Assembly: GCF_988243305.1 (NCBI RefSeq) | Contig: NZ_OZ547136.1 | Strand: one strand, 5' to 3' | Length of the DNA: 64,000 bases | In this document: positions 1 to 64,000 of the stretch, piece by piece | Layout: the number at the start of each line of letters is the position of its first letter | Numbering within the stretch: position 1 is the first letter of the stretch | Translations under genes and position numbers: made by a program | The notes under the pieces: model-generated | What the model was told of the DNA's origin: nothing | Databases searched by the model: none | The model's input: the letters and a program-made list of their open reading frames with translations, nothing else

Positions 1-293
1 ATGATCTGCACAGCATTCAGCTTCCAGAATCCGTACACTTTTCCACTCACACAGCTTTCTCAAAATACAGCCTATTGCTCTACGCTTCTCTCTGTAGAAC
101 ACCTGTCTTCGGTATTTTGGCGCAAATACTATGTGATATTTACAGTTCCATCGGGTGTGCGCTAAGCTCTTTTCGTTCCCCATTGGGACCCCCTTTTGAT
201 TTCTTGTTTGACACTTGCAGTTGCCAGACCGCAAGGTGTTTTAACAAATCAAAAGGGGTTTTAATAACTGGCTCAAAGCTGAAAGCTTTCCGG

Positions 294-320
294 AACCCCC
301 AGCCTAGCTGGGGGTTTTCT
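294..320 (+). terminator. Intrinsic terminator-like hairpin (cccccagc / gctggggg) followed by TTTTCT; would end a plus-strand transcript coming from upstream of the window
   Basis: 8-bp GC-rich inverted repeat with 3-nt loop followed by T-run, read directly. Confidence 0.5.
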
Positions 321-325
321 GTGCA

Positions 326-360
326 CAATAAAAAACGGCAGGGGTATCTCTCCTGCCGTT
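326..360 (-). terminator. Intrinsic terminator of gltX
   Basis: Inverted repeat acggcagg / cctgccgt (335-342 / 352-359) followed on the minus strand by a T-run, immediately downstream of the gltX stop. Confidence 0.6.
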
Positions 361-377
361 TATCTTTTATGCGCTAA

Positions 378-1793
378 TTACTGCTGATTTTCGCGTTCAG
401 CAATAAAAGCCAGCGCTTTGTTGATACGCTCGATACTGCGGGTCTTACCGATTGCGTGAACGGTAACATCCAGCGCCGGAGACTGCCCCGCACCGGTTAC
501 GGCGACACGCAGCGGCATACCAACTTTACCCATCCCCACTTCCAGCTCATCCGCCGTCGCCTGAATAGCGTGATGAACGTTTTCAGCGGTCCAGTCAGTA
601 ATCGCGGCCAGTTTGTCACGAACCACTTCCAGCGGCTGACGCGCTACCGGACGCAGATGTTTTTTCGCGGCGTCGGCATCGAACTCAGCAAAATCTTCGT
701 AGAAATAGCGGCAGCTCTGTGCCATCTCTTTCAGCGTCTTGCAGCGTTCACCCAGTAGTTTCACCAGATCAGCCAGCTGCGGGCCGTTACGGGTATCGAT
801 ATTTTCCTGCTCAATGTGCCACTGTAAGTGAGTAGCAACATACTCCGGCGGCAGCGCGTTAATGTAGTGATGGTTCAGCCACAGCAGCTTGTCGGTGTTG
901 AACGCACTGGCAGATTTGCTGACGGCATTCAGAGTGAAGTATTTGATCATCTCTTCACGAGTGAAGATTTCCTGATCGCCGTGGGACCAGCCCAGACGCA
1001 CCAGATAGTTCAGCAGTGCTTCTGGCAAATAACCGTCATCACGATACTGCATTACGCTGACCGCCCCGTGACGTTTGGACAGTTTTTTGCCGTCATCGCC
1101 GTTGATCATAGAAACGTGCGCGTAAACCGGTACCGGCGCTTTCAGTGCTTTAAGAATGTTGATCTGGCGTGGCGTGTTGTTGATATGGTCTTCGCCACGG
1201 ATAACGTGGGTGATTTCCATATCCCAGTCGTCAACCACCACACAGAAGTTATAGGTTGGAGAACCATCGGTACGACGGATAATCAGATCATCCAGCTCCT
1301 GGTTGCTGAATTCGATCGGACCACGGATCTGATCGTCAAAAACAACAGAACCTTCCTGCGGGTTAGCAAAACGTACAACACACGGTTCATCATCAGCATG
1401 ATGCTCATGGCTGTGGCGGCAGCGACCGTCATAACGCGGCTTCTCACCTTTCGCCATTTGCTCTTCGCGCAGCGCTTCCAGGCGCTCTTTAGAGCAATAG
1501 CATTTATAAGCAGTGCCCTCTTCCAGCATCTGATCGATCACCGCGTTGTAGCGATCAAAACGTTTGGTCTGGTAGTACGGACCTTCATCCCACTCCAGGC
1601 TCAGCCAGTTCATGCCATCCATAATGGCTTCGATAGCTTCCGGCGTGGAACGCTCAAGATCGGTGTCTTCAATACGCAGCACGAACTCACCGCCGTGGTT
1701 ACGTGCAAAAAGCCAGGAGTAAAGAGCAGTACGCGCGCCGCCAACGTGCAGATAGCCTGTTGGGCTTGGCGCGAAGCGAGTTTTGATTTTCAT
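378..1793 (-). CDS. gltX: Glutamate--tRNA ligase
   Basis: 471-aa ORF; N-terminus [19 protein letters not shown] carries the class I HIGH-type motif (HVGG), KLSKR matches the KMSKS-type motif; recognised as E. coli GltX. Confidence 0.97.
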
Positions 1794-2006
1794 GAAATGG
1801 CCTTACGTTTAGAAAGATGCCGACAACCGGCAAATCCTGGAAAAATTGAGTGGGCGATATTCTATCACTCCCGCCTGATTCCTCAATGTAGTTCGGGTTG
1901 CAACCTTACGCATTATTGTTTTCGTTGACAAATTGCGCAACACGGTCTGTTTTGCGATCATCTTGCTTAAATTTACGACGAACGAACAATTTCTTTAGAA
2001 AATGCG

Positions 2007-2034
2007 TTGACTCATTTTGAACTCTCCCTATAAT
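2007..2034 (+). promoter_or_regulatory. Sigma70-type promoter of the valU tRNA operon (-35 TTGACT, 16-bp spacer, -10 TATAAT, GC-rich discriminator)
   Basis: Near-consensus hexamers at 2007-2012 and 2029-2034, about 18 bp upstream of the first tRNA. Confidence 0.7.
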
Positions 2035-2051
2035 GCGACTCCACACAGCGG

Positions 2052-2127
2052 GGGTGATTAGCTCAGCTGGGAGAGCACCTCCCTTACAAGGAGGGGGTCG
2101 GCGGTTCGATCCCGTCATCACCCACCA
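2052..2127 (+). tRNA. valU: tRNA-Val (anticodon UAC)
   Basis: 76 nt, GGGTGATTAGCTCAGCTGGGAGAGC...CACCCACCA with encoded CCA; anticodon loop cccTTACAagg; first of three identical copies. Confidence 0.97.
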
Positions 2128-2171
2128 ACTACTTTATGTAGTCTCCGCCGTGTAGCAAGAAATTGAGAAGT

Positions 2172-2247
2172 GGGTGATTAGCTCAGCTGGGAGAGCACCT
2201 CCCTTACAAGGAGGGGGTCGGCGGTTCGATCCCGTCATCACCCACCA
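2172..2247 (+). tRNA. valX: tRNA-Val (anticodon UAC)
   Basis: Identical to the copy at 2052-2127. Confidence 0.97.
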
Positions 2248-2293
2248 CTTTCTCGCCAGCTAAATTTCTTGTAAAAATGTGAAGTACCGAAGT

Positions 2294-2369
2294 GGGTGAT
2301 TAGCTCAGCTGGGAGAGCACCTCCCTTACAAGGAGGGGGTCGGCGGTTCGATCCCGTCATCACCCACCA
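2294..2369 (+). tRNA. valY: tRNA-Val (anticodon UAC)
   Basis: Identical to the copy at 2052-2127. Confidence 0.97.
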
Positions 2370-2373
2370 CTTC

Positions 2374-2449
2374 GGGTCGTTAGCTCAGTTGGTAGAGCAG
2401 TTGACTTTTAATCAATTGGTCGCAGGTTCGAATCCTGCACGACCCACCA
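2374..2449 (+). tRNA. lysV: tRNA-Lys (anticodon UUU)
   Basis: 76 nt, GGGTCGTTAGCTCAGTTGGTAGAGC...anticodon loop gacTTTTAatc...CGACCCACCA; 4 bp after valY. Confidence 0.97.
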
Positions 2450-2453
2450 ATGT

Positions 2454-2481
2454 AAAAAAGCGCCCTAAAGGCGCTTTTTTG
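2454..2481 (+). terminator. Intrinsic terminator of the val-lys tRNA operon
   Basis: Hairpin agcgcc-ctaaa-ggcgct followed by TTTTTT. Confidence 0.8.
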
Positions 2482-2589
2482 CTATCTGCGATACTCAAAG
2501 ATTCGAACCTGCAGCAGGTTCGAGTTGAGCGCAGCGAAACAACGGAGCCGCTCGCGGCGACGGCCCGAAGGGCGAGCGAAGCGAGTCAT

Positions 2590-2648
2590 CCTGCACGACC
2601 CACCAATGCAAAAAAGCGCCCTAAAGGCGCTTTTTTGCTATCTGCAAT
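2590..2648 (+). repeat. Second copy of a 59-bp direct repeat (tRNA-Lys 3' end + terminator); first copy at 2434-2492
   Basis: cctgcacgacccaccaatg[t/c]aaaaaagcgccctaaaggcgcttttttgctatctgc[g/a]at occurs twice, 156 bp apart, 2 mismatches. Confidence 0.85.
2610..2637 (+). terminator. Duplicate intrinsic terminator hairpin
   Basis: Same hairpin and T-run as 2454-2481. Confidence 0.7.
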
Positions 2649-2658
2649 TTGCGAAATT

Positions 2659-2685
2659 GCCTGATGCGCTTCGCTTATCAGACCA
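2659..2685. repeat. REP-like palindromic unit
   Basis: tgcctgatgcgcttcgcttatcagacc resembles the REP consensus (gcctgatgcg...cttatcaggcc) and the copy at 19768-19805. Confidence 0.5.
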
Positions 2686-2715
2686 ACTATGTCCGGCAGT
2701 TCCCGTGCCTCTCAT

Positions 2716-3600
2716 CTACTGCGCCAACGCCGCCAGCAGTTTAACCATCGCGGGCGTCACCTGCTGTGTTTCATAAACAATATATAAATCTGCAGGGATG
2801 CGCTGTTTGAGCGGACGGAAAATGACACCTGGCCAGTTCATTTGTGCGTAGCTGTCCGCTATCAATGTGATACCAATGCCCATACTGACCATAGCGAGTA
2901 CCGTTTGCGGTTCATTAACTTCGCGAATAACAACCGGTGAAAATCCCACCTGCTGGCAAACTCGCTGCAAAAAATCCCAGTCAGTGTAAACGGGCGGCAT
3001 TGTAACGAAATACTCGTCACCTAGCGCTTCCAGCGGGACGGTGGAAAATGATGAGAGATGATGCTCTTCAGGCATCGCCACCAGAAACGCCGATTCATGC
3101 AACCGTAAGCTGGTAAAACCTGCCGGTGGTTCTGTCGCCATTCTCCAGATTCCGGCATCGAGTTCACGTCGTTCCAGCAGGGCCATTTGCATCGCGGGCA
3201 TCTTTTCGCGAAAAAGAACGTCAACGTTAGGATTTTCCCTGAGGAATCGCCGCATAACCGGGCGCATCCGTCCCCACATTGCCGTTCCCACAACCCCGAG
3301 TTCAATCCGCCCTGCTTCTCCCCGACCTATTTGTTCAACCCGAGCCAATACATTATTTGCATTCACCAGCAATCGACGCGATTCTTCCATCAAGATTTTG
3401 CCCGCATGTGTCAGTACGACGCTGCGCGAATGGCGAATAAAAAGCTGCGTGCCGAGTTGATTTTCCAGCTCTTTAATATGAATACTGAGCGGAGGCTGAG
3501 ACATATTTAAACGCGCTGCTGCGCGACCAAAATGCAACTCTTCCGCTACGGCAAGAAAATAACGGAGCAACTTAAGATCTGTTCTATATACGCGTTCCAT
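2716..3600 (-). CDS. xapR: LysR-type transcriptional activator of xanthosine utilisation
   Basis: ORF with N-terminal HTH (LLRYFLAVAEELHFGRAAARLNMSQPPLS); start placed at MERVYRT (294 aa); the six-frame ORF extends 5 codons further upstream to 3615. Confidence 0.92.
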   Translation of the reverse strand: MERVYRTDLKLLRYFLAVAEELHFGRAAARLNMSQPPLSIHIKELENQLGTQLFIRHSRSVVLTHAGKILMEESRRLLVNANNVLARVEQIGRGEAGRIELGVVGTAMWGRMRPVMRRFLRENPNVDVLFREKMPAMQMALLERRELDAGIWRMATEPPAGFTSLRLHESAFLVAMPEEHHLSSFSTVPLEALGDEYFVTMPPVYTDWDFLQRVCQQVGFSPVVIREVNEPQTVLAMVSMGIGITLIADSYAQMNWPGVIFRPLKQRIPADLYIVYETQQVTPAMVKLLAALAQ

Positions 3601-3640
3601 AATTAAGTGCTCCATATAATAAATACATCGTATTAAATTA

Positions 3641-3799
3641 TCATGGCATAAAGTATTTCACCACCAGATATCCGACATACATAAACACGATGGATAATAT
3701 ACCCGGCAATACATTTGGAACAGGAATAGGTAATCGCACGATTGTAAACAAAGCACCAATGCCAAAACCAACGCCAGAAGAAAATAAAATATCTTTCAC
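3641..3799 (-). CDS. Candidate small hydrophobic protein (52 aa), unrecognised
   Basis: GTG-initiated ORF MKDILFSSGVGFGIGALFTIVRLPIPVPNVLPGILSIVFMYVGYLVVKYFMP, AAAGG 7 nt upstream of GTG, two hydrophobic segments with a GxGxG stretch; too short for the ORF track; could be chance in AT-rich DNA. Confidence 0.3.
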   Translation of the reverse strand: MKDILFSSGVGFGIGALFTIVRLPIPVPNVLPGILSIVFMYVGYLVVKYFMP

Positions 3800-3851
3800 T
3801 AATTAACCTTTATCATAAAAGCAGCCCCAAGGAACAGAGCTGCGAATCCTT

Positions 3852-5108
3852 TTAATGTGTAACTGAACGATGCGTTATCTTTTCAGGGTCATGGTTATAT
3901 TTAAACCCAAAGAAAAATATCACTGCGAGGAAAAGAGCATACCCTGCAAACATCAGCCAAATGGTATGCCAGTCTTTTACGCCATCCACCGAAAAGTAAT
4001 CTACTGCCATGCCACTCAGAATCGAGCCAACCCATGCGCCGACACCATTTACCATGGTCATAAAGAGCCCCTGCGCGCTGGCACGAATGCTGGAATCAAC
4101 TTCCTGTTCGACAAATACCGAACCAGAAATATTGAAGAAATCGAATGCACAGCCATAAACAATCATCGACAGCAGCAGCAAAATAAATCCGGTTGTTGAC
4201 GGATCGCCATAGGCGAAGAAGCCAAAGCGCAGCGTCCACGCCACCATACTCATCAGCATGACGGTTTTAATACCGAAACGCTTCAAAAAGAACGGTATCG
4301 TCAGAATGAAACCGACTTCAGCCATCTGTGAAACTGACAGTAAAATGGACGGGTATTTCACCACGAAGCTATCAGCAAACTCAGGATTACGGGCGAAATC
4401 ATGCAGGAACGGGTTGCCAAAAACGTTGGTAATTTGCAGCACCGCGCCCAGCATCATGGCGAAGAGGAAAAAGATAGCCATGCGTGGATTTTTAAACAGC
4501 ACGAAGGCATCCAGACCCAGCTTGCTGGCAAGCGATGTAGTCGCTTTTTTCTCCGCAACCGGAATCTTCGGCAAAGTCAGCGCATAAGCCGACAGCAGCA
4601 ATGACGCACCGGACGCGATATACAGCTGCAGACTACTCAATTCCAGATGCAGCAGGCTTACTGCCCACATGGCGACAATGAACCCCACCGTACCAAAAAC
4701 GCGAATGGGCGGGAAAGCGGTCACCGGGTCAAGCCCTGCCTGGGCAAGACAGGAATAAGAGACGCTGTTCGATAACGCAATAGTCGGCATAAACGCCATC
4801 GCATTGACTAACATCACCCAAAACATCATATCCGGATCAGTTACGGATGCCGCATAAAAAAGTACGCCTGCACACACCAGGTGACACAGCATGTATGCAC
4901 GTTCTGCACGCAGCCATTTGTCTGCGATGATCCCCATTATACCAGGCATAATAATCGCGGCGATCCCTTTGGAACTGTAAACCATGCCAACATTAGCGCC
5001 GGTGAAATGAAGGGTATTAATCATGTAAGAACCGAGGGTAACCAGCCAGCTCCCCCAGATAAAATATTGCAAAAAGGACATTACCTTTAAGCGCAAAGCG
5101 ATGCTCAT
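3852..5108 (-). CDS. xapB: Xanthosine permease (MFS nucleoside:H+ symporter family)
   Basis: 418-aa polytopic membrane ORF upstream of xapR and downstream of xapA; recognised as XapB. Confidence 0.95.
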   Translation of the reverse strand: MSIALRLKVMSFLQYFIWGSWLVTLGSYMINTLHFTGANVGMVYSSKGIAAIIMPGIMGIIADKWLRAERAYMLCHLVCAGVLFYAASVTDPDMMFWVMLVNAMAFMPTIALSNSVSYSCLAQAGLDPVTAFPPIRVFGTVGFIVAMWAVSLLHLELSSLQLYIASGASLLLSAYALTLPKIPVAEKKATTSLASKLGLDAFVLFKNPRMAIFFLFAMMLGAVLQITNVFGNPFLHDFARNPEFADSFVVKYPSILLSVSQMAEVGFILTIPFFLKRFGIKTVMLMSMVAWTLRFGFFAYGDPSTTGFILLLLSMIVYGCAFDFFNISGSVFVEQEVDSSIRASAQGLFMTMVNGVGAWVGSILSGMAVDYFSVDGVKDWHTIWLMFAGYALFLAVIFFFGFKYNHDPEKITHRSVTH

Positions 5109-5167
5109 AATCGTTTCCTTGTCGCATCATTTGGCCTCACCCGCGAGGCCGTTTCTTATTGTTTTTC

Positions 5168-6001
5168 TCAGGCAATTTTGCGCAGAAAGCCACAAATAAG
5201 GTTGATGAAGTTCTGCTTAGAGAGCTCCGCAGCCGCCAGCGTTTGCGCATGTGACAATTTCACATCGCTTAAACCTTCCGCCATGTTGGTAATCGCAGAG
5301 ACCGCAACGACTTTAAGTTCGCAATGGCGAGCAGAAATAACCTCAGGCACCACAGACATACCAACAACATCCCCACCAATAATTTGCATCATGCGAATTT
5401 CCGCCGCAGTCTCGAAATTCGGACCCGGATACGAGACGAACACGCCCTCCGTCAGAGGGAACCCCTCTTCTTTCGCCACTTTTTGTAACAGTGCGCGGTA
5501 TTCCGCATCGTAGGCATTCGCCAGCGAGAAGAAGCGCTCACCAAAACGTTCATCATTAAGACCCACCATCGGCGTTCCCGGCATGGTGTTGATGTGATCT
5601 TTCAATGCGACCAGACTGCCGGCCCCCACTTCAGGACGCAGTGAGCCAGCCGCATTGGTGCAGAACAGCAACTCGCAGCCCAGCAACTTAAAGGTACGGA
5701 TTGCATCCATCATGATGGTCATCCCACGACCTTCGTAGAAATGTCCGCGACCTTTCATGCACGCCACTGGCACCCCCTGAAGATAACCCAGCACCAGCTC
5801 ACCCGCATGACCGTGTACGGTACTTACCGGGAACCCAGGCAGCTTTTCGTAGGAAATTGCGACCGCGTTCTCAATCTGATCGGCCAGCGCGCCCAGCCCG
5901 GAACCTAAAATAAAGGCCACTCGTGGCGTGAAATCAGGTTTATAAGTCTTGATAATATCTACGCAATACAGTGGGTTATGAGAAAACTGAGCCTGATACA
6001 T
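5168..6001 (-). CDS. xapA: Purine nucleoside phosphorylase II (xanthosine phosphorylase)
   Basis: 277-aa ORF of the PNP/MTAP phosphorylase family; first gene of xapAB. Confidence 0.95.
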   Translation of the reverse strand: MYQAQFSHNPLYCVDIIKTYKPDFTPRVAFILGSGLGALADQIENAVAISYEKLPGFPVSTVHGHAGELVLGYLQGVPVACMKGRGHFYEGRGMTIMMDAIRTFKLLGCELLFCTNAAGSLRPEVGAGSLVALKDHINTMPGTPMVGLNDERFGERFFSLANAYDAEYRALLQKVAKEEGFPLTEGVFVSYPGPNFETAAEIRMMQIIGGDVVGMSVVPEVISARHCELKVVAVSAITNMAEGLSDVKLSHAQTLAAAELSKQNFINLICGFLRKIA

Positions 6002-6249
6002 ATATATCCTTTTTTTGTAGGGTGGAATCTAACGCCTTTTTATAACGAGATTGCCCTAACTCATACCAATACACTTTTTTCATGTATCCGATAGTTATTC
6101 GATATCGATATATTTATATTTTTTCACTATTAATAGGCGGAAAAAACTGTATTGGTACTCTCCTTTCCATTGCATTAACAATATGCCGCTTTTAATCAAC
6201 CTTTTTATTAAGCAATCAACTAATAACGATCGGCATAGGGAATTATGCT

Positions 6250-7014
6250 ATGAAAAAACATCTTTTTACTCTGACACTCTCTTCTGTATTGGCAATACCA
6301 GCAGTATCCCATGCAGAATTTAAAGGCGGTTTTGCTGATATAGGTATTCATTATCTTGACTGGACTAGCAGAACCACTGAGAAATCGTCGACCAAATCAC
6401 ACAAAGATGATTTTGGATATCTGGAACTGGAAGGTGGCGCTAACTTTAGTTGGGGAGAAATGTACGGGTTCTTCGACTGGGAAAACTTTTATAATGATCG
6501 TCATGATAAACCGGGTAGCGAGCAGCGTTATACATTTAAAAATACCAACCGTATTTACCTGGGTGACACCGGATTTAATCTTTACCTGCACACGTATGGT
6601 ACCTACGGGTCTGCGAATCGTGTGAATTTCCACGACGATATGTTCCTGTACGGTGTCGGCTACAATTTCACCGGCAGCGGTTGGTGGTTCAAACCGTTCT
6701 TTGCAAAACGCTATACAGACCAAACCTATTATACCGGCGATAACGGTTATGTCGCCGGTTGGGTTGCAGGTTACAGCTTTATGCTGGGCAGTGAGAAATT
6801 CACCCTCACCAACTGGAACGAGTACGAGTTTGATCGTGATGCCACCTACGCGGCAGGTAATGGCGGCAAAGAAGGTCTGAACGGTGCCGTCGCACTTTGG
6901 TGGAATGCAACTTCACACATCACCACAGGGATTCAGTATCGTTATGCGGATGACAAACTGGGCGAAGATTTTTACCAGGATGCAATAATCTACTCCATCA
7001 AATTTAATTTCTGA
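6250..7014 (+). CDS. yfeN: Predicted outer-membrane beta-barrel protein
   Basis: 254 aa; signal peptide MKKHLFTLTLSSVLAIPAVSHA; aromatic-rich with C-terminal ...IKFNF typical of OM barrels. Confidence 0.88.
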   Translation: MKKHLFTLTLSSVLAIPAVSHAEFKGGFADIGIHYLDWTSRTTEKSSTKSHKDDFGYLELEGGANFSWGEMYGFFDWENFYNDRHDKPGSEQRYTFKNTNRIYLGDTGFNLYLHTYGTYGSANRVNFHDDMFLYGVGYNFTGSGWWFKPFFAKRYTDQTYYTGDNGYVAGWVAGYSFMLGSEKFTLTNWNEYEFDRDATYAAGNGGKEGLNGAVALWWNATSHITTGIQYRYADDKLGEDFYQDAIIYSIKFNF

Positions 7015-7017
7015 TTG

Positions 7018-7040
7018 ATTACTGCCGGGGCTCCCGGCAG
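7018..7040. terminator. Hairpin between convergent yfeN and yfeR (possible bidirectional terminator)
   Basis: ctgccggg-gct-cccggcag inverted repeat; flanking T-runs are weak. Confidence 0.4.
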
Positions 7041-7051
7041 TATGAATAGCT

Positions 7052-7978
7052 CTATATCTGATACAACGGATCCCCTTCCCGCCCAGCCATTAGCGCACGG
7101 CCCTGGCCTCGTACCACGTCCCATAACGCTTGTGCGGCGGTGGAAAGTGAACGGTTCTTCCTGCGCACCAGCATCAACTGGCGTTCCACCACCGGCGTAA
7201 TGCGCTTTACCACCAGCGGGCTACCTTCAGGTAACGGCAGCGCCAGTGCGGGAAGAATACTAATGCCGATGCCTGCGGCTACCATCGGGAACAGCGTCGC
7301 CGGATGACCAATCTCCTGCACAATATTCGCCTGAATACCGTTGCGCGCCAGCGCTGCGTCAATCAGCGGTCGGCTGCCTGACGCGTAATCCTGCAACACC
7401 AATTTCGCTCCCTGTAATGCCTGCCAGGGTACATAATCTTCCGCGGCCAAAGCGCTATCGCGATGGCAAAGCAAGAAGAAAGGCTCGGAAAGAATCGCTT
7501 CACATTGCAGATCGCCCACTGGGCCTGGATCGATGACGATGCCAAAATCGACATCTCCCTGGCGAATACTTTCCATCACCCACTGCTGCGGACGATCGTG
7601 CAGGATAAACTGAATATCTGGATAGCGGCGATGGCTTTCAGCAATGCATTGCGGAATAAGATGCGCGGAAATGGTCTGGCTGGCAGCGACCCGAACTTTT
7701 CCGCTCAGTTGTTGCCCCATACGCCCGGTATCGCGCAACGTGCTGTTAAGTTCATCCAGCAGTCGCTCAAGACGCAAAGCCAACTGCTGCCCTGCATCTG
7801 TAAGCACCACTTCACGCGTGGTTCTGTCCAGCAGGCGAACACCAGTATGATTTTCCAGCTCCTTCACACTGTGACTCACTGCCGACTGGCTCAGGCCGAT
7901 ACGCTCTCCTGCACGACTAAAACTTTTCTCCTGCGCTACTGTGACGAAAACCTTTAATTGTTTTAAAGAATAATTCAT
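7052..7978 (-). CDS. yfeR: LysR-family transcriptional regulator
   Basis: 308 aa; N-terminal HTH ([38 protein letters not shown]). Confidence 0.9.
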
Positions 7979-8067
7979 CTGTTTTCTTTATGAATGGATG
8001 CAATAAATCAATTTTATTTCTCAAACTGGAAGAAGCACAATAGAACCATCGATCATCTGGAGTCTTT

Positions 8068-9066
8068 ATGAAACTTTTTCGTATCCTCGATCCTTTCACC
8101 TTAACCCTGATCACGGTGGTGTTGCTGGCCTCTTTCTTTCCGGCCAGAGGCGATTTCGTCCCCTTCTTTGAAAATCTGACCACCGCAGCGATTGCCCTGC
8201 TGTTTTTTATGCACGGCGCGAAGTTGTCGCGTGAGGCGATTATTGCTGGCGGTGGGCACTGGCGACTGCATTTGTGGGTAATGTGCAGCACCTTCGTGCT
8301 GTTTCCTATTCTGGGCGTGCTGTTTGCCTGGTGGAAACCGATAAATGTCGACCCGATGCTCTACTCCGGTTTTCTCTACTTGTGCATTCTCCCCGCTACC
8401 GTGCAGTCTGCAATCGCCTTCACGTCAATGGCGGGCGGTAACGTTGCGGCGGCGGTTTGTTCTGCGTCAGCATCCAGCCTGCTGGGTATTTTCCTTTCAC
8501 CATTGCTGGTTGGCCTGGTGATGAATGTTCACGGTGCAGGGGGCAGCCTTGAGCAGGTCGGTAAAATTATGCTGCAACTGCTGCTGCCGTTTGTGTTGGG
8601 GCATCTTTCCCGGCCGTGGATTGGTGACTGGGTGTCGCGCAATAAAAAATGGATTGCGAAAACTGACCAGACGTCCATTCTGTTGGTGGTTTATACAGCG
8701 TTCAGTGAAGCCGTCGTTAATGGTATCTGGCATAAAGTTGGCTGGGGATCATTGCTGTTTATCGTGGTGGTCAGCTGCGTTCTTCTGGCTATCGTGATTG
8801 TAGTTAACGTCTTTATGGCACGCCGACTGGGCTTCAATAAAGCAGATGAAATTACTATCGTCTTTTGTGGTTCGAAAAAGAGTCTGGCAAATGGCATCCC
8901 GATGGCAAACATTCTTTTCCCCACAGCGGTGATCGGTATGATGGTGCTGCCTCTGATGATTTTCCATCAGATCCAATTGATGGTCTGTGCGGTGCTGGCG
9001 CGTCGATACAAACACCAAACCGAACAGTTACAGGCGCAGCAGGAAAGCCGCGCCAATAAAGCTTAA
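8068..9066 (+). CDS. yfeH: Putative solute:sodium symporter (bile acid:Na+ symporter-like membrane protein)
   Basis: 332-aa polytopic membrane ORF divergent from yfeR. Confidence 0.88.
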   Translation: MKLFRILDPFTLTLITVVLLASFFPARGDFVPFFENLTTAAIALLFFMHGAKLSREAIIAGGGHWRLHLWVMCSTFVLFPILGVLFAWWKPINVDPMLYSGFLYLCILPATVQSAIAFTSMAGGNVAAAVCSASASSLLGIFLSPLLVGLVMNVHGAGGSLEQVGKIMLQLLLPFVLGHLSRPWIGDWVSRNKKWIAKTDQTSILLVVYTAFSEAVVNGIWHKVGWGSLLFIVVVSCVLLAIVIVVNVFMARRLGFNKADEITIVFCGSKKSLANGIPMANILFPTAVIGMMVLPLMIFHQIQLMVCAVLARRYKHQTEQLQAQQESRANKA

Positions 9067-9281
9067 AGAGGACGCTTCAGGGGCTGGACCAGTTGCGTCA
9101 GCCCCTCAGTTTTAATCAGCAGCGTGATTTGCATTAGCTCACCGAGCTTCCCTGCCGGGAACTCATCTTTGCGGGCAAACCACAGAAGATACTCCTCCGG
9201 CAGGTCGATTAAGCGACGCCCTTTGTATTTGCCAAACGGCATTATCGTATTGGCTATTTCAATCAGCTGCTCTTTTTCCAT
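9063..9281 (-). CDS. ypeB: Small DUF-family protein immediately downstream of ligA
   Basis: 72-aa ORF MEKEQLIEIANTIMPFGKYKGRRLIDLPEEYLLWFARKDEF...; ATG 1 nt after the ligA stop; the ORF track extends it to 103 aa. Confidence 0.8.
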   Translation of the reverse strand: MEKEQLIEIANTIMPFGKYKGRRLIDLPEEYLLWFARKDEFPAGKLGELMQITLLIKTEGLTQLVQPLKRPL

Positions 9282-9282
9282 C

Positions 9283-11307
<2,025 letters not shown>

Positions 11308-11324
11308 TCAATGCTAAAAACCCC

Positions 11325-11348
11325 CGACAAGCGGGGGTTCGAAGAGGA
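11325..11348 (-). terminator. Intrinsic terminator downstream of zipA
   Basis: Hairpin cccccg-acaag-cggggg followed on the minus strand by TTTTT. Confidence 0.6.
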
Positions 11349-11368
11349 GTTAATTTGCCTTAAGTGTA

Positions 11369-12355
11369 TCAGGCGTTGGCGTCTTTGACTTCGCGGATGA
11401 TGTCCTGGTACTCGCGCAATTTCTGCGGAGTCATCATACGGCGCTGATCGTCAAGCACTACACCGCCCACTTCATCGGCAATATGCTGCGCAGATTGCAG
11501 CATCAGCTTGAAGTTCTGCAGCTCGTCACCGTAAGACGGTACCTGCATAAAGATAGTGACACCCGGAGTAGTGAAATCCTTCATTTCAGGATCAAAGGTT
11601 CCCGGTTTCACCATATTCGCCAGGCTGAATAACGCCGGGCCGCTGCCATCCGGGCTAAGATGACGATGGTAAATATTCATATCGCCAAAAATGAAGCCCG
11701 CTTGTTGAATGCTGTTAAGAAGCAGTTCACCGTTTAGCTCGCTACCGTGATGCGCCGCGACGTTCATGATAATCACCGCTTCTTTGCGCTTCGGTTTATC
11801 CATAACTGGAGCCGGTTCCGCTACAGGCTCAGGCTGTGGTGCCGCTACGGGTTCTGCAGGCTGGAAAGCCTGTTGTGCCGGTTGCGGTGCTGAATGCACT
11901 GGCTGCGGCGCTGACGCGACTTGTGGCGAAACTGGCTGCTGCAACGGCTGTTCAGGCTGCGGCTGATAGGCAGGCTGCTGCACCGGCTGCGCTGGACGCG
12001 GAGCATGTTGCGGCGGTACCTGCGCTTCAGGCGGCTGCTGGACCGGTTGACGCGGCTGCGCAGACGCATAAGGCGGTTGGTACTGGTGTTGCGGCGACGG
12101 ACGAGCAGCCTCATGCTCCTGGGCGTTAGCCGGGGCATGATTCACGCGGTGAACACGAACCTCACCAACGCCCTCATCATCTTCGACATCCTCGTCATAA
12201 GAATCGTCGTCACGTTTTGACTTCATTCGTTTTAATGGCCGATCGCGGAACATAGAAGATCGTTCTTTACGGCTGGTCCAGAAACCATGTACCAGTAAAG
12301 CGATTATGGCGATCGCGCCAACAATGATTAATATCAGACGCAAATCCTGCATCAT
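11369..12355 (-). CDS. zipA: Cell division protein ZipA (FtsZ membrane tether)
   Basis: 328 aa from [18 protein letters not shown] (N-terminal TM anchor), long P/Q-rich linker, C-terminal FtsZ-binding domain; ORF track starts 17 codons upstream. Confidence 0.93.
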
Positions 12356-12584
12356 TATATTCTCTGTTGTTCTAACACCTTGCCACCACGGCAAACATTT
12401 ACTCACTAAGAGTATTTGCCGATTACCTCAAGTGCAAGTGCACTATTAACTTTCACAGCACAAAGATAGATGAAATCGTGCTTTTTGCTGTTTTTTCGAA
12501 CATATCCTAACTGTCCATTGCGCAATTACCCGGTAAAATACGCAGAATTTTCCTGGGATTGGTCAAAAGGAGCTCATCCTGATT

Positions 12585-13346
12585 ATGGTTTCATCATTCA
12601 CATCTGCCCCACGCAGCGGTTTTTACTATTTTGCGCAAGGCTGGAAGCTCGTCTCGCAACCTGGGATTCGGCGTTTCGTTATTTTACCGCTGCTGGTCAA
12701 TATTTTGTTGATGGGGGGCGCATTCTGGTGGCTCTTTACGCAACTCGATGTCTGGATCCCGACTCTCATGAGTTATGTTCCGGACTGGTTACAATGGCTG
12801 AGCTATCTGTTGTGGCCTCTGGCTGTCATCTCTGTGCTGTTAGTGTTTGGCTATTTCTTCTCAACGATTGCTAACTGGATTGCCGCTCCGTTCAATGGTT
12901 TATTGGCTGAACAACTGGAAGCACGATTGACTGGCGCTACACCGCCAGATACCGGGATTTTCGGTATCATGAAAGATGTGCCGCGAATCATGAAACGCGA
13001 ATGGCAAAAATTTGCCTGGTATCTGCCGCGCGCAATTGTATTGCTAATTCTTTACTTCATCCCTGGTATTGGGCAAACCGTCGCGCCGGTACTGTGGTTC
13101 CTGTTTAGCGCCTGGATGTTAGCCATCCAGTATTGCGATTACCCCTTCGATAACCACAAAGTGCCGTTTAAAGAGATGCGCACCGCCCTGCGCACACGCA
13201 AAATCACCAATATGCAGTTTGGTGCTTTAACCAGCCTGTTTACGATGATCCCTCTGCTTAATCTGTTCATCATGCCCGTTGCCGTTTGTGGTGCGACGGC
13301 GATGTGGGTCGATTGCTATCGCGATAAACACGCGATGTGGCGGTAA
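12585..13346 (+). CDS. cysZ: Sulfate transporter CysZ
   Basis: 253-aa membrane [23 protein letters not shown]..., upstream of cysK. Confidence 0.95.
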
Positions 13347-13530
13347 CAATCTACCGGTTATTTTGTAAACCGTTTGTGTGAAACAGGGGTGGCTTATGCC
13401 GCCCCTTATTCCATCTTGCATGTCATTATTTCCCTTCTGCATATAGATATGCTAAATCCTTACTTCCGCATATTCTCTGAGCGGGTATGCTACCTGTTGT
13501 ATCCCAATTTCATACAGTTAAGGACAGGCC

Positions 13531-14502
13531 ATGAGTAAGATTTTTGAAGATAACTCGCTGACTATCGGTCACACGCCGCTGGTTCGCCTGAATCGCATCG
13601 GTAACGGACGCATTCTGGCGAAGGTGGAATCTCGTAACCCCAGCTTCAGCGTTAAGTGCCGTATCGGTGCTAACATGATTTGGGATGCCGAAAAGCGCGG
13701 CGTGCTGAAACCAGGCGTTGAACTGGTTGAACCAACCAGCGGTAATACCGGGATTGCACTGGCCTATGTCGCTGCCGCTCGCGGTTACAAACTTACCCTG
13801 ACCATGCCAGAAACCATGAGTATTGAACGCCGCAAGCTGCTGAAAGCGTTAGGTGCAAACCTGGTGCTGACCGAAGGTGCTAAAGGCATGAAAGGCGCAA
13901 TCCAAAAAGCAGAAGAAATTGTCGCCAGCAATCCAGAGAAATACCTGCTGCTGCAACAATTCAGCAATCCGGCAAACCCTGAAATTCACGAAAAAACCAC
14001 CGGTCCGGAGATCTGGGAAGATACCGACGGTCAGGTTGATGTATTTATTGCTGGCGTTGGGACTGGCGGTACGCTGACTGGCGTCAGCCGCTACATTAAA
14101 GGCACCAAAGGCAAGACCGATCTTATCTCTGTCGCCGTTGAGCCAACCGATTCTCCAGTTATCGCCCAGGCGCTGGCAGGTGAAGAGATTAAACCTGGCC
14201 CGCATAAAATTCAGGGTATTGGCGCTGGTTTTATCCCGGCTAACCTCGATCTCAAGCTGGTCGATAAAGTCATTGGCATTACCAATGAAGAAGCCATTTC
14301 TACCGCCCGTCGTCTGATGGAAGAAGAAGGTATTCTTGCAGGTATCTCTTCTGGAGCAGCTGTTGCCGCGGCGTTGAAACTACAAGAAGATGAAAGCTTT
14401 ACCAACAAGAATATTGTGGTTATTCTACCGTCATCGGGTGAGCGTTATTTAAGCACCGCATTGTTTGCCGATCTCTTCACTGAGAAAGAATTGCAACAGT
14501 AA
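13531..14502 (+). CDS. cysK: Cysteine synthase A (O-acetylserine sulfhydrylase A)
   Basis: 323 aa; PLP lysine motif SVKCR; Gly-rich loop GTGGT. Confidence 0.97.
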
Positions 14503-14524
14503 TGCCAGCTTGTTAAAAATGCGT

Positions 14525-14553
14525 AAAAAAGCACCTTTTCAGGTGCTTTTTTG
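14525..14553 (+). terminator. Intrinsic terminator of cysK
   Basis: aaaagcacct-tttc-aggtgctttt hairpin with TTTTTT. Confidence 0.8.
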
Positions 14554-14885
14554 TGGCCTGCTTCAAACTTTCGCCCCTCCTGGCATTGATTCAGCCTGTC
14601 GGAACTGGTATTTAACCAGACTAATTATTTTGATGCGCGAAATTAATCGTTACAGGAAAAGCCAAAGCTGAATCGATTTTATGATTTGGTTCAATTCTTC
14701 CTTTAGCGGCATAATGTTTAATGACGTACGAAACGTCAGCGGTCAACACCCGCCAGCAATGGACTGTATTGCGCTCTTCGTGCGTCGCGTCTGTTAAAAA
14801 CTGGCGCTAACAATACAGGCTAAAGTCGAACCGCCAGGCTAGACTTTAGTTCCACAACACTAAACCTATAAGTTGGGGAAATACA

Positions 14886-15143
14886 ATGTTCCAGCAAGAA
14901 GTTACCATTACCGCTCCGAACGGTCTGCACACCCGCCCTGCTGCCCAGTTTGTAAAAGAAGCTAAGGGCTTCACTTCTGAAATTACTGTGACTTCCAACG
15001 GCAAAAGCGCCAGCGCGAAAAGCCTGTTTAAACTGCAGACTCTGGGCCTGACTCAAGGTACCGTTGTGACTATCTCCGCAGAAGGCGAAGACGAGCAGAA
15101 AGCGGTTGAACATCTGGTTAAACTGATGGCGGAACTCGAGTAA
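14886..15143 (+). CDS. ptsH: PTS phosphocarrier protein HPr
   Basis: 85 aa [23 protein letters not shown] with the active-site His region. Confidence 0.98.
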
Positions 15144-15187
15144 TTTCCCGGGTTCTTTTAAAAATCAGTCACAAGTAAGGTAGGGTT

Positions 15188-16915
15188 ATGATTTCAGGCA
15201 TTTTAGCATCCCCGGGTATCGCTTTCGGTAAAGCTCTGCTTCTGAAAGAAGACGAAATTGTCATTGACCGGAAAAAAATTTCTGCCGACCAGGTTGATCA
15301 GGAAGTTGAACGTTTTCTGAGCGGTCGTGCCAAGGCATCAGCCCAGCTGGAAACGATCAAAACGAAAGCTGGTGAAACGTTCGGTGAAGAAAAAGAAGCC
15401 ATCTTTGAAGGGCATATTATGCTGCTCGAAGATGAGGAGCTGGAGCAGGAAATCATAGCCCTGATTAAAGATAAGCACATGACAGCGGACGCAGCTGCTC
15501 ATGAAGTTATCGAAGGTCAGGCTTCTGCCCTGGAAGAGCTGGATGATGAATACCTGAAAGAACGTGCGGCTGACGTACGTGATATCGGTAAGCGCCTGCT
15601 GCGCAACATCCTGGGCCTGAAGATTATCGACCTGAGCGCCATTCAGGATGAAGTCATTCTGGTTGCCGCTGACCTGACGCCGTCCGAAACTGCACAGCTG
15701 AACCTGAAGAAGGTGCTGGGTTTCATCACCGACGCGGGTGGCCGTACTTCCCACACCTCTATCATGGCGCGTTCTCTGGAACTGCCTGCTATCGTGGGTA
15801 CCGGTAGCGTCACCTCTCAGGTGAAAAATGACGACTATCTGATTCTGGATGCCGTAAATAATCAGGTTTACGTCAATCCAACCAACGAAGTTATTGATAA
15901 GATGCGCGCTGTTCAGGAGCAAGTGGCTTCTGAAAAAGCAGAGCTTGCTAAACTGAAAGATCTGCCAGCTATTACGCTGGACGGTCACCAGGTAGAAGTG
16001 TGCGCTAACATTGGTACGGTTCGTGACGTTGAAGGTGCAGAGCGTAACGGCGCTGAAGGCGTTGGTCTGTATCGTACTGAGTTTCTGTTCATGGACCGCG
16101 ACGCGCTGCCCACTGAAGAAGAACAGTTTGCTGCTTACAAAGCAGTGGCTGAAGCGTGTGGCTCGCAGGCGGTTATCGTTCGTACCATGGACATCGGCGG
16201 CGACAAAGAGCTGCCATACATGAACTTCCCGAAAGAAGAGAACCCGTTCCTCGGCTGGCGCGCTATCCGTATCGCGATGGATCGTAAAGAGATCCTGCGC
16301 GATCAGCTCCGCGCTATCCTGCGTGCCTCGGCTTTCGGTAAATTGCGCATTATGTTCCCGATGATCATCTCTGTTGAAGAAGTACGTGCACTGCGCAAAG
16401 AGATCGAAATCTACAAACAGGAACTGCGCGACGAAGGTAAAGCGTTTGACGAGTCTATTGAAATCGGCGTAATGGTGGAAACACCGGCTGCCGCAACAAT
16501 TGCACGTCATTTAGCCAAAGAAGTTGATTTCTTTAGTATCGGCACCAATGATTTAACGCAGTACACTCTGGCAGTTGACCGTGGTAATGATATGATTTCA
16601 CACCTTTACCAGCCAATGTCACCGTCCGTGCTGAACTTGATCAAGCAAGTTATTGATGCTTCTCATGCTGAAGGCAAATGGACTGGCATGTGTGGTGAGC
16701 TTGCAGGCGACGAACGTGCTACACTTCTGTTGCTGGGGATGGGTCTGGACGAATTCTCTATGAGCGCCATTTCTATCCCGCGCATTAAGAAGATTATCCG
16801 TAACACGAACTTCGAAGATGCGAAGGTGTTAGCAGAGCAGGCTCTTGCTCAACCGACAACGGACGAGTTAATGACGCTGGTTAACAAGTTCATTGAAGAA
16901 AAAACAATCTGCTAA
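15188..16915 (+). CDS. ptsI: PTS enzyme I
   Basis: 575 aa; phosphohistidine motif [12 protein letters not shown]; PEP-utilising C-terminal domain. Confidence 0.98.
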
Positions 16916-16955
16916 TCCACGAGATGCGGCCCAATTTACTGCTTAGGAGAAGATC

Positions 16956-17465
16956 ATGGGTTTGTTCGATAAACTGAAATCTCTGGTTTCCGACGACAAG
17001 AAGGATACCGGAACTATTGAGATCATTGCTCCGCTCTCTGGCGAGATCGTCAATATCGAAGACGTGCCGGATGTCGTTTTTGCGGAAAAAATCGTTGGTG
17101 ATGGCATTGCTATCAAACCAACTGGAAACAAAATGGTCGCGCCTGTAGACGGCACCATTGGTAAAATCTTTGAAACCAACCACGCGTTCTCTATCGAATC
17201 TGATAGCGGCGTTGAACTGTTCGTCCACTTCGGTATCGACACCGTTGAACTGAAAGGCGAAGGCTTCAAGCGTATTGCTGAAGAAGGTCAGCGCGTGAAA
17301 GTTGGCGATACTGTCATTGAATTTGATCTGCCGCTGCTGGAAGAGAAAGCCAAGTCTACCCTGACTCCGGTTGTTATCTCCAACATGGACGAAATCAAAG
17401 AACTGATCAAACTGTCCGGTAGCGTAACCGTGGGTGAAACCCCGGTTATCCGCATCAAGAAGTAA
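16956..17465 (+). CDS. crr: PTS glucose-specific EIIA component
   Basis: 169 aa [39 protein letters not shown]... Confidence 0.98.
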
Positions 17466-17480
17466 TTCTTGCCGCAGTGA

Positions 17481-17506
17481 AAAATGGCGCCCATCGGCGC
17501 CATTTT
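17481..17506. terminator. Bidirectional terminator between crr and pdxK
   Basis: aatggcgcc-catc-ggcgccatt hairpin flanked by A-run and T-run; overlaps the pdxK stop. Confidence 0.75.
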
Positions 17507-18358
17507 TTATGCTTCCGCCAGCGGCGGCAAAATCAATTCATCGCTCTCATGCTGCTGGGTGTAGCGCATCACTTCCAGTACGCGTAATCCCGCGCTATGT
17601 ACCGCGTCAGTTAATTCCTTACCTTTCAACAAGCCACTGATAAGCTGAGCACAAAACAGGTCGCCAGTCCCTTTCAGGTCAGTTTTAACCCGTGAATGGG
17701 AAATGACATTCACGCTGTCGGCACTGACCACCACCACCTGCATCTCCTGATTTTCTTCATTACCGGAGGCGCTGGTAATCACCACCCATTTTAATGTGTC
17801 TGAAAGCAGACTTTTTGCGGCAGCAATGGCACTGTCGAGATCGCGGCAATTTTTACCGGTCAGGATTTCCAGCTCAAAGATATTGGGGGTAATTCCCTGC
17901 GCTAGCGGCAGTAAATATTGTCGATACGCCTCGGGAAGGTCAGGTTTGACATAAATTCCGCTATCAATATCGCCAATCACCGGATCGACCATGATCAATA
18001 GGTCAGGATGGTCTTTGCGTAGTGCAGTCAGCCACTCGGCAAGGATTTTGATTTGCGATGCCGTTCCCATATAGCCCGTGGTTACAGCTCGAAGTTGGCG
18101 CAGCGCATCACGCTCCTGAAGCGCACGCAAATAGCCGCTAAACCATTCGTCCGGAATCGCACCACCGTAGAAAGTGTCATAATGCGGTGTATTGCTCAGC
18201 AATACCGTCGGCACGGCAAAGACATTCAGGCCGTTCTGTTTGATAGCAGGCACGGCAATGCTGTTGCCTACGCTGCCGTACACTACCTGCGACTGCACGG
18301 CGACGATATCCGCCTGCAATGCCCTGCTCTTATCGTTAAACAACAACAAACTACTCAT
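17507..18358 (-). CDS. pdxK: Pyridoxal/pyridoxine/pyridoxamine kinase
   Basis: 283-aa ribokinase-superfamily ORF; recognised as PdxK. Confidence 0.93.
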
Positions 18359-18399
18359 TTAATTTTTTCTCCTTGCCGATGATCCTCATCGTATTCCAG

Positions 18400-18831
<432 letters not shown>

Positions 18832-18833
18832 TC

Positions 18834-19745
18834 TTAAATCCCCGCCCCCTGGCTAAAGTGTTCTTCCCCAAACACGCCGGTGGAGAGGTAGCGATCGCCG
18901 CGATCGCAGATGATCGCCACAACCACCGCGCCGGGGTTAGCTTTTGCCACGCGCAGTGCTCCGGCAACCGCGCCGCCGGAGCTAACGCCACAGAATATTC
19001 CTTCCCGCACCGCCAGTTCACGCATGGTGTTTTCCGCATCGCTCTGATGAATATCCAGCACCTCATCCACCAGCGAAGCGTTGAAAATCCCCGGCAGATA
19101 TTCCGCAGGCCAGCGGCGAATGCCGGGAATGCTACTGCCCTCTTCCGGCTGCAGGCCAACAATGGTCACCGGTTTGGATTGTTCGCGCATAAAGCGTGAA
19201 ACGCCGGTGATAGTGCCGGTTGTTCCCATGCTGGAGACAAAATGGGTAATGCGCCCGCCGGTTTGCTGCCAGATTTCCGGCCCGGTGGTGGTGTAATGGG
19301 CGTAAGGGTTATCAGGATTATTGAACTGATCGAGCAGCTTTCCTTCGCCACGATTCGCCATCTCCAGCGCCAGATCGCGCGCACCTTCCATGCCCTGCTC
19401 TTTGGTGACAAGAATCAGTTCCGCACCATAAGCACGCATCGCCGCACGGCGTTCCTGGCTCATGTTGTCGGGCATCAGCAATTTCATGCGATAGCCTTTA
19501 AGCGCGGCAATCATTGCCAGCGCAATGCCGGTGTTACCACTGGTGGCTTCGATCAGCACGTCACCCGGTTTAATTTCCCCGCGCTTTTCCGCCTCGACGA
19601 TCATCGAAAGCGCCGCACGATCTTTCACCGAACCTGCCGGGTTATTGCCTTCCAGTTTTAACCACACTTCACTGCCGTTATCCGGCCCCATTCGCTGCAA
19701 CTTCACCAGAGGCGTATTGCCAATTGTTTGTTCTAATGTACTCAC
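18834..19745 (-). CDS. cysM: Cysteine synthase B (O-acetylserine sulfhydrylase B)
   Basis: 303 aa from GTG (VSTLEQTIGNTPLVKLQRM); PLP lysine motif GSVKDR; last gene of cysPUWAM. Confidence 0.95.
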   Translation of the reverse strand: MSTLEQTIGNTPLVKLQRMGPDNGSEVWLKLEGNNPAGSVKDRAALSMIVEAEKRGEIKPGDVLIEATSGNTGIALAMIAALKGYRMKLLMPDNMSQERRAAMRAYGAELILVTKEQGMEGARDLALEMANRGEGKLLDQFNNPDNPYAHYTTTGPEIWQQTGGRITHFVSSMGTTGTITGVSRFMREQSKPVTIVGLQPEEGSSIPGIRRWPAEYLPGIFNASLVDEVLDIHQSDAENTMRELAVREGIFCGVSSGGAVAGALRVAKANPGAVVVAIICDRGDRYLSTGVFGEEHFSQGAGI

Positions 19746-19767
19746 GATCTCTATCCATACGTGGTGT

Positions 19768-19805
19768 TGCCTGATGCGACGCTTGCGCGTCTTATCAGGC
19801 CTACA
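19768..19805. repeat. REP (palindromic unit) in the cysA-cysM spacer
   Basis: gcctgatgcgacgcttgcgcgtcttatcaggcctaca, classical REP-type palindrome; a second hairpin gcccgga...tccgggc follows at about 19829-19858. Confidence 0.7.
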
Positions 19806-19878
19806 GGTTACAAACCTTGCCATTAAAAAGCCCGGATCGCGGGAAGCGCCTCCGGGCGTTTAACATTCACTCAACCTA

Positions 19879-20976
19879 TCAGGCGCTTTGTGCGAGAGCA
19901 AGTTCCTCATCGCGGGTTTCAATACGCTCGTCGCCGTTATACAGCCGCGCATGTTGCAGACCAACGAATAAACGCTCGCCACGTTGCGGGGCGTCGTCGC
20001 CGTGCATCACGACCGTCAGCGCTTCGTTGTACCACCCCAGCGGCTGCACGACTAATTGGGTGTAGTGGCCTTTCGGGCTGGCTTCCAGTACCTGTACCGG
20101 CAGCGGCGAATCGAGGCTGGTACGGCGGCTGATATCCACTTCCCACGGGCGCAGGAAGAGATCCACCGGCCCCTGATACGCAGGTGTATAGCCCAGCGGC
20201 CAGCGATGTGCGCCAACATGGAACTGCCCGCCGCGAATGGTTCCCTGCAGGCGGTTCACTTCGCCCATAAATTCGAGCACAAAGCGGGTCGCTGGTTCGC
20301 GCCATACCTGATCCGGCGCATCAGCCTGCTCGATATTGCCCTGGCTCATCACCACTACACGATCGGCTACTTCGGTCGCTTCTTCCTGGTCATGGGTCAC
20401 GAATACGCTGGTAAATTTCAGTTCTTCATGCAGTTGACGCAACCAGCGACGCAGCTCTTTACGCACCTGCGCATCCAGCGCGCCAAACGGTTCATCAAGC
20501 AGCAGAATTTGCGGTTCTACAGCAAGCGCACGCGCCAGCGCCACACGCTGTTTCTGCCCGCCGGAAAGCTGCGCCGGATAACGATCCGCCAGATGGGCAA
20601 GCTGGACCATCTCGAGCAATTTTGTCACTTTCGCTTTGATAGCTGCGGCATTCGGGCGCTCGCGACGCGGCAGCACCGTCAGGCCAAAAGCGATATTGTC
20701 GAACACCGTCATATGGCGGAACAGCGCGTAATGCTGAAACACGAAACCGACTTTACGATCGCGCGCATGCAGGCGGCTGACGTCGGTGCCGTGGAAGCGA
20801 ATATGCCCGCTGGTTTGATGCTCAAGCCCGGCGATAATCCGCAGCAGCGTGGTTTTCCCGGAACCAGACGGCCCCAGCAATGCGACCATCTGACCAGAAG
20901 GAATATCCAGTGAGATATCGTTCAGCACCTGGGTGCGACCAAACGACTTCTTAATATTGGCAATCTCAATGCTCAT
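19879..20976 (-). CDS. cysA: Sulfate/thiosulfate ABC transporter ATPase
   Basis: 365 aa; Walker [13 protein letters not shown] signature [15 protein letters not shown]. Confidence 0.97.
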
Positions 20977-21841
20977 GATGTTCCTCCTGCTGCGCGCGTT
21001 TTTCCTGATTCTCCAGACGCCACTGCAACATACTCTTTAAAAACAGGGTGATAATCGCCATCAGCGTCAACAACGCGGCAGCGGTAAAGGAGCCGACGGT
21101 GTTGTAGTCTTGCTCCAGCAATTCAATCTGTAGCGGCAGCGAAAGTGTTTCGCCGCGAATCGAGCCGGAAACCACCGACACCGCACCAAACTCGCCAATC
21201 GCGCGGGCGTTGGTCAGCACCACGCCATAAAGCAGCGCCCAGCGGATGTTCGGCAGCGTGACGCGGCGAAACATCTGCCAGCCAGACGCGCCAAGCAAAA
21301 TCGCCGCTTCGTCTTCCTGGCTGCCCTGGCTTAACATCACCGGCACCAGCTCACGCACCACAAACGGACACGTCACGAAGATGGTGACCAGCACCATTCC
21401 CGGCCAGGAGAACATAATTTGCAGATTATGTTCATCCAGCCAGCCACCGAGCGGGCCGTTAGAGCCGTAAAACAGCAGATACACCAGACCGGCAACCACC
21501 GGCGACACGGCAAACGGAATGTCCAGCAGCGTCAGCAGCAACTGGCGTCCGGGGAAGTTAAAGCGCGTCACCAGCCAGGCCAGCAGAATGCCGAACACCA
21601 GGTTCACCGGCACGGCAATCAGCGCAATCATCACCGTCAGCCAGATGGCGTGCAGCATGTCCGGATCGGCCAGATTCTGTAAAACTGGCATCAGCCCTTT
21701 GCTGAATGCCTGCACGAAGATGTAAATCATCGGCACCAGCAGGATGAACGCCGAAACCAGCATCCCGATGCCAATCAGAAACCATTTGCCCCAGTTAATC
21801 GGGCGCGCGTCATAACGCTTCAATTGGGTAACTTCCGCCAT
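20966..21841 (-). CDS. cysW: Sulfate/thiosulfate ABC transporter permease
   Basis: 291-aa membrane ORF overlapping cysA by 11 nt. Confidence 0.95.
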
Positions 21842-22674
21842 TAATGACCTACCACACGCCGACCAAAGCGACTTTGCAGAGTGTTAATTGAGAACAGCAG
21901 CAGCAGGGATGCCGCGAGGATCACCGAAGCAATCGCGCTCGCCGCCGGGTAATCAAACTCCTGCAAGCGCACAAAAATCATCAGCGACGTCACTTCCGTC
22001 TTCCAGGCAATGTTCCCGGCGATAAAAATTACCGCGCCAAACTCACCGAGGCTGCGGGTAAACGACAGCGCCACGCCCGCCACCAGCGCCGGAGAAAGCT
22101 CCGGCAGCACCACTTTGCAGAAACTCTGCCAGCGCGTTGCGCCGAGCGTTTCCGCCGCTTCTTCATATTCCGGGCCTAACTCTTCCAGCACCGGCTGCAC
22201 GGTACGCACCACAAACGGAATACTGGTAAAAGCCATCGCCACCGCAATCCCCAGCCAGGTATAGGTAACTTTGATATCAAACTTCGCCAGCCATTCACCG
22301 TAAAAACCGTTCACGGAAAAGAGCGAGGCCAGCGTCAAACCGGCGACTGCCGTTGGCAGCGCAAAGGGTAAATCCATCAGCGCATCAAGCAGCGTGCGGC
22401 CCGGAAAGCGATAACGGGTTAAGATCCACGCCATCAGCAGGCCGAAAACGCCGTTAAAAATTGATGCCACAAACGCCGACAGCAGCGTCACTTTGTAGGC
22501 CGCGACCACTTGTGGGTTGGTGATCACCTCCCAGTACTGCGCCCAGCTCATCTGAGCCAGCTGCATCACCAGCGCGGAGAGCGGCAGCAGCAAAATAAGG
22601 CACACAAACAGCAGACTGGTGCCGAGGCTTAAGGTAAAGCCCGGCAGCACGCGTCTTGATGAAACTGCAAACAT
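21841..22674 (-). CDS. cysU: Sulfate/thiosulfate ABC transporter permease
   Basis: 277-aa membrane ORF; TAATG stop/start overlap with both neighbours. Confidence 0.95.
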   Translation of the reverse strand: MFAVSSRRVLPGFTLSLGTSLLFVCLILLLPLSALVMQLAQMSWAQYWEVITNPQVVAAYKVTLLSAFVASIFNGVFGLLMAWILTRYRFPGRTLLDALMDLPFALPTAVAGLTLASLFSVNGFYGEWLAKFDIKVTYTWLGIAVAMAFTSIPFVVRTVQPVLEELGPEYEEAAETLGATRWQSFCKVVLPELSPALVAGVALSFTRSLGEFGAVIFIAGNIAWKTEVTSLMIFVRLQEFDYPAASAIASVILAASLLLLFSINTLQSRFGRRVVGH

Positions 22675-23690
22675 TAATTACGCCCCGCCGCTAACAGCTT
22701 GTCTAACTCGCCGCCGCTGGTGAAGTGGGTTTTCATCACTTCCGGCCAGGAGCCAAATTTGTCTTCCACGCGGAACAGTTCGGTCTGCGGGAATTTGTCT
22801 TTCAGTTTGTCCATGACTTCCGGGTTATTTACGCGGTAGTAATAGTCGGTGATGATGGTTTGCGCCTGCGGGCTGTAGAGCCAGTTCAGGTAAGCTTTTG
22901 CTGTTTTTTCCGTACCGTTGGCCTGCACGTTTTTATCGACCCACGCCACCGGGAATTCCGCCAGAATATTGGTTTTCGGAATCACCACTTCAAAGCCTTG
23001 CGCTTCATACTGTTTGCGAATGTTGTTCACTTCCGATTCAAAGCTAATCAGTACATCGCCCAGCCCGCGCTCGGCAAAAGTGGTGGTCGCGCCACGACCG
23101 CCGGTATCGAACACTTCAACGTTTTTCAGGAACTGGGTCATAAACTGTTCGGTTTTGGCTTTGTCGCCACCGTCAGCTTTATCCGCTGCGCCCCATGCCG
23201 CCAGATAGGTATAACGCGCGTTACCCGACGTTTTCGGATTCGGGAAAATCAGCTTCACGTCGGAGCGCACGAGGTCGTTCCAGTCGTGAATATTCTTCGG
23301 GTTGCCCTTACGCACCAGGAAGCCCATGGTGGAGTAGAACGGCGAGCTATTATTCGGCAGGCGCGACTGCCAGTCGGCCGGGATCAGCTTGCCTTTATCG
23401 TGCAGGATTTGTACGTCGGTCACCTGGTTATAAGTGACAACGTCGGCTTTTAAGCCCTGTAAAATCGCCAGCGCCTGTTTTGATGACCCGGCATGTGATT
23501 GTTTTATCGTCAGTTTGTCGCCGCCGTTATCTTTTGCCCATTGTTGCTCAAACGGCGGATTCAGGGCGGCAAACAGCTCGCGGGAGACGTCATAAGAACT
23601 GTTCAGCAGTTCCGTTGCCTGTACATGGCCCGCCAGCAGCAGAGAAGCGACCAGCGCGAGTGAGTTCTTTTTCAGTAAGTTAACGGCCAT
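22674..23690 (-). CDS. cysP: Thiosulfate/sulfate periplasmic binding protein
   Basis: 338 aa with signal peptide [25 protein letters not shown]. Confidence 0.95.
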
Positions 23691-23860
23691 TGCGCACCCT
23701 TATAAATTTAATGACTTTCTAATAGCCATCATATTTATAACGGACGTGAAAGGAGTAACGGTTTTATATACCGTTTGGTGATTTGGAAGTTGAAAAGGGA
23801 ATAAGAACCGGGTTCAAGACGAAATCCTCCCCACAAATGCAGGGAGGAAACAGAGGTGAA

Positions 23861-24652
23861 TCAGATGCCGACGCTAACCGTCTCCGGCAGTGTGCTGCCG
23901 CCATCAATCACATTCTGTGTACCGGTTAAATAACTTGATTCATCCGATGCGAGGAAGGCTGCCAGTTCGCCGACTTCCAGCGGATCGGCGAGGCGACGCA
24001 TCGGGATTGCTTTTGCCATTTCAGTCAGCACCGATTCTGGATCTTCCGGGTTCGACTGGCGGGCAATGCTTTCCGCCATTGGCGTGCGAACGTATCCCGG
24101 GCAGATGGCGTTAACGCGAATACCAGACTGCGCGTACTCCACCGCCAGCGATTTAGTCAGGCCAACAATCGCCGCTTTCGTTAAGGCATACGCCGTTTCA
24201 CCCGGATCGGCCACCATATCGCCAGTGACTGAAGACATCATCACAATGCGACCATCTTTGCGGGCAATCATCTCCGGCAGCACCGCCTTCGTGACGTTCC
24301 ATACGCCTTTAATATTGATATCAATATGGAAATCGCGATCTTCATCGCTCATATCGAGGAAACTGCCCAGACGACAAACGCCTGCGTTATTCACCAGAAT
24401 ATCAATGCGCCCTTCTTTTTCCTTCGCGCGCTTAATAGCTGCGGCTACCGACGCCGGGTCACGCACATCGGCGACAACCGCCGTACAGCGATGACCACGA
24501 CCACACAGTTCGTCCGCCAGCTTTTCGATCTCAGGGGAGATATCCAGCAAGATTAGGTTTGCGCCATGACGCGCAAAAGTTCTGGCAATTCCTTCGCCAA
24601 TTCCCTGCAATGCGCCCGTAATCAGTGCTGTCTTGCCCGTGAGTTTACCCAT
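23861..24652 (-). CDS. ucpA: Short-chain dehydrogenase/reductase
   Basis: 263 aa from MGKLTGKTALITGALQGIG (Rossmann TGxxxGxG); catalytic YxxxK (YALTK); ORF track extends 22 codons upstream. Confidence 0.9.
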   Translation of the reverse strand: MGKLTGKTALITGALQGIGEGIARTFARHGANLILLDISPEIEKLADELCGRGHRCTAVVADVRDPASVAAAIKRAKEKEGRIDILVNNAGVCRLGSFLDMSDEDRDFHIDINIKGVWNVTKAVLPEMIARKDGRIVMMSSVTGDMVADPGETAYALTKAAIVGLTKSLAVEYAQSGIRVNAICPGYVRTPMAESIARQSNPEDPESVLTEMAKAIPMRRLADPLEVGELAAFLASDESSYLTGTQNVIDGGSTLPETVSVGI

Positions 24653-24780
24653 TTTAATGCTCTCCTTGTTAATACAGAGCGTTACACTCCATTCCCTCTG
24701 AAAATACAGGATAAACAAAATATTGCTGCGGATCAGCTCACTAATTCAGGAAAATCTCAATCCAGTCGCTGCTTTATGCA

Positions 24781-25638
24781 TCATTTCAGGCGTTGCGTTA
24801 GCTCACTGCTGCGCTCAATCATTTTCAATGACTCCACATCATTGAGTTGCACAAGGCCAACAAACAGTAAATCGGTAACAGAATTTTGCGCCGTGCGGGT
24901 GGACATCGACGAGCTGCGCCATTCGGTTTCGCCAGAAACGGTATCGAGAGTGTAATGCGCCAGCCGCCGCAGCGGGGAATCGGTTAATGAGGTAATGGCA
25001 ATCACCGTTGCCCCCTGCTTTCGCGCTGCCTCGGCGCACAAGACAATCTCTTTTTTACTGCCGCTGTAAGAGATAGCGATTTGTACATCGCCTTTTTTCA
25101 GCGCCTGGGAAACGGTGGCTTGTACATGCGTGTCAGCTTCACAGGCCACACGATAACCAATTTTCATCAGTTTGAATGAAAGATCGCGCCCCACCAGCGC
25201 CGACCCGCCCAGGCCCGTTATCTGGATAAATGGCGCTTTACTGATGACCTCAATGATTTTTTGCAGCCGCGCGTAGTCGAACAACGCGCAGGTTTGCTCC
25301 AGCGCCAGCTCTTTTTCGCGATTCAGTTTGCGGGCAATCACTTCCAGCGAATCATCACTGGTAATCGAACTGTGCAGGTGCAGCGCCGTGGCATTCGTTT
25401 TCTCCCGGCTGGCACTGTATTCGCCAATTAACGCCATACGCAATTCAGTAAATCCTTGCGCGCCGAGCTTCTGGGCAAATTTCACAATGCTCGACTGACT
25501 GATGCCGAGCTGTTTCGCCATCTTGCGCGAAGAGACGGATTTCAGCTCACTCACGTTGGCCCGCAGAAAGTCAGCAATTTTTTGCTCGTTCTCGGTAAAT
25601 TCACTTTCCGCATTGCGTATTTTCGTCAGGTACAACAT
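24781..25638 (-). CDS. murR: RpiR/MurR-family transcriptional regulator (HTH + SIS domain)
   Basis: 285 aa from [14 protein letters not shown]...; divergent from murQ; the 370-aa track ORF is an upstream in-frame extension. Confidence 0.9.
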
Positions 25639-25801
25639 CTTCCACTCTCCTGGGCTGGCAGCAAAAATTCCGCTTAAGTTCTTATGACGCTCTTCACACT
25701 CTGCGAGTGTAGACTCAATGATTCCTTTAAGTCTGTCAATTCGGGATATATGATTCCATACATCTGCAATTATTTGATCGTAAATAGTAAGGTCACCACC
25801 G

Positions 25802-26698
25802 ATGCAACTTGAAAAGATGATTACCGAAGGCTCGAACGCCGCCTCGGCTGAAATTGACCGCGTATCAACGTTGGAAATGTGCCGGATTATCAACGATGAA
25901 GATAAAACCGTACCGCTTGCCGTTGAGCGCGTACTGCCGGATATCGCCGCGGCGATCGATGTTATCCACGCCCAGGTAAGCGGCGGCGGTCGACTGATTT
26001 ATCTCGGTGCGGGAACATCCGGTCGTCTGGGGATTCTGGATGCCAGCGAATGTCCGCCCACCTACGGCGTGAAACCGGGTTTGGTGGTTGGATTAATTGC
26101 TGGCGGCGAATATGCCATTCAGCACGCGGTGGAAGGCGCTGAAGATAGCCGGGAAGGTGGTGTTAATGATTTGAAAAACATCGGCTTAACCGCGCAGGAT
26201 GTGGTGGTTGGCATTGCGGCCAGTGGTCGCACGCCGTATGTAATTGCCGGACTGGAATACGCACGCCAGCTCGGCTGCCGCACAGTGGGAATTTCCTGTA
26301 ATCCCGGGAGCGCCGTTTCAACCACCGCTGAGTTTGCCATTACGCCAGTTGTTGGGGCCGAAGTGGTCACGGGTTCTTCGCGAATGAAAGCTGGCACGGC
26401 GCAGAAACTGGTGCTCAATATGCTCTCCACCGGGCTGATGATTAAATCCGGCAAAGTGTTCGGCAACCTGATGGTCGATGTGGTCGCCACCAACGAAAAA
26501 CTGCATGTGCGCCAGGTCAATATCGTCAAAAACGCCACCGGATGTAGCGCTGAGCAAGCGGAAGCGGCATTGGTTGCCTGCGACCGCAACTGTAAAACGG
26601 CCATTGTGATGGTGCTGAAAAATCTCGATGCCGCAGAAGCTAAAAAACGCCTGGATCAACACGGCGGCTTTATTCGTCAGGTTTTAGACAAGGAATAA
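25802..26698 (+). CDS. murQ: N-acetylmuramic acid 6-phosphate etherase
   Basis: 298-aa SIS-domain [29 protein letters not shown]... Confidence 0.95.
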
Positions 26699-26701
26699 CC
26701 C

Positions 26702-28126
<1,425 letters not shown>

Positions 28127-28130
28127 TAAT

Positions 28131-29432
28131 ATGAAACGGACAATGCTCTATCTTTCTCTGCTGGCTGTCAGCTGTAGCGTCAGCGCCGCAAAATACCCTG
28201 TTCTGACAGAAAGTTCGCCAGAGAAAGCAAGGTTCAACGTCGAACGGCTTAACCAGATGGATCGCTGGATTAGCCAGCAAGTGGACGCCGGTTATCCCGG
28301 CGTAAACCTGCTGATTATAAAAGATAATCAGATTGTGTATCGCAAAGCCTGGGGAGCGGCGAAAAAGTACGATGGCAGCGTATTGATGGAACAGCCTGTC
28401 AAAGCCACCACCGGGACGCTGTATGACCTGGCTTCCAATACCAAGATGTACGCCACTAACTTTGCTCTGCAAAAGCTAATGAGCGAAGGCAAGCTGCATC
28501 CTGACGATCGGATTGCGAAATATATTCCGGGATTTGCCGATAGTCCAAATGACACCATCAAAGGCAAAAACACGCTGCGGATTTCTGACCTGCTGCATCA
28601 CAGCGGCGGTTTCCCGGCAGATCCGCAATACCCGAATAAAGCGGTCGCGGGCGCGTTATATTCCCAGGATAAAGGCCAGACGCTGGAGATGATCAAGCGC
28701 ACGCCGCTGGAGTATCAGCCCGGCAGCAAGCATATCTACAGCGATGTCGATTATATGCTGCTTGGATTTATCGTCGAGTCGGTTACCGGTCAGCCACTTG
28801 ACCGCTATGTTGAAGAGTCGATTTATCGCCCGCTCGGCCTGACGCATACGGTGTTTAATCCGCTACTGAAAGGCTTTAAACCGCAACAAATTGCCGCCAC
28901 GGAACTCAACGGCAATACCCGCGATGGCGTGATCCATTTCCCGAATATCCGCACCTCCACTCTCTGGGGTCAGGTGCACGATGAAAAAGCCTTTTATTCG
29001 ATGGGCGGCGTTTCCGGGCACGCAGGTTTGTTTTCCAATACCGGCGATATTGCGGTGTTAATGCAAACGATGCTGAACGGCGGCGGCTATGGCGATGTGC
29101 AGCTGTTCAGTGCGGAAACGGTGAAGATGTTCACCACCAGCTCTAAGGAAGATGCCACTTTTGGCCTCGGCTGGCGCGTGAATGGTAATGCCACTATGAC
29201 GCCGACGTTTGGCACGCTGGCAAGCCCGCAAACCTACGGTCACACTGGCTGGACCGGGACGGTGACCGTTATCGATCCGGTGAATCATATGGCGATTGTG
29301 ATGTTAAGCAATAAGCCGCATTCGCCAGTAGCCGATCCGCAAAAGAATCCCAATATGTTCGAAAGCGGTCAGTTGCCGATTGCAACTTATGGTTGGGTGG
29401 TTGATCAGGTGTATGCGGCGTTAAAGCAGTAA
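28131..29432 (+). CDS. yfeW: Penicillin-binding protein 4B / class C beta-lactamase-like protein
   Basis: 433 aa from MKRTMLYLSLLAVSCSVSA (signal peptide); exact start uncertain. Confidence 0.88.
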   Translation: MKRTMLYLSLLAVSCSVSAAKYPVLTESSPEKARFNVERLNQMDRWISQQVDAGYPGVNLLIIKDNQIVYRKAWGAAKKYDGSVLMEQPVKATTGTLYDLASNTKMYATNFALQKLMSEGKLHPDDRIAKYIPGFADSPNDTIKGKNTLRISDLLHHSGGFPADPQYPNKAVAGALYSQDKGQTLEMIKRTPLEYQPGSKHIYSDVDYMLLGFIVESVTGQPLDRYVEESIYRPLGLTHTVFNPLLKGFKPQQIAATELNGNTRDGVIHFPNIRTSTLWGQVHDEKAFYSMGGVSGHAGLFSNTGDIAVLMQTMLNGGGYGDVQLFSAETVKMFTTSSKEDATFGLGWRVNGNATMTPTFGTLASPQTYGHTGWTGTVTVIDPVNHMAIVMLSNKPHSPVADPQKNPNMFESGQLPIATYGWVVDQVYAALKQ

Positions 29433-29489
29433 TAAAAAGGCCAGTCAGTTGTGATACTGGCTGGACTTTAATCATCGAATCAGAAACGA

Positions 29490-30473
<984 letters not shown>

Positions 30474-30484
30474 TCAGACGCAAA

Positions 30485-31060
30485 TTAACGCCGCCAGATA
30501 ATTTTACTGACTTTCCAGTTTTTCAGGGTATCGTCCGAAGGCATTAACCCTTCAGGACCACTCCATTCCCCGCTGAACTGGTAGCTAATATGTTGACTGC
30601 CTTCGGCTTTACATTCGACGGCACGATTATCATCACCATCAGCTTTTTGGCAATTGCCAAATGCTTTGCTGTAAAGGTCGCTAAACGGTGTACCGATTTT
30701 AACACCGGTGTCAGCAGGAATATCGCTATCCAGCACATCAATGCGGCTGATCGTACCCTGATCGCCGTTAATCACCATCGCCACGTTGTCGCCTTTCATC
30801 ACTTCAAAAAAGCGCACCACGTTGCCGTTCGCGGTTTTCATTCCGCTGCGCAGGCGATAATCGCCATCAAGCGCATCGGCAATGGCTTGTTCTTGCAGTG
30901 GTGTGGACGCCGTTAATTCACCAACGCCCTGCTCGCTCACTTTGGTGGACGACCCAAACCAGTTCCACGGGTTAGCGGCAGACCAGTTAACTGACGACAT
31001 CGTGGAACAGCCGGTCAGCATCAACGGCATAGCGCATAACATTAAACGCAGCGATTTCAT
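30485..31060 (-). CDS. yfeY: Lipoprotein of unknown function
   Basis: 191 aa with lipobox (MLTGCS). Confidence 0.85.
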   Translation of the reverse strand: MKSLRLMLCAMPLMLTGCSTMSSVNWSAANPWNWFGSSTKVSEQGVGELTASTPLQEQAIADALDGDYRLRSGMKTANGNVVRFFEVMKGDNVAMVINGDQGTISRIDVLDSDIPADTGVKIGTPFSDLYSKAFGNCQKADGDDNRAVECKAEGSQHISYQFSGEWSGPEGLMPSDDTLKNWKVSKIIWRR

Positions 31061-31120
31061 GTCACTTCCTTTGGTTATTCAATAACGTTGCTTGGAGTGC
31101 AAATTCACCAAAAAGTGCCG

Positions 31121-31570
31121 TTATTCTTTTTCTTCATTAAAACAAGCGCGTAAACGTCGATTGGTCAGCAGCCAGATTAACGCCACAATATCCGCCACTA
31201 CCAGCGCCAGCCCGATACCGCTAACGGATTCACCGTTCAGCCACAGCCACGGTTGCCAGCAAAGTAAAACCACCTGCGCCAACAGCAACAGAAAATAGAG
31301 CACATGCCAGATACGGGGAAATGAAGCCCGCCGACCACTCAGCAAAAACGCCAGCACCGCCGGAATGCCGGGAATCAACCCCAGCCAGAAATTATCGTGA
31401 TCGGGATAAAACAGATTTAGCAGCGCAGTACCCTGCTCGCGCGACGCACCAGCAATGACAAACAGCACCCAGGTTCGCGCCTGAAGCAATAGCACAAGCC
31501 AGAAGAGCAAGGGTAAACGCAGGCGACCGTGCGCATCATAATGGACAGGATGAAACTCAGTACTCTTCAT
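31121..31570 (-). CDS. yfeZ: Inner membrane protein
   Basis: Hydrophobic ORF of about 149 aa ([17 protein letters not shown]...). Confidence 0.85.
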
Positions 31571-31982
31571 CTTCAATCAAACGCTTACCCAGACTCAGCA
31601 CGTCGGCGTGTTCATATCCCAGGCGTTCATACATTCCGAGCACCATGTCGTTATCTTCCGGCACGTTGATCTGAATTTTCGGGCAGCCGCGAGCAATCAG
31701 CTTTTTCTCCAACCGATTAAGCAACGCATTAGCAATCCCACGCCCACGAAACTCTGGATGCACGCCAAGATAATAAGCAGACCCGCGATGACCATCATAA
31801 CCGCCCATCACCGTTCCGACCACTTCACCGTTTACCTCAGCGACCAGAAACAAACTGACGTCATGGTTCATCTTACGCTCGATGTCCATTTCCGGATCGT
31901 TCCACGGACGCAGCAAGTCGCAACGCTCCCAAAGGGTGATGACCTCTTCGAAATCTTCCTGGCGAAATACGCGTATCTCCAT
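31557..31982 (-). CDS. ypeA: GNAT-family N-acetyltransferase
   Basis: 141 aa from [24 protein letters not shown]...; GNAT-type Gly-rich motif [10 protein letters not shown]. Confidence 0.85.
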
Positions 31983-32195
31983 GGTATTCGTTACCTTTTT
32001 GCGGGTTAAAAGGCTGATTATGGCGTGAAAGGTCGAATTAGCCAATATCTGACGAAAATCGGTTGAAAAAGTGGCATAATGGGGAGTTGTCAACTATTGA
32101 AATGAAAAGTAAAACAATTCTCATCAGCAAACGGTCGTAACGGATTACGCGATACGATATAACATCTGGAACTTTATTATTACAACTCAGGCCGT

Positions 32196-33065
32196 ATGAG
32201 CACTTTTAAACCACTAAAAACACTCACTTCGCGCCGCCAGGTGCTGAAAGCCGGTTTGGCTGCCCTGACGTTGTCAGGAATGTCGCAAGCCATCGCCAAA
32301 GACGAACCTTTAAAAACCAGCAACGGACACAGCAAGCCGAAAGCCAAAAAATCTGGCGGCAAACGTGTCGTTGTTCTCGATCCAGGCCACGGTGGGATCG
32401 ATACCGGAGCGATCGGACGCAACGGTTCGAAAGAAAAACATGTGGTGCTGGCGATTGCTAAAAACGTCCGTTCCATTTTGCGTAATCATGGGATTGATGC
32501 GCGTTTAACGCGTTCTGGCGATACGTTTATCCCACTTTACGATCGCGTTGAAATCGCCCATAAACATGGCGCAGATCTGTTTATGTCAATTCATGCCGAT
32601 GGCTTTACCAACCCGAAAGCTGCCGGTGCTTCGGTATTTGCCCTCTCTAACCGTGGGGCAAGTAGCGCAATGGCGAAATACCTGTCTGAACGCGAAAACC
32701 GCGCCGATGAAGTTGCCGGTAAAAAGGCGACTGACAAGGATCACCTATTGCAGCAAGTGCTGTTTGATCTGGTGCAAACCGATACTATTAAAAACAGCCT
32801 GACGCTCGGCTCGCATATTCTGAAAAAGATTAAGCCGGTGCATAAACTGCACAGCCGCAACACCGAACAAGCCGCGTTTGTGGTGTTGAAATCGCCGTCG
32901 GTTCCTTCGGTGCTGGTGGAAACCTCGTTTATCACCAATCCGGAAGAAGAGCGGCTGTTAGGCACGGCGGCATTTCGCCAGAAAATCGCCACAGCGATTG
33001 CCGAAGGCGTGATCAGTTATTTTCACTGGTTTGACAACCAGAAAGCACACTCGAGAAAGCGGTAA
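32196..33065 (+). CDS. amiA: N-acetylmuramoyl-L-alanine amidase
   Basis: 289 aa with Tat-type signal (RRQVLKAGLAAL). Confidence 0.95.
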   Translation: MSTFKPLKTLTSRRQVLKAGLAALTLSGMSQAIAKDEPLKTSNGHSKPKAKKSGGKRVVVLDPGHGGIDTGAIGRNGSKEKHVVLAIAKNVRSILRNHGIDARLTRSGDTFIPLYDRVEIAHKHGADLFMSIHADGFTNPKAAGASVFALSNRGASSAMAKYLSERENRADEVAGKKATDKDHLLQQVLFDLVQTDTIKNSLTLGSHILKKIKPVHKLHSRNTEQAAFVVLKSPSVPSVLVETSFITNPEEERLLGTAAFRQKIATAIAEGVISYFHWFDNQKAHSRKR

Positions 33066-33968
<903 letters not shown>

Positions 33969-33973
33969 CTCCC

Positions 33974-35026
33974 TCACCCCCATTCCCGCATCCGCTGATG
34001 CAGCGTCAGTGACGGCTTCTCGGCAAACAGTTGCTGATAATCCGTGGCGAATTGCCCCAGATGCCAGAATCCCCACTGCATGGCGGCGTCTTTTACCGTT
34101 GTGCTTTGCGACCAAGGGCTTATCAGTTCGCGGCGTACGGCGTTCAGGCGAATGCGTTTCAGCCACGCATTTGGGCCAATGCCTAAAATAGCGTGAAACG
34201 CGTTTTGTAGCGTGCGGCGGCTGACATGCAGTTGATTACACAAGTCCAGCACCGTCACCGGCTCAGACATATTTTCCAGCACATATTCACGGGCGCGGGA
34301 AAGTAATCTACGGTAACTCTGATGACTGATGCTTTCCGCCGTCACCATTGGTTGCGCTTCTTCCAGCATCGCCCCCATCGCCATGAGCAAATTATCCCCC
34401 AGCACTTTTCGCACTGCAGGCTGATGAAGATTTTCCGGGTTCTCGCAAAATGTCGCCAGCGCCTGTTGGACAAAGCCCCACAGCGCGGCTTTATGCTGCT
34501 CTTTCACTTCCAACGCCGACTGGCTACGCAGCATATGTAATACCCGATCCGGATTATGCAAAAAGTTAGCCTGACGGGTGATGACATCTTCAGAAAGCAC
34601 TACGCCCAGGATCGTGTAATCGTCCGGCGTACTTAATTCAAACTCGGTTCCACCAGGGCGCGTCGCTATTTCTGCGCTTCCCAGACATTGCGAACCGATA
34701 AATCCCTGCTCACCGCGCGTCGCCGGAATGCCAAACCAGAACGAATTCGGCCAGACCAGGCACGACTGACGCAGCGCCAGACCAGTGTATTCACGAAAAA
34801 CCTGAATATCATCGAGTAGAATTTCCGTAAATTCACCATGAAACTTGCCCGGATGCAGCTGATCGTAAATCTGCTGCCAGGCGGTAATCGTCAAAGCATG
34901 TTCATAGACATCCGTTGTCTGTCGTTGATGAACATTATCCACTTCGACCTTCGGCGTGAGCTTCAGGTTTTCGGGTAAGGGTTCATGATAAAGATGGTGC
35001 AAATTGGCTGTACGGGTCTTTTTCAT
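33974..35026 (-). CDS. eutR: AraC-family activator of the eut operon
   Basis: 350 aa; C-terminal AraC-type HTH. Confidence 0.93.
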
Positions 35027-35071
35027 GATGTTAATGCCGGGTGTTGTAGGACACCCGGCACCTCCGACAGG

Positions 35072-35572
35072 TTAATGGGGCTTGAGACGATAACGACTAC
35101 TGCGTTTACGTAACGTCCCGGCAGAAAAGAGCTGTTCGAGCGCATTTCTGGCTTTTTCGAGCGGCCAGCCAAAGTGGGCTGCCACTTCTCCTGCCGTCAT
35201 TCCCTGACGTACTGATGTTAACAGCGCCAACAACTCGTCAGCAGATTCCGCGACGATAACTGGCGCGTCGGGTTCCTTTACGGGTTGCTTCGGCTGGCGG
35301 TTAAAGCCAGTAACCAGCCACTGGGTGTCATCGTCTGGCCGACCGATCTCCTTACGGCTGATGACACGCCCGGTACGCATCGCGGCAGCACAACCTGCGT
35401 CCAGCGCCGCACGACACGCCGCCAGATCGCCTTCCACCACCAGCGTTAGGCGACCAGGGTCAAGCACTTCGTGACTGAGCAGACGAACGTTAGCTGCTTT
35501 GAGCATGGCATCAGCTGCATCTATCGCGGCGACCATGCCGTCCACTTCCAGCAATCCCAGTGCATTGATCAT
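35072..35572 (-). CDS. eutK: Microcompartment shell protein EutK (BMC domain + C-terminal helix-turn-helix)
   Basis: 166 aa MINALGLLEVDGMVAAIDAADAMLKAANV..., BMC fold signature. Confidence 0.9.
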   Translation of the reverse strand: MINALGLLEVDGMVAAIDAADAMLKAANVRLLSHEVLDPGRLTLVVEGDLAACRAALDAGCAAAMRTGRVISRKEIGRPDDDTQWLVTGFNRQPKQPVKEPDAPVIVAESADELLALLTSVRQGMTAGEVAAHFGWPLEKARNALEQLFSAGTLRKRSSRYRLKPH

Positions 35573-35584
35573 CGGCAACCTCCG

Positions 35585-36244
35585 TTACGCACGCTGGATA
35601 GGATTACGCGCGATTTCCAGCACTGCATCGGTAAAGGCGTTACAGGCTGCTTTACACGCGGCCTGGCTACCGGTTAAAAATGCTGCCGAGTAGTTGGTTT
35701 CAGACGGCGGCGGGACATAGGTCACCAGCTGCACGTCGGCAGATTTCAACGCTGCATCAATGCCATAGGTCGCTTCCAGCGGCGGTGCCACCAGATACGC
35801 CATCGGATCGCCAAGCGTGATCCCGGCGGTTGATGAGAGATAAGAACCGGTACGCGAAACTACATGTGCCAGGAAGGCTGTATTTTCTGCGTCATTAGCC
35901 CACTGGAAAGCCGCGCCATTTTCAATATGCGCAACCATCGCATCCAGACCAGCACGCACTTCCGCCGGGTTTGGCCCACCGAGCATAATCAGCACTTCAC
36001 CGGCAGTCGGTGACGGTCCGTGTGCAGCTCCCGCATACAGCGAGCGGCCATACACCACTTCGACCATCGCCTGCTTGGTCGCTTCGTCAGCCGCAATGTA
36101 GGTGACGTCATCGGAATCAGCAGAAATCAGCCCGAGGCTACGAATATGCGGCGGCAATTTCAGTTCACGCGCAAATTCGGCGTTAACGGAGGCAATCACC
36201 CGCATGGCGGTGACCGACGGTCGAATCAAATCTAAAGCTGGCAT
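35585..36244 (-). CDS. eutL: Microcompartment shell protein EutL (tandem BMC)
   Basis: 219 aa, position in eut operon. Confidence 0.93.
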
Positions 36245-36253
36245 GATGCCTCC

Positions 36254-37141
36254 TTATCGGGTCATGTTGATGCCGGATGCTTTCTGCTCCAGCATACGTT
36301 TCGCCAAATCCACAATGACGGCTGCGGCTTCAACCGGCGGCGTGCCGCCCTGGTGAATGTTAGAGATACAGGTACGGTCGGCCTCAACGGTGGTTGCCAT
36401 ACGCGGCGAGTAAACGGCGTAGCAGGAGAGGCTTTCTGACTGCCCTAATCCCGGGCGTTCCCCCACCAGTAGGATCACTACTTTCGCGCCGAGGATCTCA
36501 CCGATCTGATCTTCAATCTTCACGCGACCATAACGAACAAAGAATGGTGTACCGACTTTCAGCCCGGCCTGTTTCAGGCCCGCCATCAGCGGTGGCAGGA
36601 TCTCTTCGTAGTTCACGGTGATCGCATCAGTTGACAGCCCATCAGAAATAACGACCTGCACGTCCGGATTGGCAACACACTGCGCTTTCAGCGCTTCAAC
36701 AGCTTCTGCACACAGGCGGCGGCCCATATCCGGACGAGTCAGGTAGAGATTTTTGTCGCTAATTTCAGAGCGGACTTCCAGCAAGCCCTGCGCTTTCACC
36801 CACTCTTCCGGCACTTCTTTCAGTACGGTATCTTTCGAACGAGAGTGATCGGCCAGGAAACGCAGCAACGCCTGGGTACGCGGACGCGGACCGGCACGAC
36901 CGGTACAAACGCGGGCCACGGTGCTGCGACGCAGTTCTGTTAATACGTCTGCGCGATGCGGGTTTTCAACACCAATCCACGCTTTTGCTTCCGCAGAGCC
37001 TAAGTCCAGCGCGCAGCTTTCCGAGGTCACCGGTGCCGCACAGGTGGTGGTGGCGCACTTTGCTTCTGACGGCGCGGGGGCCGCTTGTCCCATTGACGCC
37101 ATCACGCTGCGTACAATTTCTTCAATCTGTTTTTGATCCAT
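36254..37141 (-). CDS. eutC: Ethanolamine ammonia-lyase small subunit
   Basis: 295 aa following eutB. Confidence 0.95.
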
Positions 37142-37161
37142 GATGTGTTATCTCCGCGTCA

Positions 37162-38523
37162 TCAGAAGAACAGTGACGGATCGCCCGCCCGTTTGGTCAG
37201 GCGACCGTTTGCCATAATGCCCATGCTTTCCAGCCAGCGTTCAAACTCCGGTGACGGGCGCAGGTTGAGTAACTGACGCACAGTGGCAGTGTCGTGGAAT
37301 GCGGTGGTCTGATAGTTGAGCATGATGTCATCGCCCAGCGGCATCCCCATGATGTAGTTGCAGCCTGCGGTGGCGAGCAGGATCATGAGGTTTTCGTTGA
37401 GGTTCTGGTCAGCGTCAGCGTGGTTGGTGTAGCAGCAGTCACAGCCCATAGAGATGCCGCTCAGCTTACCCATAAAGTGATCTTCTAAGCCCGCACGGAT
37501 AATCTGGCGGTCGTTGTAGAGATACTCCGGCCCAATAAAGCCGACCACGGTGTTGACGATAAACGGATCGTAATGACGCGCCAGCCCGTAGTTACGCGCT
37601 TCCATCGTCACCTGGTCTGCGCCGAAGTTAGCGCCAGCAGACAGCGCCGAACCTTGTCCGGTTTCGAAGTAGAGGCAGTTTTCCCCGGCGATACGGTTGA
37701 ACTCCGCGCCCACTGCGCGCGCTTCGTCGAGCATCGCCAGTTCCACGCCAAACTCTTTCAGCCCTTTTTCGCTGCCGCAGATACTCTGGAAAATCAGTCC
37801 GCCAGGCGCGCCGCGACGAATTGCTTCAATCTGGGTGGTGACGTGCGCCAGCACGCAGCCCTGGGTCGGAATGTTGTATTTGTCGATCACGCCATAGATG
37901 GTGTCCAACACGCGGCTTAAGTTTTCCACGTCGTCAGTCACCGGGTTAACGCCGATCACCGCATCGCCCACCCCGAAAGAAAGCCCTTCGTAGATTTGCG
38001 CGGCGATACTTTGCACGTCGTCACGGGTGTCGTTTGGCTGCAAGCGGGCGCTGAAGGTGCCCGGAATACCGATGGTGGTATTGGCCTTTTTGATCACCGG
38101 CATTTTCTTCGCGCCGTAGATCAGGTCCGCGTTGGAGCAAATCTTCGCTACCGCCGCGACCACTTCCGAGGTCAACCCTTTGCGGGTAAAGGCAATGTCG
38201 TCAACGCTGGTTTCGTCGCTCAGGACGTATTCACGCAGTTCGCTGATGCTCCAGTTTTTAATCTGGTTGTAGGCCGTTTCGTTAACGTCGTCCTGAATCA
38301 GCCGCGTCACGCAGTCATCTTCATAAGCAATCACCGGATTATTGCGGATGTCCGCTACGGTCATTTCCGACAACACCTGCTTTGCCGCCACGCGCTCCTG
38401 TGAGCTTGCCGCTGCGACGCCCGCCAGCACATCCCCCGAACGCAGTTCGTTGGCTTTAGCCAGCACCTCTTTTACATCCTTAAACTGATATACATTGCCG
38501 AACAATGTGGTCTTTAGTTTCAT
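37162..38523 (-). CDS. eutB: Ethanolamine ammonia-lyase large subunit
   Basis: 453 aa MKLKTTLFGNVYQFKDVKEVLAKANELRSGD... Confidence 0.96.
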   Translation of the reverse strand: MKLKTTLFGNVYQFKDVKEVLAKANELRSGDVLAGVAAASSQERVAAKQVLSEMTVADIRNNPVIAYEDDCVTRLIQDDVNETAYNQIKNWSISELREYVLSDETSVDDIAFTRKGLTSEVVAAVAKICSNADLIYGAKKMPVIKKANTTIGIPGTFSARLQPNDTRDDVQSIAAQIYEGLSFGVGDAVIGVNPVTDDVENLSRVLDTIYGVIDKYNIPTQGCVLAHVTTQIEAIRRGAPGGLIFQSICGSEKGLKEFGVELAMLDEARAVGAEFNRIAGENCLYFETGQGSALSAGANFGADQVTMEARNYGLARHYDPFIVNTVVGFIGPEYLYNDRQIIRAGLEDHFMGKLSGISMGCDCCYTNHADADQNLNENLMILLATAGCNYIMGMPLGDDIMLNYQTTAFHDTATVRQLLNLRPSPEFERWLESMGIMANGRLTKRAGDPSLFF

Positions 38524-38534
38524 AAGTCGTTCCC

Positions 38535-39938
38535 TCAGGAAGGAAATGCGAGTGATTTCACCGTCACCGGCACAACCGATCCGCCAAAAAGAGGCGTACC
38601 AATGTCGATATAGTCCCCCGCGCGGACAATCACTTCGTCAATGACTGCCAACGGGAGTTGTTGTAGCTGTGGGCGCAACAACATGCCCAGAGCTTTACCA
38701 AAGTCCTGCCCGGCCACCACCAGCAGGGGATGCGGATTCGGAAAACGCGCGACGAAATCGACCAGCGCGTTGATGACCGTCAGTACCGCGGCGTAACGCA
38801 CAGGCAGCGAGGCGGGAAGCGCCAGCACGTACGCGTCAGAATTGGGATCAAGATCCAGCTGAATCAGCGCCTGTTGCCAGGCACTCACCAGATCCGTTTC
38901 ATCAATTGGGATCGCCACCGGCAAATTGCGCAGCGGCAGTTGTACGCCCTCCAGCCAGATTGTGCTGCCAGAGAGCGAAAGGGTATGTGCACCCGCGCCA
39001 ATCACCGTGGCGCGTACGGTTTGCGCCGGAAACTGCACGTTCATCTCACGCAGGCGCGGATGGTCATGCAGCGCCGTTGCCAGAAGCGGGCCAATATCGG
39101 CAAAACAGAACGGGTCGGCGGGCTGGTGGCGATAACATTCGCCCACGCCGCCAGAAAGCGTAATGATTTCGGGCGTAACACCTGCGGGCAGCAAACCGGT
39201 TTGCATCAATGCCTGCGCGAGCGGCGAGAGCGTTCCGTCAATCACTTCGACAATCAGCTCTGCCATCCGCCGGGTAACCTGCACCAGCTGCGCGCCGGTC
39301 AGCGAACGGGCGTCGGTGCCTGCGCCGAAGCACTCATCCACAATCATCTGCCCCGGTTTATGAGCGTAAACCACGCGCCCCTGGCTGTCGGTTTCCAGCA
39401 GGCGACCACCGACGTTGAGGCAGGCAGTGCCGCTGATTTTTCCGGCATCGAACAGGGCGTAGTTCGCGGTGCCACCGCCGATGTCGATATTCAGTACCCG
39501 ACACAGCCGTTGTTCAGAAAGGGTTTGCGCCCCGGCACCGTGACCGGCGATCACGGATTCGAGATGCGGCCCGGCGCTGGCGACGACAAAATCGCCCAGC
39601 GACTGGGAGAGCGTCATCACCGCCGGGCGAGCGTTGCGGGTTTTCGCGCTTTCACCGGTGATGATGATGGCACCAGAATCAACGCTTTCCGGCGCAATGC
39701 CCGCAGCCTGATATTGCTCGAGGATTAAGGTTTTCAGTTCCGCTTCTTTTAAACCACCCTGTTTATCGACAGGGGTAAAGAACACCGGGCTTTGCCAGCT
39801 AATTTCGCGTTTGATGAATTCGTAGCGCGGCACCTGCGACACCGCCGCACGGTTAACCAGCTCCAGGTGGGAGAAGATCACTTGGGTGGTGGTGGTGCCG
39901 ATATCGATACCGACGCTCAGTAGCTGGCGAGTGTTCAC
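38535..39938 (-). CDS. eutA: Ethanolamine ammonia-lyase reactivase
   Basis: 467 aa; 11-bp spacer to eutB. Confidence 0.95.
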   Translation of the reverse strand: MNTRQLLSVGIDIGTTTTQVIFSHLELVNRAAVSQVPRYEFIKREISWQSPVFFTPVDKQGGLKEAELKTLILEQYQAAGIAPESVDSGAIIITGESAKTRNARPAVMTLSQSLGDFVVASAGPHLESVIAGHGAGAQTLSEQRLCRVLNIDIGGGTANYALFDAGKISGTACLNVGGRLLETDSQGRVVYAHKPGQMIVDECFGAGTDARSLTGAQLVQVTRRMAELIVEVIDGTLSPLAQALMQTGLLPAGVTPEIITLSGGVGECYRHQPADPFCFADIGPLLATALHDHPRLREMNVQFPAQTVRATVIGAGAHTLSLSGSTIWLEGVQLPLRNLPVAIPIDETDLVSAWQQALIQLDLDPNSDAYVLALPASLPVRYAAVLTVINALVDFVARFPNPHPLLVVAGQDFGKALGMLLRPQLQQLPLAVIDEVIVRAGDYIDIGTPLFGGSVVPVTVKSLAFPS

Positions 39939-41161
39939 GATTGTGCCTCCGCTTCGGTTTTGGCCGCGGTCGCGTCTTCTTTTGGCACCAGCATCATCGC
40001 CACGCCAATCGCCGTTACGCCGCCGATCAACTTGCCGACAATCATCGGGAAAATCATGGCGTTCATGTTGGCAGCGGCGAAGCCTAAGTGGTCACCCAGG
40101 GCGAAAGCAGCGGAAACGGCGAAGGCGCAGTTGATGACTTTGCCGCGGGTATCCATCTGCTTCATCATGCCAAACATTGGGATGTTGTTGGCAAGCGTTG
40201 CCACCATGCCAGCTGCCGCGATATTGTTCATATTCAGCACTTTACCGACGCTCATCAGCGGTTTTTCAAACCAGCGGGTCAGCAGCAATACCATCGGGTA
40301 CGCCCCTAACAGAACACAGGAGATAGAACCGATAACTTCAATGGCGCGCATCACTTCACCGGGTTTATCGCCAGGGGCCATAAAGATAGGATCCAGACCG
40401 GGGATCAGTTCCCAGCCAAGGAGGAATTTCACTACCGCGGCAGCAAGACCGAGGGTGATCAATGCAACGAGGAATTTGGCGAAGATCTGGAAGCCGTTGA
40501 TCATTTTTTCCGGGATGAATTTCAGCCCCAGCGCCACCAGCACCGCAACGATAAGTACCGGGATCATGTTCATCAGGATCAGCGCAAAGGTGAATTCCAC
40601 CGGCTGACCGTTGATCTGCACACCGGAGTACATAGCAACCAGACCACCAGCAATACAGCCAATCGGAATGGTCACAATGCCCGCCAGCACGCCGAGCGCC
40701 AGATAACGACGGTCAGAAGGTTCGATAATGCCGAGCGCCACCGGAATGGAAAACACAATCGTTGGCCCCATCATCGACCCGAGAATTAACCCAGAGTATA
40801 GCCACGCTGCTACGTCGCCGCCCGCCAGCTCTTTGGCGAGGAAGAAGCCGCCCATATCGCACGCCAGCAGTGTTCCGGCGAACATCGATGGGTTAGCGCC
40901 GAGCATTTCGTAAACCGGGATAATCACCGGTCCGAGTACGTGGGCCAGAACAGGTGCCAGCGCGGTCATACCAACCATCGCCAGGCCCAGTGCGCCCATT
41001 GCCATAAAGCCTTCTTCGAACTGCCCGCCGGATCCTTCGATACTTTTACCGAACTTACCGAGGAAACGAGCAGAACCGCCGAACTGCGACAGGATCCTGT
41101 CTACGGCAGCTATCAGCATAAAGAACATCATGATGTACATGATGATTTCGTTAATTCCCAT
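39935..41161 (-). CDS. eutH: Ethanolamine permease
   Basis: 408-aa polytopic membrane ORF. Confidence 0.95.
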   Translation of the reverse strand: MGINEIIMYIMMFFMLIAAVDRILSQFGGSARFLGKFGKSIEGSGGQFEEGFMAMGALGLAMVGMTALAPVLAHVLGPVIIPVYEMLGANPSMFAGTLLACDMGGFFLAKELAGGDVAAWLYSGLILGSMMGPTIVFSIPVALGIIEPSDRRYLALGVLAGIVTIPIGCIAGGLVAMYSGVQINGQPVEFTFALILMNMIPVLIVAVLVALGLKFIPEKMINGFQIFAKFLVALITLGLAAAVVKFLLGWELIPGLDPIFMAPGDKPGEVMRAIEVIGSISCVLLGAYPMVLLLTRWFEKPLMSVGKVLNMNNIAAAGMVATLANNIPMFGMMKQMDTRGKVINCAFAVSAAFALGDHLGFAAANMNAMIFPMIVGKLIGGVTAIGVAMMLVPKEDATAAKTEAEAQS

Positions 41162-41277
41162 CGCCTTTACTCCCTGTTAGTTGTTATTTATTGCCAATGC
41201 TGAAAGTGGGTTTTTCCCTCACTCTGGAAGCCGAGGGGCCGGGGTGAGGGTAATTGTTTGCACCGGCGCGACTCTGT

Positions 41278-41328
41278 TCCCCTCACCCTAACCCTCTCCC
41301 CAAAGGGGCGAGGGGACTGTCCGTACAC
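41278..41328. repeat. GC-rich dispersed intergenic repeat, copy 1 (between eutG and eutH)
   Basis: tcccctcaccctaaccctctccccaaaggggcgaggggactgtccgtac; near-identical copy at 54671-54720; partial inverted copies (gggtgaggg / ccctcactc) at about 41215-41255. Confidence 0.8.
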
Positions 41329-41330
41329 TT

Positions 41331-42518
41331 TTATTGCGCCGCTGCGTACAGGCCGACAATCTGCTCCAGGCTGGCGGTACGCGGGTTGCTGCGCAGACAA
41401 ATATCTTCCAGCGCGGCCTGCGCCCATGCACCGTAATGCGCAGATGTCGCACCAATATCGCCCAGTCGTTTACCAATCCCGACTTCCGCAATCAGCTCAC
41501 TTACCGCGTTAATAGCGTCACGATCGTCGGATTTTTTAGTTCGCAGCGCCCGACCAATCTGACTAAAGCGTTCACGACAAACCATCCGGTTAAATTCCAT
41601 CACCGTTGGCAGCAACATGGCGTTCGCCAGACCGTGCGGAATATGCAGCGCCGCCCCTGGCTGATGCGCCATCGCGTGGCACAACCCAAGCCCCGCACTG
41701 GAAAACGCCATTCCCGCCATACATGAAGCCAGCAACATGCTCTCGCGGGCGGCAAGGTCGTGACCGTAGCCCACCGCTTTCGGCAGTGATTTACCAATCA
41801 TCGCGATTGCGCCAATCGCCAGGCTGTCGGTAAACGGTGTAGCGTTCAGCGCGCTGTACGCTTCAATAGCATGGGTTAACGCATCAATGCCGGTCATCGC
41901 CGTGACATGCGACGGCACGCCTTCGGTCAGCGCAGCGTCGAGAATCGCCACATCCGGCATCAGCGAGGCGTGGGCTAACACCTGCTTGCGCCCGCTCACA
42001 GCGTCGATAATCACCGTTACGTTGGTGGTTTCAGAGCCGGTTCCGGCGGTCGTTGGAATGGCAACCAACGGCAGGCGCGGTTGCAGAATGCTGGTTTCTG
42101 ACATTTCTGCCAGCGTGCTATCGGGATTCGTCACCAGCAACGCCACGGCTTTTGCTGCATCCAGCACCGAGCCGCCGCCAAACGCAATCACCCCGTCACA
42201 GCCTGATTCACGCAACTGCGCCACGGCTGCACACACGTCGGTGATGCACGGTTCGCCCACCGGACATGGCCAGAGCGTCATGGCGATACCTTTAACGGCC
42301 AGGCTACGCGTCAGCCCGGCGGTCATCCCCGCCTGATGCAAAAAGCTGTCTGCCATCACGAACAGATGTTTCAGCCCACGCGTTTGCGCTTGCTGCCCGC
42401 AACTGCTCACCGCGCCCGGACCGCAAAGCGTCACCGGTGGAACGCTAAATGTTTTTACCCGTTGCAGATTCAGGGTATCGAACGCCTGAAAGAGCGCGGC
42501 CTGCAATTCATTTTGCAT
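41331..42518 (-). CDS. eutG: Iron-containing alcohol dehydrogenase
   Basis: 395 aa, Fe-ADH family. Confidence 0.95.
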   Translation of the reverse strand: MQNELQAALFQAFDTLNLQRVKTFSVPPVTLCGPGAVSSCGQQAQTRGLKHLFVMADSFLHQAGMTAGLTRSLAVKGIAMTLWPCPVGEPCITDVCAAVAQLRESGCDGVIAFGGGSVLDAAKAVALLVTNPDSTLAEMSETSILQPRLPLVAIPTTAGTGSETTNVTVIIDAVSGRKQVLAHASLMPDVAILDAALTEGVPSHVTAMTGIDALTHAIEAYSALNATPFTDSLAIGAIAMIGKSLPKAVGYGHDLAARESMLLASCMAGMAFSSAGLGLCHAMAHQPGAALHIPHGLANAMLLPTVMEFNRMVCRERFSQIGRALRTKKSDDRDAINAVSELIAEVGIGKRLGDIGATSAHYGAWAQAALEDICLRSNPRTASLEQIVGLYAAAQ

Positions 42519-43344
42519 AGATCCCCTCCGCTTTCTCTCGCCCGCTACTGGCGATCGCCAGCGGGGTCATAAACAAACTGTGTTGCGGTAGATGCACCTG
42601 TAACGCCGGGAATTGTTTGCAAAACAGTTCCGCCACGCCCGGTTGCATACAGGAGCCGCCCGCCAGCCATAAATCAGTAATGCCCTGCCCTTCAATATGC
42701 CGGGCGACAATGTCCGCCATTTTTTCGTACACCGGTTTCACCGCAGGCCAAATCTCGTCACCGTGACCGCGTTTGTACTGCTCTGCCTCTTCCAGCGAAA
42801 TACGGCGATTTCCGGCGAGAGTCAGAGAGATGTGATGTCCGCCGGTGGCTTCATCCGCCGAGTACGTCACTTTGCCCTTTTTCACGATGGCAATGCCGGT
42901 AGTGCCGCCGCCGATATCCACTACACCGGCGTTGTCCAGTTGCAGCAGATCCGCAACTGCGGTTGGCTCATCCAGCACATGGCTCACTTCCAGTCCGGCA
43001 GACTCCAGCACGTTGATGGAAATACGCGGGTCCGTACCAGGAGGAAATGAGGTCGCCGCATGGCTAAAACGGCGACCGAATTGCTGCTCAAGAGTGTCGA
43101 GATGGCGACGAACAATGGTGACCGCACCGAAGAAATCCCAGACGATGCCGTCGCGGACCACATCAGCCCAGTCGAGGCATACCGCCACCGGCTGACCGTC
43201 GCGGTCGACAACCATCGACACCACATCGCAGGTGCCCAGATCCACCCCCAGCCACAGCGGAGATTCCGTCGCGGCAGGCGTCTGGTTACACAGCGTTGCT
43301 GCTATGTGCAGACGTGGGGTGAGCCATTGTTCGTCGTGCGCCAT
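42508..43344 (-). CDS. eutJ: Hsp70/actin-fold chaperone-like protein EutJ
   Basis: 278 aa with DLGTCD / DIGGGTTG ATPase motifs. Confidence 0.95.
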   Translation of the reverse strand: MAHDEQWLTPRLHIAATLCNQTPAATESPLWLGVDLGTCDVVSMVVDRDGQPVAVCLDWADVVRDGIVWDFFGAVTIVRRHLDTLEQQFGRRFSHAATSFPPGTDPRISINVLESAGLEVSHVLDEPTAVADLLQLDNAGVVDIGGGTTGIAIVKKGKVTYSADEATGGHHISLTLAGNRRISLEEAEQYKRGHGDEIWPAVKPVYEKMADIVARHIEGQGITDLWLAGGSCMQPGVAELFCKQFPALQVHLPQHSLFMTPLAIASSGREKAEGIYAK

Positions 43345-43354
43345 CTGTTACTCC

Positions 43355-44758
43355 TTAAACAATGCGAAACGCATCGACTAATACACAGCGACGCAGACGG
43401 ACAAACGTCCGCGCGCTGGTTACCCCTTCACCGGTTGGCGTGGTGATGGTCATGGTGGTCCAGCCTTCCCCGCCCAGCCCCAGCCCGGCAATGCACGGTC
43501 CGTTCTTAACGAAAATGCTGGTATCAATGGCATTCGCCATCTGGTTCATGTTCTCGATATTGCGCGAGTGCATTGCCGCCGTGTGGTGGCAACCGCCTTC
43601 CAGTTTCACCGCCAGCGCAATGGCATCCGCCACGTTGGCAACGCGCACGACGGGCAGCACCGGCATCATCAGTTCAGTCACAGCAAACGGATGTTCTGCG
43701 GTGGTTTCTACAAACAGCAGTCGCGTTTGTTCCGGAACTTTAAGGCCGATTGCCGCCGCGATTTTCGCCGCATCACGACCAACCCAGTCACGGCTGACGG
43801 TGCCTTTTCCGCGCTCGTCGATATTTTTCAGCAACACCGGTTGCAGCTGCTGCGCCTGCTCTGCGGTCAGTTTCACCGCGTGCTGGCCTTCCATCAGACG
43901 CATCAGTTCATCGGCTACGCTATCCACAACAATCAGTACCTTTTCGTCGGCACAAATGATGTTGTTATCGAAAGACGCGCCTTTGACGATGGACTGAGCA
44001 GCACGGGCGAGGTCAGCGGTTTCATCCACCACTACCGGCGGGTTGCCAGCGCCTGCGGCAATCAGACGTTTATTGGTGTGTTTACGCGCCGCTTCTACTA
44101 CCGCTTCGCCGCCGGTCACCACCAGCAGGCCGATGCCCGGAAACTTGAACAAACGTTGTGCGGTTTCGATATCCGGATTGGCCACAGTAACCAGTAAGTT
44201 TTCCGGCCCGCCTGCGGCAACAATCGCCTGGTTGAGCAGCGTGATCGCCCGCTGGGAGACTTTTTTCGCCGCCGGATGCGGGGCAAAAATGACGCTGTTG
44301 CCCGCGGCAATCAGGCTGATGGCGTTGTTAATTACGGTTGCCGCCGGGTTGGTGGACGGAGTTACCGAAGCCACCACGCCCCAGGGCGCGTTTTCAATTA
44401 AAGTCAGGCCGTTGTCGCCCGTCAGCACTTGCGGAGAGAGACACTCAACGCCTGGCGTGCCGCGTGCCTGAGCGACGTTTTTGGCAAATTTATCTTCGAC
44501 GCGCCCCATGCCGGTTTCACTGACGGCAAGTTCCGCTAAATCTCTGGCGTGTTTTTCGCCTGCTTCACGAATGGCAGCAATGGCTAACTGGCGCATTGCC
44601 ACGCTCTTTAACCCTTGCTGGGCAATTTTGGCTGCCGCAACGGCGTCATCCAGGGACGCGAAAACGCCCATCTCATGAACGGCGGCGGGCGGCGTATCAC
44701 TGCTTTGCATTTTCAGCAGTACCGCTTTCACCACCTGTTCAATATCCTGTTGATTCAT
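43355..44758 (-). CDS. eutE: CoA-acylating acetaldehyde dehydrogenase
   Basis: 467 aa aldehyde dehydrogenase family. Confidence 0.95.
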   Translation of the reverse strand: MNQQDIEQVVKAVLLKMQSSDTPPAAVHEMGVFASLDDAVAAAKIAQQGLKSVAMRQLAIAAIREAGEKHARDLAELAVSETGMGRVEDKFAKNVAQARGTPGVECLSPQVLTGDNGLTLIENAPWGVVASVTPSTNPAATVINNAISLIAAGNSVIFAPHPAAKKVSQRAITLLNQAIVAAGGPENLLVTVANPDIETAQRLFKFPGIGLLVVTGGEAVVEAARKHTNKRLIAAGAGNPPVVVDETADLARAAQSIVKGASFDNNIICADEKVLIVVDSVADELMRLMEGQHAVKLTAEQAQQLQPVLLKNIDERGKGTVSRDWVGRDAAKIAAAIGLKVPEQTRLLFVETTAEHPFAVTELMMPVLPVVRVANVADAIALAVKLEGGCHHTAAMHSRNIENMNQMANAIDTSIFVKNGPCIAGLGLGGEGWTTMTITTPTGEGVTSARTFVRLRRCVLVDAFRIV

Positions 44759-44769
44759 GATGTTCTGCC

Positions 44770-45057
44770 TTATTTGTGGAAAATTACCTGACCGCCAGAC
44801 ACCACCTCATCGACGATGCCAATCACGCACAGATCGACCGGTGACGTTTCGCTTTTATGCGCCTGTCGGGCGGAACTGCCACTCACCAGCAACACCCACT
44901 CCCCGGTTCCCGCGCCAATATTGTCGATGGCGACGGCGCATTGCCCGTCAGGATTACCTTGTGGATCAATCATTTCCACCATCAGCAATTTGTCATGCGC
45001 CAGTCCGTGATGGCGTACGGTACAAACAATTTGTCCAGTGACGACTGCCAGTTTCAT
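44770..45057 (-). CDS. eutN: Microcompartment vertex protein (BMC-P)
   Basis: 95 aa MKLAVVTGQIVCTVRHHGLAHDKLLMVEM... Confidence 0.95.
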   Translation of the reverse strand: MKLAVVTGQIVCTVRHHGLAHDKLLMVEMIDPQGNPDGQCAVAIDNIGAGTGEWVLLVSGSSARQAHKSETSPVDLCVIGIVDEVVSGGQVIFHK

Positions 45058-45110
45058 ACCCGCCTCCGTGGCGTATTTCAGGTAAAAGCTCCCCCTACCC
45101 TCCGCGGAAG

Positions 45111-45156
45111 GAAAACTGAAAAAGGAGAGAGCGTGACGCCCGAATCGACGTCACAC
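45111..45156 (-). promoter_or_regulatory. Hairpin plus U-rich tract just after eutM (candidate partial terminator or mRNA-stabilising structure)
   Basis: On the minus-strand mRNA: GUGUGACG-ucgauucggg-CGUCACGC followed by UCUCUCCUUUUUCAGUUUUCC, starting 7 nt after the eutM stop. Confidence 0.3.
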
Positions 45157-45163
45157 AGGGTGA

Positions 45164-45457
45164 TTACAGGTTGCTGCTATCGCCTTTCAGGCCGATCGGG
45201 AAGACTTCTTCCAGGTCGCCGTGCGGACGCGGGATAACGTGAACAGATACCAGCTCGCCGATACGCTGTGCCGCTGCGGCACCGGCATCGGTCGCGGCTT
45301 TACAGGCTGCAACATCACCACGAACCATGGCAGTACACAGGCCGCCGCCAATCTGCTTAACACCAACCAGCTTGACGCGCGCAGCTTTCACCATCGCGTC
45401 AGAAGCCTCAATCAGTGCAACCAGGCCCCGGGTTTCGATCATTCCTAATGCTTCCAT
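45164..45457 (-). CDS. eutM: Major microcompartment shell protein (BMC-H)
   Basis: 97 aa [40 protein letters not shown]... Confidence 0.96.
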
Positions 45458-45495
45458 TGTGCTTTCCTCTTTATCAGGGTCCAGAACGGGACCGT

Positions 45496-46512
45496 TCATT
45501 CAACCAGTGTTTGTAAACTGCTTTCGCGGTTCACTTCTGTCTGACGCGGCACAGCTGCCACCAGCGCCAGCTCGATAATTTCCTGCACGCTACAACCACG
45601 AGAGAGATCGTGCATCGGCGCGGCAAGTCCTTGTATCAATGGCCCGACGGCACGATATCCGCCGAGTCGTTGTGCGATTTTGTAGCCAATATTTCCGGCT
45701 TCCAGCGACGGAAAAACCATCACATTGGCCTTGCCTTGTAGCGGGCTGGCAGGCGCTTTTTGCGCCGCCACTTCCGGCACGAAGGCGGCGTCAAACTGCA
45801 ACTCGCCATCGACTACCAACTGCGGCGCGCGCTCACGGACGATTTCTGTCGCCTGCTGGACGTTGGCAACGCAGGGGTGACGGGCGCTGCCGTTACTGGA
45901 AAACGACAACATCGCCACGCGCGGTTCTTCTCCGGTGATGGCCTGCCAGGTTTCGGCGCTGGCAAGCGCGATATCCGCCAACTGCGCCGCCGTCGGCTGT
46001 GGCACCACGCTGCAATCGGCAAAACCCAACGCCGGACCGCTGTACTGTGGCAGCATCAGGAAAATGGATGAGAGCGTTTTACAGCCTGGCTGCAAGCCGA
46101 TAATGCGTAATCCGGCACGCAGCACATTCGCCGTGGAAGAGAGGTTGCCCGCGATACAGACATCCGCTTTACCGGCGCTGACCATTGCTGCGGCGAACAT
46201 CAGCGGGTCGGTAAGTTTTTCCTGCGCATCCGGCGGCGTTTTTTCGCCCGCGCGGGCCAGCCAGCGATGAGCAAATTCTTCCCGCATTGCGAGGTTGCCA
46301 TGCGGATCAATCACCTGTAGCCCGTCCATCGCTACGCCATGACTGAGCGCAAACTGACGAAGTTCAAACGGATTAGCGACCAGAATGGGCGTTGCCAGAC
46401 CTTGTTGATGTAAATATTGCGCCGCTTTCAGCACACGCTGATCTAACGCATCCGGAAAAACCACTCTGGCGGGCGCTCGCAACGCCAGTTCACGACAACG
46501 TTCAATAATCAT
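45496..46512 (-). CDS. eutD: Phosphotransacetylase
   Basis: 338 aa PTA family. Confidence 0.95.
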
Positions 46513-47312
46513 TGCGTTTCCCCCAGTCGTTGTTGGATCTGCTTCACCGTTAGCGGCGGCTTCGTTACGCTCAGGATCATCATCACGTAGACCGTGCTGG
46601 AAAGGCGGTTCAGCGCCTGCAAGATGTCCGGGCGTAATACTTCAAAGCTGCGGGTGATAAAGACCTGCGCCGCTACGGTTTCGGTTTCCCGCACTTTGGT
46701 GCGTAGCAGATTGAGCAACGCCGCATCGCGCCCGTGGCTGGCTTCCGGCACCAGATGATCGTGGTCGAGATAGCGCAGCGGCTGATGAGAAAGCCGATGC
46801 AGATCTTCGTCAGAAAGCCCGACAATCGCTTGATCGCCCAGCGGTTCCCCCAGCGCATCGGCACGCATAATGTTGCCAAGACGCGAACGGATATCCGCCA
46901 GCCACGGCTGCCACGGTTCCGCCAGTTCAATTTGCAGCCACACTGCCAGCGCAATGGTGCTGTCGAGAACCGCGCGAAAACCCAGACGCGGATCGCTTTT
47001 GGCGACCATTTTTTCAGCCGACAGATGAGTCAGCGTGTCCGGCTTTTTTGCCACCGGCTGGCGGCACAGTTCGCAGCACGCCTGCGGATGTTCATCGCTA
47101 CTGGTCAGCCCGTGAACGGGCTGTGGCTGCTGCTGCTCATCGTCAACAAACAGGCGGCCCTGCTCGTCAATAAACTTGATGCGCAGATGGCGGCTTTCCA
47201 GTAACTCCCGGGCAGAGGGCGTCAGGCGACTGTCCGCAGGGAGATGGATCTCTGCGCCTTCGCTGAGCGTATGGTTCGCTCTTAGCCATGCTTCGGTGAT
47301 GAAATCGTTCAT
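46509..47312 (-). CDS. eutT: Ethanolamine-utilisation cobalamin adenosyltransferase
   Basis: 267 aa, 4-nt overlap with eutD and eutQ. Confidence 0.93.
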
Positions 47313-48010
47313 AGGGATTGCCAGTTAGCCGGCCAGGCGACATACAGGAATTTCACGCTGGATGTCGTACCAAATTCGATGCTGGAGCCTTTCGGGATAA
47401 ACATCACGTCACCCGCTTTGGCGATCATGGTTTCGCCTTCGTGGCGAACATGCAGCTCCCCTTCCAGCACCATGTCGATTTCGTCGTAGTTCAGGGTCCA
47501 CGGGAAGAAGGCGTTGTCCCACTGCATAAAACCGGCGGCCATGCTGCTGCCGTCGTCTCCGGTCACAAGATCAGTCAAGCCCACGCAATGCGGCTCTGCG
47601 CCGTCGAAACGACCAAACTTGACGCTGCTGCCATCAATCACTTTGATGCCGCCTTTGCCGGTCACCGATTTGAAGCTCGGCTGCATTGCGCCCTGCTCCA
47701 GCGACTGTTTTTCCTTCATCACTTTTTCCATCAGCTGCGCGACCAGGCTTTCGGTAAACTGGCCTTCCGGTAGCTGGGCGATGATGGTTTCGCGGATGCG
47801 CTGGCTTTCGGTTTTATCGGCTGGCACGCTGGCGGGAACGGACGCCGTTACCGGGGTCGATTCATCACATTCGGTGATGGTAAAACCCAGTAGATCCGCC
47901 ACTTCACGGGCTTCCGGGGTAATAATGCTGGCGCGCAGAACCACGGACATTGCCTGTTCGCCGCGCGCGTGTGCTTCACGAATATCATTCGCTGTGATGA
48001 GTTTTTTCAC
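47309..48010 (-). CDS. eutQ: Cupin-fold EutQ protein
   Basis: 233 aa, operon position. Confidence 0.93.
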   Translation of the reverse strand: MKKLITANDIREAHARGEQAMSVVLRASIITPEAREVADLLGFTITECDESTPVTASVPASVPADKTESQRIRETIIAQLPEGQFTESLVAQLMEKVMKEKQSLEQGAMQPSFKSVTGKGGIKVIDGSSVKFGRFDGAEPHCVGLTDLVTGDDGSSMAAGFMQWDNAFFPWTLNYDEIDMVLEGELHVRHEGETMIAKAGDVMFIPKGSSIEFGTTSSVKFLYVAWPANWQSL

Positions 48011-48464
48011 CTGCTTCCTCCTGTTTGGTGAGAGATGCCAGATAATCCACCAGTTGCTGCACGCTTTGCGGGTCGTGGCTGTTTAGCTCGAAAATCGGCT
48101 CTTCGAAGCCCGTCTCAAGCAATAACTTTCGCGTTGCGGCGACGTCAGCATCTGGCATGTCCGTTTTACTGATGACGGCGATTTGCCGTTTGCTGACGCC
48201 AATATCCAGCAACCCGGCAGGCAACCGACTTTCCGGGTCATTCGCGCCGTGGACATAGATCAGCATGTCCACATCCTGTAGAGTGGTAATTAAGGCGTGA
48301 TACCAGCGGGGATGGCTAAAATATTCACCCGGCGTATCAATATCACCCTTATCATTAAATTCTACGGCCTGCGTTTTTCTGGCGAGGGTATAATTCCCCT
48401 GCAACGCATTAAATAACGTTGTTTTTCCTGCCCCGACGGTACCCACAAACGCAATTCGTTTCAT
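47985..48464 (-). CDS. eutP: P-loop NTPase EutP
   Basis: 159 aa with Walker A GTVGAGKTT. Confidence 0.93.
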   Translation of the reverse strand: MKRIAFVGTVGAGKTTLFNALQGNYTLARKTQAVEFNDKGDIDTPGEYFSHPRWYHALITTLQDVDMLIYVHGANDPESRLPAGLLDIGVSKRQIAVISKTDMPDADVAATRKLLLETGFEEPIFELNSHDPQSVQQLVDYLASLTKQEEAGEKTHHSE

Positions 48465-48476
48465 GAATGCCTCGTA

Positions 48477-48812
48477 TTAACTTTTGGTCATTTCACAAAG
48501 CGTATAATTTAATAAGCGACCTAAACCGCTGACGGTTTGTGATAATGCTTCTTCTACTGCGCCTACCGAGCCATAAATCACCAATGCACCGCTGAAGCGG
48601 TCGAGAAAACCGATATGCACATCAGCGGCTTTCAGCGCTAAATCACCGGCGATCATCGCCGTTTCGCCAGGAGTTAGCGTCATAATGCCGATTGCGCCCG
48701 CATCCGGAACGCCGATTTTCTTCGCCAGTTCCTCGCCGGGATGCGCGATGAGATGCGCCAGCGTGACCTGTTTGCCGGGCACAAATTCCTGAATGATGCG
48801 TTCTTTATCCAT
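48477..48812 (-). CDS. eutS: Microcompartment shell protein EutS (permuted BMC)
   Basis: 111 aa from [23 protein letters not shown]...; first gene of the operon. Confidence 0.93.
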
Positions 48813-49054
48813 GAGTCGCCGCCTGTGAAAAACTTTCGTGTATCGTGACAATTTTTCGTCAGAGTAAATAACAAAATTCGGCAAGCGCGTTTAAAAGGTG
48901 AGGTAGATCACTAAGAATGGAGAGATATTTACTGTTATGAATAAACTTTCATATGCGACGCATGAATATAAATAAAATAATATCGAGATATTTCATATAC
49001 TGCTTTTTTTATTATTCGTAAACTCAGTAATAAGCTTTACTAATATATTTCAGG

Positions 49055-49087
49055 AAAACCGCTTACCCTGAATATTCAGGGTAAGCG
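49055..49087 (-). terminator. Intrinsic terminator of maeB
   Basis: Perfect 14-bp palindrome cgcttaccctgaat / attcagggtaagcg followed on the minus strand by a T-run, 18 nt after the maeB stop. Confidence 0.75.
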
Positions 49088-49104
49088 TGAGAGTTAAGAA
49101 TGAA

Positions 49105-51384
49105 TTACAGCGGTTGGGTTTGCGCTTCAACCACAGCCAGCGCCACCATGTTGACGATACGACGTACCGATGCGATCGGCGTTAACACGTGAACCGGTTT
49201 CGCCACGCCCATCAGCACCGGGCCGACAGTCACACCTTCCGAGCTGGAAACGCGCAATAAGTTGTAACTAATGCGGGCAGCTTCCATGTTCGGCATCACC
49301 AGGATATTAGCGGAACCTTTCAAAGGGCTGTCCGGCATACGGTCGCTGCGAATCGCTTCCACCAGCGCTGCATCGCCGTGCATTTCACCATCAATCATCA
49401 GTTCTGGTGCACGTTCCCTGACCAGTTCCAGCGCCTGACGCATTTTGCTCGACGACGGGCAGTCAGAAGAACCAAAGTTGGAGTGCGACAACAGAGCCAC
49501 GCGCGGTTCAATACCAAAACGACGAACAGTTTCTGCCGCCATCAAAGTGATCTCCGCCAGCTCTTCTGCGTCTGGTTCGTCATTGACGTATGTATCGGCA
49601 ATAAAGGTGTTACCACTCGGCAGCAGCAGCGCGTTCATGGCACCTGCGGTGTGAACGCCATCGCGATAACCAAAGACATTTTTCACCACGCTAAAATGTT
49701 CATGATAATCGCCCACCGTACCGCAGATCATTGCATCGGCTTCGCCACGCTGAACCATGATTGCGCCGATCACTGTCGGGTTACTGATCAATGCACGCTG
49801 CGCCTGTTCCTGAGTGACACCGCGACGCTTCATGATCTGGAAGTATTCAGTCCAGTACTCTTTAAAGCGCGGATCGGATTCGTTATTGACGATCTCAAAA
49901 TCAACACCCGCTTTGATCTGCAAGCCCAGTTTCTGAATGCGCATTTCGATCACGTTCGGACGACCGATAAGGATCGGTTTCGCCAGCCCCAGCGTTACCA
50001 GTTCCTGAGTGGCATGCAGAACGCGCGCCTCTTCCCCTTCCGGCAGAACGACGCGCTTCGGCGCTTTGCGAGCCTGGGAGAAAATCGGCTTCATAAACAG
50101 GTTGGTTTTGTAAACGAACTCCGTCAGCTTGTCGATGTAGACGTCGAAATCAGCAATCGGACGCGTCGCCACGCCCGACTCCATCGCCGCTTTCGCCACC
50201 GCAGGAGCGATCTTGACGATCAAGCGCGGATCAAACGGTTTTGGAATGATGTATTCCGGACCAAAGCTCAGATCCTGATCGCCATACGCTGAAGCCACCA
50301 CTTCACTCTGTTCCGCATGGGCCAGTTCTGCAATCGCGCGTACCGCCGCCAGTTTCATCTCTTCGTTGATGGCGGTTGCGCCAACGTCCAGCGCGCCACG
50401 GAAGATGAACGGGAAGCAAAGAACGTTGTTCACCTGGTTCGGGTAGTCGGAACGGCCGGTACAGATGATGGCATCCGGACGCACTTCTTTCGCCAGCGGC
50501 GGCAGAATTTCCGGTTCCGGGTTCGCCAGCGCCAGGATCATTGGCGCACGGGCCATTTTCTTCACCATTTCCTGGGTCAGCACTTTCGGGCCGGAACATC
50601 CCAGGAAAATATCCGCGCCTTCAATCACATCATCGAGGGTACGTTTGCCGTCATCCACCACCGCATATGCGGCTTTGGTTTCCGCCATGTTTGGCTCACG
50701 GCCCTGATAGATAACGCCTTTTGAATCGCAAACCACGATGTTATGTTTTTGCAGACCCAGCGCTACCAGCAGGTTCATACAGGCGATTGCTGCGGCACCC
50801 GCGCCGGAAACCACCATTCGCACGTCAGAGATGTTTTTCTCCACCACGCGCAAACCGTTGAGGATGGCGGCAGTGCTGATGATTGCCGTGCCGTGCTGAT
50901 CGTCGTGGAATACCGGAATATTCATCCGCTCGCGCAGTTTCTGTTCAATATAGAAACATTCTGGCGCTTTAATGTCTTCGAGGTTGATGCCGCCGAAGGT
51001 CGGTTCAAGCGCGGCGACGACTTCAATAAATTTGTCCGGGTCGAGTTCATCAACTTCAATGTCAAATACATCAATCCCGGCGAATTTCTTAAACAGAACG
51101 CCCTTGCCTTCCATCACCGGTTTGCCCGCCAGCGCGCCAATGTTGCCTAACCCCAGCACCGCCGTACCGTTAGAGATCACCGCCACCAGGTTACCGCGCG
51201 CGGTATATTTGTAGGCTTTTAACGGGTCTTTTTCGATTTCAAGACAAGGTGCGGCAACGCCTGGTGAGTAGGCCAGCGCCAGATCGCGCTGCGTTGCCAG
51301 AGGCTTGGTTGGAGAAACCTGGATTTTCCCTGGAACTGGAAATTCATGGAAATCAAGTGCACTTTGTTTTAACTGGTCATCCAT
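49105..51384 (-). CDS. maeB: NADP-dependent malic enzyme (malic enzyme + PTA-like C-terminal domain)
   Basis: 759 aa [47 protein letters not shown]... Confidence 0.97.
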
Positions 51385-51672
51385 TTGGTTGTTCCTTTCA
51401 CGTAACGTTCACAAATAAAGTGTGTGGGCAACAGCCCCTGCCCACAACGTGGCGCACATTATTACCTTGCCGGAGTCTACAGACTTTGAGCAAGTCCAAA
51501 CTCTCACCATTAATATAATGTTTTGGTAATAATCCTATAACACTGATGTTACCTGCTTAATCCAGCAATACCATGCCTGTCTGCTATGCTTTTTTGATGC
51601 GTTTAGCGAAATTTCTCAGAAGTGTGAATTAACGCACTCATCTAACACTTTACTTTTCAAGGAGTATTTCCT

Positions 51673-52623
51673 ATGAACGAGTTAGACGGCATCAAACAGT
51701 TCACCACTGTCGTGGCAGACAGCGGCGATATTGAGTCCATTCGCCATTATCATCCCCAGGATGCCACCACCAATCCTTCGCTGTTACTCAAGGCTGCCGG
51801 ATTATCACAATATGAGCATTTAATAGACGATGCTATCGCCTGGGGTAAAAAAAATGGCAAGACCCAGGAACAACAGGTGGTCGCAGCGTGTGACAAACTG
51901 GCGGTCAATTTCGGTGCTGAAATTCTCAAAATCGTACCCGGTCGCGTGTCAACAGAAGTTGATGCACGCCTCTCTTTTGATAAAGAAAAGAGTATTGAGA
52001 AGGCGCGCCATCTGGTGGACTTGTATCAGCAACAAGGCGTTGAGAAATCACGCATTCTGATCAAACTGGCTTCGACCTGGGAAGGAATTCGCGCGGCAGA
52101 AGAGCTGGAAAAAGAAGGTATTAACTGCAACCTGACGCTGCTGTTTTCTTTTGCCCAGGCGCGGGCCTGTGCAGAAGCAGGCGTATTTCTGATTTCGCCG
52201 TTTGTCGGGCGTATTTATGACTGGTATCAGGCACGCAAGCCGATGGACCCGTATGTGGTTGAAGAAGATCCGGGCGTTAAATCGGTGCGCAATATCTACG
52301 ACTACTATAAGCAACACCACTATGAAACCATTGTGATGGGCGCGAGCTTCCGTCGCACCGAACAAATCCTTGCCTTAACCGGCTGCGATCGACTGACTAT
52401 CGCACCGAATTTGCTGAAGGAGCTGCAGGAAAAAGTTTCGCCAGTGGTACGTAAATTAATCCCACCTTCTCAGACGTTCCCACGCCCAGCTCCCATGAGC
52501 GAAGCGGAGTTCCGTTGGGAGCACAATCAGGATGCGATGGCGGTAGAAAAACTGTCTGAAGGCATTCGTCTGTTCGCCGTTGATCAACGCAAACTGGAAG
52601 ATCTTCTTGCCGCCAAACTATAA
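51673..52623 (+). CDS. talA: Transaldolase A
   Basis: 316 aa transaldolase. Confidence 0.96.
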
Positions 52624-52642
52624 ACCAGCCACGGAGTGTTAT

Positions 52643-54646
52643 ATGTCCCGAAAAGACCTTGCCAATGCGATTCGCGCACTCAGTATGGATGCGGTACAAA
52701 AAGCCAATTCTGGTCATCCCGGCGCGCCGATGGGCATGGCTGATATTGCCGAAGTGCTGTGGAACGATTTTCTTAAACATAACCCCACCGACCCAACCTG
52801 GTATGATCGCGACCGCTTTATTCTTTCCAACGGCCACGCGTCGATGCTGCTCTACAGTTTGCTACATCTGACCGGTTACGACCTGCCGCTGGAAGAACTG
52901 AAGAACTTCCGTCAGTTGCATTCAAAAACCCCAGGTCACCCGGAGATTGGCTATACGCCAGGTGTTGAAACCACCACCGGTCCACTTGGACAAGGTTTGG
53001 CGAACGCCGTCGGACTGGCGATAGCAGAGCGTACACTGGCGGCGCAGTTTAACCAGCCGGATCATGAAATTGTCGATCACTTCACCTATGTGTTTATGGG
53101 CGACGGTTGCCTGATGGAAGGTATTTCCCACGAAGTCTGTTCGCTGGCGGGCACGCTGGGACTGGGCAAGCTGATTGGTTTTTACGATCACAACGGTATT
53201 TCCATCGACGGTGAAACCGAAGGCTGGTTTACCGACGATACAGCAAAACGTTTTGAAGCCTATCACTGGCATGTGATCCATGAAATCGACGGTCACGATC
53301 CGCAGGCGGTGAAGAAAGCGATCCTTGAAGCGCAAAGCGTGAAAGATAAGCCGTCGCTGATTATCTGCCGCACAGTAATTGGCTTTGGTTCGCCGAATAA
53401 AGCAGGTAAGGAAGAGGCGCACGGCGCACCGCTGGGGGAAGAAGAAGTGGCGCTGGCACGGCAAAAACTGGGCTGGCACCATCCGCCATTTGAGATCCCT
53501 AAAGAGATTTATCACGCCTGGGATGCCCGCGAAAAAGGCGAAAAAGCGCAGCAGAGCTGGAATGAGAAGTTTGCCGCCTATAAAAAGGCCCATCCGCAAC
53601 TGGCAGAAGAGTTTACCCGTCGGATGAGCGGCGGTTTGCCGAAGGACTGGGAGAAAACGACTCAGAAATATATCAATGAATTACAGGCAAATCCGGCGAA
53701 AATCGCTACCCGTAAGGCTTCGCAAAATACGCTTAACGCTTACGGGCCGATGCTGCCTGAGTTGCTCGGCGGTTCGGCGGATCTGGCTCCCAGCAACCTG
53801 ACCATCTGGAAAGGTTCTGTTTCGCTGAAGGAAGATCCGGCGGGCAACTACATTCACTACGGGGTGCGTGAATTTGGCATGACCGCTATCGCCAACGGCA
53901 TCGCGCACCACGGCGGCTTTGTGCCGTATACCGCGACGTTCCTGATGTTTGTTGAATACGCCCGTAACGCCGCGCGGATGGCGGCACTGATGAAAGCGCG
54001 GCAGATTATGGTTTATACCCACGACTCAATTGGCCTGGGCGAAGATGGTCCTACGCACCAGGCTGTTGAGCAACTGGCCAGTCTGCGCTTAACGCCAAAT
54101 TTCAGCACCTGGCGACCGTGCGATCAGGTGGAAGCAGCGGTGGGCTGGAAGCTGGCCGTTGAGCGCCACAACGGACCGACGGCACTGATCCTCTCCAGGC
54201 AGAATCTGGCCCAGGTGGAACGTACGCCGGATCAGGTTAAAGAGATTGCTCGTGGCGGTTATGTACTGAAAGACAGCGGCGGTAAGCCAGATATTATTTT
54301 GATTGCCACCGGTTCAGAGATGGAAATCACCCTGCAAGCGGCAGAGAAATTAGCGGGAGAAGGTCGCAATGTACGCGTAGTTTCCCTGCCCTCGACCGAT
54401 ATTTTCGACGCCCAGGATGAGGAATATCGCGAGTCGGTGTTGCCTTCTAACGTTGCGGCTCGCGTGGCGGTGGAAGCAGGCATCGCCGATTACTGGTACA
54501 AATATGTTGGTCTGAAAGGGGCAATTGTCGGGATGACCGGCTATGGGGAATCTGCTCCGGCAGATAAGCTGTTCCCGTTCTTTGGCTTTACCGCCGAGAA
54601 TATTGTGGCAAAAGCGCATAAGGTGCTGGGAGTGAAAGGTGCCTGA
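52643..54646 (+). CDS. tktB: Transketolase 2
   Basis: 667 aa from [40 protein letters not shown]; TPP motif GDGCLMEG. Confidence 0.97.
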
Positions 54647-54670
54647 TGGTGATCGCCGGATGCTGTATGT

Positions 54671-54720
54671 TCCCCTCACCCTAACCCTCTCCCCAGAGGG
54701 GCGAGGGGACGGTCCGTGCG
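54671..54720. repeat. GC-rich dispersed intergenic repeat, copy 2 (between convergent tktB and ypfG)
   Basis: tcccctcaccctaaccctctccccagaggggcgaggggacggtccgtgc, about 94 percent identical to 41278-41328. Confidence 0.8.
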
Positions 54721-54748
54721 CTTTTTAGGGGCGCATCTGGGATTTTGT

Positions 54749-55792
54749 TTAACGGGTGATCCACAACGTGGGCCAGGCGTCTGGCCCATGCCAGTTATCA
54801 CAGGTGGGTTCTGCGGCGTAACGCACCAGGCGAAAACGCTGACCGTCAAAGCGCCAGCGCGCCTGAATGCCACAATCGCTTAATCCGCGCCCTTTTGCTA
54901 AGGTCACCAGTTCACGCGATTTTTCATCGAATGTTGCGTTCATCAGTTCCAGTTCATTCGTCTCCTGACCGCTGTTGAACGGCAAACGTAACCGAACCGG
55001 GCGCGAGGCCAGTGGCTTTTTACGCGACACAATCCAGGCCAAATCAATGGTGTTATAGGCCCCTGCCTCACAGCTAATCATCATCAGCGCTTTATCATCG
55101 GTCAGCGCAGTGACATTTACCTCTCGACGCAATGGATCAAGCGAGCAGCGCAGACCATTCATCCGCCAGTTTCCATAATCCAGCAAATCGTTGCGTTCTT
55201 CGAGTGAGAGTGGCGTCGGCGTTGGGTTAACCACCGCGACCTCTTTCAGCGCAGGCGCGGGCGGTACGCTGAGCGGCGGTTCGTCCCCTTTCTTGATCCA
55301 CGCGGTTTCACTGCCAACGCGCTTTTGCTGAGCATCAATAAACAACAACGCCGCTTTTAAGCCACTCAGAGAAATGGTCTGATTGCCGTCGCGTAAGGTG
55401 ATCGCCTTCCCTTCCTGAATCATCTGCAAAAACGCGGTGATGGTTGCCGTATCATCGGTTACTAATAACCATGGTGAAATCCGCCACTTGTCACCACTTA
55501 ACGCCAACGGCTCGCCATCTAACAGCAGCCGTGGCGCTATCTCCCCTTCAGACGCATCCGGCGACTTCAACCCGCCGCGCTCAATACGTAAAACGGCATC
55601 CGTATGCGCCCCGGCGCTGCGGCTCAGGGTCATCACCAGTCCGTTATGATCGCCCGTATTACGCGCCACGCAGAAGTTTTGGTTATTACAGGTGACCTGC
55701 CAGTCGGAAAACGCCCGTTGCGCTGGTGCCGCCCACACCAAAGACGTCGGCAACAAAGCGAAAAAAAAGAGAAGGAAAATGCGATAGCGCAT
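54749..55792 (-). CDS. ypfG: Secreted protein of unknown function
   Basis: 347 aa with signal peptide MRYRIFLLFFFALLPTSLVWA. Confidence 0.88.
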   Translation of the reverse strand: MRYRIFLLFFFALLPTSLVWAAPAQRAFSDWQVTCNNQNFCVARNTGDHNGLVMTLSRSAGAHTDAVLRIERGGLKSPDASEGEIAPRLLLDGEPLALSGDKWRISPWLLVTDDTATITAFLQMIQEGKAITLRDGNQTISLSGLKAALLFIDAQQKRVGSETAWIKKGDEPPLSVPPAPALKEVAVVNPTPTPLSLEERNDLLDYGNWRMNGLRCSLDPLRREVNVTALTDDKALMMISCEAGAYNTIDLAWIVSRKKPLASRPVRLRLPFNSGQETNELELMNATFDEKSRELVTLAKGRGLSDCGIQARWRFDGQRFRLVRYAAEPTCDNWHGPDAWPTLWITR

Positions 55793-55917
55793 GGACGGTA
55801 CGACCCCAGAAGTTCAAACAAACAGCACAAGTCGTATCTTCGTTGCGCAGGTAGCGCGGCTCAATCGGATTTATCGGATTGAGCCAATAATAAACAACGA
55901 AATATTATTGTTATTTT

Positions 55918-56493
55918 TCAGTCCATTAAATGTGACATTTGCAAATAGTTAAGCAATAACACCGTCTTACCGTCACGTATCTCGCCAGTTTTGATCATCT
56001 CCAGCGCCTTGTTGAACGGCAGCTCGAGCACTTCAATATCTTCATCTTCGACACCGCCACCGGCGTTAGCGCGCTGATTGTCACTGTATTCGGCGATAAA
56101 AAAGTGGATTAGCTCAGTCACACCGCCTGGCGACATATACAGTTCAAATAATTTGCGCACTTCGCCCACTTCATAGCCCGTCTCTTCAATCGCTTCTTTG
56201 CGAATGCACACTTCCGGTTCGTCGTTATCCAGCAGCCCGGCGCAGGTTTCAATCAGCTGCCCGCTTTCATTGCCATTAACCCAGGTAGCGACACGGAACT
56301 GACGAATCAGAACCACAGTCTTTTTCTTCGCGTTGTACAGGAGGATCGTCGCACCATTACCGCGATCGTAAACTTCACGTTTATGGCGGATAACTTCGCC
56401 ATCTTTGCGCGTGAGATCGTAAGTAATGTTGTGCAGGGTGAAATAGTTATCGGAGAGAATTTTGTCTTTAATGAGGGTGATTTGTTGCGTCAT
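55918..56493 (-). CDS. nudK: GDP-mannose pyrophosphatase (Nudix hydrolase)
   Basis: 191 aa from [13 protein letters not shown]...; Nudix box [22 protein letters not shown]. Confidence 0.92.
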
Positions 56494-56560
56494 ACCGACT
56501 CCACAGCGCGAAATGAACAATTATCTTACGCTGTGAAGTCGGGTTTGTCTGCGCAGGCTA

Positions 56561-58540
56561 TCAGTGAGATTTGACTGATTTTACCCCCAGCCAGTCAATA
56601 ATCCCCTGTGCCGCATGACGTCCTTCTGCCATTGCGGTAACCACCAGATCCGCACCACGCACGGCGTCACCACCGGCGAAGATTTTCGGATTCGTGGTCT
56701 GATAACGGTACTGGCTTTCCACATCCGCGATGATGCGGCCCCATTTGTCTACCGTTACACCGTGCGACTCCAGCCACGGCATCCCGTGTGGATTGAAGCC
56801 AAACGCCATAATCACCGCGTCGGCTGGCATGACAAATTCACTGCCTTCCACCGGCACTGGACGCCGACGCCCCTGGGCATCCGGCTCGCCAAGACGCGTG
56901 CGCAGGAAACGAATTCCGCAAACGTGACCTTGCTCATTCAGCTCAAGCGCCACCGGCTGGACGTTAAATTCAAAGTTGGCCCCCTCTTCGCGGGCGTTCT
57001 TCACCTCTTTCTTCGAGCCTGGCATGTTAGCTTCATCACGACGATAAGCGCAGGTGACGTTACTCGCGCCGTGGCGCAGCGCGGTACGCACACAGTCCAT
57101 CGCGGTGTCGCCGCCGCCCAGTACCACGACGTTGAGTCCGGCGGTATTGATAAACGGCTCTTCCGGTAGCTCTTCGAGTCCCATCACCTGTTTAGTGTTG
57201 GCGATGAGGAACGGCAGGGCGTCATAAACGCCCGGCGCATCTTCATTGGGTAAACCCGCTTTCATGGAACGGTAAGTGCCTACGCCAACGAAGACCGCGT
57301 CGTATTGTTCCAAAAGCGAATCCAAAGAGACATCTTTACCCACTTCACAATTGAGTTCGAAGTGAATCCCCATCGCGCTGAAGATTTCCCGACGGCGTGC
57401 CAGCAGGGATTTATCCAGTTTGAAAGAAGGAATGCCGAAAGTGAGCAAGCCACCGATTTCTGGATGGCGATCGTACACCGTCACCGCCACGCCATTGCGG
57501 GTCAGAACATCCGCACAGGCCAGCCCCGCCGGACCTGCACCGATAATCGCCACCCGCTTGTCCACTTTGGTGACATGGCTTAAGTCAGGACGCCAACCTT
57601 TCGCCAACGCCTGATCTGAAATGTAGCGTTCAATGTTGCCGATAGTTACCGCACCGTGCTCATCGCGAATAGTACAGGCACCTTCACACAAACGGTCTTG
57701 CGGACAAACACGTCCGGTAATTTCCGGCAGGGTGTTGGTCTGGTGAGAAAGCTCGACGGCGGCGTCGATGTTTCCGGCTTTCACCAGTTCAATCCACTGC
57801 GGAATATGGTTATGCAGCGGGCAGGTCCATTCACAAACGCTGTGCTCGCCGCATTTAAGGCAGCGCGAGGCTTCCCGTTGTGCCTGATCGGCACGGAATG
57901 GCAGATAAATTTCATCAAAACCGGTTTTGCGCGCTTCAATCGCCAGTTTGTCCGGCTCGCCACGCGCGGGCGTTGCCTGCATTTGCTCGACTTTACTCAT
58001 TACCGGCATTTCTTGTGCCGCGGTACTGGCATGCCACGGTTGATGTTCCTGACGTGCGGTGCGCAGGCGGCGGGATTTCGCCATGCCGGAGAGTGCGGCA
58101 TCAGTGACCAGTTGCAGCGCGTCCGCCGGGCAATTCTCGACACAGGCAGGACCGTTTTCGCGCCCTGCACAAAGGTCGCATTTATGCGCCGTGGCTTTTA
58201 CTTTGCCCGCCGCGACGGGTGTCAGGACGATTTGCATCGTACCAAATGGACAGGCCACCACGCAGGATTTACAGCCAATACACTTTTGCTGATTGACCTG
58301 AATGCTGTCATCAACGTGGCTGATTGCGCCATTAGGGCAACTACGGGCGCAGGGCGCATCTTCGCAATGGTGACAGGTCACTGCACTACGTTGCTGCTGA
58401 TGTTTGATAACCGTAATTCGGGGATGAAAATGGTGTTGGCTCAGGACATGTTGCTCATCATTGTGAGCCATGACACAGGCGATTTCACAAGCATGACAAC
58501 CCAGACATTGCTGACTGTTGGCCATAATAAAACGATTCAT
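56561..58540 (-). CDS. aegA: Putative Fe-S oxidoreductase (GltD-like with 4Fe-4S ferredoxin domain)
   Basis: 659 aa; Cys clusters CIGCKSCVVACPFG; dinucleotide-binding GAGPAG. Confidence 0.93.
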   Translation of the reverse strand: MNRFIMANSQQCLGCHACEIACVMAHNDEQHVLSQHHFHPRITVIKHQQQRSAVTCHHCEDAPCARSCPNGAISHVDDSIQVNQQKCIGCKSCVVACPFGTMQIVLTPVAAGKVKATAHKCDLCAGRENGPACVENCPADALQLVTDAALSGMAKSRRLRTARQEHQPWHASTAAQEMPVMSKVEQMQATPARGEPDKLAIEARKTGFDEIYLPFRADQAQREASRCLKCGEHSVCEWTCPLHNHIPQWIELVKAGNIDAAVELSHQTNTLPEITGRVCPQDRLCEGACTIRDEHGAVTIGNIERYISDQALAKGWRPDLSHVTKVDKRVAIIGAGPAGLACADVLTRNGVAVTVYDRHPEIGGLLTFGIPSFKLDKSLLARRREIFSAMGIHFELNCEVGKDVSLDSLLEQYDAVFVGVGTYRSMKAGLPNEDAPGVYDALPFLIANTKQVMGLEELPEEPFINTAGLNVVVLGGGDTAMDCVRTALRHGASNVTCAYRRDEANMPGSKKEVKNAREEGANFEFNVQPVALELNEQGHVCGIRFLRTRLGEPDAQGRRRPVPVEGSEFVMPADAVIMAFGFNPHGMPWLESHGVTVDKWGRIIADVESQYRYQTTNPKIFAGGDAVRGADLVVTAMAEGRHAAQGIIDWLGVKSVKSH

Positions 58541-58745
58541 AACGACCTTCTTTTTTGGTTGTAAAAACCTTATTCTTTATATGAGTGTTGTTATTACCCG
58601 ACTTACAGGGGAATCGGCAATGTTCATGTGCCCAGAATAAGTAACTATTTCGCTATAAACTGTGGCAGATCAAATAATCCCATCACTGACTAAATTGCGT
58701 TTCAGCGAACTGGAACATTAATGATTTTTTGTGGAGAAGACGCGT

Positions 58746-60446
58746 GTGATTGTTAAACGACCCGTCTCGGCCAGTCTGGCCCGGGCCTTTTTTTACATTG
58801 TGCTGCTGTCGATTCTTTCCACGGGTATCGCTCTGCTAACGCTGGCGAGCAGTTTACGCGACGCTGAGGCTATCAATATTGCCGGATCGCTGCGTATGCA
58901 GAGTTACCGCCTGGGCTACGACTTGCAAAGTGGCAGTCCACAACTCAATGCACATCGCCAGTTGTTTCAGCAGGCACTGCATTCACCGGTATTAACCAAT
59001 CTCAACGTCTGGTATGTGCCAGAGGCAGTAAAAACCCGCTATGCGCATCTGAATGCCAACTGGCTGGAGATGAATAATCGGCTCAGCAAGGGTGATTTGC
59101 CGTGGTATCAGGCCAATATTAATAATTATGTTAATCAGATAGACCTGTTCGTACTGGCTTTACAGCACTACGCTGAACGCAAAATGCTGCTGGTGGTGGC
59201 GATTTCCCTGGCTGGCGGCATCGGTATTTTCACGCTGGTCTTTTTTACTTTGCGCCGCATACGCCATCAGGTGGTTGCCCCGCTGAATCAGCTGGTTACC
59301 GCCAGTCAGCGTATTGAACACGGACAGTTCGACTCGCCACCGCTGGATACCAGCCTGCCGAATGAGCTTGGCCTGCTTGCAAAAACCTTTAACCAGATGT
59401 CGAGCGAGCTACATAAATTGTACCGTTCGCTGGAGGCGTCAGTAGAAGAAAAGACCCGCGATCTCCACGAGGCCAAGCGTCGTCTGGAGGTGTTGTATCA
59501 GTGTTCGCAGGCGCTGAACACCAGCCAGATTGATGTGCATTGTTTCCGCCATATTTTGCAGATTGTTCGCGACAATGAAGCGGCTGAATATCTGGAGTTA
59601 AATGTCGGTGACAACTGGCGGATTAGCGAAGGGCAGCCAAACCCGGAATTGCCGATGCAGATTTTACCGGTGACAATGCAAGAGACGGTTTACGGCGAAC
59701 TGCACTGGCAAAATAGTCACGTTTCATCATCAGAACCGCTGCTTAACAGTGTTTCGTCGATGCTGGGACGCGGTTTGTACTTTAATCAGGCGCAGAAGCA
59801 TTTTCAGCAGTTATTGTTGATGGAAGAACGTGCGACCATCGCCCGCGAATTGCACGACTCGCTGGCTCAGGTACTTTCTTACTTACGTATCCAGTTGACG
59901 TTACTGAAGCGTTCGATACCGGAAGATAACGCCACCGCACAAAGTATCATGGCCGATTTCTCCCAGGCGCTGAATGATGCTTATCGGCAGTTACGCGAGC
60001 TGTTAACTACTTTCCGCCTGACGCTACAGCAGGCGGATCTCCCCTCTGCGCTACGTGAAATGCTGGATACGTTACAAAATCAAACCAGCGCCAAACTGAC
60101 CCTCGACTGCCGTCTGCCAACCCTGGCGCTGGATGCGCAAATGCAGGTGCATTTGTTGCAAATTATTCGCGAAGCGGTGCTGAATGCGATGAAGCACGCC
60201 AACGCCAGCGAAATCGCCGTTAGCTGCGTCACTGCGCCGGACGGCAATCACACGGTTTATATCCGTGATAACGGGATTGGCATCGGTGAACCGAAAGAAC
60301 CCGAAGGTCATTATGGTCTGAATATCATGCGCGAGCGCGCGGAACGGCTGGGTGGGACGCTGACTTTTTCACAACCTTCCGGCGGCGGCACGTTAGTGAG
60401 TATTAGCTTTCGCTCCGCGGAGGGTGAGGAAAGTCAGCTGATGTAA
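58746..60446 (+). CDS. narQ: Nitrate/nitrite sensor histidine kinase
   Basis: 566 aa from GTG (MIVKRPVSASLARAFFYIV...); H-box ELHDSLAQ; ORF track starts 5 codons upstream. Confidence 0.95.
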   Translation: MIVKRPVSASLARAFFYIVLLSILSTGIALLTLASSLRDAEAINIAGSLRMQSYRLGYDLQSGSPQLNAHRQLFQQALHSPVLTNLNVWYVPEAVKTRYAHLNANWLEMNNRLSKGDLPWYQANINNYVNQIDLFVLALQHYAERKMLLVVAISLAGGIGIFTLVFFTLRRIRHQVVAPLNQLVTASQRIEHGQFDSPPLDTSLPNELGLLAKTFNQMSSELHKLYRSLEASVEEKTRDLHEAKRRLEVLYQCSQALNTSQIDVHCFRHILQIVRDNEAAEYLELNVGDNWRISEGQPNPELPMQILPVTMQETVYGELHWQNSHVSSSEPLLNSVSSMLGRGLYFNQAQKHFQQLLLMEERATIARELHDSLAQVLSYLRIQLTLLKRSIPEDNATAQSIMADFSQALNDAYRQLRELLTTFRLTLQQADLPSALREMLDTLQNQTSAKLTLDCRLPTLALDAQMQVHLLQIIREAVLNAMKHANASEIAVSCVTAPDGNHTVYIRDNGIGIGEPKEPEGHYGLNIMRERAERLGGTLTFSQPSGGGTLVSISFRSAEGEESQLM

Positions 60447-60521
60447 TGCCTCCGACTGACCAAAGAATACTGGCCCTTAAAGTTCAGTATAAAAGGGCAT
60501 GATAATTTACATTAACTCCTT

Positions 60522-60539
60522 TTTTTCTCCACGATTGGC
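60522..60539 (+). promoter_or_regulatory. BaeR-box-like site in the acrD promoter region
   Basis: TTTTTCTCCACGATTGGC about 70 bp upstream of the acrD start; matches the BaeR consensus TTTTTCTCCATDATTGGC as I recall it, with one mismatch. Confidence 0.6.
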
Positions 60540-60609
60540 TCGTACCTTGCCGCTACAGTGAAGCAAGTCAAGCCTACAACGATACGCAGAAACACGAGGT
60601 CCTCTTTTA

Positions 60610-63600
60610 ATGGCGAATTTCTTTATTGATCGCCCCATTTTTGCCTGGGTGCTGGCAATCCTGTTGTGTCTGACAGGTACCCTGGCGATTTTTTCATTGC
60701 CCGTTGAACAATACCCCGATCTCGCGCCACCGAATGTGCGAGTGACCGCTAACTATCCCGGCGCATCGGCCCAGACGCTGGAAAACACCGTGACCCAGGT
60801 TATCGAGCAAAATATGACCGGCCTCGATAATCTGATGTATATGTCGTCTCAGAGCAGTGGCACCGGCCAGGCATCTGTCACTTTAAGTTTTAAAGCAGGC
60901 ACCGATCCGGACGAAGCCGTGCAGCAAGTACAAAACCAGCTGCAATCAGCCATGCGAAAGTTACCGCAGGCGGTGCAAAATCAGGGCGTGACGGTGCGTA
61001 AAACCGGCGATACCAACATTCTGACCATTGCCTTCGTCTCTACCGATGGTTCGATGGATAAACAGGATATTGCCGATTACGTTGCCAGTAATATTCAGGA
61101 TCCGTTAAGCCGCGTGAATGGCGTCGGGGATATCGATGCCTATGGTTCGCAATATTCCATGCGTATCTGGCTGGACCCGGCGAAACTCAACAGTTTCCAG
61201 ATGACGGCTAAAGATGTCACTGATGCCATTGAGTCACAGAACGCGCAGATTGCGGTTGGGCAACTTGGTGGTACACCTTCCGTCGATAAGCAGGCGCTCA
61301 ACGCCACCATTAACGCCCAGTCACTGCTGCAAACACCAGAACAGTTCCGCGATATCACCTTGCGGGTGAATCAGGACGGTTCAGAGGTAAGGCTGGGCGA
61401 TGTCGCCACCGTCGAAATGGGGGCGGAGAAATACGATTATCTTAGCCGCTTCAATGGTAAGCCAGCCTCCGGGCTGGGGGTAAAACTGGCCTCCGGCGCG
61501 AACGAAATGGCGACAGCGGAGCTGGTGCTCAATCGTCTCGACGAGCTGGCGCAGTATTTTCCACACGGACTGGAATACAAGGTGGCGTATGAAACCACCT
61601 CGTTTGTTAAAGCCTCCATTGAAGACGTGGTGAAAACGCTGCTGGAAGCTATCGCTCTGGTTTTCCTCGTTATGTATCTGTTCCTGCATAACTTCCGCGC
61701 CACGCTGATACCCACTATCGCCGTGCCGGTGGTGTTGATGGGAACCTTCTCCGTACTTTACGCCTTCGGTTACAGCGTCAACACCTTAACCATGTTCGCG
61801 ATGGTGCTGGCGATTGGTCTGCTGGTGGATGACGCCATCGTGGTGGTGGAAAACGTCGAACGTATTATGAGTGAGGAAGGACTCACTCCTCGCGAAGCCA
61901 CACGTAAATCGATGGGGCAGATCCAGGGGGCACTGGTCGGGATTGCGATGGTGCTTTCGGCGGTATTTGTACCAATGGCCTTCTTCGGCGGCACCACCGG
62001 TGCCATCTATCGCCAGTTCTCTATTACCATTGTTGCGGCGATGGTGCTGTCAGTACTGGTAGCGATGATCCTCACTCCGGCTCTGTGTGCCACGCTACTT
62101 AAGCCACTGAAAAAGGGTGAGCATCACGGGCAAAAAGGCTTTTTTGCCTGGTTTAACCAGATGTTTAACCGCAACGCCGAACGCTACGAAAAAGGGGTGG
62201 CGAAAATTCTCCACCGTAGCCTGCGCTGGATTGTGATTTATGTCCTGCTGCTTGGCGGCATGGTGTTCCTGTTCCTGCGTTTGCCGACGTCGTTCTTGCC
62301 ACTGGAAGACCGGGGCATGTTTACTACCTCGGTACAGTTGCCCAGCGGTTCAACCCAACAACAGACCCTGAAAGTCGTTGAGCAAATCGAGAAATACTAC
62401 TTCACCCATGAAAAAGACAACATCATGTCGGTGTTTGCCACTGTTGGTTCTGGCCCTGGGGGTAACGGGCAAAACGTGGCGAGAATGTTTATCCGCCTGA
62501 AAGACTGGAGCGAACGCGACAGTAAGACCGGCACCTCGTTTGCCATTATCGAGCGTGCAACGAAGGCGTTTAACAAGATTAAAGAAGCTCGTGTTATCGC
62601 CAGCAGCCCGCCAGCAATTAGCGGTCTTGGTAGTTCTGCAGGTTTTGATATGGAGTTGCAGGACCACGCTGGAGCGGGTCACGATGCGCTGATGGCAGCA
62701 CGTAACCAGTTGCTGGCGCTGGCGGCGGAAAACCCGGAGCTAACCCGTGTGCGCCATAACGGCCTCGACGACAGTCCGCAGTTGCAGATTGATATCGACC
62801 AGCGTAAAGCTCAGGCGCTGGGCGTTGCTATCGACGATATTAACGACACACTGCAAACCGCCTGGGGTTCGAGCTATGTGAATGACTTTATGGATCGCGG
62901 TCGCGTGAAGAAAGTCTATGTGCAGGCAGCTGCGCCATATCGCATGCTGCCAGATGACATCAATCTCTGGTATGTCCGAAATAAAGATGGCGGCATGGTG
63001 CCCTTCTCTGCTTTCGCGACCTCACGCTGGGAGACAGGCTCGCCGCGTCTGGAACGCTATAACGGTTATTCTGCGGTTGAGATTGTTGGGGAAGCCGCAC
63101 CGGGGGTCAGTACCGGTACGGCGATGGATATTATGGAATCGTTAGTGAAGCAGTTGCCAAACGGCTTTGGTCTGGAGTGGACGGCGATGTCGTATCAGGA
63201 GCGGCTTTCCGGCGCGCAGGCTCCGGCGCTGTACGCTATTTCCTTGCTGGTGGTATTCCTGTGTCTGGCGGCGCTGTATGAAAGCTGGTCGGTGCCGTTC
63301 TCGGTAATGCTGGTCGTGCCGCTGGGGGTTATCGGCGCGCTGCTGGCAACCTGGATGCGCGGGCTGGAAAACGACGTTTACTTCCAGGTGGGCCTGTTAA
63401 CGGTCATTGGTTTATCGGCGAAAAACGCCATCCTGATCGTCGAGTTTGCTAACGAGATGAACCAAAAAGGCCACGACCTGTTTGAAGCGACGCTCCACGC
63501 CTGCCGTCAGCGTTTACGCCCGATTCTGATGACCTCGCTGGCATTTATCTTCGGCGTATTGCCAATGGCAACCAGCACGGGTGCCGGTTCCGGTGGTCAG

Positions 63601-63723
63601 CATGCGGTGGGTACTGGCGTAATGGGCGGGATGATTTCGGCCACTATTCTGGCTATTTACTTCGTGCCGCTGTTCTTTGTGCTGGTGCGCCGCCGCTTCC
63701 CGCTAAAGCCGCGCCCGGAATAA
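60610..63723 (+). CDS. acrD: RND-family aminoglycoside/multidrug efflux pump
   Basis: 1037 aa [41 protein letters not shown]..., AcrB/AcrD architecture. Confidence 0.97.
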
Positions 63724-63730
63724 GCAATAA

Positions 63731-63762
63731 AAAAGGCGACATGCCAATGTGTCGCCTTTTTC
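63731..63762 (+). terminator. Intrinsic terminator of acrD
   Basis: ggcgac-atgccaatgt-gtcgcc hairpin followed by TTTTT. Confidence 0.75.
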
Positions 63763-63821
63763 AACTTTCCGATTAAGAACCTGCTCAGCAGGTTCTTGCT
63801 GTTTGTACTTTGTCTCAGGAA

Positions 63822-63881
63822 TTACTTACGAAGCATAACTTCGATAAAGTCTTTCCAGTTCCCCAGTTCACGTTCAATCAT
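63822..63881 (-). CDS. ypfM: 19-aa small protein
   Basis: Minus-strand ORF MIERELGNWKDFIEVMLRK*, recognised as YpfM next to acrD; below the ORF-track length cutoff. Confidence 0.8.
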   Translation of the reverse strand: MIERELGNWKDFIEVMLRK

Positions 63882-64000
63882 AACAACCTCTCTTATAATT
63901 ATGGGTATTCTACGGAAACAATATACCGTGGTGAAGCTAATTTACTCGATTGCTGCGATGACTACCTCCGGGGGACAAACCTTATGTAAATACTATGGTC

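Follow-up and report, generated by a model that had tools for sequence, protein, structure and literature searches.

What occupies the 377 bp that lie beyond the gltX stop codon (380-378), up to the left edge of the window, by which we mean the whole 64,000-nt stretch of contig NZ_OZ547136.1 (RefSeq assembly GCF_988243305.1) analyzed here? The first-pass annotation had correctly counted these 377 bp and had taken them for a long 3' region in which a minus-strand terminator (326-360) stands back to back with a plus-strand terminator (294-320), with the 3' end of an upstream gene possibly entering from the left. We find that window 1-326 is, with a probability of about 96%, the left 326 bp of a ~711-bp IS200C element inserted between yfeD and gltX; IS200C belongs to the IS200 group of the IS200/IS605 family. 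The identity of the element, its protein family, its RNA-family match, the stability of its hairpins, its insertion point, and the empty site were all established in the present analysis. The element and its junction with the host comprise the following features.

378-1793, minus strand: gltX, glutamate-tRNA ligase, a 471-aa ORF (RefSeq annotation of the same locus).
333-361, both strands: native bidirectional intrinsic terminator of gltX (minus) and, before the insertion, of yfeD (plus) (fold and comparison with K-12).
327-331, minus strand: pentanucleotide target of the insertion, TTATT (plus strand, AATAA), which forms the distal end of the gltX terminator T-tract and abuts the left end.
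317-326: terminal 10 nt of IS200C at its left end (plus strand, TTCTGTGCAC), with the element boundary between 326 and 327.
294-316: IS200 left-end subterminal perfect palindrome, IS200 nts 12-34 (fold, pattern search, and PMC4513863).
1-183, minus strand: 5' part of IS200C tnpA (Y1/HUH transposase), codons 1-61, from the ATG at 183-181 past the left edge of the window.

A sequence search with window 1-400 finds IS200C copies in 2,174 of the 5,426 complete E. coli genomes, and the RefSeq label under these matches reads "IS200/IS605-like element IS200C family transposase." The copy in the window is ~99% identical to the annotated IS200C copies. No perfect match to window 1-400 exists among the 5,426 complete E. 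coli genomes; the best reaches 99.3%, the closest complete-genome copies differing at three positions. Relative to the copy in strain Ec42, the three differences all fall within the IS, one being synonymous, one replacing Ser by Cys at the N terminus of tnpA, and one lying in the leader. Over window 250-450, there is 100% identity to strain 98210, a genome with 35 IS200 places. Salmonella enterica IS200 and E. coli IS200C share with the element in the window the transposase family, the left-end palindrome at nts 12-34, the Shine-Dalgarno (SD)-sequestering stem-loop at nts 69-138, and the placement of the tnpA start codon relative to the art200 start, and apart from the three point differences and the rare yfeD/gltX site, there is no substantive difference. 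The element is already known, its position is rare but unremarkable, and the locus holds no new kind of system.

The minus strand of 1-183 translates as MGNEKSLAHTRWNCKYHIVFAPKYRRQVFYREKRRAIGCILRKLCEWKSVRILEAECCADH, in which NEK onward is the translation of 1-177 and the initial Met and Gly are read from codons 183-178. The N-terminal 59 to 61 aa match Pfam Y1_Tnp (E=5.5e-12; 46.3 bits, with a cutoff of 23) and NCBIfam transpos_IS200 (57.2 bits, with a cutoff of 55), and the full 152-aa TnpA from the same locus in Ec42 scores 130.7 and 147.7 bits, respectively. In Ec42, RefSeq places tnpA at 2725-3183 of the retrieved stretch (L001), and its end there corresponds to window 183. Only the first 183 nt of tnpA are in the window, whose edge falls at the first His of the HUH motif. 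Everything beyond, left of position 1 (the rest of HUH, the catalytic Tyr, and the right end), we infer from the nine genomes that carry the same junction. Neither a stop nor a frameshift interrupts the first 61 tnpA codons in the window, and the left end and leader are likewise intact. Two further ORFs, at 75-377 (plus) and 140-328 (minus), have no family match and are treated as noncoding or as annotation artifacts. RefSeq/PGAP also lists an 81-bp pseudogene in Ec42, "IS200/IS605 family transposase, incomplete," at L001 3297-3377 (plus), which equals window 297-377 and spans the left-end hairpin and the gltX terminator; its translation gives no Pfam match, and it is probably an annotation artifact.

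The point of insertion is seen by comparison with genomes in which the site is empty. In K-12 MG1655, the gap between yfeD and gltX is only 51 bp and includes the same terminator hairpin. The empty K-12 site reads TA/AATAAAAAACGG, and the occupied site reads TA-(AATAAATATCC...GTGCAC)-AATAAAAAACGG, the element standing in parentheses; aligning the two gives an inserted block of ~711 bp, the length of a full IS200 being ~707 to 711 bp, and no target-site duplication. When window 250-450 was used as the query, 5,329 genomes without the element aligned only from window 327 on, which independently supports the boundary between 326 and 327. The same junction is present in only 9 of the 5,426 complete E. 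coli genomes. One of these is Ec42, where the junction is as in the window and yfeD is followed by a complete 152-aa tnpA, encoded on the opposite strand, and then by gltX. Genomes with this junction carry the right end ATATCCTCCGGCATAGCCGGAGG. TTATT stands immediately 5' of the element on the tnpA strand, and the right end of the element also finishes ...ATATTTATT. Insertions at gyrB and sohB, compared with the empty K-12 sites, repeat the pattern; over the three sites, gltX, gyrB, and sohB, the element lies 3' of TTATT/TGTTT without duplication. A target that abuts the left end, with no duplication, is the mode described for the IS200/IS605 family (PMC6006769).

At the far end of the element in Ec42 (L001 2614-2655, ~385 to 345 bp left of position 1), the right end has the form CCTCCGGC-ATA-GCCGGAGG, followed by TTTTTC on the yfeD strand. 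This right end lies a few bases past the yfeD stop codon. To judge from these letters, the right-end hairpin and TTTTTC should replace the terminator lost by yfeD, whose native one is now across the element.

The two hairpins of the first-pass annotation are of different origin. Hairpin 333-361 has 12 pairs and folds at -20.6 kcal/mol on the plus strand (z -7.3) and -16.5 kcal/mol on the minus strand (z -5.3), and none of the shuffled sequences folds as well. Its tails, UUUUUUAUU on the minus strand and AUCUUUU on the plus strand, are T-rich in the DNA on both sides, making the hairpin bidirectional, and on both strands, it has the makeup of an intrinsic terminator, a G+C-rich hairpin plus a U-tract. 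It sits likewise relative to gltX in K-12 MG1655 (L003 2210-2250), without an IS200 there. The minus-strand terminator described at 326-360 is therefore real, lying at 333-361, but it is bidirectional and native to yfeD/gltX rather than specific to the minus strand, exactly the type of intrinsic terminator ordinarily shared by convergent genes. Hairpin 294-316 differs in being part of a mobile element and not of the host. It is a perfect 10-bp palindrome, AACCCCCAGC-CTA-GCTGGGGGTT, with TTTTCT next on the plus strand, and it folds at -20.7 kcal/mol (z -4.1) on the plus strand and -18.7 kcal/mol (z -3.1) on the minus strand; all of the hairpins fold far better than their shuffles. The hairpin and plus-strand tail reported at 294-320 exist, yet they are the IS200 left-end palindrome and no host terminator. 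This palindrome lies 10 nt from the element boundary at 326, and the element has no terminal inverted repeats.

By sequence, only the plus strand of 294-316, with its UUUUCU, fits the terminator pattern; no U-tract follows on the other strand, where CCGGAAAGC stands instead. Ellis et al. (PMC4513863) reported in 2015 that nts 12-34 act as a bidirectional Rho-independent terminator guarding against impinging transcription, an activity that in its bidirectional form is not obvious from the letters of 294-316. By analogy with IS608, 294-316 is presumably the hairpin that TnpA binds in single-stranded DNA. Folding with shuffles was used in place of a consensus terminator scan, which listed 333-361 on the plus strand only and missed 294-316, likely because two T's were counted into the stem, leaving four T's in the 8-nt tail window.

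Between the palindrome and tnpA lies a leader whose published anatomy maps onto the window without a gap. In Salmonella IS200, tnpA transcription starts at about nt 40, a stem-loop covers nts 69-138, and art200, also called STnc490, is a 90-nt antisense small RNA (sRNA) that starts at nts 153/154 and is complementary to the tnpA 5' untranslated region (UTR) and first three codons; its -35 box was noted to be good and its -10 box "almost unrecognizable" (PMC4513863). Processing of the tnpA leader in Salmonella also yields sRNAs that act in trans, tnpA-90/-110 (PMC5435999). Anchoring nts 12-34 at window 316-294, so that nt n equals window 328-n, gives the following positions.

~288, minus strand: tnpA transcription start (IS200 nt ~40; published coordinates mapped).
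184-288, minus strand: tnpA 5' UTR.
259-190, minus strand: long stem-loop (published coordinates mapped; 258-190 in our own fold).
183-181, minus strand: tnpA ATG (nts 145-147; mapped).
175, minus strand: end of the third tnpA codon (nt 153), in exact agreement with the publication.
~174/175-264, plus strand: art200 (STnc490) antisense sRNA, predicted here from mapped published coordinates.
139-168, plus strand: probable art200 promoter, with -35 TTTACA (139-144), an 18-nt spacer, and a weak -10 TAAGCT (163-168).

The stem-loop at 190-258 buries the SD sequence AAGGGGG (~189-195) and folds at -41.8 kcal/mol (z -3.4). The IS200 leader is also recognized by Rfam RF01405 (STnc490), which matches window 316-193 on the minus strand at 146.4 bits, with a gathering score of 56, over model positions 1-124 of 124 without a gap. 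As a side observation, this model, which takes in the left-end hairpin and leader, lies on the tnpA-sense strand, unlike the art200/STnc490 of the literature, which is antisense, and for this reason, the family name can mislead strand assignment. What the match identifies is the locus, rather than art200 as a transcript. A separate Rfam match in the window is an RtT-like element (RF00391) at 2480-2605 on the plus strand (51.6 bits, with a gathering score of 45), between the valU-valX-valY-lysV tRNA cluster (2052-2446), which it directly follows, and xapR (2716-3615, minus); RefSeq labels its Ec42 counterpart "RtT sRNA."

On the plus strand, 166-266 folds at -35.5 kcal/mol (z -5.1), and the predicted end of art200 follows hairpin 190-258 and a U-run at 259-262. 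A consensus promoter scan made no call for art200 or tnpA. TTTACA-18 nt-TAAGCT is a plausible art200 promoter, consistent with the published remark on the poor -10 (PMC4513863), and the TAA at 163-165 falls inside this putative -10. The suggestion that a small RNA might account for the gap before the terminator proves right for a different reason, as the literature's art200/STnc490 (PMC4513863) lies on the plus strand here. Likewise, a plus-strand transcript running toward gltX does exist according to the literature, although it would end at its own hairpin and U-run at ~262-264 and not near 320. Transcript ends, terminator activity, and art200 function are drawn from work on Salmonella IS200, and we infer that they would operate in the window copy. 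The region encoding art200/STnc490 and tnpA-90/-110 is conserved in the window, including the terminator-like hairpin and U-run; their expression and function, demonstrated in Salmonella and, with plasmids, in E. coli, are predicted for the window copy. The known trans target is invF, a gene of the Salmonella pathogenicity island SPI-1 that E. coli is not expected to have.

Could a plus-strand gene instead end at TAA 163-165, with a long 3' UTR or 3'-derived sRNA stopping at the 294-320 hairpin, as first proposed? The frame is indeed open, for 54 codons from position 1, and TTTTCT directly follows hairpin 294-316 on the plus strand. Yet the product of this frame (1-165) has no Pfam match, and an IS200 TnpA is encoded opposite; left of the window, genomes with the same junction carry the remainder of tnpA on the minus strand; and the whole block is missing in K-12 and 5,329 other genomes. 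We regard this reading as extremely improbable. The +1 frame is the noncoding antisense of tnpA and not the 3' end of an upstream gene, and the supposed 130-nt 3' UTR up to the terminator does not exist. The first-pass annotation had named a minus-strand gene on the left, with no plus-strand transcription into the region, as an outcome that would speak against it; only half of this holds, since the gene on the left is indeed a minus-strand gene, yet a plus-strand transcript remains to be expected. A second alternative accepts the IS200 but takes this copy for a defunct remnant, either a left end standing alone or an element whose tnpA is truncated, with hairpins and art200 as functionless relics. 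Only 326 bp of the element are visible in the window, one of the three positions at which the copy departs from its nearest complete-genome counterparts (99.3% identity over 1-400) carries the nonsynonymous Ser-to-Cys change, and IS200 has been described as mostly dormant. All nine same-junction genomes, however, have tnpA annotated under the match, that of Ec42 being full length at 152 aa, the part of the element in the window is undamaged, and genomic IS200 copies are generally well conserved according to the literature, so a remnant seems quite unlikely to us. The preferred reading remains an IS200C whose left 326 bp enter the window.

The question then becomes whether a host terminator beside the left end is peculiar to this site. 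At sohB, wzzB (two strains), and gyrB, the IS200C left end lies against an A-run, a G+C hairpin, and a T-run, and the terminators at these three loci are each different. As matches elsewhere reach window 367-372, hairpin 333-361 was considered as a part of the IS; this was rejected, sohB, wzzB, and gyrB each having a different terminator of its own, and the extension to 367-372 reflects megablast running through similar A-run/hairpin sequence. We then surveyed the flanks more widely by scanning one genome per species for the left-end palindrome, which returned at least 120 stretches. Taxa among the matches listed include Enterobacterales (with Y. pestis IS1541), Vibrio, Desulfovibrionaceae, Enterococcus, Clostridia, Peptococcaceae, and others. 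Of these flanks, among the matches listed, 81 of 109 unique ones (74%) have at least four A's in the first 7 nt and, beginning no more than 16 nt in, a perfect hairpin of 5 bp or longer, compared to 1.35% of random positions, and most of the remaining flanks have imperfect hairpins by eye. The first seven bases of the 109 unique flanks listed are 66 to 94% A, and G/C predominates from about position 9 to 10. Folded over 45 nt, the flanks have a median of -18.1 kcal/mol, versus -7.7 for random 45-mers (Mann-Whitney p ~1e-55), and the low folding energy is present in every taxon group. Terminators standing back to back are what an IS200-type insertion normally looks like. A preprint (10.1101/2025.07.22.666184) reports terminator enrichment upstream of IS200/IS605 elements, whose signal is the strongest, and a literature search for explicit IS200 terminator targeting returned nothing beyond it.

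The survey also yielded observations on the palindrome itself. Its 20 specified bases (AACCCCCAGC NNN GCTGGGGGTT) are identical in at least 120 stretches from many phyla, with carriers (L007-L100) in Ruminococcus, Peptococcaceae, other Bacillota, Enterococcus, Mailhella/Desulfovibrio, Oxalobacter, Vibrio, and many Enterobacterales, while the remaining left-end sequence of those elements diverges to ~75 to 85% identity. Many copies of the palindrome stand at contig ends, breaking assemblies. In Y. pestis NCTC5923 (L102, L103, L105, and L119), several IS1541 elements lie in direct tandem, with a left end against an AATAA-ATATCCTCCGG right end, as expected if the right-end hairpin and T-rich tail are themselves an acceptable target.

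Known relatives show both shared and distinct traits. Yersinia pestis IS1541 is 87.7% identical over window 2-326 and likewise has the left-end hairpin and flanks of A-run plus hairpin; it differs in its high copy number in Y. pestis and in having some tandem copies (left end against right end). IS608 and ISDra2 ("peel and paste") resemble the window element in having subterminal hairpins and no terminal inverted repeats, and differ in also carrying tnpB, where IS200 has tnpA only. Their targets are TTAC or TTGAT, with no reported need for an adjacent hairpin, whereas the IS200 targets here are T-rich (TTATT, TGTTT, and TTTTT) and nearly always follow a hairpin. They, too, insert 3' of a short specific sequence abutting the left end, without duplication (PMC6006769).

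How might such regularity arise? It is possible, though at somewhat less than even odds in our judgment, that IS200-group elements insert at intrinsic terminators by active targeting, in which case back-to-back hairpins would be a mark of the mechanism and not an accident; TnpA might recognize "hairpin + T-tract" in single-stranded DNA, beyond the bare pentanucleotide. A terminator hairpin with its 7- to 9-nt T-tract resembles the right end of the element, since that end is itself a G+C hairpin followed ~9 nt later by the terminus ...ATATTTATT. Targeting fits 74% or more of the 109 flanks, from Proteobacteria, Bacillota, and Desulfobacterota, as well as the tandem IS1541 copies and the fixed orientation. 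The juxtaposition could also be one of survivorship with no targeting of a hairpin plus T-tract, insertions beside terminators being harmless and therefore persisting while those in genes or promoters would be purged, and we hold this only tentatively as well. The preprint (10.1101/2025.07.22.666184) itself reads terminator enrichment as promoting persistence, and a T-rich pentanucleotide target would by itself often land in terminator T-tracts. Selection alone, however, would tolerate variable distances and both orientations, whereas position and orientation are very regular across the 109 unique flanks from many phyla, and the frequency of an A-run with a perfect hairpin and the depth of the flank folds are both far from their random values. 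The fixed distance and orientation favor targeting.

At the yfeD/gltX site, the minus-strand order from gltX is the stop codon, the native terminator (361-333) with its T-tract, the IS200 tip, and the palindrome (316-294), then a putative weak tnpA start at ~288, the leader stem-loop (258-190) that would hide the ribosome-binding site, and the tnpA ATG at 183. In the arrangement we propose, gltX transcripts would stop at the native terminator and the left-end hairpin would form a second barrier, so that tnpA would be undriven from outside. The transposase would be held down by its weak promoter, the SD-sequestering stem-loop, and pairing with art200 (~90 nt, ~174-264, plus strand), which would bind the tnpA leader and block translation. 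Plus-strand RNA leaving the element, as art200 read-through, would run first into the left-end hairpin (tail UUUUCU) and next into the native terminator, and gltX would in this way be shielded from antisense transcription.

For annotation, the gain is a known mobile element in place of a long 3' region, an unknown gene end, and an orphan terminator, with the coding strand corrected. As a rare polymorphism (9 of 5,426 complete E. coli genomes), the insertion could serve as a lineage marker. The locus also offers an example of an IS200 at the foot of a host terminator that would be doubly insulated, on both strands, at essentially no cost to the host. The regularity of the insertion context across the family merits a mechanistic test. 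If targeting is true, such an insertion would be harmless by design: the upstream gene would keep its terminator, tnpA would be shielded from read-through, and the right-end hairpin and T-run would substitute for the terminator of the gene on the other side, here yfeD.

Follow-up and report, generated by a model that had tools for sequence, protein, structure and literature searches.

The lysV 3′ region

The window, a 64,000-nt stretch of contig NZ_OZ547136.1 (assembly GCF_988243305.1), carries the tRNALys gene lysV, directly followed on the same strand by a tRNA-linked repeat, or TLR (Table 1). The repeat array begins inside the gene, at T-loop position 59, and extends over ~1.4 units, which gives the locus the look of a partial duplication around an insert. 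The direct repeat found by repeat search is 61 nt long with 97% identity, and its two copies differ at two positions (T2453/C2609 and G2490/A2646). An earlier sequence-only reading had placed a 59-bp repeat at 2434–2492 and 2590–2648; the duplication and its two mismatches are real, but each copy starts 2 nt earlier and takes in 18 nt of lysV, and the non-repeated stretch between the copies is 95 nt (2493–2587) instead of the 97 bp then given. The last 18 nt of the gene, ATCCTGCACGACCCACCA, occur at 2432–2449 and again at 2588–2605 with no mismatch. Both this 18-mer and a 36-nt terminator string are found exactly twice in the 64 kb, and none of the shuffled sequences gave two matches. The 95-nt body and one 61-nt repeat copy together make a unit of 156 bp.

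The body consists of an antisense copy of the T-arm (a′), the sense 5′ strand of the T-stem with TTCGA (b) and a GC-rich core of 64 nt. The T-arm palindrome seen by the sequence-only reading, TCGAACCTGC-A-GCAGGTTCGA, is perfect (arms 2503–2512 and 2514–2523), as the repeat search confirmed; a′ and b pair as a hairpin that is retained in the alignment fold. The core contains a small hairpin (2547–2550/2555–2558), the family motif ACGGCCCGAAGGGCGAG (2560–2576) and a minimal GC-GAA-GC hairpin before GAGTC. In the second copy, GCAGGTTCGA is followed by 64 nt and then by ATCCTGCACGACCCACCA, which is a T-arm broken within its loop and bears out the interrupted T-loop described earlier. This copy was considered as a tRNA or pseudogene and rejected: ARAGORN and the Rfam tRNA model find no cloverleaf and make no tRNA call in 2450–2650. 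A protein-coding reading was also rejected, since the only ORFs here are mechanical calls, short and overlapping one another, and the longest runs through the tRNA genes.

Table 1. Features of the lysV 3′ region (window coordinates)
Feature	Position	Strand	Description and basis
lysV (tRNALys)	2374–2449	+	ARAGORN; Rfam tRNA model, 79.2 bits; K-12 annotation of the same locus
Direct-repeat copy 1	2432–2492	+	Final 18 nt of lysV (T-loop position 59 to CCA) and 43-nt trailer
Terminator T1	2454–2480	.	AAAAAAGCGCC-CTAAA-GGCGCTTTTTT; inverted repeat and MFE-fold hairpin
RtT match (RF00391), 'RtT sRNA' of RefSeq	2480–2605	+	
TLR body	2493–2587	+	95 nt between the repeat copies, not repeated
a′, antisense copy of the lysV T-arm	2500–2512	+	GATTCGAACCTGC; 13/13 complementary to 2422–2434
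b, sense T-stem 5′ strand and TTCGA	2514–2523	+	GCAGGTTCGA; direct copy of 2422–2431
TLR core	2524–2587	+	64 nt, conserved; common to other K-12 TLRs and other genera
Direct-repeat copy 2	2588–2648	+	tRNALys 3′-end mimic (2588–2605) and trailer with T2 (2610–2636)

Membership of the TLR/RtT family

The element is very probably (probability of about 0.88) the lysV-linked copy of the enterobacterial TLR/RtT family, Rfam RF00391. The full model (1–130) matches on the plus strand at 51.6 bits (E = 1.6e-9), narrowly over the gathering score of 45, and RefSeq/PGAP gives the same element an ncRNA feature named 'RtT sRNA' in many genomes. The repeat family that includes the lysV element was reportedly described between 1978 and 1999. 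The K-12 locus holds the same unit. K-12 has 22 TLRs at 10 loci, in each of which 18–19 nt at the 3′ end are those of the upstream tRNA or rRNA; the lysV TLR has been deleted experimentally along with the other 21 copies, and the strain table reports its deletion over 96 bp under a name printed 'rIV' (PMC8144298), which we read as rlV.

The 64-nt core also stands behind tRNATyr, tRNAArg, tRNAPro, tRNASer, other tRNALys genes and 5S rRNA, each copy ending in the 3′ end of its own gene. The printed K-12 TLR sequences have the same build, a common core and then the local gene 3′ end (Lys, Arg, Pro, Ser, Tyr and 5S). The Lys, Arg and Pro copies share the motif ..ACGGCCCGNAGGGCGAG..GAGTN, continued by ATCC; closely similar versions are present in the K-12 copies at Tyr, Ser and 5S and in other genera. 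In long-form TLRs, that of lysV included, the T-stem 5′ strand and TTCGA also precede the core.

The lysV copy departs from the model in its outer helix, which is not formed and carries mismatch marks in the Rfam alignment; its antisense segment has CAAAG in place of the expected GCAGG. A cognate antisense 9-mer was not found upstream in this copy, where the best match is 6/9 in a non-homologous place, against 8–9/9 in the Tyr, Arg, Ser and short Lys copies. Because a purine-rich GGAT is common to all classes, the test discriminates weakly (means of 7.2 matches of 9 for cognate and 6.2 for non-cognate pairs), and it is used here solely to show that the lysV subtype is without the helix. The missing outer helix is a degenerate trait of the lysV/lysQ subtype and no ground for exclusion from the family.

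Terminators and transcription

T1 lies between an A-run and a T-run and therefore looks bidirectional. A simple terminator scan flagged neither T1 nor T2, likely because the two runs pair and lengthen the stem; both are terminators according to their fold and the literature. The sequence-only reading had offered, beside an integration scar, a local duplication that creates a second terminator. This description of the arrangement holds: the element is a local, partial tandem duplication, and its terminator is identical to the one before it.

In K-12, transcription of valU starts 9 nt upstream of the gene (window position 2043), a northern probe against the terminator detects the full-length valU transcript, with a predicted size of ~438 nt, RNase P removes the terminator by cutting 2–3 nt after CCA, and the lysV and lysQ terminators are identical (PMC4176162). 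From position 2043, ~438 nt lead to an end at 2480, which is the end of T1. A valU transcript with a predicted length that fits an end at T1 puts the body of the repeat after the terminator in use, and the literature thus largely answers which of the two acts: T1 ends the published transcript. T2 and the lysQ terminators are matched by the same northern probe (PMC4176162), and a minor product of read-through, ~594 nt long, may therefore exist.

From this layout, the body would be transcribed solely through read-through of T1. Read-through transcripts are expected to end at T2 and to bear a tRNA-like 3′ end, which could be trimmed by the same 3′-maturation nucleases, as in the cases of rtT of tyrT and RrB of rrnB. 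T2 would act chiefly as a back-up terminator and as a terminator facing the convergent xapR.

Copy number, synteny and age

An alignment of five strains gives a clean difference of 0, 1 or 2 times 156 bp at lysV, and the unit count combines in all ways with two alternative downstream flanks. The comparison of strains proposed earlier, to see whether some carry an island and others a single copy, was informative: some E. coli strains have a single copy (0 extra units) and others 1 or 2 extra units, and no island allele was found in the strains inspected. K-12 has one unit, NCTC9113 has two, and Nissle 1917 and E. coli B have none. At least one unit is present at valY–lysV in 2,306 of 5,426 complete E. 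coli genomes (42.5%, which is not a population frequency, because the collection is skewed to clinical lineages) and is absent in ~57%; presence is defined as at least 80% coverage of a query requiring at least one unit at valY–lysV, and genomes with 0 units cover 72–73%. The element is dispensable at the lysV locus, since more than half of the complete E. coli genomes are without it there. The TLR behind lysQ is polymorphic independently; some genomes have the lysQ copy and lack that of lysV, and some have two units at lysQ. Changes in unit count would come about by homologous recombination between the 61-nt direct repeats, and the lysV unit has probably also been exchanged with the near-identical copy behind lysQ.

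Outside E. coli, the gltX-Val-Val-Val-Lys locus carries the element in Enterobacter cloacae (two units), Citrobacter sp. R56, an enterobacterial MAG and Erwinia persicina. In Pluralibacter gergoviae it stands behind a Val-Lys pair, and in Enterobacter sp. MGH 24 it lies ahead of xapR. Because it is syntenic across families, from Erwinia to Escherichia, the lysV copy is, judged by gene order, old. The empty E. coli alleles are probably losses, since the orthologous locus is filled in Enterobacter, Citrobacter, the MAG and Erwinia. The 3′ segment tracks species-specific changes in the tRNA, for example in Citrobacter tRNALys (..CACGCCCCACCA). In E. persicina, the TLR is at the same locus with a second terminator that does not repeat the first; duplication of the terminator is therefore not the defining event. 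A scan of genome contigs with the 16-base ACGGCCCGNAGGGCGAG is dominated by chance matches in GC-rich genomes; ~30 genuine Enterobacterales TLRs stand among the matches listed, the scan being no census and its TLR figures lower bounds.

Being a known and annotated TLR, placed behind the operon terminator and missing in more than half of E. coli, the lysV repeat is an ordinary member of its family and no new integration scar. For this window the result has little weight: the family is known, has an Rfam model, is annotated automatically by RefSeq and has been deleted experimentally. What is added here is the copy-number polymorphism in E. coli, the paralogy with lysQ, the synteny from Erwinia to Escherichia and the position behind the terminator that ends the transcript.

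Comparison with related repeats

At the end of the lysT operon of K-12, the lysQ TLR is near-identical from tRNALys via T1, the body and T2 to ..GCTAT and has the same 156-bp period; it belongs to a different operon and is followed by different downstream DNA. The rtT/RttR repeats of the tyrT-tyrV operon are the founding members of RF00391, according to the part of PMC8144298 that cites Egan & Landy 1978 and Bosl & Kersten 1991. As at lysV, the T-loop of the tRNA in front is where their tandem units start, and these comprise an antisense T-arm, a sense T-stem with TTCGA, a homologous core (GAGCG..AGCGA..hairpin..CCCGAAGGGCGA..GAGT) and the last 18–19 nt of the tRNA itself. The tyrT copies score 133–137 bits with RF00391, against 47–52 bits for lysV. 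Unlike lysV, rtT has an intact closing helix of 9–10 bp, no terminator in the unit, a 178-bp period and four copies; it overlaps the tpr ORF and lies inside the transcribed operon. The rrA, rrB and rrF elements (of rrnA, rrnB and rrnD) belong to the same family and are likewise located between two terminators, T1 and T2 (PMC8144298). They share the core motif AACGTTGC..GCAACGGCCCGGAGGG with the lysV TLR and differ from it in that the upstream gene is 5S rRNA and that T1 and T2 are different terminators.

Origin and function

The duplicated tRNA segment of lysV runs from the T-loop to CCA, and in this it resembles the T-loop class of tRNA att sites. The sequence-only reading had proposed an att-site scar. 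On such an account, the crossover of a tRNA-targeting integrative element within the T-loop or 3′ end of lysV would have been followed by decay or imprecise excision, which left a displaced tRNA 3′ fragment. The presence/absence polymorphism at lysV agrees with this, as does the strain-to-strain difference in the DNA that directly follows, which holds either xapR-xapB or a FlxA-like gene, and the attL/attR sites of tyrosine-integrase elements have the same direct repeat from T-loop to 3′ end with an intact tRNA gene at the left. Unlike such sites, the lysV repeat encloses neither integrase nor cargo, and the core divides the T-arm of its second copy. In the E. coli strains and other genera examined, neither an integrase nor a phage or island gene was found at or between the repeats; only 95 nt separate the copies, and the neighbours in the strains inspected are gltX and xapR, or a FlxA-like gene and yfeR. 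The repeat is not confined to an att core, since it holds 43 nt of non-tRNA trailer past CCA, through the terminator; the alleles are 0, 1 or 2 tandem units of exactly 156 bp and not island versus empty; the number of TLR units is not tied to the type of downstream flank; and the core is dispersed behind six kinds of gene, each with its own 3′ end. BLAST of 2493–2605 against phage and plasmid collections returned only chromosomal fragments filed as phage or plasmid (purU-tyrT-narI pieces, gltX pieces and Mb-sized 'plasmids'). A scan of IMG/VR with ACGGCCCGNAGGGCGAG gave 48 contigs with few true TLRs, among them two val-val-val-lys operon fragments which, as they adjoin gltX, give no sign of a phage-borne copy. 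Collectively, this makes the scar very improbable and brings it close to refutation. Hardly credible is a locus-specific accident, in which a one-off duplication of the lysV 3′ end and terminator enclosed unrelated filler and had a second terminator as its sole effect. The identical terminators, the nearly perfect repeat and the fact that the first terminator already ends the published transcript would suit it, but the supposed filler matches the Rfam RtT model, with a core common to other K-12 loci and other genera, and the E. persicina TLR has a second terminator that was not copied. The family match has already refuted this account.

Two further readings accept the TLR and concern what it does or where it came from. 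We know of no specific function for tRNA-linked TLRs. The lysV copy could still belong to a functional small RNA or processing element, acting in trans or cis when read through, for example as a decoy or competitor for interactions of tRNA 3′ ends and acceptor stems, or as a sponge like RrA/B/F and 3′ETS-leuZ; this is fairly unlikely. Structure is conserved at the level of the family: across lysV-type copies the inner hairpin has undergone compensatory changes, and in three pairs both bases differ. The hairpin after GGGCGAG is kept with many stem sequences (81 stem base pairs versus 37 ± 4.8 in shuffled sequences, maximum 54, n = 500), and in Pseudescherichia vulneris a tRNAArg variant is matched in the antisense segment as well as in the 3′ segment. 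The element is retained at the same locus from Erwinia to Escherichia. CsrA and Hfq bind the rrA/rrB/rrF RNAs, which contain GGA motifs, in vitro; tRNA-linked TLRs, by contrast, are predicted to be CsrA non-binders, with scores <0.01, and an early claim of a role for rtT in the stringent response was retracted (PMC8144298). Like the lysV TLR, 3′ETS-leuZ is a non-tRNA RNA encoded where a tRNA operon ends, and it demonstrates that a trailer can have a function (PMC8144298); it is abundantly made and located upstream of its terminator, whereas the lysV TLR is behind one, and no sequence similarity between the two was seen. Against a function also speak the absence of the element from the lysV locus in ~57% of complete E. 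coli genomes, the efficiency of the terminator before it, and the decayed closing helix and minimal last hairpin of this copy. The long 3′ trailers on lys pre-tRNAs of the lysT operon, which by their coordinates hold TLR spacers, are described as removed by exonucleases (PMC4176162).

Alternatively, TLRs might be relics of a mobile or self-propagating element whose core enters tRNA genes at T-loop positions 58/59, or 5S rRNA at its 3′ end, and duplicates the 3′ part of the target, the lysV copy being one such insertion. Long-form cores, including that of lysV, do sit between ..GGTTCGA and ATCC.. of the local tRNA, and every TLR core is followed by the 3′ end of its own gene; filled and empty alleles differ by exactly the body and one copy of the target segment, as with a target-site duplication; and TLR/tRNA pairings vary by genus, extending in P. 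vulneris to tRNAPro(tgg), outside the K-12 loci. The reading is nevertheless quite unlikely. The duplicated target ranges from 18 nt to the whole unit, unlike the product of a transposase, no associated enzyme is known, and BLAST of both collections found no copies on phages or plasmids. The lysV copy is old, being syntenic across families, and its variation in E. coli would reflect recombination between the repeats and with lysQ. The body also holds the target-derived a′ and b, which simple insertion leaves unexplained.

Thus, the lysV element is best taken as a long-established TLR, and the wider family remains a small puzzle, with a conserved structure and a 3′ end that is in every case taken from the tRNA beside it. 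It is tempting to propose that the core is the footprint of an uncharacterized propagation that targets tRNA T-loop positions 58/59 and the 5S 3′ end and rebuilds the 3′ end of its target, or else a structured RNA with some role in tRNA-operon biology; either is unlikely. Compensatory hairpins, 3′ segments that track the tRNA and genus-specific pairings are compatible with both ideas and show neither. If one of them were true, the natural alleles with 0, 1 or 2 units at lysV and lysQ would provide a ready genetic test system.

Identity and layout of the lysV-linked element

The locus in the window is E. coli valU-valX-valY-lysV. The element 3′ of lysV is a known and already annotated member of the tRNA-linked repeat (TLR) family. 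It gives a full-length match to RtT RNA (RF00391), and in RefSeq annotation it is an ncRNA, ‘RtT sRNA’ (locus BLAST, 5,426 complete E. coli genomes). K-12 MG1655 carries the unit, which is absent from the NC_000913.3 annotation. In K-12, 22 TLRs are known at ten loci (Rudd 1999; PMC8144298). [quoted passage not shown] The strain table with all 22 TLRs includes the lysV-linked copy, with 96 bp deleted, under the printed name ‘rIV’, read here as rlV (PMC8144298).

Features of the lysV locus and its surroundings in the window
Feature	Position	Strand or orientation	Basis or remark
STnc490 (RF01405)	193-316	-	strong Rfam match, 146 bits
gltX	left part, opens the window	-	neighbour of the valU operon
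Promoter, sigma-70-like, strong	2007-2034	upstream of tRNA genes	11/12 matches
tRNA-Val genes, three	2052-2127, 2172-2247, 2294-2369	+	tRNA gene calls
lysV, tRNA-Lys(UUU)	2374-2449	+	tRNA gene call
Direct repeat, 61 nt	2432-2492 / 2588-2648		repeat search; mismatches at 2453/2609 and 2490/2646
RtT RNA (RF00391)	2480-2605		Rfam scan; 51.6 bits, gathering score 45
T-arm copy, perfect	2500-2512	antisense	between the repeat copies
T-stem 5′ strand + TTCGA	2514-2523	sense	direct copy
REP-like palindrome	2659-2686		GCCTGATGCGCTTCGCTTATCAGACC
xapR, LysR-type ORF	3615 down to 2716	convergent on tRNA genes	ORF call

The direct repeat, which differs at two positions, comprises the final 18 nt of lysV (T-loop position 59 to CCA) and a 43-nt trailer with the hairpin AAAAAAGCGCC-CTAAA-GGCGCTTTTTT. 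In the 95 nt separating its copies, an antisense T-arm copy precedes a sense copy of the T-stem 5′ strand with TTCGA, and together they form the palindrome described in the sequence-only reading. By this layout the second repeat copy reads GCAGGTTCGA, 64 nt, ATCCTGCACGACCCACCA, i.e. a tRNA 3′ half with an interrupted T-loop. All three features were thus correctly noticed, the repeat needing only slightly corrected coordinates. The 64-kb window has exactly two occurrences of the lysV 18-mer and two of the terminator string; shuffled sequences never gave two matches of either. For the segment 2450-2650, the predicted fold (-90.5 kcal/mol) is much more stable than those of shuffles (z = -8.0), and the bulk of this energy comes from the palindrome and the terminators of both repeat copies (T1 and T2).

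The REP-like palindrome separates T2 from the end of xapR, and one of its arms is 86% complementary, as an inverted repeat, to the TLR core at 2575-2588, probably a coincidence of GC-rich repeats. STnc490 lies at the left window edge, beyond the gltX 3′ end. The yfeD-gltX gap of an O157:H7 strain contains an IS200/IS605 tnpA and a tnpB gene, so an element of this kind may end just outside the window or reach into it.

Anatomy of the family

The sequences of the other K-12 TLR loci were compared. Every K-12 TLR shares a core of roughly AACGTTGC-NNNN-GCAACGGCCCGNAGGGCGAG-(short hairpin)-GAGT(A/C), directly followed by the 3′ end of the gene at that locus: ATCCTGCACGACCCACCA for tRNA-Lys, ATCCTCCCGGATGCACCA for tRNA-Arg, ATCCTCTATCACCGACCA for tRNA-Pro, ATCCCCCCCTCACCGCCA for tRNA-Ser, ATCCTTCCCCCACCACCA for tRNA-Tyr and AACTGCCAGGCAT for 5S rRNA. 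In short forms (lysT/W/Y/Z, Arg, rrn), an antisense GGAT is joined straight to AACGTTGC. In the long forms of Tyr, Pro, Ser, lysV and lysQ, the core is preceded by an antisense T-arm and a sense T-stem with TTCGA, so that it appears to be placed inside a T-loop, after position 58 and before position 59. Among these long forms, the lysV/lysQ subtype is peculiar in its decayed outer helix (CAAAG in place of the expected GCAGG) and its variant central hairpin, GCCG-CTCG-CGGC. These two features explain why the lysV copy scores low as RtT, whereas the proK and tyrT TLRs reach 101-137 bits. In K-12, the lysQ locus (L007, 1278-1560) is near-identical to window 2374-2650 throughout tRNA-Lys, T1, TLR and T2; such near-identity would give a template for exchange between both loci.

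Copy number in E. coli

In a five-strain alignment, unit counts at lysV differ cleanly by 0, 1 or 2 times exactly 156 bp. Nissle 1917 and O157:H7 86-24 have no unit, the window, K-12 and 2015C-3905 one, and NCTC9113 two; the empty allele is lysV with a single terminator and nothing more. A query built to need at least one unit beside valY reached the 80% coverage cut-off in 2,306 of the 5,426 complete E. coli genomes (42.5%), zero-unit genomes reaching 72-73%; in about one-sixth of evenly sampled rows, the best match lay at lysQ instead. The lysQ copy is likewise polymorphic (0, 1 or 2 units), and a few genomes have two units at lysV or at lysQ. The DNA just 3′ of T2 is dimorphic in the E. coli loci L001-L004, breaking ∼5 nt past the repeat end (∼2650-2720 onward) into two unrelated flanks. 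One consists of REP-like sequence and xapR-DUF1427-xapB (window, K-12, Nissle, NCTC9113), the other of a FlxA-like gene with yfeR directly next (O157:H7 86-24, 2015C-3905). All four combinations of TLR presence and flank type were seen, indicating that TLR count varies independently of the flank. In E. coli APEC 102026 (L184, 1172-1236), the valU operon includes a truncated fourth copy of tRNA-Val under the annotation ‘tRNA-OTHER’; tRNA genes of this operon thus also vary in tandem copy number.

Distribution, age and origin

A pattern scan covered one genome per species, plus viral sequences, with many chance matches in GC-rich genomes. Among the 181 matches listed, at least 30 have a tRNA 3′ end after the core and the cognate tRNA 50-290 nt upstream; the tRNAs are Lys, Arg, Pro-cgg and Pro-tgg, and the taxa Citrobacter, Escherichia albertii, Enterobacter, Superficieibacter, Pluralibacter, Pseudescherichia and Erwinia. 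The orthologous gltX/Val-Val-Val-Lys locus carries a lysV-type TLR in Enterobacter cloacae (two units), Citrobacter sp. R56, an enterobacterial MAG and Erwinia persicina. A lysV-type TLR also follows a Val-Lys pair in Pluralibacter gergoviae, on a contig ending short of the gltX position, and in Enterobacter sp. MGH 24 lies between tRNA-Lys and a xapR homologue. The orthologous loci indicate that the TLR at lysV predates E. coli, which makes loss the best reading of the empty alleles in this species. As the second terminator in Erwinia is no copy of the first, comparison points to the 61-nt repeat as a later homogenisation and not a defining feature. In Pseudescherichia vulneris (L122), a TLR follows tRNA-Pro(tgg), a pairing not among the K-12 loci. 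TLR-like cores in an Orbaceae genome (Zophobihabitans entericus, L105) and an unclassified gammaproteobacterial MAG (L136) suggest that the family may extend beyond Enterobacteriaceae and Erwiniaceae. On IMG/VR contig 2718218443_000003 (L039, ∼11058, - strand), the tRNA-like 3′ end of a lysV-type TLR breaks off after ATCC, where the sequence passes into the 3′ end of a xapR-like gene, apparently a natural deletion of the second tRNA fragment and T2.

The sequence-only reading favoured an att-site scar left by an integrase, an understandable analogy since the duplicated tRNA piece begins in the T-loop. However, the repeated stretch continues through the terminator, alleles differ in their number of tandem units, and the core recurs at other loci as a family module; neither integrase nor cargo was found at the locus in any strain or genus examined. 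Locus alignment did reveal the single-copy strains that this reading envisaged, but islands in none of the others. The lysV duplication is therefore not such a scar. A mobile-element origin of TLRs more broadly has low probability, no TLR having been found on a genuine phage or plasmid in the phage and plasmid collections. Several records filed there are clearly pieces of chromosome or entire chromosomes (purU-tyrT-narI region, gltX pieces), including L013, L014, L015, several Mb-sized ‘plasmid’ records, and AFYI01000003.1 and AGRM01000005.1 in the phage collection; they could mislead searches for mobile-element homologues. The alternative offered in the same reading, a local tandem duplication creating a second terminator, is borne out by the repeat search and by T2, so that its interpretation is partly supported.

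Signs of constraint

The TLR 3′ segment tracks species-specific tRNA changes. In Citrobacter sp. R56, a compensated acceptor-stem change in tRNA-Lys recurs as the same C in its TLRs. In P. vulneris, the sequence ATCCTCCT of tRNA-Arg is matched in the TLR by the 3′ segment as well as its antisense partner (AGGAGGAT). Ten lysV-type copies have double changes at three predicted pairs of the inner hairpin (GCCG/CGGC, GTCG/CGAC, GCCA/TGGC). The GGGCGAG-to-GAGT hairpin is retained with many unrelated stem sequences, with 81 stem bp in 30 distinct segments versus 37 ± 4.8 in shuffled ones (maximum 54 in 500). Collectively, tRNA tracking and compensatory changes suggest that the family is a structured nucleic acid subject to constraint, with these features at their weakest in the lysV copy.

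Transcription

In K-12, the valU operon was mapped by Agrawal, Mohanty and Kushner, with a transcription start 9 nt upstream of valU, a full-length transcript of predicted size ∼438 nt detected by a terminator probe, and an RNase P cut 2-3 nt past the lysV CCA that takes off the terminator, which is identical to that of lysQ (PMC4176162). This start corresponds to window 2043, and a count of 438 nt from it leads to 2480, the final T of T1. The repeat body (2493-2587) would thus lie behind the operative terminator, to be transcribed only through T1 read-through, an arrangement like that of rrB between rrnB T1 and T2. T2, with an A-run and a T-run as in T1, faces convergent xapR and is probably a back-up and bidirectional terminator. 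In the lysT operon, lys pre-tRNAs keep long 3′ trailers that are removed by exonucleases (PMC4176162); by coordinates, these trailers contain the TLR spacers.

Follow-up and report, generated by a model that had tools for sequence, protein, structure and literature searches.

The 251-bp spacer between xapB and xapR in Escherichia coli almost certainly holds a genuine gene, xapX, encoding a 52-residue predicted inner-membrane helical hairpin of the XapX/DUF1427 family. This gene belongs to the xanthosine-utilisation cassette as its constant fourth member and is co-inherited with xapA, xapB, and xapR. It is already known as a predicted gene, being contained in RefSeq, NCBIfam, and a published small-ORF catalogue. 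The window analysed here, the whole 64,000-nt stretch of contig NZ_OZ547136.1 (assembly GCF_988243305.1), is E. coli-type DNA in which gltX (minus strand), three tRNA-Val genes, and one tRNA-Lys gene (plus strand) are followed by xapR, xapB, and xapA (Table 1).

A single minus-strand ORF lies within the spacer and is translated as MKDILFSSGVGFGIGALFTIVRLPIPVPNVLPGILSIVFMYVGYLVVKYFMP. It starts with GTG at 3799-3797, with AAAGG at 3811-3807, 7 nt 5' of the start, and ends with TGA at 3643-3641, after which TAA follows immediately. The spacer is bounded by the xapB stop codon, ending at 3852, and the xapR ATG at 3600, and has a GC content of 35%. The coordinates, start and stop codons, AAAGG element, and length of 52 residues given in the preliminary description were all reproduced exactly, as were the 251-bp spacer, its AT-richness, and the orientation of the ORF in common with xapB and xapR. 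The glycine stretch and proline-rich turn described there are also present, as a GxGxGxG run at G9-G15 and as a loop with P24, P26, P28, and P32.

Table 1. Coordinates of xapX, its parts, and the surrounding cassette in the window.
Feature	Position	Strand	Basis or remark
xapA, xanthosine phosphorylase, first gene of the cassette	5168..6001	-	
xapB, xanthosine:H+ symporter	3852..5108	-	directly upstream of xapX
Terminator-like hairpin, 9 pairs and UUUU tract, located after the xapB stop and ahead of the xapX ribosome site	3817..3843	-	folding energy
Shine-Dalgarno-like AAAGG	3807..3811	-	purine-rich element at similar distance in other genera
xapX CDS	3641..3799	-	ORF call; TIGR03510; WP_000651752.1 at the same place in other E. 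coli; pN/pS 0.00-0.29
Predicted TM helix 1 (residues 2-20, with G9-G15)	3740..3796	-	AlphaFold2, pLDDT 89-93
Proline-rich turn (residues 21-30, VRLPIPVPNV; signature L-P-x-P-A/V-P)	3710..3739	-	non-helical in the AlphaFold2 model
Predicted TM helix 2 (residues 31-50; small residues G33, S36, G43)	3650..3709	-	AlphaFold2
xapR, LysR-type activator	2716..3600	-	40 nt downstream of xapX

The length of the ORF alone is not significant, since 8.4% of 20,000 mononucleotide shuffles of the spacer carried a same-strand ORF of at least 52 codons. It rises above chance because of its conservation, its family HMM match, and its conserved gene order. The window sequence was compared with six xapX orthologues, from K-12-type E. 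coli, Salmonella, Enterobacter, Citrobacter, Entomohabitans, and Chimaeribacter. All seven differences from the K-12-type haplotype within xapX are synonymous, and the same protein, WP_000651752.1, is encoded by both. pN/pS values against the six orthologues ranged from 0.00 to 0.29, and at codon positions 1, 2, and 3 the variable sites numbered 20, 13, and 46 of 53, respectively. Between genera, synonymous sites are near saturation, and the proteins are still 71-85% identical. The orthologous gene comprises 52 codons in each of the five other genera; in three of them its start codon is ATG instead of GTG. A frame-breaking change in orthologous spacers had been set beforehand as evidence against the ORF, and none was found among the sampled orthologues; the proposed check of frame conservation and of synonymous versus nonsynonymous change, made on these orthologues, returned an intact frame and low pN/pS. 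The caution that a chance ORF was a real risk in this region holds as far as length is concerned, but chance is ruled out by purifying selection.

The strength of this constraint can be judged against the rest of the cassette. By the identical computation, pN/pS for xapA, xapB, and xapR was 0.04-0.33, and xapX is as constrained as these three genes because its values fall within their range. It is also the only one of the four xap genes without an amino-acid change between the window and the K-12 haplotype. A purine-rich, SD-like element is found 5' of the xapX start in all six genera examined. Its distance from the start is similar to that in E. coli in Salmonella (AAAGG), Chimaeribacter (AAGGAGG), Citrobacter (GAAGGA), and Enterobacter (GGGGG), whereas the AAGGA of Entomohabitans is placed further upstream. 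xapX is absent from the main text and supplement of Stringer 2021 and is not mentioned in the main text of Weaver 2019 (ribosome profiling). This missing record is uninformative because the xap genes were perhaps uninduced in those experiments.

XapX matched the NCBIfam model TIGR03510, named "XapX", with 64.2 bits (cut-off 27.8; E = 5.8e-18), residues 4-50 aligning with profile positions 2-48 of 49. The location between xapB and xapR is the one to which the name of this model points. RefSeq annotation was checked in an evenly spaced sample of 29 E. coli genomes, and PGAP called the gene "DUF1427 family protein" (WP_000651752.1) in every fully matching genome; across the species the annotation is carried by thousands of genomes. 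The view in the preliminary description that no annotated gene could be recognised here is therefore not upheld, the gene being missing only from the MG1655 record NC_000913.3, in which xapR (b2405) is followed directly by xapB (b2406). The xapX GTG corresponds to MG1655 position 2,522,676 on the minus strand. The exact sequence is also listed as cluster Escherichia_1267, a transmembrane "xapX domain protein", in Supplementary file 2 of "The Cryptic Bacterial Microproteome" (2024; PMC11188072). A full-text search for XapX, DUF1427, TIGR03510, and PF07235 found no published functional test, the mentions being a census of domains from 2005 and a gene list from 2026.

A Pfam-A scan of the 52-residue protein gave no match to PF07235 (DUF1427), or to any other family, even at E <= 10. 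Relatives at 35-47% identity do bear precomputed PF07235 matches, often weak ones, so XapX is placed in the DUF1427 superfamily but under the reach of the Pfam model. The RefSeq product name is DUF1427, yet it is the NCBIfam XapX model alone, and not the Pfam-A scan, that detects the sequence. A profile search of 1.84 billion representatives retrieved 75 relatives at E <= 1e-3, and an indexed search retrieved at least 1703 XapX-family clusters. Among the named sources are Vibrio, Photobacterium, Brevibacillus, Salibacterium, Halanaerobium, Thermoanaerobacteraceae, Clostridia, haloarchaea, and haloarchaeal viruses.

Two other identities were tried and rejected. XapX does not belong to a recognised phage or defence family, since neither PHROGs nor PADLOC gave a match, and an RNA element was discarded as an explanation after Rfam returned only a chance-level match for positions 3450-4000. 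The reading of the ORF as a frame that arose by chance in AT-rich DNA, any conservation being due to overlapping non-coding signals, draws on the frequency of equally long frames in shuffled spacers and on the lack of a translation record in Stringer 2021 or the Weaver 2019 main text, and has next to no probability, being effectively refuted by the TIGR03510 match, the homologous clusters across bacteria, archaea, and viruses, and codon-periodic substitutions with protein identity held at 71-98%.

AlphaFold2, run with a 46-sequence family alignment, predicted two helices joined by a turn with a mean pLDDT of 91.4, in agreement with the membrane hairpin of two hydrophobic segments that had been proposed from the sequence. 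The GRAVY value of the protein is 1.31, and the hydropathy maximum lies in helix 2. Positions conserved in the family are G11, G15, L23-P24-x-P26-A/V-P28, G33, and G43; at least 90% of the members in the alignment keep G11, G15, L23, P24, P26, and P28, and G43 is invariant. Family conservation therefore concerns small residues along both helices and the proline-rich turn. The G-x3-G and L-P-x-P-A/V-P signatures and the conserved G43 are shared with TIGR03510 and PF07235 (DUF1427), from which XapX differs in nothing structurally. A Foldseek search of the model against the PDB gave 0 matches, and in AFDB50 the sole fold matches were DUF1427/XapX proteins, with weak E-values. A threonine synthase match in a PDB sequence profile search (E = 1.2) was rejected as spurious. 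The Pmp3/YqaE proteolipids (UPF0057) are two-helix proteins of about 52-57 residues. XapX is like them in length and in its arrangement of helix, proline-containing turn, and helix as a membrane hairpin, but its motifs differ and Pfam-A, including Pmp3, was unmatched at E <= 10, so there is no evidence of homology.

The order xapA-xapB-xapX-xapR was kept in every enterobacterial locus examined, in ten genera. These include Escherichia, Salmonella, Citrobacter, Enterobacter, Entomohabitans, Pseudocitrobacter, Phytobacter, Pragia, and Chimaeribacter. Pseudocitrobacter, Phytobacter, and Pragia came, with a second Citrobacter and an Escherichia sp., from a survey that took a single genome for each species. 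Three metagenomic enteric xap loci have the identical four-gene order. In Chimaeribacter (Yersiniaceae) the cassette, with the 52-codon gene included, lies between metG and the rha (rhamnose) genes rather than beside gltX. Across genera XapX identity ranges from 71 to 98%; it tracks that of XapB and, in genera at greater distance, exceeds that of XapR. Of 5426 complete E. coli genomes, 4077 carried the xapX region, 4087 carried xapB, and 4088 carried xapR. A link between the small protein and the transporter XapB had been suggested at the outset. It stands insofar as xapX travels with xapA, xapB, and xapR, but the link is not specific to XapB, since relatives adjoin other transporters and soluble enzymes.

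The locus as a whole is variable within E. coli. The entire xapA-xapB-xapX-xapR locus is missing from about 1340 of the 5426 complete genomes, that is, from about a quarter, and is therefore accessory in this species. Truncated xapX variants occur occasionally among E. coli and Shigella entries. In E. coli FDAARGOS_944 (L004, 3289-4130), IS1 replaces xapA, xapB, and the 5' part of xapX, leaving the 3' end of xapX and an intact xapR; this strain is a natural, IS1-associated deletion of xapAB-xapX. Where present, the locus exists as two deeply diverged haplotypes, represented by window positions 2716-6001 and by K-12. dS between them is 0.16-0.24 for xapA, xapB, and xapX and 0.10 for xapR, far above typical within-species values. 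For the 341-bp xapX region, 1517 complete genomes fall at >=99% identity, 137 at 95-99%, and 2424 at 90-95%. The diverged haplotypes may derive from an old recombination import. Near the end of xapR, an RtT RNA (Rfam RF00391; 51.6 bits, gathering score 45) was found at 2480-2605 on the plus strand, just 3' of the valU-valX-valY-lysV tRNA cluster (2052-2449) and between lysV and xapR. RefSeq marks RtT in the K-12-type strain (L002) and does not do so in SK1144 (L001), whose lysV-xapR gap is shorter.

Signals that could govern xapX expression were sought in the spacer. The terminator-like hairpin between xapB and xapX has a folding energy of -13.1 kcal/mol in the window and -15.2 kcal/mol in K-12, and the K-12 changes fall on both arms and preserve the stem. 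The hairpin and its U-run are comparable in Salmonella and Enterobacter, weaker in Citrobacter, and absent in Entomohabitans. A promoter scan found one weak sigma-70-like site (3644..3616), over the xapX stop codon. This site is not interpretable because fewer sites were counted than in shuffled sequences, and no promoter or transcription start for xapX was assigned by the scan. A gSELEX peak for the RpoN holoenzyme is reported in the xapR-xapB spacer (PMC8743547). No sigma-54 consensus with two or fewer mismatches occurs in 3600-3851, and matches across the window equal chance, so the scan does not account for the peak. It appears probable that xapX is transcribed by read-through of a leaky hairpin terminator after xapB, together with xapR, or by both routes. 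Because transcription would depend on such read-through or co-transcription, less XapX would be made than XapA and XapB. Downstream, the xapR frame is open on the minus strand from an upstream in-frame ATG at 3615 (MEHLIMERV...). The RefSeq start of XapR is the ATG at 3600 (MERVY...), with GGAG 9 nt upstream, and this region is identical in both E. coli haplotypes.

Neighbourhoods of the wider family were collected with subfamily patterns and cannot be taken as unbiased; little of use came from tblastn searches with family members in plasmids. Several neighbourhoods concern nucleosides. In Vibrio and Aeromonas, tatD, a NupC-type permease gene, the XapX-like gene, and deoCABD occur in that order. 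In the archaeon Halomarina, the S, T, and A genes of an ECF transporter and a nucleoside hydrolase gene are followed by a DUF1427 gene that overlaps the hydrolase gene by 4 nt. In a metagenome-assembled Clostridia genome, a XapX-like gene lies 27 nt after a gene for a phosphorylase of the XapA type, which shares 47% identity with the E. coli enzyme, and LysR regulators are nearby. Two kinds of viral contig link the XapX domain to 7-deazaguanine (preQ0) synthesis. In IMGVR_UViG_3300047552_001135 (L039, 4344-6131), one ORF joins QueC (residues 4-201) to XapX (residues 219-259) and is followed by queD and queE, a fusion known from this one contig. In another (L040/L050, 145-980), a gene for a 50-residue XapX-like protein overlaps queC by 4 nt.

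A further context is provided by at least ten environmental loci in which one XapX-family gene, or two in tandem, lies 20-230 nt from a gene of the acetamidase/formamidase family. These amidases scored 58-85 bits against the FmdA model, below its equivalog cut-off, and are therefore regarded as FmdA relatives and not as FmdA itself. A longer XapX subfamily with an N-terminal EYVYVGRNE or LG..ELQA and a C-terminal ..TFGRP tail lies at this distance from amidase genes (metagenome contigs L044, L056, L062, L066, L070, L072, L073/L029, L051, and L065). Its members are often tandem paralogues (for instance L070, 4665-4919 and 4935-5159) and lie near AraC-type regulators.

Other contexts have different neighbours. 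Family genes occur downstream of DUF1934-argS in Bacillota, near UPF0261/PEP_hydrolase genes, and within modules for replication and recombination, both in Halovirus HCTV-1 and in abundant virus-like contigs. One member, encoding 51 residues (P0115; L016-L018, 4001-4156), is very abundant in metagenomes (701 index blocks), with genes for DNA polymerase III alpha, RecA, PD-(D/E)XK, and RuvC-like proteins as its neighbours in virus-like contigs. HCTV-1 gp136 (L033, 2492-2653), between N-acyltransferase and clamp loader genes, carries the depositor's note 'XapX'. A metagenome scan with a single subfamily peptide pattern, LPIPAPNV[LF], revealed no nucleoside genes nearby except in the three enteric loci. 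The nucleoside link of the family is therefore recurrent but far from universal.

Our leading proposal for XapX, still a tentative one, is that it serves as an accessory partner in xanthosine utilisation, stabilising or tuning XapB, docking XapA beside XapB, or both. XapX would probably act through protein-protein contacts in the membrane with the machinery for nucleoside uptake and cleavage. It could, for example, stabilise or tune the XapB permease; alternatively, it could dock the soluble phosphorylase XapA at the membrane beside XapB. Action through protein contacts is suggested because XapX is too small and too apolar for an enzyme. Such contacts are also suggested because the tightest couplings in the family (the fusion, the 4-nt overlaps, and gaps of 20-27 nt) are with soluble enzymes, and because the gene directly follows a permease gene in Enterobacterales and Vibrio. 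QueC is a cytoplasmic ATP-dependent enzyme, and since the domain is fused after it, both termini of XapX probably face the cytoplasm.

Precedents exist for a small protein acting on a transporter. AcrZ with AcrB, KdpF with KdpABC, MgtS with MgtA, and SgrT with PtsG are E. coli small proteins that bind and modulate transporters. Like XapX, they are hydrophobic, about 30-50 residues long, and encoded next to or co-regulated with a transporter, and by analogy they offer the best precedent for a possible action of XapX on XapB. They have no sequence relationship to XapX, mostly possess one TM helix (SgrT is soluble), and have one partner each. XapX is unlike the AcrZ type in having two helices and in belonging to a family that spans bacteria, archaea, and viruses and whose genes adjoin those of several soluble enzymes and of three kinds of transporter.

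A specific fit to XapB is argued against because the transporters adjoining family genes belong to three families, MFS, CNT, and ECF. In published transport work, xapB was reportedly expressed alone and no further gene was reported as needed. The family has no single conserved partner because its contexts are heterogeneous, including amidases, argS, and viral modules with no nucleoside gene nearby. These heterogeneous contexts are the main argument against any single specific partner of XapX.

There is also a broader reading, which we consider doubtful. XapX/DUF1427 would be a widespread, so far unrecognised hairpin module of the membrane, paired with soluble enzymes whose reactions involve nucleosides, purine-like bases, and small amides, either as a tether beside an uptake system or as a passage for small uncharged substrates or products. 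The enzymes concerned may be XapA-type phosphorylases, the nucleoside hydrolase, Deo enzymes, viral QueC, and formamidase-like amidases.

XapX could instead be a generic membrane hairpin, for instance with a part in local membrane or stress physiology, that is unrelated to xanthosine and belongs to the cassette only by lying between xapB and xapR and sharing their transcription. Such a role is unlikely. It agrees with the many unrelated settings of family genes (downstream of argS in Bacillota, within viral replication modules, and close to UPF0261/PEP_hydrolase genes) and with the lack of a partner conserved family-wide. It does not agree with the movement of the gene with its cassette to a new chromosomal site in Chimaeribacter, or with constraint equal to that of xapA, xapB, and xapR. 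Moreover, in at least three lineages outside Enterobacterales the gene lies beside genes for nucleoside uptake or cleavage, far above the expectation for random genes.

What the nucleoside-linked contexts have in common is a product class, a free base and ribose, and not a type of transporter or enzyme. This would fit a XapX whose glycine-rich helices let it oligomerise to form a small channel, or a facilitator, for the uncharged base that is set free when a nucleoside is cleaved (here xanthine), with relatives handling other small amide or lactam solutes. The other recurrent neighbours likewise act on small amide or purine-like molecules (the formamidase-like amidases, and QueC as maker of the base preQ0), small residues (G11, G15, G33, and G43) are conserved along both helices, and the tandem paralogue pairs in amidase loci suggest oligomers. 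AmiS/UreI, six-TM-helix proteins of amidase and urease operons that are thought to pass small uncharged amides, offer an analogy for the family genes next to formamidase-like genes; they are unrelated to XapX in sequence, and the channel idea drawn from them is speculative. We regard a channel as improbable. The helices are almost devoid of polar residues that could line a pore, no channel family was matched by sequence or fold (Pfam-A, PDB profile, Foldseek against PDB, AFDB50), fusion to the C-terminus of QueC is more anchor-like than channel-like, and the idea is pure inference.

A regulatory function would have XapX modulate XapR, for instance by membrane sequestration or signal relay, or would have its translation act as that of an upstream ORF setting xapR expression. 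xapX lies upstream of xapR on the same strand, with a gap of 40 nt in E. coli, 39-119 nt in other genera, and about 900 nt in Pragia. The hairpin terminator separates it from xapB, so that xapX may belong to the xapR transcript; LysR regulators occur near relatives in the Clostridia genome; and from xapX codon 38 to the xapR start there are zero base differences between the two E. coli haplotypes. Regulation is nevertheless very unlikely, since it is the amino-acid sequence that is conserved, not the act of translation alone, and since homologues that lack an accompanying xapR are known from different phyla and from archaea. xapR is also described as constitutive and not autoregulated, as cited in PMC7205307. 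Translational coupling between the two genes is unlikely because the spacer length varies and there is no overlap.

As a gene prediction, xapX adds little, since RefSeq, NCBIfam, and the published catalogue contain it. It does show that a gene as constrained as xapA, xapB, and xapR is left out of the K-12 reference annotation and of xapABR switch models. If the reading of XapX/DUF1427 as an enzyme-pairing membrane module is true, the textbook xapABR circuit of E. coli would include a fourth working component, with an influence on xanthosine uptake, on the induction switch, or on the release of xanthine. E. coli xapX is also a tractable entry to a family that recurs by nucleoside catabolism genes in bacteria and archaea and by, or fused to, queC in viruses, and uncomplicated genetic work in E. 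coli could lead to a first functional assignment for a family of at least 1700 protein clusters.

Follow-up and report, generated by a model that had tools for sequence, protein, structure and literature searches.

Background

Hot spots of horizontal gene transfer between conserved core genes are a general concept in the comparison of bacterial pangenomes. For the locus studied here the closest described system is that of Escherichia coli K-12, where yfeK has a sigma-E-dependent promoter and yfeKS is an operon of the sigma-E regulon (PMC3326320; PMC2685091; PMC11502571). A second point of reference is the termination of transcription between convergent genes: at E. coli convergent gene boundaries, stem-loops are reported to position RNA polymerase (RNAP) collisions for bidirectional termination (bioRxiv 10.1101/2022.10.23.513370). 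Here we describe the corresponding locus in a stretch of 64,000 nucleotides of contig NZ_OZ547136.1 (assembly GCF_988243305.1), hereafter called the window, in which yfeK is followed directly by cysM, and we compare it with K-12, with other E. coli genomes and with related genera.

Results

The yfeK/cysM junction in the window

In the window, yfeK and cysM, the last gene of cysPUWAM, are convergent and lie tail to tail. The features around their junction are listed with position, strand, description and basis:

18402..18429, plus strand: sigma-E-type promoter of yfeK, GAAACTT-N16-TCAAA (motif match, K-12 identity)
18463..18831, plus strand: yfeK coding sequence, 122 aa, DUF5329, ending in ...TDKTVPAQ-stop (ORF list, Pfam, PGAP annotation of strain C4)
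18796..18829, no strand assigned: palindromic stem-loop with the arms ATTGCGCAG (18796-18804) and CTGCGCAAT (18821-18829) (RNA fold)
18829-18831, plus strand: stop codon TAA of yfeK (sequence)
18832..18833, no strand assigned: spacer TC, 2 bp, empty site of the 0.96-kb yfeS+BIME cassette (sequence, K-12 alignment, junction comparison)
18834-18836, minus strand: TTA, complement of the cysM stop codon (sequence)
18834..19745, minus strand: cysM coding sequence, 303 aa, cysteine synthase B (ORF list, 912-bp cysM in the PGAP annotation of C4, tblastn)

YfeK matches DUF5329 (Pfam PF17263) with E=1.7e-31. The letters at the junction, ...GTG CCT GCG CAA TAA TC TTA AAT CCC..., are unambiguous, and 1.7 kb around it are 100% identical to E. 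coli strain C4, a cow isolate (NZ_CP010121.1), whose PGAP annotation likewise leaves 2 bp between yfeK and cysM, with no gene in this gap. The sequence, the list of open reading frames and the annotation of C4 thus all agree with the first-pass annotation of the window, which had placed the two convergent stop codons only 2 bp apart. C4 is the only one of 5427 matching records with at least 99% identity to positions 18000-19700 of the window, and the next best record reaches 97.5%; it seems that either the window strain belongs to a sparsely sampled lineage or 18000-19700 is an unusual recombinant allele.

The promoter motif GAAACTT-N16-TCAAA has its sole match in the 64-kb window upstream of yfeK (0.03 expected), and all 28 promoter bases are identical in K-12. 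As the promoter is kept and yfeS is absent, the unit in the window consists of yfeK alone and is directed into the 3' end of cysM.

At the other end of cysM, the longest open reading frame starts at an upstream ATG at 19823 (329 aa) and passes through the REP-containing intergenic region (19746-19823); this N-terminal extension of the annotated 303 aa is probably spurious. The REP-like element in this cysM-cysA intergenic region (19766-19801) matches Rfam naRNA4 below threshold, with 37.9 bits against a gathering threshold of 59.5; the element is also present in K-12 and BL21, and in Pseudocitrobacter faecalis it scores above threshold. At the yfeK/cysM junction, between 18400 and 19700, Rfam gives no match at all, to a REP or BIME or to any other family.

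The K-12 arrangement and the yfeS cassette

In MG1655 the order of genes is yfeK, yfeS (244 aa, with a WGR domain, PF05406), 188 bp of REP/BIME sequence and cysM, and the statement in the first-pass annotation that K-12 has a gene of roughly 244 codons between yfeK and cysM was correct. So was its suggestion that yfeS is absent from the window: pairwise alignment gives 959 bases that are extra in K-12 (yfeS and REP/BIME), and the distance between the yfeK and cysM stop codons is 2 bp in the window versus 955 bp in K-12. The Rfam families ES036 and naRNA4 (REP) match the K-12 cassette at 3151-3233 of the K-12 locus (L001).

Short repeats flanking yfeS, suggested at the same time as a feature to look for, are present: the cassette has the 8-bp sequence ATTAATCC on either side in K-12, in BL21 and in a Pseudocitrobacter genome, and in K-12 this sequence bounds the insert as a perfect direct repeat (L001 2334-2341 and 3286-3293). 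Exact 8-bp direct repeats are frequent in the AT-rich kilobase of the cassette (8 families per 1 kb), and ATTAATCC is informative only by its place at the two boundaries.

The empty allele reads GCGCAATAATC followed directly by TTAAAT and the occupied allele GCGGAAGGAAATTAATCC...GCTATTAATCC followed directly by TTAAAT; with these different junction letters, yfeK therefore ends in PAQ-stop in the window and in PAEGN-stop in K-12. The difference in the yfeK tail, and the absence of a simple-excision junction from every one of the 5426 genomes, speak against the clean indel that had initially been assumed. Nor does the empty site hold one intact copy of ATTAATCC; its letters are CAATAATC. Judging from these letters, the original event has been blurred by later changes, and the empty junction is unlike the product of a simple insertion or excision.

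The cassettes differ in the region following yfeS: those of the BL21 type (BL21-AI, L026 about 2270-2310, compared with L001 3106-3140) have 16 additional bases, which complete a 12-bp inverted repeat, ATTTGTCGGCAG...CTGCCGACAAAT, whose right arm is lost in K-12. This inverted repeat of BL21 is probably the original yfeS terminator hairpin.

Two alleles in E. coli

Of the 5426 complete E. coli genomes, 4035 (~74%) match a 126-bp junction-spanning probe contiguously and so have the contiguous yfeK-cysM junction, and 1381 (~25%) contain the 955-bp K-12 cassette at a coverage of at least 80%; these genomes are a biased sample of sequenced E. coli isolates and not a population sample. Only these two states were seen, and together they make up all 5416 genomes with any match (4035 + 1381). 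Named strains without yfeS include O157:H7, O111, O145:H28, SE15, ATCC 25922 and PMV-1, while yfeS is carried by K-12 derivatives and BL21; going by the strain names, we take the former to represent phylogroups B1, B2 and E and the latter the K-12 and B lineages.

The lack of yfeS is therefore not specific to the window strain, as had been supposed. For a strain-specific deletion, absence should be confined to a narrow lineage and the gene should be present in the outgroups; neither is the case in the E. coli genomes and outgroup lineages sampled. Rare variants of the empty site read TAATCC (strain FCI29) and GCGGAA (strain Z1323CEC0013). In O157:H7, yfeK is annotated as a frameshifted pseudogene (L029, PV15-279, positions 1-359 of the locus), and over this region the O157:H7 sequence falls short of that of the window by 1 bp.

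The boundary in other lineages

Scanning the GTDB species representatives for YfeK returned 22 loci, which were annotated by tblastn and whose junctions were read. Six lineages have adjacent yfeK and cysM genes without yfeS:

A very divergent 'E. coli' (L003): same 2-bp junction, no yfeS
Escherichia sp. E1V33 (L004): 3' ends overlap by 12 nt, no yfeS
Pseudocitrobacter faecalis (L007): same junction type as the window, no yfeS
Enterobacteriaceae UBA5654: 1-bp gap, no yfeS
Superficieibacter sp.: gap of ~30 bp, no yfeS
Citrobacter amalonaticus: gap of ~30 bp, no yfeS

The tail-to-tail overlap of E1V33 (L004 1405-1428) is formed by a yfeK that ends in ...TVPSNP-stop, with TGA as stop codon, and by a cysM that likewise ends in TGA; relative to E. 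coli, a 9-bp deletion took out the right arm of the hairpin described below. E. coli, E. albertii, Pseudocitrobacter, Superficieibacter and Citrobacter share the gene order pdxK-yfeK ... cysM-cysA. Three further species carry unrelated cargo between the two genes:

Escherichia albertii NBRC 107761 (L005 4376-6194): 1.84 kb, GC 34%, two ORFs on the minus strand (280 and 175 aa)
Citrobacter sedlakii (L011 4431-8142): 3.8 kb, two large ORFs (628 and 654 aa)
Superficieibacter electus (L013 4473-4895): one DUF4440/SnoaL-like gene of 140 aa

The 175-aa ORF of E. albertii has an N-terminal hydrophobic stretch and a weak, sub-threshold match to DKNYY. In C. sedlakii, the 628-aa ORF has a signal-peptide-like N-terminus and the 654-aa ORF has weak TPR matches; the two are apparently paralogous. 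A scan with the PADLOC defence models, which covered YfeS, YfeK, the 280- and 175-aa ORFs of E. albertii and, from C. sedlakii, the first ORF (628 aa), gave no match. The cargo gene of S. electus has a TAA stop codon that overlaps the complement of the cysM stop within TTAA. A possible homology between this species and the K-12 sequence 3' of yfeK, which have the 10-mer TTTGGGAAGG in common, was rejected as not significant, with 23 of 500 shuffles scoring equally. In Escherichia sp. MOD1-EC7003 (L018 4001-4171) the contig breaks off at codon 37 of yfeK, which may point to a repeat or an IS there.

The flanks are conserved and syntenic, the content between them is variable, and the insert has an atypical GC content and a patchy taxonomic distribution. 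On these sequence comparisons, the yfeK/cysM boundary presents itself as a general insertion hot spot in Enterobacteriaceae.

Stem-loop and transcript ends at the compact junction

The first-pass annotation had noted that no terminator separates the two genes. This holds for canonical intrinsic terminators, as a consensus scan detected none at the junction; it does not hold for structure in general, as there is a stable stem-loop within the last 11 codons of yfeK, which on the cysM-sense RNA begins a few nucleotides 3' of the cysM stop. It folds with -16.3 kcal/mol on the minus strand (z=-4.2, 0 of 200 shuffles as good) and with -14.0 kcal/mol on the plus strand (z=-2.9). The stem is built from two copies of the self-complementary TGCGCA in Ala-Gln codons; in the K-12 allele, which reads GCGGAA, it is weakened (z=-0.36). 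A U tract follows the stem-loop on neither strand, hence it is not a canonical intrinsic terminator. The RNA 3' of the yfeK stop contains 36-37% C versus 24-28% G, and this moderate C-richness is weakly compatible with Rho loading.

In the yfeS-free allele, both transcripts would probably end without a canonical terminator. Candidate ends would be set by Rho, which would act on the RNA left untranslated beyond the two stop codons, by a collision of polymerases at the stem-loop at the end of yfeK, or by both. Convergent read-through across the junction, which had been expected from the tail-to-tail arrangement, is plausible on the sequence.

The 2-bp junction could itself be functional: the stem-loop would terminate the convergent cysPUWAM and sigma-E-driven yfeK transcripts in both directions or be the place where their polymerases collide, and the C of GCGCAA would be under selection in yfeS-free alleles, where it completes the stem. 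The hairpin is significantly stable on both strands, cysM-sense (z=-4.2) and yfeK-sense (z=-2.9), and begins only a few nucleotides past the cysM stop; stem-loops have been reported to position RNAP collisions at convergent boundaries in E. coli (bioRxiv 10.1101/2022.10.23.513370). Furthermore, the stem has no mismatch in the empty alleles that were sampled from E. coli phylogroups and P. faecalis; in the occupied ones it is mismatched, and a strongly structured BIME (z about -4.2 to -4.7) is present instead. However, there is no U tract on either side, on the yfeK mRNA the stem lies within the translated region, and it arises trivially from the two TGCGCA copies in Ala-Gln codons; it is weakened in the divergent 'E. 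coli' L003 (CCGCGCAA), has lost its right arm in E1V33 and is absent from other genera. Palindromy within codons may explain the boundary hairpin, and a selected function of the junction is, in our view, a tentative idea that is rather unlikely to be right.

Origin and spread of yfeS

With 39%, the GC content of yfeS is low in comparison with 46% for yfeK, 52% for pdxK and 56% for cysM. The best YfeS homologue outside E. coli and Pseudocitrobacter is 65% identical and the remainder ~58% and lower; the named distant homologues belong to Paenibacillus, Dysgonomonas, Lysinibacillus and Clostridium (Firmicutes, Bacteroidota). The surroundings of two distant homologues were searched for donor context and mobility genes; these neighbourhoods are unrelated and uninformative. 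The low GC content, the distant homologues and the yfeS-free outgroups together favour an insertion in K-12 over a deletion here. The gene had been called missing from the window, which implies a loss; outgroups, base composition and homologue distribution instead favour a gain in the K-12-type allele. As an explanation of the whole locus we consider it highly probable that the window, from strain C4 or one nearly identical to it, carries the common yfeS-free allele, which is the majority allele and most likely the ancestral one, and that the K-12 type is a horizontally acquired insertion.

On this explanation, a low-GC cassette of 0.96 kb (yfeS plus REP/BIME) would have inserted between the stop codons of yfeK and cysM and given rise to the K-12-type allele, in which the sigma-E promoter of yfeK would also drive yfeS. 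The cassette would then have moved by homologous recombination through the yfeK and cysM flanks, both among E. coli lineages and to or from Pseudocitrobacter, and now and then it would have been lost again or disrupted by IS1. K-12, BL21 and a Pseudocitrobacter metagenome-assembled genome (MAG; L006) have homologous copies of the cassette with its BIME, of both junctions and of the ATTAATCC repeat, and therefore all copies go back to one event. In pdxK and the 5' part of yfeK, K-12 and BL21 share 100% identity; from the 3' part of yfeK across yfeS into the 3' part of cysM their identity is 92-98%, and this divergent stretch is an imported recombination tract. When K-12 is compared with the Pseudocitrobacter MAG, the identity is 94-99% for yfeS and ~89-90% for the flanks, a pattern that indicates a recent transfer of yfeS between genera. 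Strain Z1323CEC0013 has no yfeS and is K-12-identical at every variable site for ~280 bp on each side, which indicates a secondary loss of yfeS, most simply by recombination with an empty allele. IS1 insertions affecting yfeS occurred independently in two strains, truncating the gene in one and splitting it in the other:

Strain E1739 (L025), 4359-5056: IS1 insertion affecting yfeS
Strain LR-03 (L027), 1801-2498: IS1 insertion affecting yfeS

The disruption of yfeS by IS1 in some strains implies that the gene is dispensable.

Could yfeS be ancestral instead, with most E. coli, including the window strain, descending from a deletion of the cassette, for example between the ATTAATCC repeats, followed by small changes? 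The flanking direct repeats could mediate such a deletion, and secondary loss does occur, as in Z1323CEC0013. Both E. coli and Pseudocitrobacter also have occupied and empty alleles, each with its own yfeK tail, and the empty-site variants TAATCC of FCI29 and GCGGAA of Z1323CEC0013 resemble the flanks of the occupied allele. However, the junction predicted by simple excision between the ATTAATCC repeats is absent from all 5426 genomes searched, the full-length matches being ordinary empty junctions of 89.5-90.8% identity. In divergent Escherichia lineages and in several genera the two genes are adjacent without yfeS, and yfeS has 39% GC and otherwise only distant relatives, the named ones from Firmicutes and Bacteroidota. 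Finally, yfeS is closer between the genera than its flanks are, as after a recent transfer and not an ancient residence. A deletion as the origin of the window allele is therefore improbable.

The horizontally acquired insertion itself could have been the work of a mobile element. Like an IS- or MITE-like transposable element with a target-site duplication, the cassette has ATTAATCC exactly at both ends, and this is kept in three diverged copies. Unlike such an element, it has no transposase (yfeS, with its WGR domain, is the sole ORF) and no terminal inverted repeats that would join its two ends, and the empty site reads CAATAATC, not ATTAATCC. The repeat may be a microhomology from illegitimate recombination. 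That yfeS and the BIME form a discrete mobile cassette without transposase, with an 8-bp target duplication (ATTAATCC) at abutting convergent stop codons and mobilised in trans, for instance by a REP-associated or IS transposase, is very improbable; if true, it would account for the identical junctions in two genera.

That yfeS is missing through an error in the assembly or annotation of this genome is practically refuted: nothing was found in its favour, and the same contiguous junction exists in 4035 independently assembled complete genomes, with unambiguous sequence.

Discussion

What the locus shows is ordinary: a small accessory gene, present in some genomes and absent from others, at a hot spot flanked by core genes. 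This presence/absence polymorphism is already visible in the RefSeq annotation of thousands of genomes. Only two points are mildly unusual: the boundary hairpin and the identical cassette junctions in two genera, which recombination explains. No unusual biology has emerged at the junction.

For the yfeK-cysM locus, K-12 is not the reference state: in place of the sigma-E 'yfeKS operon' described there, about three quarters of sequenced E. coli have a unit with yfeK as its only gene. Boric-acid sensitivity has been attributed to yfeS from the Keio mutant (PMC11502571); this and other phenotypes ascribed to yfeS are therefore those of an accessory gene. How convergent units end without any intergenic space could be studied in the compact allele, as a natural test case.

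Among the known systems, the K-12 yfeKS operon (b2419-b2420) is the same locus, with the same yfeK, an identical sigma-E-type promoter and the same pdxK and cysM flanks; the window differs in that yfeS and the REP/BIME (959 bp) are absent and in that yfeK ends in ...PAQ-stop and not in ...PAEGN-stop. With the bidirectional terminators described by Wang, Watters, Ju and Liu (bioRxiv 10.1101/2022.10.23.513370) the junction shares a convergent gene pair and a boundary stem-loop that can fold from either strand; however, the yfeK stem-loop lies inside a coding sequence and has no flanking U/A tracts.

As at hot spots of horizontal gene transfer, yfeK and cysM are conserved while the slot between them is empty, filled with yfeS or filled with unrelated low-GC cargo, and the alleles of the locus are exchanged by homologous recombination of the flanks. 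The yfeK/cysM boundary differs from such hot spots in its small scale: it takes up one or two genes and lacks an integrase, a tRNA and any mobility gene, and within E. coli it is seen in only two states.

Follow-up and report, generated by a model that had tools for sequence, protein, structure and literature searches.

A conserved terminator-like hairpin and a lineage-specific REP element between cysA and cysM in Escherichia coli

Introduction

The cysPUWAM operon of Escherichia coli has one wide gap. Its first four genes run into one another, and the fifth, cysM, is separated from cysA by a spacer with two RNA hairpins. The question is which of these hairpins, if either, holds cysM apart from the transporter genes in expression. 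A preliminary description of the locus gave this role to a REP element. We argue that a different answer is probable. The two hairpins are independent and differ in origin, the conserved functional element is the hairpin next to cysA (hairpin 1) together with the U-run behind it (19825-19829), and the REP is secondary.

The architecture is an ordinary regulatory one, and this locus itself is uncharacterised. In the text of Stead et al. 2010 cysPUWAM is treated as one polycistronic unit, and cysM is counted, as is conventional, in this CysB-controlled unit. A literature search for a REP or a terminator between cysA and cysM found nothing specific to it.

Layout of the operon and its spacer

The window is the whole stretch of DNA that was analysed (64,000 nt) and is E. 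coli chromosome. Of 5426 complete E. coli genomes, 5424 match at least 80% of a 2.2-kb query at the locus, and the matched segments are annotated with cysW, cysA, cysM and yfeK. The five cys genes were identified with full-length NCBIfam equivalog models, each of which matches its gene from end to end:

cysP, 22674-23690, minus strand
cysU/T, 21841-22674, minus strand
cysW, 20966-21841, minus strand
cysA, 19879-20976, minus strand
cysM, 18834-19745, minus strand

By their ORF coordinates cysP and cysU overlap by 1 nt, cysU and cysW by 1 nt, and cysW and cysA by 11 nt. The spacer between cysA and cysM spans 19746-19878 (133 nt). It is equally long in K-12 MG1655, where it lies at 2539584-2539716 (K-12 coordinate = window coordinate + 2519838). 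This layout is what the preliminary description had reported, namely overlapping or abutting transporter genes followed by a 133-nt spacer with a REP and a second GC hairpin. Its limits for the REP (19768-19805) are within 1 nt of ours.

The spacer was compared with those of related species in an alignment anchored on both coding ends (A1), which holds E. coli, E. albertii, Pseudocitrobacter faecalis, three Citrobacter and Lelliottia. The elements of the spacer and its two borders are:

End of cysA, 19876-19881, minus strand: TGA stop at 19881-19879 and in-frame TAG at 19878-19876 (sequence and ORF coordinates)
Hairpin 1, 19830-19857, minus strand: stem of the terminator-like element, folding at -17.7 kcal/mol; the second GC hairpin of the preliminary description
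U-run UUUUUAAU, 19822-19829, minus strand: directly 3' of hairpin 1 (sequence)
REP block of about 64-65 nt, 19758-19821, minus strand: an AGGTT-TGT-AACCT hairpin, the REP and a ACACCACGTA flank, missing in Citrobacter and Lelliottia (alignment A1)
REP, 19769-19804, minus strand: a single Z2-type element (36/36 match), reading GTAG-GCCTGATAAGACGC-GCAA-GCGTCGCATCAGGC on the mRNA
Translation start of cysM, 19743-19756, minus strand: weak Shine-Dalgarno-like GGATAGAG at 19756-19749 and GTG at 19745-19743 (sequence; full-length CysM match from residue 1)

On the mRNA strand the order is the cysA TGA, the in-frame TAG, 21 nt without structure, hairpin 1, UUUUUAAU, the small AGGUU-UGU-AACCU hairpin, GUAG with the REP palindrome, 23 nt containing GGAUAGAG, and the GUG of cysM. 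The folding energy of the whole spacer has a z of -3.17 relative to dinucleotide shuffles, and the centroid structure retains both hairpins.

Both borders are conserved. The cysA stop is TGA in 53 of 56 species loci, with the in-frame TAG next to it in the Enterobacteriaceae, and TGATAGGTT is invariant in all 8 rows of A1 (Escherichia, Pseudocitrobacter, Citrobacter, Lelliottia). The start codon of cysM is GTG in 53 of 56 Enterobacterales species loci. That a non-ATG start has been kept suggests selection for low CysM translation. Together with the weak Shine-Dalgarno the conserved GTG would push cysM output down at the level of translation.

The far end of cysM differs between strains. In the window strain its stop (18834-18836) and the convergent stop of yfeK (18829-18831) are 2 nt apart. 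About 950 bp found at the cysM 3' end in K-12, comprising yfeS and a Y+Z2 BIME (compared at 7700-8672 of our locus L001), are missing from it. The window strain therefore has no obvious cysM terminator, and transcription of cysM would read antisense into yfeK.

The hairpin next to cysA

The stem of hairpin 1 begins 21 nt past the cysA stop, which puts it 5' of the REP on the mRNA, and TTTTT (19829-19825) follows it directly. Both the order on the mRNA and the T-run are absent from the preliminary description. The RNA is GCCCGGA-GGCGCUUCCCGCGA-UCCGGGC (19857-19830). Its outer arms are GCCCGGA at 19857-19851 and TCCGGGC at 19836-19830, and a 3-bp GCG/CGC stem lies inside them. This fits the sequence definition of an intrinsic terminator, with a 7-bp GC stem and inner stem, a fold of -17.7 kcal/mol, a U-run immediately after, and a position past the stop codon. 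A d'Aubenton-Carafa-type discriminant, approximate here and computed with modern energies, gives hairpin 1 a value of +14.6 and the REP, which has no U-run, one of -54.7. A promoter/terminator consensus scan called no terminator in the spacer. Hairpin 1 was missed by this simple scan because its 14-nt outer loop exceeds the loop limit of 8 nt. The large, partly paired loop and the U-run of five suggest at most a moderate termination efficiency. Terminated cysPUWA transcripts would be expected to end at the U-run, at about 2539663-2539667 on the minus strand of K-12.

The 61-nt segment with hairpin 1 is single-copy and occurs in 5425 of 5426 E. coli genomes, every copy being at least 95% identical. 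Its T's are kept as well. A1 has no variation at T73-T75 of the row (window 19827-19825). In a second alignment, A2, which includes six ordinary E. coli rows, the same holds for four of the five T's (19828-19825). A search of the spacer against Rfam returned only a match to naRNA4 (REP) below threshold and a chance match to mir-23, and no riboswitch or sRNA family.

Conservation across the Enterobacterales

Loci with cysM were collected from 80 GTDB species and the spacer was taken wherever cysA is directly upstream, which gave 56 loci. Spacers of up to 250 nt (51 species) were then searched for their most stable single hairpin with a tail directly behind it of at least 5 T in 8 nt and at least 3 in the first 4, and a hairpin counted at -12 kcal/mol or lower. 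Such a hairpin with a T-run is present in 42 of the 51 species (median -15.6 kcal/mol) and in 7 of 510 dinucleotide shuffles (1.4%). Four species without a call do have a GC hairpin, followed by a poorer T-run. By the same approximate discriminant 35 of 50 species score positive. The stem end is usually 17-36 nt ahead of the cysM GTG, and normally about 20 nt ahead.

Among the stems at least nine unrelated sequence types can be told apart. These are GCCCGGA/UCCGGGC, GCCCGGU/ACCGGGC, GGCCGGG/CCCGGCU, GCGGCC/GGCCGC, GGGCGGG/CCCGCCC, GGCAACC/GGUUGCC, UGCUCAUCUC/GAGAUGAGCA, a Xenorhabdus type and a Tatumella type. Siccibacter has a terminator-like hairpin of the form GAAGCGGCC-UCGU-GGCCGCUUU-UUUU. 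Stems of different genera cannot be aligned, so the count against shuffles stands in for a count of covariation in hairpin 1. As far as sequence comparison can tell, the terminator-like element is conserved by structure and position and not by sequence.

REPs themselves take part in this turnover. The stem adjoining the T-run in Enterobacter-, Pluralibacter- and Kosakonia-like species is a GTAG-tagged REP that is paired with an inverted copy. Two inverted GTAG-tagged REPs, the second abutting the T-run, are seen in the spacers of loci L013-L018, L003 and L044. Single metagenomic contigs contain many copies of an exact 30-mer from the Enterobacter-like REP. We fetched 80 metagenomic loci with this 30-mer (L088-L167), 77 of which are not cysA-cysM loci, and a T-run follows only 10 of the 80 copies. 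Since the T-run is mostly missing at the dispersed copies, it belongs to the locus and not to the repeat. The comparison indicates that the stem has been supplied over time by different sequences, REPs among them. In Enterobacter-like genomes the terminator stem seems to have given way to a REP.

The REP and its insertion

The REP of the window agrees at 36/36 positions with the Z2-type consensus GCCTGATGCGACGCTNNCGCGTCTTATCAGGCCTAC, which has 0 matches in 100 shuffles of the window. The arms of its palindrome (19769-19782 and 19787-19800) are 14 nt long and 86% complementary, with the typical internal mismatches, and CTAC at 19801-19804 on the plus strand gives the foot tetranucleotide GTAG on the mRNA. 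Its RNA hairpin, at -20.5 kcal/mol, is the most stable in the spacer. It starts 74 nt past the cysA stop and ends 23 nt ahead of the cysM GTG. Its loop is 4 nt long, and a half-site scan finds one good REP copy in the whole 64-kb window. A query with the full spacer hits a median of at least 40 places per E. coli genome (minimum 13, up to at least 68). Among the matches listed with positions, the extra places cover nt 74-108 of the query, which is the REP part. At least 80% of the spacer is present in 5421 of 5426 E. coli genomes. Its consensus match, GTAG foot, many copies per genome and place outside genes make this a Z2 REP.

Three narrower assignments were considered and rejected. A BIME has at least two REPs in alternating orientation with short linker motifs between them and the spacer has one REP, so the BIME reading fails and the gyrase/IHF reading with it. 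The spacer scores 37.9 bits against the naRNA4 model (Rfam RF02564), whose gathering score is 59.5, and aligns only to model positions 44-76 of 77. Ribosome-stalling REPs reportedly begin no more than about 15 nt past the stop codon of the upstream gene; the REP here is 74 nt past the stop and the stem of hairpin 1 is 21 nt past it.

Hairpin 1 and its T-run are orthologous in all the species of A1. The REP is not. About 65 nt between UUUUUAAU and UGGAUAGAG, the REP included, are confined to the Escherichia and P. faecalis rows, and in the rows without this block the GTG of cysM is within about 19 nt of the T-run. The Citrobacter werkmanii spacer, for example, is 67 nt long, with the terminator-like hairpin and no REP. 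A short direct repeat (TGG/ATGG) flanks the block. Relative to Citrobacter and Lelliottia, the alignment identifies the REP block as an insertion between the T-run and the ribosome-binding site of cysM. Judged from the same rows, the REP is dispensable for the conserved architecture.

The corresponding site of P. faecalis DSM 27453 (L004, 1407-1565) has hairpin 1 and the flanks CAAGGTTT ... GTATGG as in E. coli, and a Y-type REP with an inverted Z2-type REP (a BIME) takes the place of the single Z2 REP. A Y+Z2 pair and a single Z2 between identical flanks suggest REP turnover at one insertion point. It must be noted that a second Pseudocitrobacter genome (L003) has a different, Enterobacter-like spacer.

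Within E. coli the substitutions fall mostly inside the REP block. Across the six ordinary A2 rows of E. coli, hairpin 1 has a single change: its last stem base goes from C to T, which leaves a G-U pair and a longer U-run. K-12 MG1655 has A for the G at window position 19800 (GTAGACC vs GTAGGCC), the first stem base of the REP. This removes the foot pair and weakens the hairpin from -20.5 to -18.2 kcal/mol. Other E. coli lineages have C to T changes in the block that preserve G-U pairs, and a 1-nt indel in the flank. The REP is also present in E. albertii, where a stem change still pairs as G-U.

E. coli AST205 (NZ_AP043614.1; L087, 2937-3643) is among the few E. coli genomes without the standard spacer. 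It has an IS200C exactly between the UUUUU of hairpin 1 and AAUGG, and the REP is intact downstream of the IS200C, adjoining cysM. This insertion is likely to be polar on cysM.

Transcript evidence

A consensus scan found no sigma-70-like promoter in 19400-20200 on either strand. Published transcript maps give little at the junction. The curated Term-seq list of Adams et al. 2021 (LB and M63 glucose) is limited to 3' ends above threshold and includes none for cysA, cysM or K-12 25396xx. The operon may have been below their read threshold. The nearest Rho-termination regions in the same study are at 2543521, inside cysP, and at 2538040, antisense to yfeS and downstream of cysM; none is in the spacer. 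The one in cysP (window about 23683, minus strand) is strong (score 17, p about 6e-46) and lies a few codons into the gene, which points to Rho ending transcription prematurely at the operon's start in the conditions used by Adams et al. 2021. The supplements of TERMITe, SMRT-Cappable-seq and Cappable-seq have no match for the spacer in either K-12 coordinate system.

One expression data set bears on the junction more directly. RNA-seq of an lsrR mutant of avian pathogenic E. coli has cysUWA up about 9-fold with cysM unchanged. This is compatible with uncoupling at the cysA-cysM junction, but it is not a clean test since cysP is unchanged as well.

Proposed mechanism and its alternatives

We infer the termination, the stabilisation and the expression ratio from the sequence, and propose the following. 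Hairpin 1 and its U-run resemble a Rho-independent terminator, and most likely end a fraction of the transcripts from the cysP promoter. At the least, hairpin 1 should form and protect the 3' end of cysPUWA, so that there would be more cysPUWA than cysPUWAM RNA. cysM would be made only from read-through RNA, because no promoter was found and because in most species there are about 20 nt from the T-run to the cysM start. The REP would be a later insertion into the read-through leader of cysM that added a second stable hairpin. Judging from other REPs inside operons, this REP may also impede 3' exonucleases, attenuate transcription, or do both, but it would be neither the ancestral nor the principal determinant. 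With the GTG start and the weak Shine-Dalgarno, the predicted net effect is a cysM output below that of cysPUWA.

The preliminary description had the REP probably lowering cysM below the transporter genes. The anatomy behind that claim stands, and so does its general expectation, by analogy with the upstream bias of REP-containing gene pairs (Harris et al. 2026, bioRxiv 10.64898/2026.03.23.713779). What the comparative data speak against is the REP as main actor, since its block is specific to one lineage and the hairpin with its U-run is kept across the Enterobacterales.

The alternative that follows the preliminary description makes the REP hairpin the operative one. It would block 3'-5' exonucleases, stabilise the cysPUWA mRNA and lower cysM, and hairpin 1 would be incidental. 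The REP has the perfect consensus and the most stable hairpin of the spacer. It is fixed in E. coli, going by the 5421 of 5426 genomes with at least 80% of the spacer, and in E. albertii, with G-U pairing kept. The upstream bias is also stronger for more canonical REPs (Harris et al. 2026, bioRxiv 10.64898/2026.03.23.713779). However, the REP is missing from the other sampled genera of Enterobacterales, one Pseudocitrobacter excepted, and the hairpin and T-run are kept there. Hairpin 1 is upstream of the REP on the mRNA and so would already define and protect the cysPUWA 3' end; an RNA that ends at the U-run never contains the REP. The REP without a U-run scores poorly as a terminator (-54.7), and the broken foot pair of K-12 suggests relaxed constraint. 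We therefore regard this alternative as unlikely. One could go to the other extreme and suppose that neither hairpin measurably affects expression, the REP being selfish or neutral in a permissive gap and hairpin 1 a decayed REP-like relic. The stem of hairpin 1 does resemble the GCCCGG...CCGGGC REP-like palindromes of Citrobacter and Enterobacter, the spacer of AST205 tolerates an IS200C, and REP effects are highly context dependent with a wide variance (Harris et al. 2026, bioRxiv 10.64898/2026.03.23.713779). But without selection it is difficult to account for a hairpin with a T-run that persists through at least nine unrelated stem types, in 42 of 51 species compared with 1.4% of shuffles, and the T-run is specific to the locus and not part of the REP family. 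This makes such neutrality very improbable to us.

Two further scenarios keep hairpin 1 as a working element and give it another task. It could be an efficient terminator that closes a cysPUWA operon, with cysM expressed mainly from a promoter of its own. Strong, canonical-looking terminators at the junction in many genera, such as that of Siccibacter, point this way, and so does the flat cysM transcript beside the roughly 9-fold rise of cysUWA in the lsrR data. However, neither the spacer nor the 3'-terminal ~320 nt of cysA yielded a promoter-like site. The T-run of most species is just 17-25 nt from the cysM start, too short a distance to fit a promoter past the terminator, and a promoter inside cysA would still need read-through of that terminator. 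We give a separate cysM promoter little chance. Alternatively the hairpin and U-run might be a conserved attenuator that is read through conditionally, for example according to sulfur source or cysA translation, or else the 3' end of an Hfq-type sRNA from the cysA 3'UTR that has been kept in all Enterobacterales. Either way the Escherichia REP would have re-tuned the coupling between thiosulfate/sulfate uptake (CysPUWA) and CysM. We mention this as a long shot. The leaky terminator with a REP added later is the reading that we carry forward.

Significance

If the leaky-terminator reading is true, the ratio of the sulfate/thiosulfate transporter to O-acetylserine sulfhydrylase B would be set by a small RNA element as old as the Enterobacterales, and E. 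coli would show a mobile REP layered on that element without replacing it. The Enterobacter-like REP that has apparently taken over the terminator stem offers a small example for the debate on REP function. For the engineering of cysteine and thiosulfate pathways, the expression of cysM would be a likely bottleneck. No general principle is changed by any of this.

Comparison with known systems

The intercistronic REP of malE-malF reportedly acts as a stabiliser. In yjdMN, REP325 stabilises the upstream gene and attenuates the downstream gene. Across 146 REP-containing tandem pairs the median log upstream/downstream ratio is 0.96, compared with -0.09 in controls (Harris et al. 2026, bioRxiv 10.64898/2026.03.23.713779). 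Like the REPs of malEFG and yjdMN, that of cysA-cysM lies between co-oriented genes of one operon where upstream-biased expression is expected. It differs from them in being a single Z2 REP and not a multi-REP array, in lying downstream of a separate terminator-like hairpin, and in its restriction to Escherichia and one Pseudocitrobacter. It is probably secondary because of that hairpin upstream of it and because of that restriction. The naRNA4/REP325 family (RF02564) provides a similar comparison, in which the cysA-cysM REP aligns to positions 44-76 of the 77-nt model and is one unit, not a REP325 array.

BIMEs are said to be associated with Rho-dependent attenuation. The cysA-cysM REP resembles these attenuators in belonging to the REP family, in lying between genes within a transcribed region, and in its potential to cut downstream transcription. 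It differs from them in that there is one REP only, and in that the Rho-termination regions listed by Adams et al. 2021 include none in the spacer. Hairpin 1 calls for another comparison. Internal partial intrinsic terminators, such as the rplL-rpoB attenuator and T1 of rpsU-dnaG-rpoD, set expression ratios within operons, and this reportedly holds as a general principle. Hairpin 1 departs from these examples in its large, partly paired loop and its run of five U's, and its termination is a prediction. It shares with them a GC stem and a U-run placed directly after the upstream cistron, with no room for a downstream promoter.

Follow-up and report, generated by a model that had tools for sequence, protein, structure and literature searches.

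Escherichia coli K-12 carries the cryptic prophage CPZ-55 (intZ...yffS) inside its eut operon, between eutA and eutB. Here we ask what state this site is in within the window, the whole stretch of 64,000 nucleotides that was analysed, and what that state says about the strain from which the DNA came. The initial annotation had placed eutA and eutB 11 bp apart, had concluded that CPZ-55 is absent and had attributed the window to a lineage with the ancestral, unsplit operon. The sequence comparisons described below make it nearly certain that the window derives from a non-K-12 E. coli, that its eut operon is ancestral and uninterrupted and that IntZ-family elements have an attachment site (attB), here unoccupied, at the eutA-eutB junction. 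The absence of CPZ-55 is a statement on the presence or absence of an insertion, and chance is no useful question in its case.

An uninterrupted junction in a non-K-12 eut operon

The + strand at 38518-38544 reads ...TTTCAT AAGTCGTTCCC TCAGGAAGG..., where the CAT at 38521-38523 is the eutB ATG of the - strand, AAGTCGTTCCC fills the 11 bp of 38524-38534 and the TCA at 38535-38537 is the TGA stop codon of eutA. The distance of 11 bp between the two genes is therefore exact, as read from the sequence and the ORFs. The eutB Shine-Dalgarno sequence, GAGGG, overlaps the eutA TGA and has a pyrimidine-rich tract immediately 5' of it. No ORF, and hence no IntZ-type tyrosine integrase gene, was present between eutB and eutA in the sequence and the ORF list. 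No evidence contradicted the intact junction, and this structure is confirmed.

Genes were identified by NCBIfam equivalog or subfamily models scoring above their curated cut-offs (Table 1). All 17 eut genes were assigned in this way, including those for both lyase subunits (EutB and EutC), the reactivase EutA and five microcompartment shell proteins (eutS, M, N, L and K). They lie on the - strand in the canonical order eutS-P-Q-T-D-M-N-E-J-G-H-A-B-C-L-K-R with no foreign ORF among them, in agreement with the initial annotation, which had called eutSPQTDMNEJGHABCLK and eutR contiguous. The eut ORFs are all full length relative to their profiles, the AraC-type regulator EutR is last, and the biggest gap inside the operon is the 169 bp between eutH and eutG. 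The gene order is the same as in the annotated operon of the wild isolate MEI003, and MaeB, HemF and AmiA (NCBIfam) flank the operon. The operons of Salmonella enterica and of non-K-12 E. coli such as Nissle 1917 match this one gene for gene, all 17 being in identical order and orientation up to eutR at the end, and in them too 11 bp separate eutA from eutB. Compared with the operons of Salmonella and other E. coli, there was no structural difference and the divergence was ordinary (~84% identity to Salmonella and 97-99% to E. coli). The Nissle and Salmonella eut operons have also been drawn with identical organisation (PMC7617246).

Table 1. Positions of the eut genes and of the features at the eutA-eutB junction in the window
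Feature	Position	Strand	Profile or remark
eutS, first gene	48477..48812	-	NF012012, residues 25-135 of a longer ORF; 111 aa, ATG at 48812
eutP	47985..48464	-	NF012011
eutQ	47309..48010	-	NF012001
eutT, corrinoid adenosyltransferase	46509..47312	-	NF011595
eutD, phosphotransacetylase	45496..46512	-	NF007233
eutM, major shell protein, 97 aa	45164..45457	-	NF012018, residues 15-111; listed ORF to 45499
eutN, shell vertex protein	44770..45057	-	NF011992
eutE, acetaldehyde dehydrogenase	43355..44758	-	NF011927
eutJ	42508..43344	-	NF011660
eutG, alcohol dehydrogenase	41331..42518	-	NF011998
eutH, ethanolamine permease	39935..41161	-	NF011665; 4-nt overlap with eutA start
eutA, ethanolamine ammonia-lyase reactivating factor, 467 aa	38535..39938	-	NF007991, 1070.7 bits, full length
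attB core, unoccupied	38535..38542	.	TCAGGAAG; 8 bp, eutA stop codon plus 5 nt; single copy
eutA-eutB spacer	38524..38534	-	11 bp; coding strand GGGAACGACTT; identical spacing in 35 species
Near-invariant island	38420..38619	-	~200 nt; last ~30 eutA codons, spacer, first ~30 eutB codons
eutB, ethanolamine ammonia-lyase large subunit, 453 aa	37162..38523	-	NF011649, 664.7 bits
eutC, ethanolamine ammonia-lyase small subunit	36254..37141	-	NF003971
eutL, shell protein	35585..36244	-	NF011934
eutK, shell protein, 166 aa	35072..35572	-	NF012010 from residue 3; listed ORF to 35578
eutR, AraC-type activator, last gene	33974..35026	-	NF007522, 790 bits

Some further features were seen in and around the operon. 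Upstream of eutS, 17 nt past the maeB stop codon, a perfect 14+14 palindrome at 49060-49087 is followed by GTTTTT. It is an intrinsic terminator of the usual kind, lies between the maeB gene and the AT-rich promoter region of eutS and insulates eut from maeB. The eutH-eutG intergenic region (41162-41330) holds a GC-rich repeat (...CCCCTTTGGGGAGAGGGTTAGGGTGAGGGG...) without megablast alignment to K-12, and its length varies by strain, with 169 bp here, 216 bp in MG1655 and 515 bp in A10. Further away, a tRNA cluster of three Val(tac) and one Lys(ttt) followed by an RtT element lies at 2052-2605, and the STnc490 sRNA lies at 193-316 (-).

The K-12 operon has the same genes and flanks and differs by a 6.8-kb insert at a duplicated core. 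In the RefSeq annotation of MG1655 (NZ_CP012868), eutB and eutA are separated by intZ, yffL, yffM, yffN, yffO, yffP, yffQ, yffR, yffS and an ORF of 41 aa, which make up an insert transcribed opposite to eut (positions 10501-17301 of locus L001). The same position of CPZ-55 is given in three papers (PMC6379469, PMC6652756, PMC7617246). The suggestion that CPZ-55 lies elsewhere in K-12, which would make the adjacency of eutA and eutB uninformative, can thus be set aside, since the annotation and all three papers put intZ...yffS at this place and the K-12 genes are not adjacent in the alignment to MG1655. Megablast against the MG1655 locus aligned 29438-38557 of the window with the eutB side of the insert and 38535-41193 with its eutA side, and a megablast of the whole window found no match to the 6.8-kb insert. 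Only the eut flanks align, and the absence of CPZ-55 called from the window's letters is upheld. The further remark that this absence helps to account for the lack of any mobile element is circular, as lacking CPZ-55 is one instance of having none.

Reduced-genome and prophage-free strains of K-12 exist, and a precise deletion in such a strain could produce a junction of this kind. The window, however, shares only 96.9% identity with MG1655 in the flanks common to both (96.2-97.1% across 13 kb of flanking genes), is closer to the wild isolates MEI003 and A10 (98.5-99.0%) and differs in the eutH-eutG repeat region. Because of this divergence from MG1655, we give no credence to an engineered K-12 derivative from which CPZ-55 was removed. 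The best match among complete RefSeq genomes reached at most 99.1% over 24 kb. Loci of separate Escherichia species (L011, L024, L026 and L037) were 92.6-95.1% identical to the window, and a locus labelled as a Citrobacter MAG (L031) was 97.4% identical. Judged by these identities, the window is E. coli sensu stricto outside K-12. It is colinear with MEI003 over 61.8 kb at 98.5% identity with 34 gap positions, and the sole structural difference is three copies of tRNA-Val in the window versus two in MEI003. In this colinear span, between yfeD/gltX and dapE, MEI003 has neither a transposase nor an integrase annotated. One of the loci listed above, L011 (NZ_JAATUR010000016.1, 'E. coli SCPM-O-B-8794'), had 92.6% identity over 10 kb of eut, below that of E. 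whittamii (94.3%), and probably belongs to a separate Escherichia lineage despite its E. coli label.

The junction as an empty attachment site

The crossover core was defined by aligning the window junction with both K-12 junctions and with two other occupied genomes, BMH-17-0027 and 19SZHZ886Rt. The core, TCAGGAAG, was found at both ends of each element, with a single substitution in one attL copy (19SZHZ886Rt). The window has no duplicated core flanking an insert; its one copy has nothing inserted beside it. Joining the K-12 attL host arm, one core and the attR host arm gave the window sequence exactly over the 71 nt compared. The host arms were the same in BMH-17-0027 and, apart from the substitution in the attL core, in 19SZHZ886Rt. 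As far as these alignments reach, the window junction is the exact empty attB for a family of IntZ elements of which CPZ-55 is one member.

The element in BMH-17-0027 is 13.0 kb long (L005 20001-33003), and that in 19SZHZ886Rt is 11.5 kb long (L006 20001-31470), carries gadC and murI as cargo and contains IS1 and IS903B. Across these two and the 6.8-kb CPZ-55, intZ DNA is 85-90% identical and the cargo differs, while the boundaries are identical. The element-side sequence by the core imperfectly resembles attB (AAT-CGA-TGATT versus AATGCGAGTGATT). IntZ itself matches the PHROG integrase family, and its annotation includes an arm-type DNA-binding domain. Because diverged elements share exact boundaries, the element side has this likeness to attB and the integrase is of this family and domain, the data point to site-specific recombination by the tyrosine integrase of a family of small elements. 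An 8-bp duplication at the CPZ-55 insertion has been reported previously, and the event was called 'transposon-like' (PMC6379469), a description from which the shared boundaries lead away. A different prophage has been described at the same eutA-eutB site in the UPEC strain U71 (PMC6652756).

Sites of tyrosine integrases are known at the 3' ends of conserved genes, such as that of e14 at icd and those of P4-type integrases at tRNA genes. The eut site resembles these in that its core takes in the gene end and stop codon, the flanking genes stay intact and several diverged elements with related integrases share exactly one crossover. It differs from them in lying inside an operon, where insertion is polar on five downstream genes with no CDS broken, and in that the identical core is only 8 bp. 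Nothing resembling an attP for the junction turned up in a phage collection, where the one match was Salmonella host DNA filed as phage. The closest deposited phage integrases were only ~43% identical to IntZ, and no IntZ relatives were found in an IMG/VR scan. CPZ-55 encodes an integrase along with YffL, which weakly resembles replication initiators, and the TerS-like YffO. The resemblance of this gene set to a phage satellite is only a lead, and a literature search returned nothing relevant on a satellite assignment of CPZ-55.

Two observations concern occupied sites. At the right end of CPZ-55, the ATG of the 41-aa ORF (WP_001270762.1, L001 17176-17301, - strand) abuts the eutA TGA as TGAATG, and this ORF could be translated by coupling to eutA. 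The end sequence matching this region is similar, though not identical, in the BMH-17-0027 and 19SZHZ886Rt elements. In strain 102651 (L007, NZ_CP189662.1), the occupied site is scrambled by IS1, IS3 and three copies of IS903B. There, intZ is inverted and later IS903B-mediated rearrangement has truncated both eutA and eutB, and the locus is an example of post-integration decay.

Prevalence, age and consequence of the uninterrupted state

Of 5426 complete E. coli genomes, 4964 (91.5%) have the junction uninterrupted, as judged by one-piece matches to a probe of 1011 bp with the junction at its centre. About 8.5% have no contiguous junction. A prevalence of 8% has been published (PMC6379469). 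Full-length CPZ-55 at an identity of at least 99% was present in 213 genomes, and the carriers in an even sample of these 213 were all K-12 laboratory derivatives or transconjugant recipients such as J53. About 200 more genomes gave partial matches of 80-90%, mostly to intZ, and carry other IntZ-type elements of the family, of 11-13 kb, at the same core.

Beyond E. coli, one genome per species was scanned for the first 20 EutB codons, written as a degenerate pattern, which recovered 35 species, including Citrobacter, Klebsiella, Salmonella arizonae, Yokenella, Pluralibacter, Pseudocitrobacter, Intestinirhabdus, Escherichia whittamii and other Escherichia. The distance from the end of EutA to the eutB ATG was 11 bp in every one of the 35, and none had an insert. 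A Salmonella enterica Kentucky fragment has the same uninterrupted 11-bp junction. This fragment (L043, OR850921.1, 'Salmonella phage S.Kent 1-2-1') is a 4.9-kb unverified record, colinear with the window from eutR to eutA at 84% identity, and appears to be Salmonella chromosomal DNA misfiled as phage. Since the 35 species and Salmonella enterica are all uninterrupted, the uninterrupted junction is ancestral and the K-12 arrangement derived. The ancestral, unsplit operon proposed in the initial annotation is thus supported, with the caveat that it is the majority state of E. coli and marks no special lineage, K-12 being the exception.

The same empty sequence might instead have been restored, if an earlier IntZ-type element had been lost by precise integrase-mediated excision. 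The site is indeed reused, with at least three distinct elements at the same core among the ~8.5% of genomes that are not contiguous, and precise excision would recreate exactly the sequence observed; the two histories yield an identical sequence in the window lineage. However, the window has no scar and its core is in single copy, and with the empty state found in the E. coli majority and in all 35 species, parsimony favours a site that was never occupied. We consider excision very improbable. The empty junction is a common, ancestral and already published state, and the family of occupying elements and the loss of eutB induction in BW25113 have likewise been published.

In K-12 BW25113, ethanolamine plus B12 induces eutS and eutR but not eutB (qPCR), no microcompartments are seen by electron microscopy and there is no growth with ethanolamine as sole carbon source (PMC7617246). 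All three traits, eutB induction, microcompartments and growth on ethanolamine, are present in Nissle 1917 and Salmonella, whose operon is intact (PMC7617246). With no insert at the junction of the window, transcription from the promoter upstream of eutS could pass eutA into eutBCLKR. The source strain would then be expected to induce ethanolamine ammonia-lyase and to build Eut microcompartments, a prediction made from sequence only. We infer that it behaves like Nissle 1917 and Salmonella and not like BW25113. The window is not K-12 and probably has a working eut operon, as E. coli does by default; K-12 is an atypical reference for ethanolamine metabolism.

A conserved island around the junction

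The junction lies in an island (Table 1) that is conserved, synonymous sites included, in Escherichia, Salmonella, Citrobacter, Klebsiella, Yokenella, Pluralibacter, Pseudocitrobacter and Intestinirhabdus, with the attB core sitting mid-island. This conservation holds across 30 non-Escherichia species; the choice of species by an unchanged EutB N-terminus may enrich for a conserved island, but conservation is strong outside the pattern as well. The 45 nt before the eutB ATG are identical in 35 species except for two single substitutions, and the EutA proteins are mostly 82-93% identical. Between -100 and +95 of the ATG, identity to the window was mostly 94-100%, compared to 76-88% in the flanks (ungapped comparison; one outer bin had lower values for three loci). 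When whole eutA and eutB from 19 sequences were aligned, the mean pairwise identity at third positions was 0.92-0.99 in the island versus 0.69 overall. Third positions were invariant in 25 of the last 30 eutA codons, which lay outside the EutB search pattern, versus 149 of 861 elsewhere (17%; Fisher p = 2e-14). The Salmonella enterica fragment was 100% identical over 38500-38599 compared to 84% overall.

Along 33000-50000, where coverage thinned towards eutS, no other stretch was as long or as conserved as the island. The next conserved stretches, of ~70-80 nt each, were at the eutB/eutC junction, near the 5' end of eutA and at the 5' end of eutM.

Ordinary selection on the translation initiation region of eutB is the conservative explanation for the centre of the island, although it is not obviously enough for 200 nt. 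A bolder and, in our estimation, doubtful reading is that the island is an overlooked cis-acting RNA or DNA element, that IntZ elements evolved to use this attB because of its invariance across hosts and that the K-12 prophage cuts the element in half. Such a cis-acting island might set the translation of EutB(CLK), or mRNA processing, relative to EutA. The invariance of the island across many hosts is offered as the rationale for the target choice of the integrase.

Searches for a known or structured element at the island were negative. No Rfam family matched 38200-38900 at E<=10, and a whole-window scan at Rfam gathering thresholds returned only tRNAs, RtT and STnc490, all distant from the junction. 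The island RNA was no more stable on folding than its shuffles (MFE z-score +0.35), and no long-range complementarity or repeats involving the island were found. A small hairpin, UUUCCUU / GAGGGAA, over the eutA stop codon and the eutB Shine-Dalgarno sequence was weak (-6.2 kcal/mol, z -0.8) and is not claimed. An overlapping ORF was also considered and rejected, as alternative frames in the island gave only short antisense ORFs without support. At the junction, scanning for the sigma-70 consensus gave nothing promoter-like. Because of this, and because eutB is uninduced when split off (PMC7617246), an inducible internal promoter directly before eutB is unlikely. The searchable literature held nothing relevant on an internal promoter or on synonymous conservation here. 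We did not find the conservation island in the literature and report it as a side observation. If the synonymous constraint is real, the island would be a point at which the ratio of lyase to reactivase is controlled, and would account for an integrase family choosing an unusual intra-operon target.

Follow-up and report, generated by a model that had tools for sequence, protein, structure and literature searches.

The closest described match of the repeat considered here is an E. coli motif that has carried three names in turn: Box C (Bergler 1992, Bachellier et al. 1999), then PIT, for "potential intrastrand triplex" (Hoyne et al. 2000, Hoyne & Maher 2002), and then TMECO (Holder et al. 2015, NAR 43:10126, PMC4666352), a succession recorded in the last paper. 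The published TMECO pattern is 5'-CCCTCNCCC N3-6 GGGNGAGGG N3 GGGNGAGGG[G/T/C/-]-3' (PMC4666352). K-12 has 23 copies, all intergenic, and at five loci two copies are inverted relative to each other, always one of type A (TTA loop) and one of type B (CCG loop) (PMC4666352). TMECO loci vary more than control intergenic regions, have no association with transposons, phages or plasmids, and have been reported from Proteobacteria only (PMC4666352). A separate survey describes E. coli Box C as a 56-bp element with 32 copies. In vitro, an oligonucleotide of type "A mm" adopts a stable triplex fold with a Tm of about 74 C, shown by CD and NMR, the NMR giving a triplex and not a G-quadruplex (G4); purine-motif triplexes are not expected in RNA (PMC4666352). 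According to the same paper, triplex was detected neither in duplex DNA nor by in vivo DMS footprinting, and PIT elements blocked DNA polymerase in vitro only and did not block reverse transcriptase. Hoyne & Maher (2002), as summarized in PMC4666352, found that PIT elements neither acted as promoters or terminators nor influenced RNA polymerase.

We analyzed a repeat of this kind in a 64,000-nucleotide stretch of E. coli DNA (the window; NCBI RefSeq assembly GCF_988243305.1, contig NZ_OZ547136.1), in which the eut operon lies on the minus strand. The repeat occupies the 169-bp spacer (41162-41330) between eutG (41331-42518, minus strand, 395 aa) and eutH (39935-41161, minus strand, 408 aa). 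On the eutH side, the translation-initiation region (41162-41186, minus strand) has the same letters in every aligned allele; the 26 nt upstream of eutH are invariant across the aligned spacers, including a Shine-Dalgarno (SD) sequence, AGGGAG (41170-41175, minus strand), 8 nt before the ATG (41159-41161). Next to it begins a variable block bracketed by a direct repeat, TTTATTG(C), of 7-8 bp, with the left copy of TTTATTG at 41187-41193 and the right copy, which shares bases with the eutG stop codon (41331-41333, minus strand), at 41330-41336. Precise removal of the repeat block would bring AATAAATAAC up to that stop codon. Within the block we found three inverted repeats, namely GGGTGAGGGTAA (41242-41253) against TTCCCCTCACCC (41277-41288), 12 nt and 92% complementary; TTTCCCTCACTCTGG (41213-41227) against CCGGGGTGAGGGTAA (41239-41253); and 41278-41288 against 41306-41316. 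The eut operon is uninterrupted in the window at the eutB-eutA junction (37162-39938); in K-12 the cryptic prophage CPZ-55 is annotated beside eutA (record 2558691-2565480).

Applied to the window as a regular expression, the TMECO pattern matches only 41280-41314 and 54673-54707, both on the minus strand. The first match is the core of a 36-nt type-A element (41279-41314, minus strand; CCCTCGCCCC TTT GGGGAGAGGG TTA GGGTGAGGGG), which reads CCCTCGCCCCTTTGGGGAGAGGGTTAGGGTGAGGGG with its terminal G included, has the TTA second loop of type A and is letter-for-letter identical to K-12 TMECO nos 7, 11 and 15, listed as type "A mm" (Table 1, PMC4666352). Its G-rich strand is the sense strand of the eut mRNA. 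Because it both matches the pattern and is identical to K-12 copies, the eutG-eutH palindrome almost certainly belongs to Box C/PIT/TMECO, a dispersed repeat known since the 1990s. The original prediction had placed a GC-rich core inside this spacer, considered it unlike REP and guessed, with reservations, at a Box C-like family; the core lies where it was claimed, the GCCGGATG...CATCCGGC palindromes of REP are absent from the window spacer, and the guess was right. An Rfam covariance-model scan of the region returned no family, with best scores of 11-20 bits against gathering thresholds of 40-84. Family-conserved sequence continues beyond the core as a 5' extension (41315-41330, minus strand; AAAGTGTACGGACAGT in the mRNA sense) that reaches 41330 and abuts the eutG stop codon directly. 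The extension is kept as GGGGACnGnnnGnnCnCTTTT at the second copy in the window and at four K-12 doublets.

To place the remainder of the spacer, we retrieved the K-12 doublet loci and aligned them against it. A second arm (41216-41251, plus strand; CCCTCACTC TGGAA GCCGAGGGG CCG GGGTGAGGG T) aligns to the type-B arms of these doublets. In this arm the CCG loop and the third block are preserved, the first and second blocks (CCCTCACTC and GCCGAGGGG) are mutated, and block 1 now pairs with block 3. The strict TMECO expression has no match on the plus strand of the window, the second arm failing in blocks 1 and 2, and because the three-block pattern fails, we class this arm as a putative degenerate type-B arm and not as a full member of the family. 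The two arms are separated by a 27-nt linker (41252-41278; AATTGTTTGCACCGGCGCGACTCTGTT), compared to gaps of 26-27 nt at the K-12 doublets fepB-entC, ygfF-gcvP and alx-sstT, and the K-12 doublet linker TAATnTTCGCACCnnTGCnGGCCTGTT aligns with TAATTGTTTGCACCGGCGCGACTCTGTT in the window. The outer termini are likewise common to the window and the K-12 doublets: G..TTTTY before the B arm, with TTTTY-CCCTC shared by the K-12 doublets and the left segment of the window, and GGGGACnGnnnGnnCnCTTTT after the A arm. Since linker and outer termini match those of K-12, we read the spacer, from its sequence, as holding a standard inverted A+B doublet of about 125-136 bp and not a 50-bp core plus debris. 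The element is thus composite, as had been proposed. The "partial inverted copies" of the earlier description are real inverted repeats; they are not a local oddity, being the second, type-B-like arm of a doublet whose linker is conserved elsewhere. Assignment of the left terminal segment (41195-41215, plus strand; CAATGCTGAAAGTGGGTTTTT) is uncertain, as it may be the 5' extension of Box C, G..TTTTY, or in part the leftover of a replaced REP (GCCAATGCTG vs GCGGATGCTG); its similarity to REP was seen in an alignment with the REP allele, and its CTGAAA..TTTTT is found also at the lldD-trmL Box C locus. In addition, the unusual left-arm motif CCCTCACTCTGRAA (window 41216-41232) is found again at K-12 lldD-trmL, within the 59 nt that separate the paired Box C elements (1063-1121 of the locus record); it may mark a third sub-type or be a product of decay that arises repeatedly.

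The element is dispersed both in the window and across the species. The 169-bp spacer, used as a megablast query against 5426 complete E. coli genomes, matched 5424 of them, with a per-genome median of 7 places (range 1-14). This is the genome-wide copy search that the original prediction had called for, and it upholds membership in a GC-rich dispersed enterobacterial family over a core confined to two loci. In the window, a second type-A element (54672-54707, minus strand; CCCTCGCCCCTCTGGGGAGAGGGTTAGGGTGAGGGG), identical to K-12 nos 9, 16, 19 and 22, lies in the convergent tktB-ypfG spacer; both window copies are therefore intergenic, as in K-12. The eut locus is absent from the K-12 TMECO set, which has no member from 1.35 to 3.05 Mb. 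The genes eutG, eutH, tktB and ypfG are not named in the supplements of PMC4666352, and a literature search on eutG, eutH and REP together found nothing.

Alleles at eutG-eutH were surveyed in an evenly spaced sample of 60 complete E. coli genomes, 59 of which were scorable and one of which gave a partial match only. Three carried Box C. The other 56 scorable genomes all had REP arrays, in spacers of 99, 116, 216, 316, 416 or 516 bp: the 116-bp spacer holds one REP doublet, the longer ones two to five in 100-bp steps (216 bp and two doublets in K-12), and the 99-bp spacer of O157:H7 is a REP doublet with a deletion. One to five doublets were found in about 21, 24, 3, 1 and 3 genomes, respectively, and the O157 type in about 4. 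In most E. coli the spacer thus acts like a VNTR of REP doublets in 100-bp steps, with the 99-bp allele in addition. The suggested comparison of spacer lengths with strains lacking the element accordingly set 169 bp for Box C against 99-516 bp, with REP in its place. No empty site was seen in the 59 scorable genomes, each of which needed two BLAST pieces when compared to an artificial "empty" junction. In the full set of 5426 genomes, 303-305 (about 5.6%) carry the Box C allele, and about 284 of roughly 304 carriers are at least 99% identical over the spacer and flanks. A 67-nt query specific to the left arm recovered 305 of these genomes at 95% identity or more, with paralogues at only about 80%. 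The window itself is about 98.5% identical overall to strain 7/2, and 100% identical across the eutG-eutH spacer region. Its positions 1-332 match, at 98.8%, part of an IS200C-family element that in strain 7/2 lies beside yfeX, an insertion that the pbp4b-yfeX junction of the window does not have.

Outgroups, located through EutH homologues, give the direction of the change. The E. albertii spacer has a REP doublet that matches the 116-bp allele of E. coli, and palindromes of REP type also occur in this spacer in Salmonella and Klebsiella. Palindromes of the GCCGGATG...CATCCGGC type, about 35 nt long, are present in the alleles of K-12, O157, Z226-7, E. albertii and Salmonella. Because REP is found in the outgroups and in the other sampled E. 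coli, it is ancestral and Box C is a derived replacement; we consider it very probable that a Box C doublet replaced an ancestral REP doublet between unchanged flanks, as a lineage-restricted minority allele. A similar alternation is seen at the second window site, since the tktB-ypfG spacer (54620-54780) has the type-A element in the window and in CFT073 and REP in ATCC 8739 and strain A36, with shared flanks (GCCGGATGCTG... and ...ATTTTGTTTAAC). Repeats of this kind were known before, and the one mildly new aspect of the eutG-eutH doublet is its allelic relation to REP, there and at the neighboring tktB-ypfG spacer.

With the known family, the eut doublet shares the exact 36-nt type-A core, the TTA second loop, the intergenic and dispersed distribution, the inverted A+B arrangement, the 27-nt linker and the 5' extension. 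It differs in the degeneration of blocks 1 and 2 of its B arm and in filling a slot otherwise held by REP. With REP/PU/BIME elements, which form REPIN-like doublets, it has in common this slot, an inverted-doublet architecture, the predicted hairpin stability and co-transcription within an operon, and its linker TTGCACCGGCGCGACT resembles the BIME inter-doublet linker TTGCACC-GCGCCACT. In contrast, the arms are unrelated in sequence, the GCCGGATG...CATCCGGC palindrome is absent from the Box C doublet, and expansion by steps of 100 bp is a property of the REP arrays at eutG-eutH that the Box C doublet lacks. To our knowledge, Box C, unlike REP, has no cognate RAYT transposase. We considered whether the K-12 inter-REP linker is a relic of a Box C linker, given a 14/15 match that was reached in 0 of 500 shuffles. 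This idea was weakened when the inter-doublet linker, AATTGCACCGCGCCACTG, proved to be a BIME motif found genome-wide, at a median of 3 places in each genome, and present in O157, where it is missing from eut. A general alternation of REP and Box C was rejected, as the alternatives at alx-sstT and yjdP-phnP are deletions or an unrelated block. At alx-sstT, Box C is replaced by a 75-bp internal deletion or by an unrelated 370-bp block; at yjdP-phnP, the alternatives are deletions between CGCCCCT and CCCTCNC direct repeats; and at fabI-ycjD, the flank is replaced, so that this locus does not bear on the question. The unrelated block at alx-sstT, of about 370 bp, is carried by some E. coli, among them strain EE72d (150-520 of the locus record), where K-12 has a Box C doublet, and on it a TwoAYGGAY motif (RF01731) was scored below threshold at 251-416 (33 bits vs a gathering threshold of 43, E = 0.003).

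The Box C allele would have arrived by illegitimate or microhomology-mediated recombination between palindromic repeats, which we rate likelier than classical transposition. No identical donor of the left arm is present in the 5426 complete E. coli genomes, and a metagenome scan for this locus-unique arm brought up nothing beyond eut operons that resemble those of E. coli, with identities of 96-98%. In one metagenome contig (OBVC01002471.1; 1915-2200 of the locus record), the Box C doublet ends at ...AAAGGGGCG and is fused through a GGCG microhomology to a complete REP doublet. This hybrid junction is absent from all 5426 complete genomes, and the allele is either rare or an artefact. In a sub-lineage with strains M160133 and WB61, 26 substitutions, most of them synonymous, fall within the final 165 nt of eutG, beside the Box C doublet (4300-4515 of the M160133 locus record). 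This tract is 87.5% identical to every other E. coli, compared to 96-97% between E. coli and E. albertii, and the rest of their eut operon is 95-100% identical, which suggests that the tract may be a short mosaic import. A protein search with the EutG C-terminus of these strains returned only short E. coli fragments and no donor. The WB61 spacer, 115 bp long, looks like one whose doublet has lost 54 bp between GGGTGAGGG and GGGGCGAGGG; its junction contains NN (197-351 of the locus record), so that this allele may be an assembly problem. The deletion alleles at alx-sstT and yjdP-phnP run between short direct repeats of the element itself, and the WB61 allele has a like form. Together, the deletion alleles would fit the replication-slippage and instability picture of PMC4666352, with no sign of transposition in them.

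On the transcript, the doublet would be carried within the eutS-R mRNA, with the type-A arm in its G-rich sense. In mRNA order, the G-rich sense of the A arm precedes the C-rich sense of the B-like arm. The RNA is predicted to fold either into two local hairpins joined by a long-range GGGUGAGGG/CCCUCACCC helix or into a single long hairpin of -51.4 kcal/mol. This stability is large in absolute terms, although relative to shuffled sequences it is small (z = -1.3 to -1.6), because any sequence of such composition is expected to fold stably; for the 116-bp REP allele the predicted energy is -47.5 kcal/mol and z is -3.6. A scan of 41162-41330 on both strands found no intrinsic terminator and no sigma-70 promoter consensus. 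The doublet would thus neither terminate transcription nor cover the eutH ribosome-binding site, the last stem being 40 nt from the SD and the first 16 nt past the eutG stop codon. Any effect on the transcript would resemble that of the replaced REP doublet, as a barrier to 3'-exonucleases. The original prediction of a stable mRNA structure agrees with the computed fold, which is not exceptional for its composition, and its further proposal of an effect on decay or eutH translation went unsupported by the z-score, the motif scan, the distance to the SD and the published assays of PIT elements.

Several other explanations bear on what the element is and how it came to be here. A GC-rich palindrome formed by chance, or by duplication within this locus alone, would account for the local inverted repeats taken by themselves; this explanation has already been refuted, and its probability is practically nil, given the exact catalogued copies, the thousands of matches across genomes and the 22-mer CCCTCACCCTAACCCTCTCCCC, which occurs twice in the window (41280 and 54673) and in none of 100 dinucleotide-preserving shuffles (2 observed vs 0 expected). 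Another explanation is recent transposition of a MITE-like element into the spacer, whose terminal inverted repeats would be the TMECO arms and whose target-site duplication would be TTTATTG. Like ERIC/IRU, the Neisseria Correia/NEMIS elements and pneumococcal BOX/RUP, Box C is small, non-autonomous, palindromic, dispersed and often co-transcribed, and the eut copy is about 130 bp long, with its arms inverted and direct repeats of 7-8 bp on its flanks. However, TTTATTG is likewise found on both sides of REP alleles in E. coli and E. albertii; because they carry it, it is an ancestral flank that Box C did not create, and we rejected it as a target-site duplication. Box C further differs from MITEs in having no identifiable parent IS and in arms made of three 9-nt homopurine/homopyrimidine blocks, and the missing left-arm donor, the lack of association with mobile elements (PMC4666352), and presence/absence alleles at two other loci that are internal deletions, not clean excisions or target-site duplications, leave recent transposition very unlikely. 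An action at the DNA level is compatible with the replacement of REP by Box C: the G-rich strand, whose three-block mirror or inverted arrangement would permit a purine-motif triplex as in H-DNA, or an extruded cruciform, would stall polymerases and make the locus a hot spot for deletion and recombination. The "A mm" triplex, the in vitro polymerase block, the variability of TMECO loci, the 54-bp (WB61), 75-bp (alx-sstT) and yjdP-phnP deletions and the GGCG-joined hybrid of one metagenome contig all speak for it, and the folding could be transient, during replication or transcription. Against it are the absence of a triplex signal in duplex DNA and in vivo (PMC4666352), the high identity of most carriers (the allele is stable on such a timescale) and the NN in the WB61 junction, and we regard it as unlikely.

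The alternatives at the RNA level would give the doublet a function in eut. One interpretation is that a selected hairpin after the eutG stop codon, supplied interchangeably by REP or Box C, sets the ratio of eutS-G to eutH-R expression by blocking 3'-5' exonucleases, directing RNase cleavage or influencing translation termination and re-initiation. A palindromic block is present at exactly the same position in 59 of 59 scorable E. coli and in E. albertii, Salmonella and Klebsiella. Fold stability is also similar between a Box C doublet (-51 kcal/mol) and a single REP doublet (-47.5 kcal/mol). REP elements stabilize upstream mRNA, as at malE-malF, and Liang, Rudd and Deutscher are said to have found in 2015 that REPs near stop codons can lower upstream translation. 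On the other hand, REP copy number varies freely from 1 to 5, contrary to tight tuning; the stems lie 16 nt past the stop and 40 nt before the SD; and the block could persist simply because no mechanism excises it cleanly. The published assays of PIT/Box C elements also found no effect on termination or RNA polymerase. The selected hairpin is thus quite unlikely, even if the never-empty site in 60 sampled E. coli and three other genera could mean that a hairpin is selected there. The broader claim that the eutG-eutH junction, and perhaps other operon junctions, would need some strong palindromic RNA or DNA structure, for which the unrelated REP and Box C substitute, is more doubtful still. An RNA G-quadruplex formed by GGGGAGAGGGUUAGGGUGAGGGG (41279-41301, minus strand) and modulating mRNA decay or eutH translation is highly improbable. 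The G-rich, mRNA-sense strand does match the canonical G3+N1-7 x4 motif, a match in sequence only, but NMR of the DNA oligonucleotide shows a triplex, the G-tracts in the RNA are flanked on both sides by perfectly complementary C-tracts that favor hairpins, and the motif is 90 nt from the SD. Neither triplex nor G4 has been detected in vivo for Box C (PMC4666352). One other G-quadruplex-consensus motif occurs in the window, inside eut coding sequence (43468-43486, minus strand; GGGCTGGGGCTGGGCGGGG). Compared to these alternatives, we favor an inverted Box C doublet that is a derived replacement of REP with, most likely, no dedicated function in eut. When single-stranded, its G-rich DNA strand is able to form an intrastrand triplex in vitro, and loci of this kind are unusually prone to small deletions. 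We hold this reading as a whole to be quite probable, and the doublet is, judging from its sequence features, probably passive in the operon.

A pattern scan of genome contigs found the exact TMECO pattern in multiple copies in very distant lineages, compared to the Proteobacteria-only distribution reported previously (PMC4666352). Among the matches listed, a Polaromonas MAG has more than 30 copies, several in inverted pairs, and other carriers are a Verrucomicrobia MAG, Contendobacter, Hyphomicrobiales and one MAG with two subfamilies. An Archangium MAG and many further loci, also among the matches listed, share the core CCCTCTCCC-TCG-GGGAGAGGG-TCA. Throughout the listed matches, the 9-9-9 core is nearly invariant and the flanks are lineage-specific. 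The multi-copy presence of this core in very distant phyla suggests that it may have some selected property. An Armatimonadetes MAG has a variant, CCCTCCCCC-GCCTC-GGGGGAGGG-GCC-GGGGGAGGG, in two copies (704-738 and 35-69 of two locus records), in which the central position of the three blocks has changed together, to C/G/G from T/A/T. This change is what a G.G:C triad would need, a weak hint that comes from two copies only.

For annotation, the eutG-eutH palindrome can be labeled as a Box C/PIT/TMECO doublet and should not be flagged as a candidate regulator. The alleles at this one intra-operonic position, Box C or one to five REP doublets and never an empty site in our sample, form a natural series that could be used for testing how palindromes affect the fate of polycistronic mRNA. 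That both Box C copies in the window lie at REP sites of other strains, together with the hybrid allele, hints at exchange between repeat families. If the eutG-eutH junction does need a strong palindromic structure that either family can supply, which we consider quite unlikely, the swaps from REP to Box C at both window sites and the GGCG hybrid would document the spread of Box C by microhomology-mediated replacement of REP and not by transposition.
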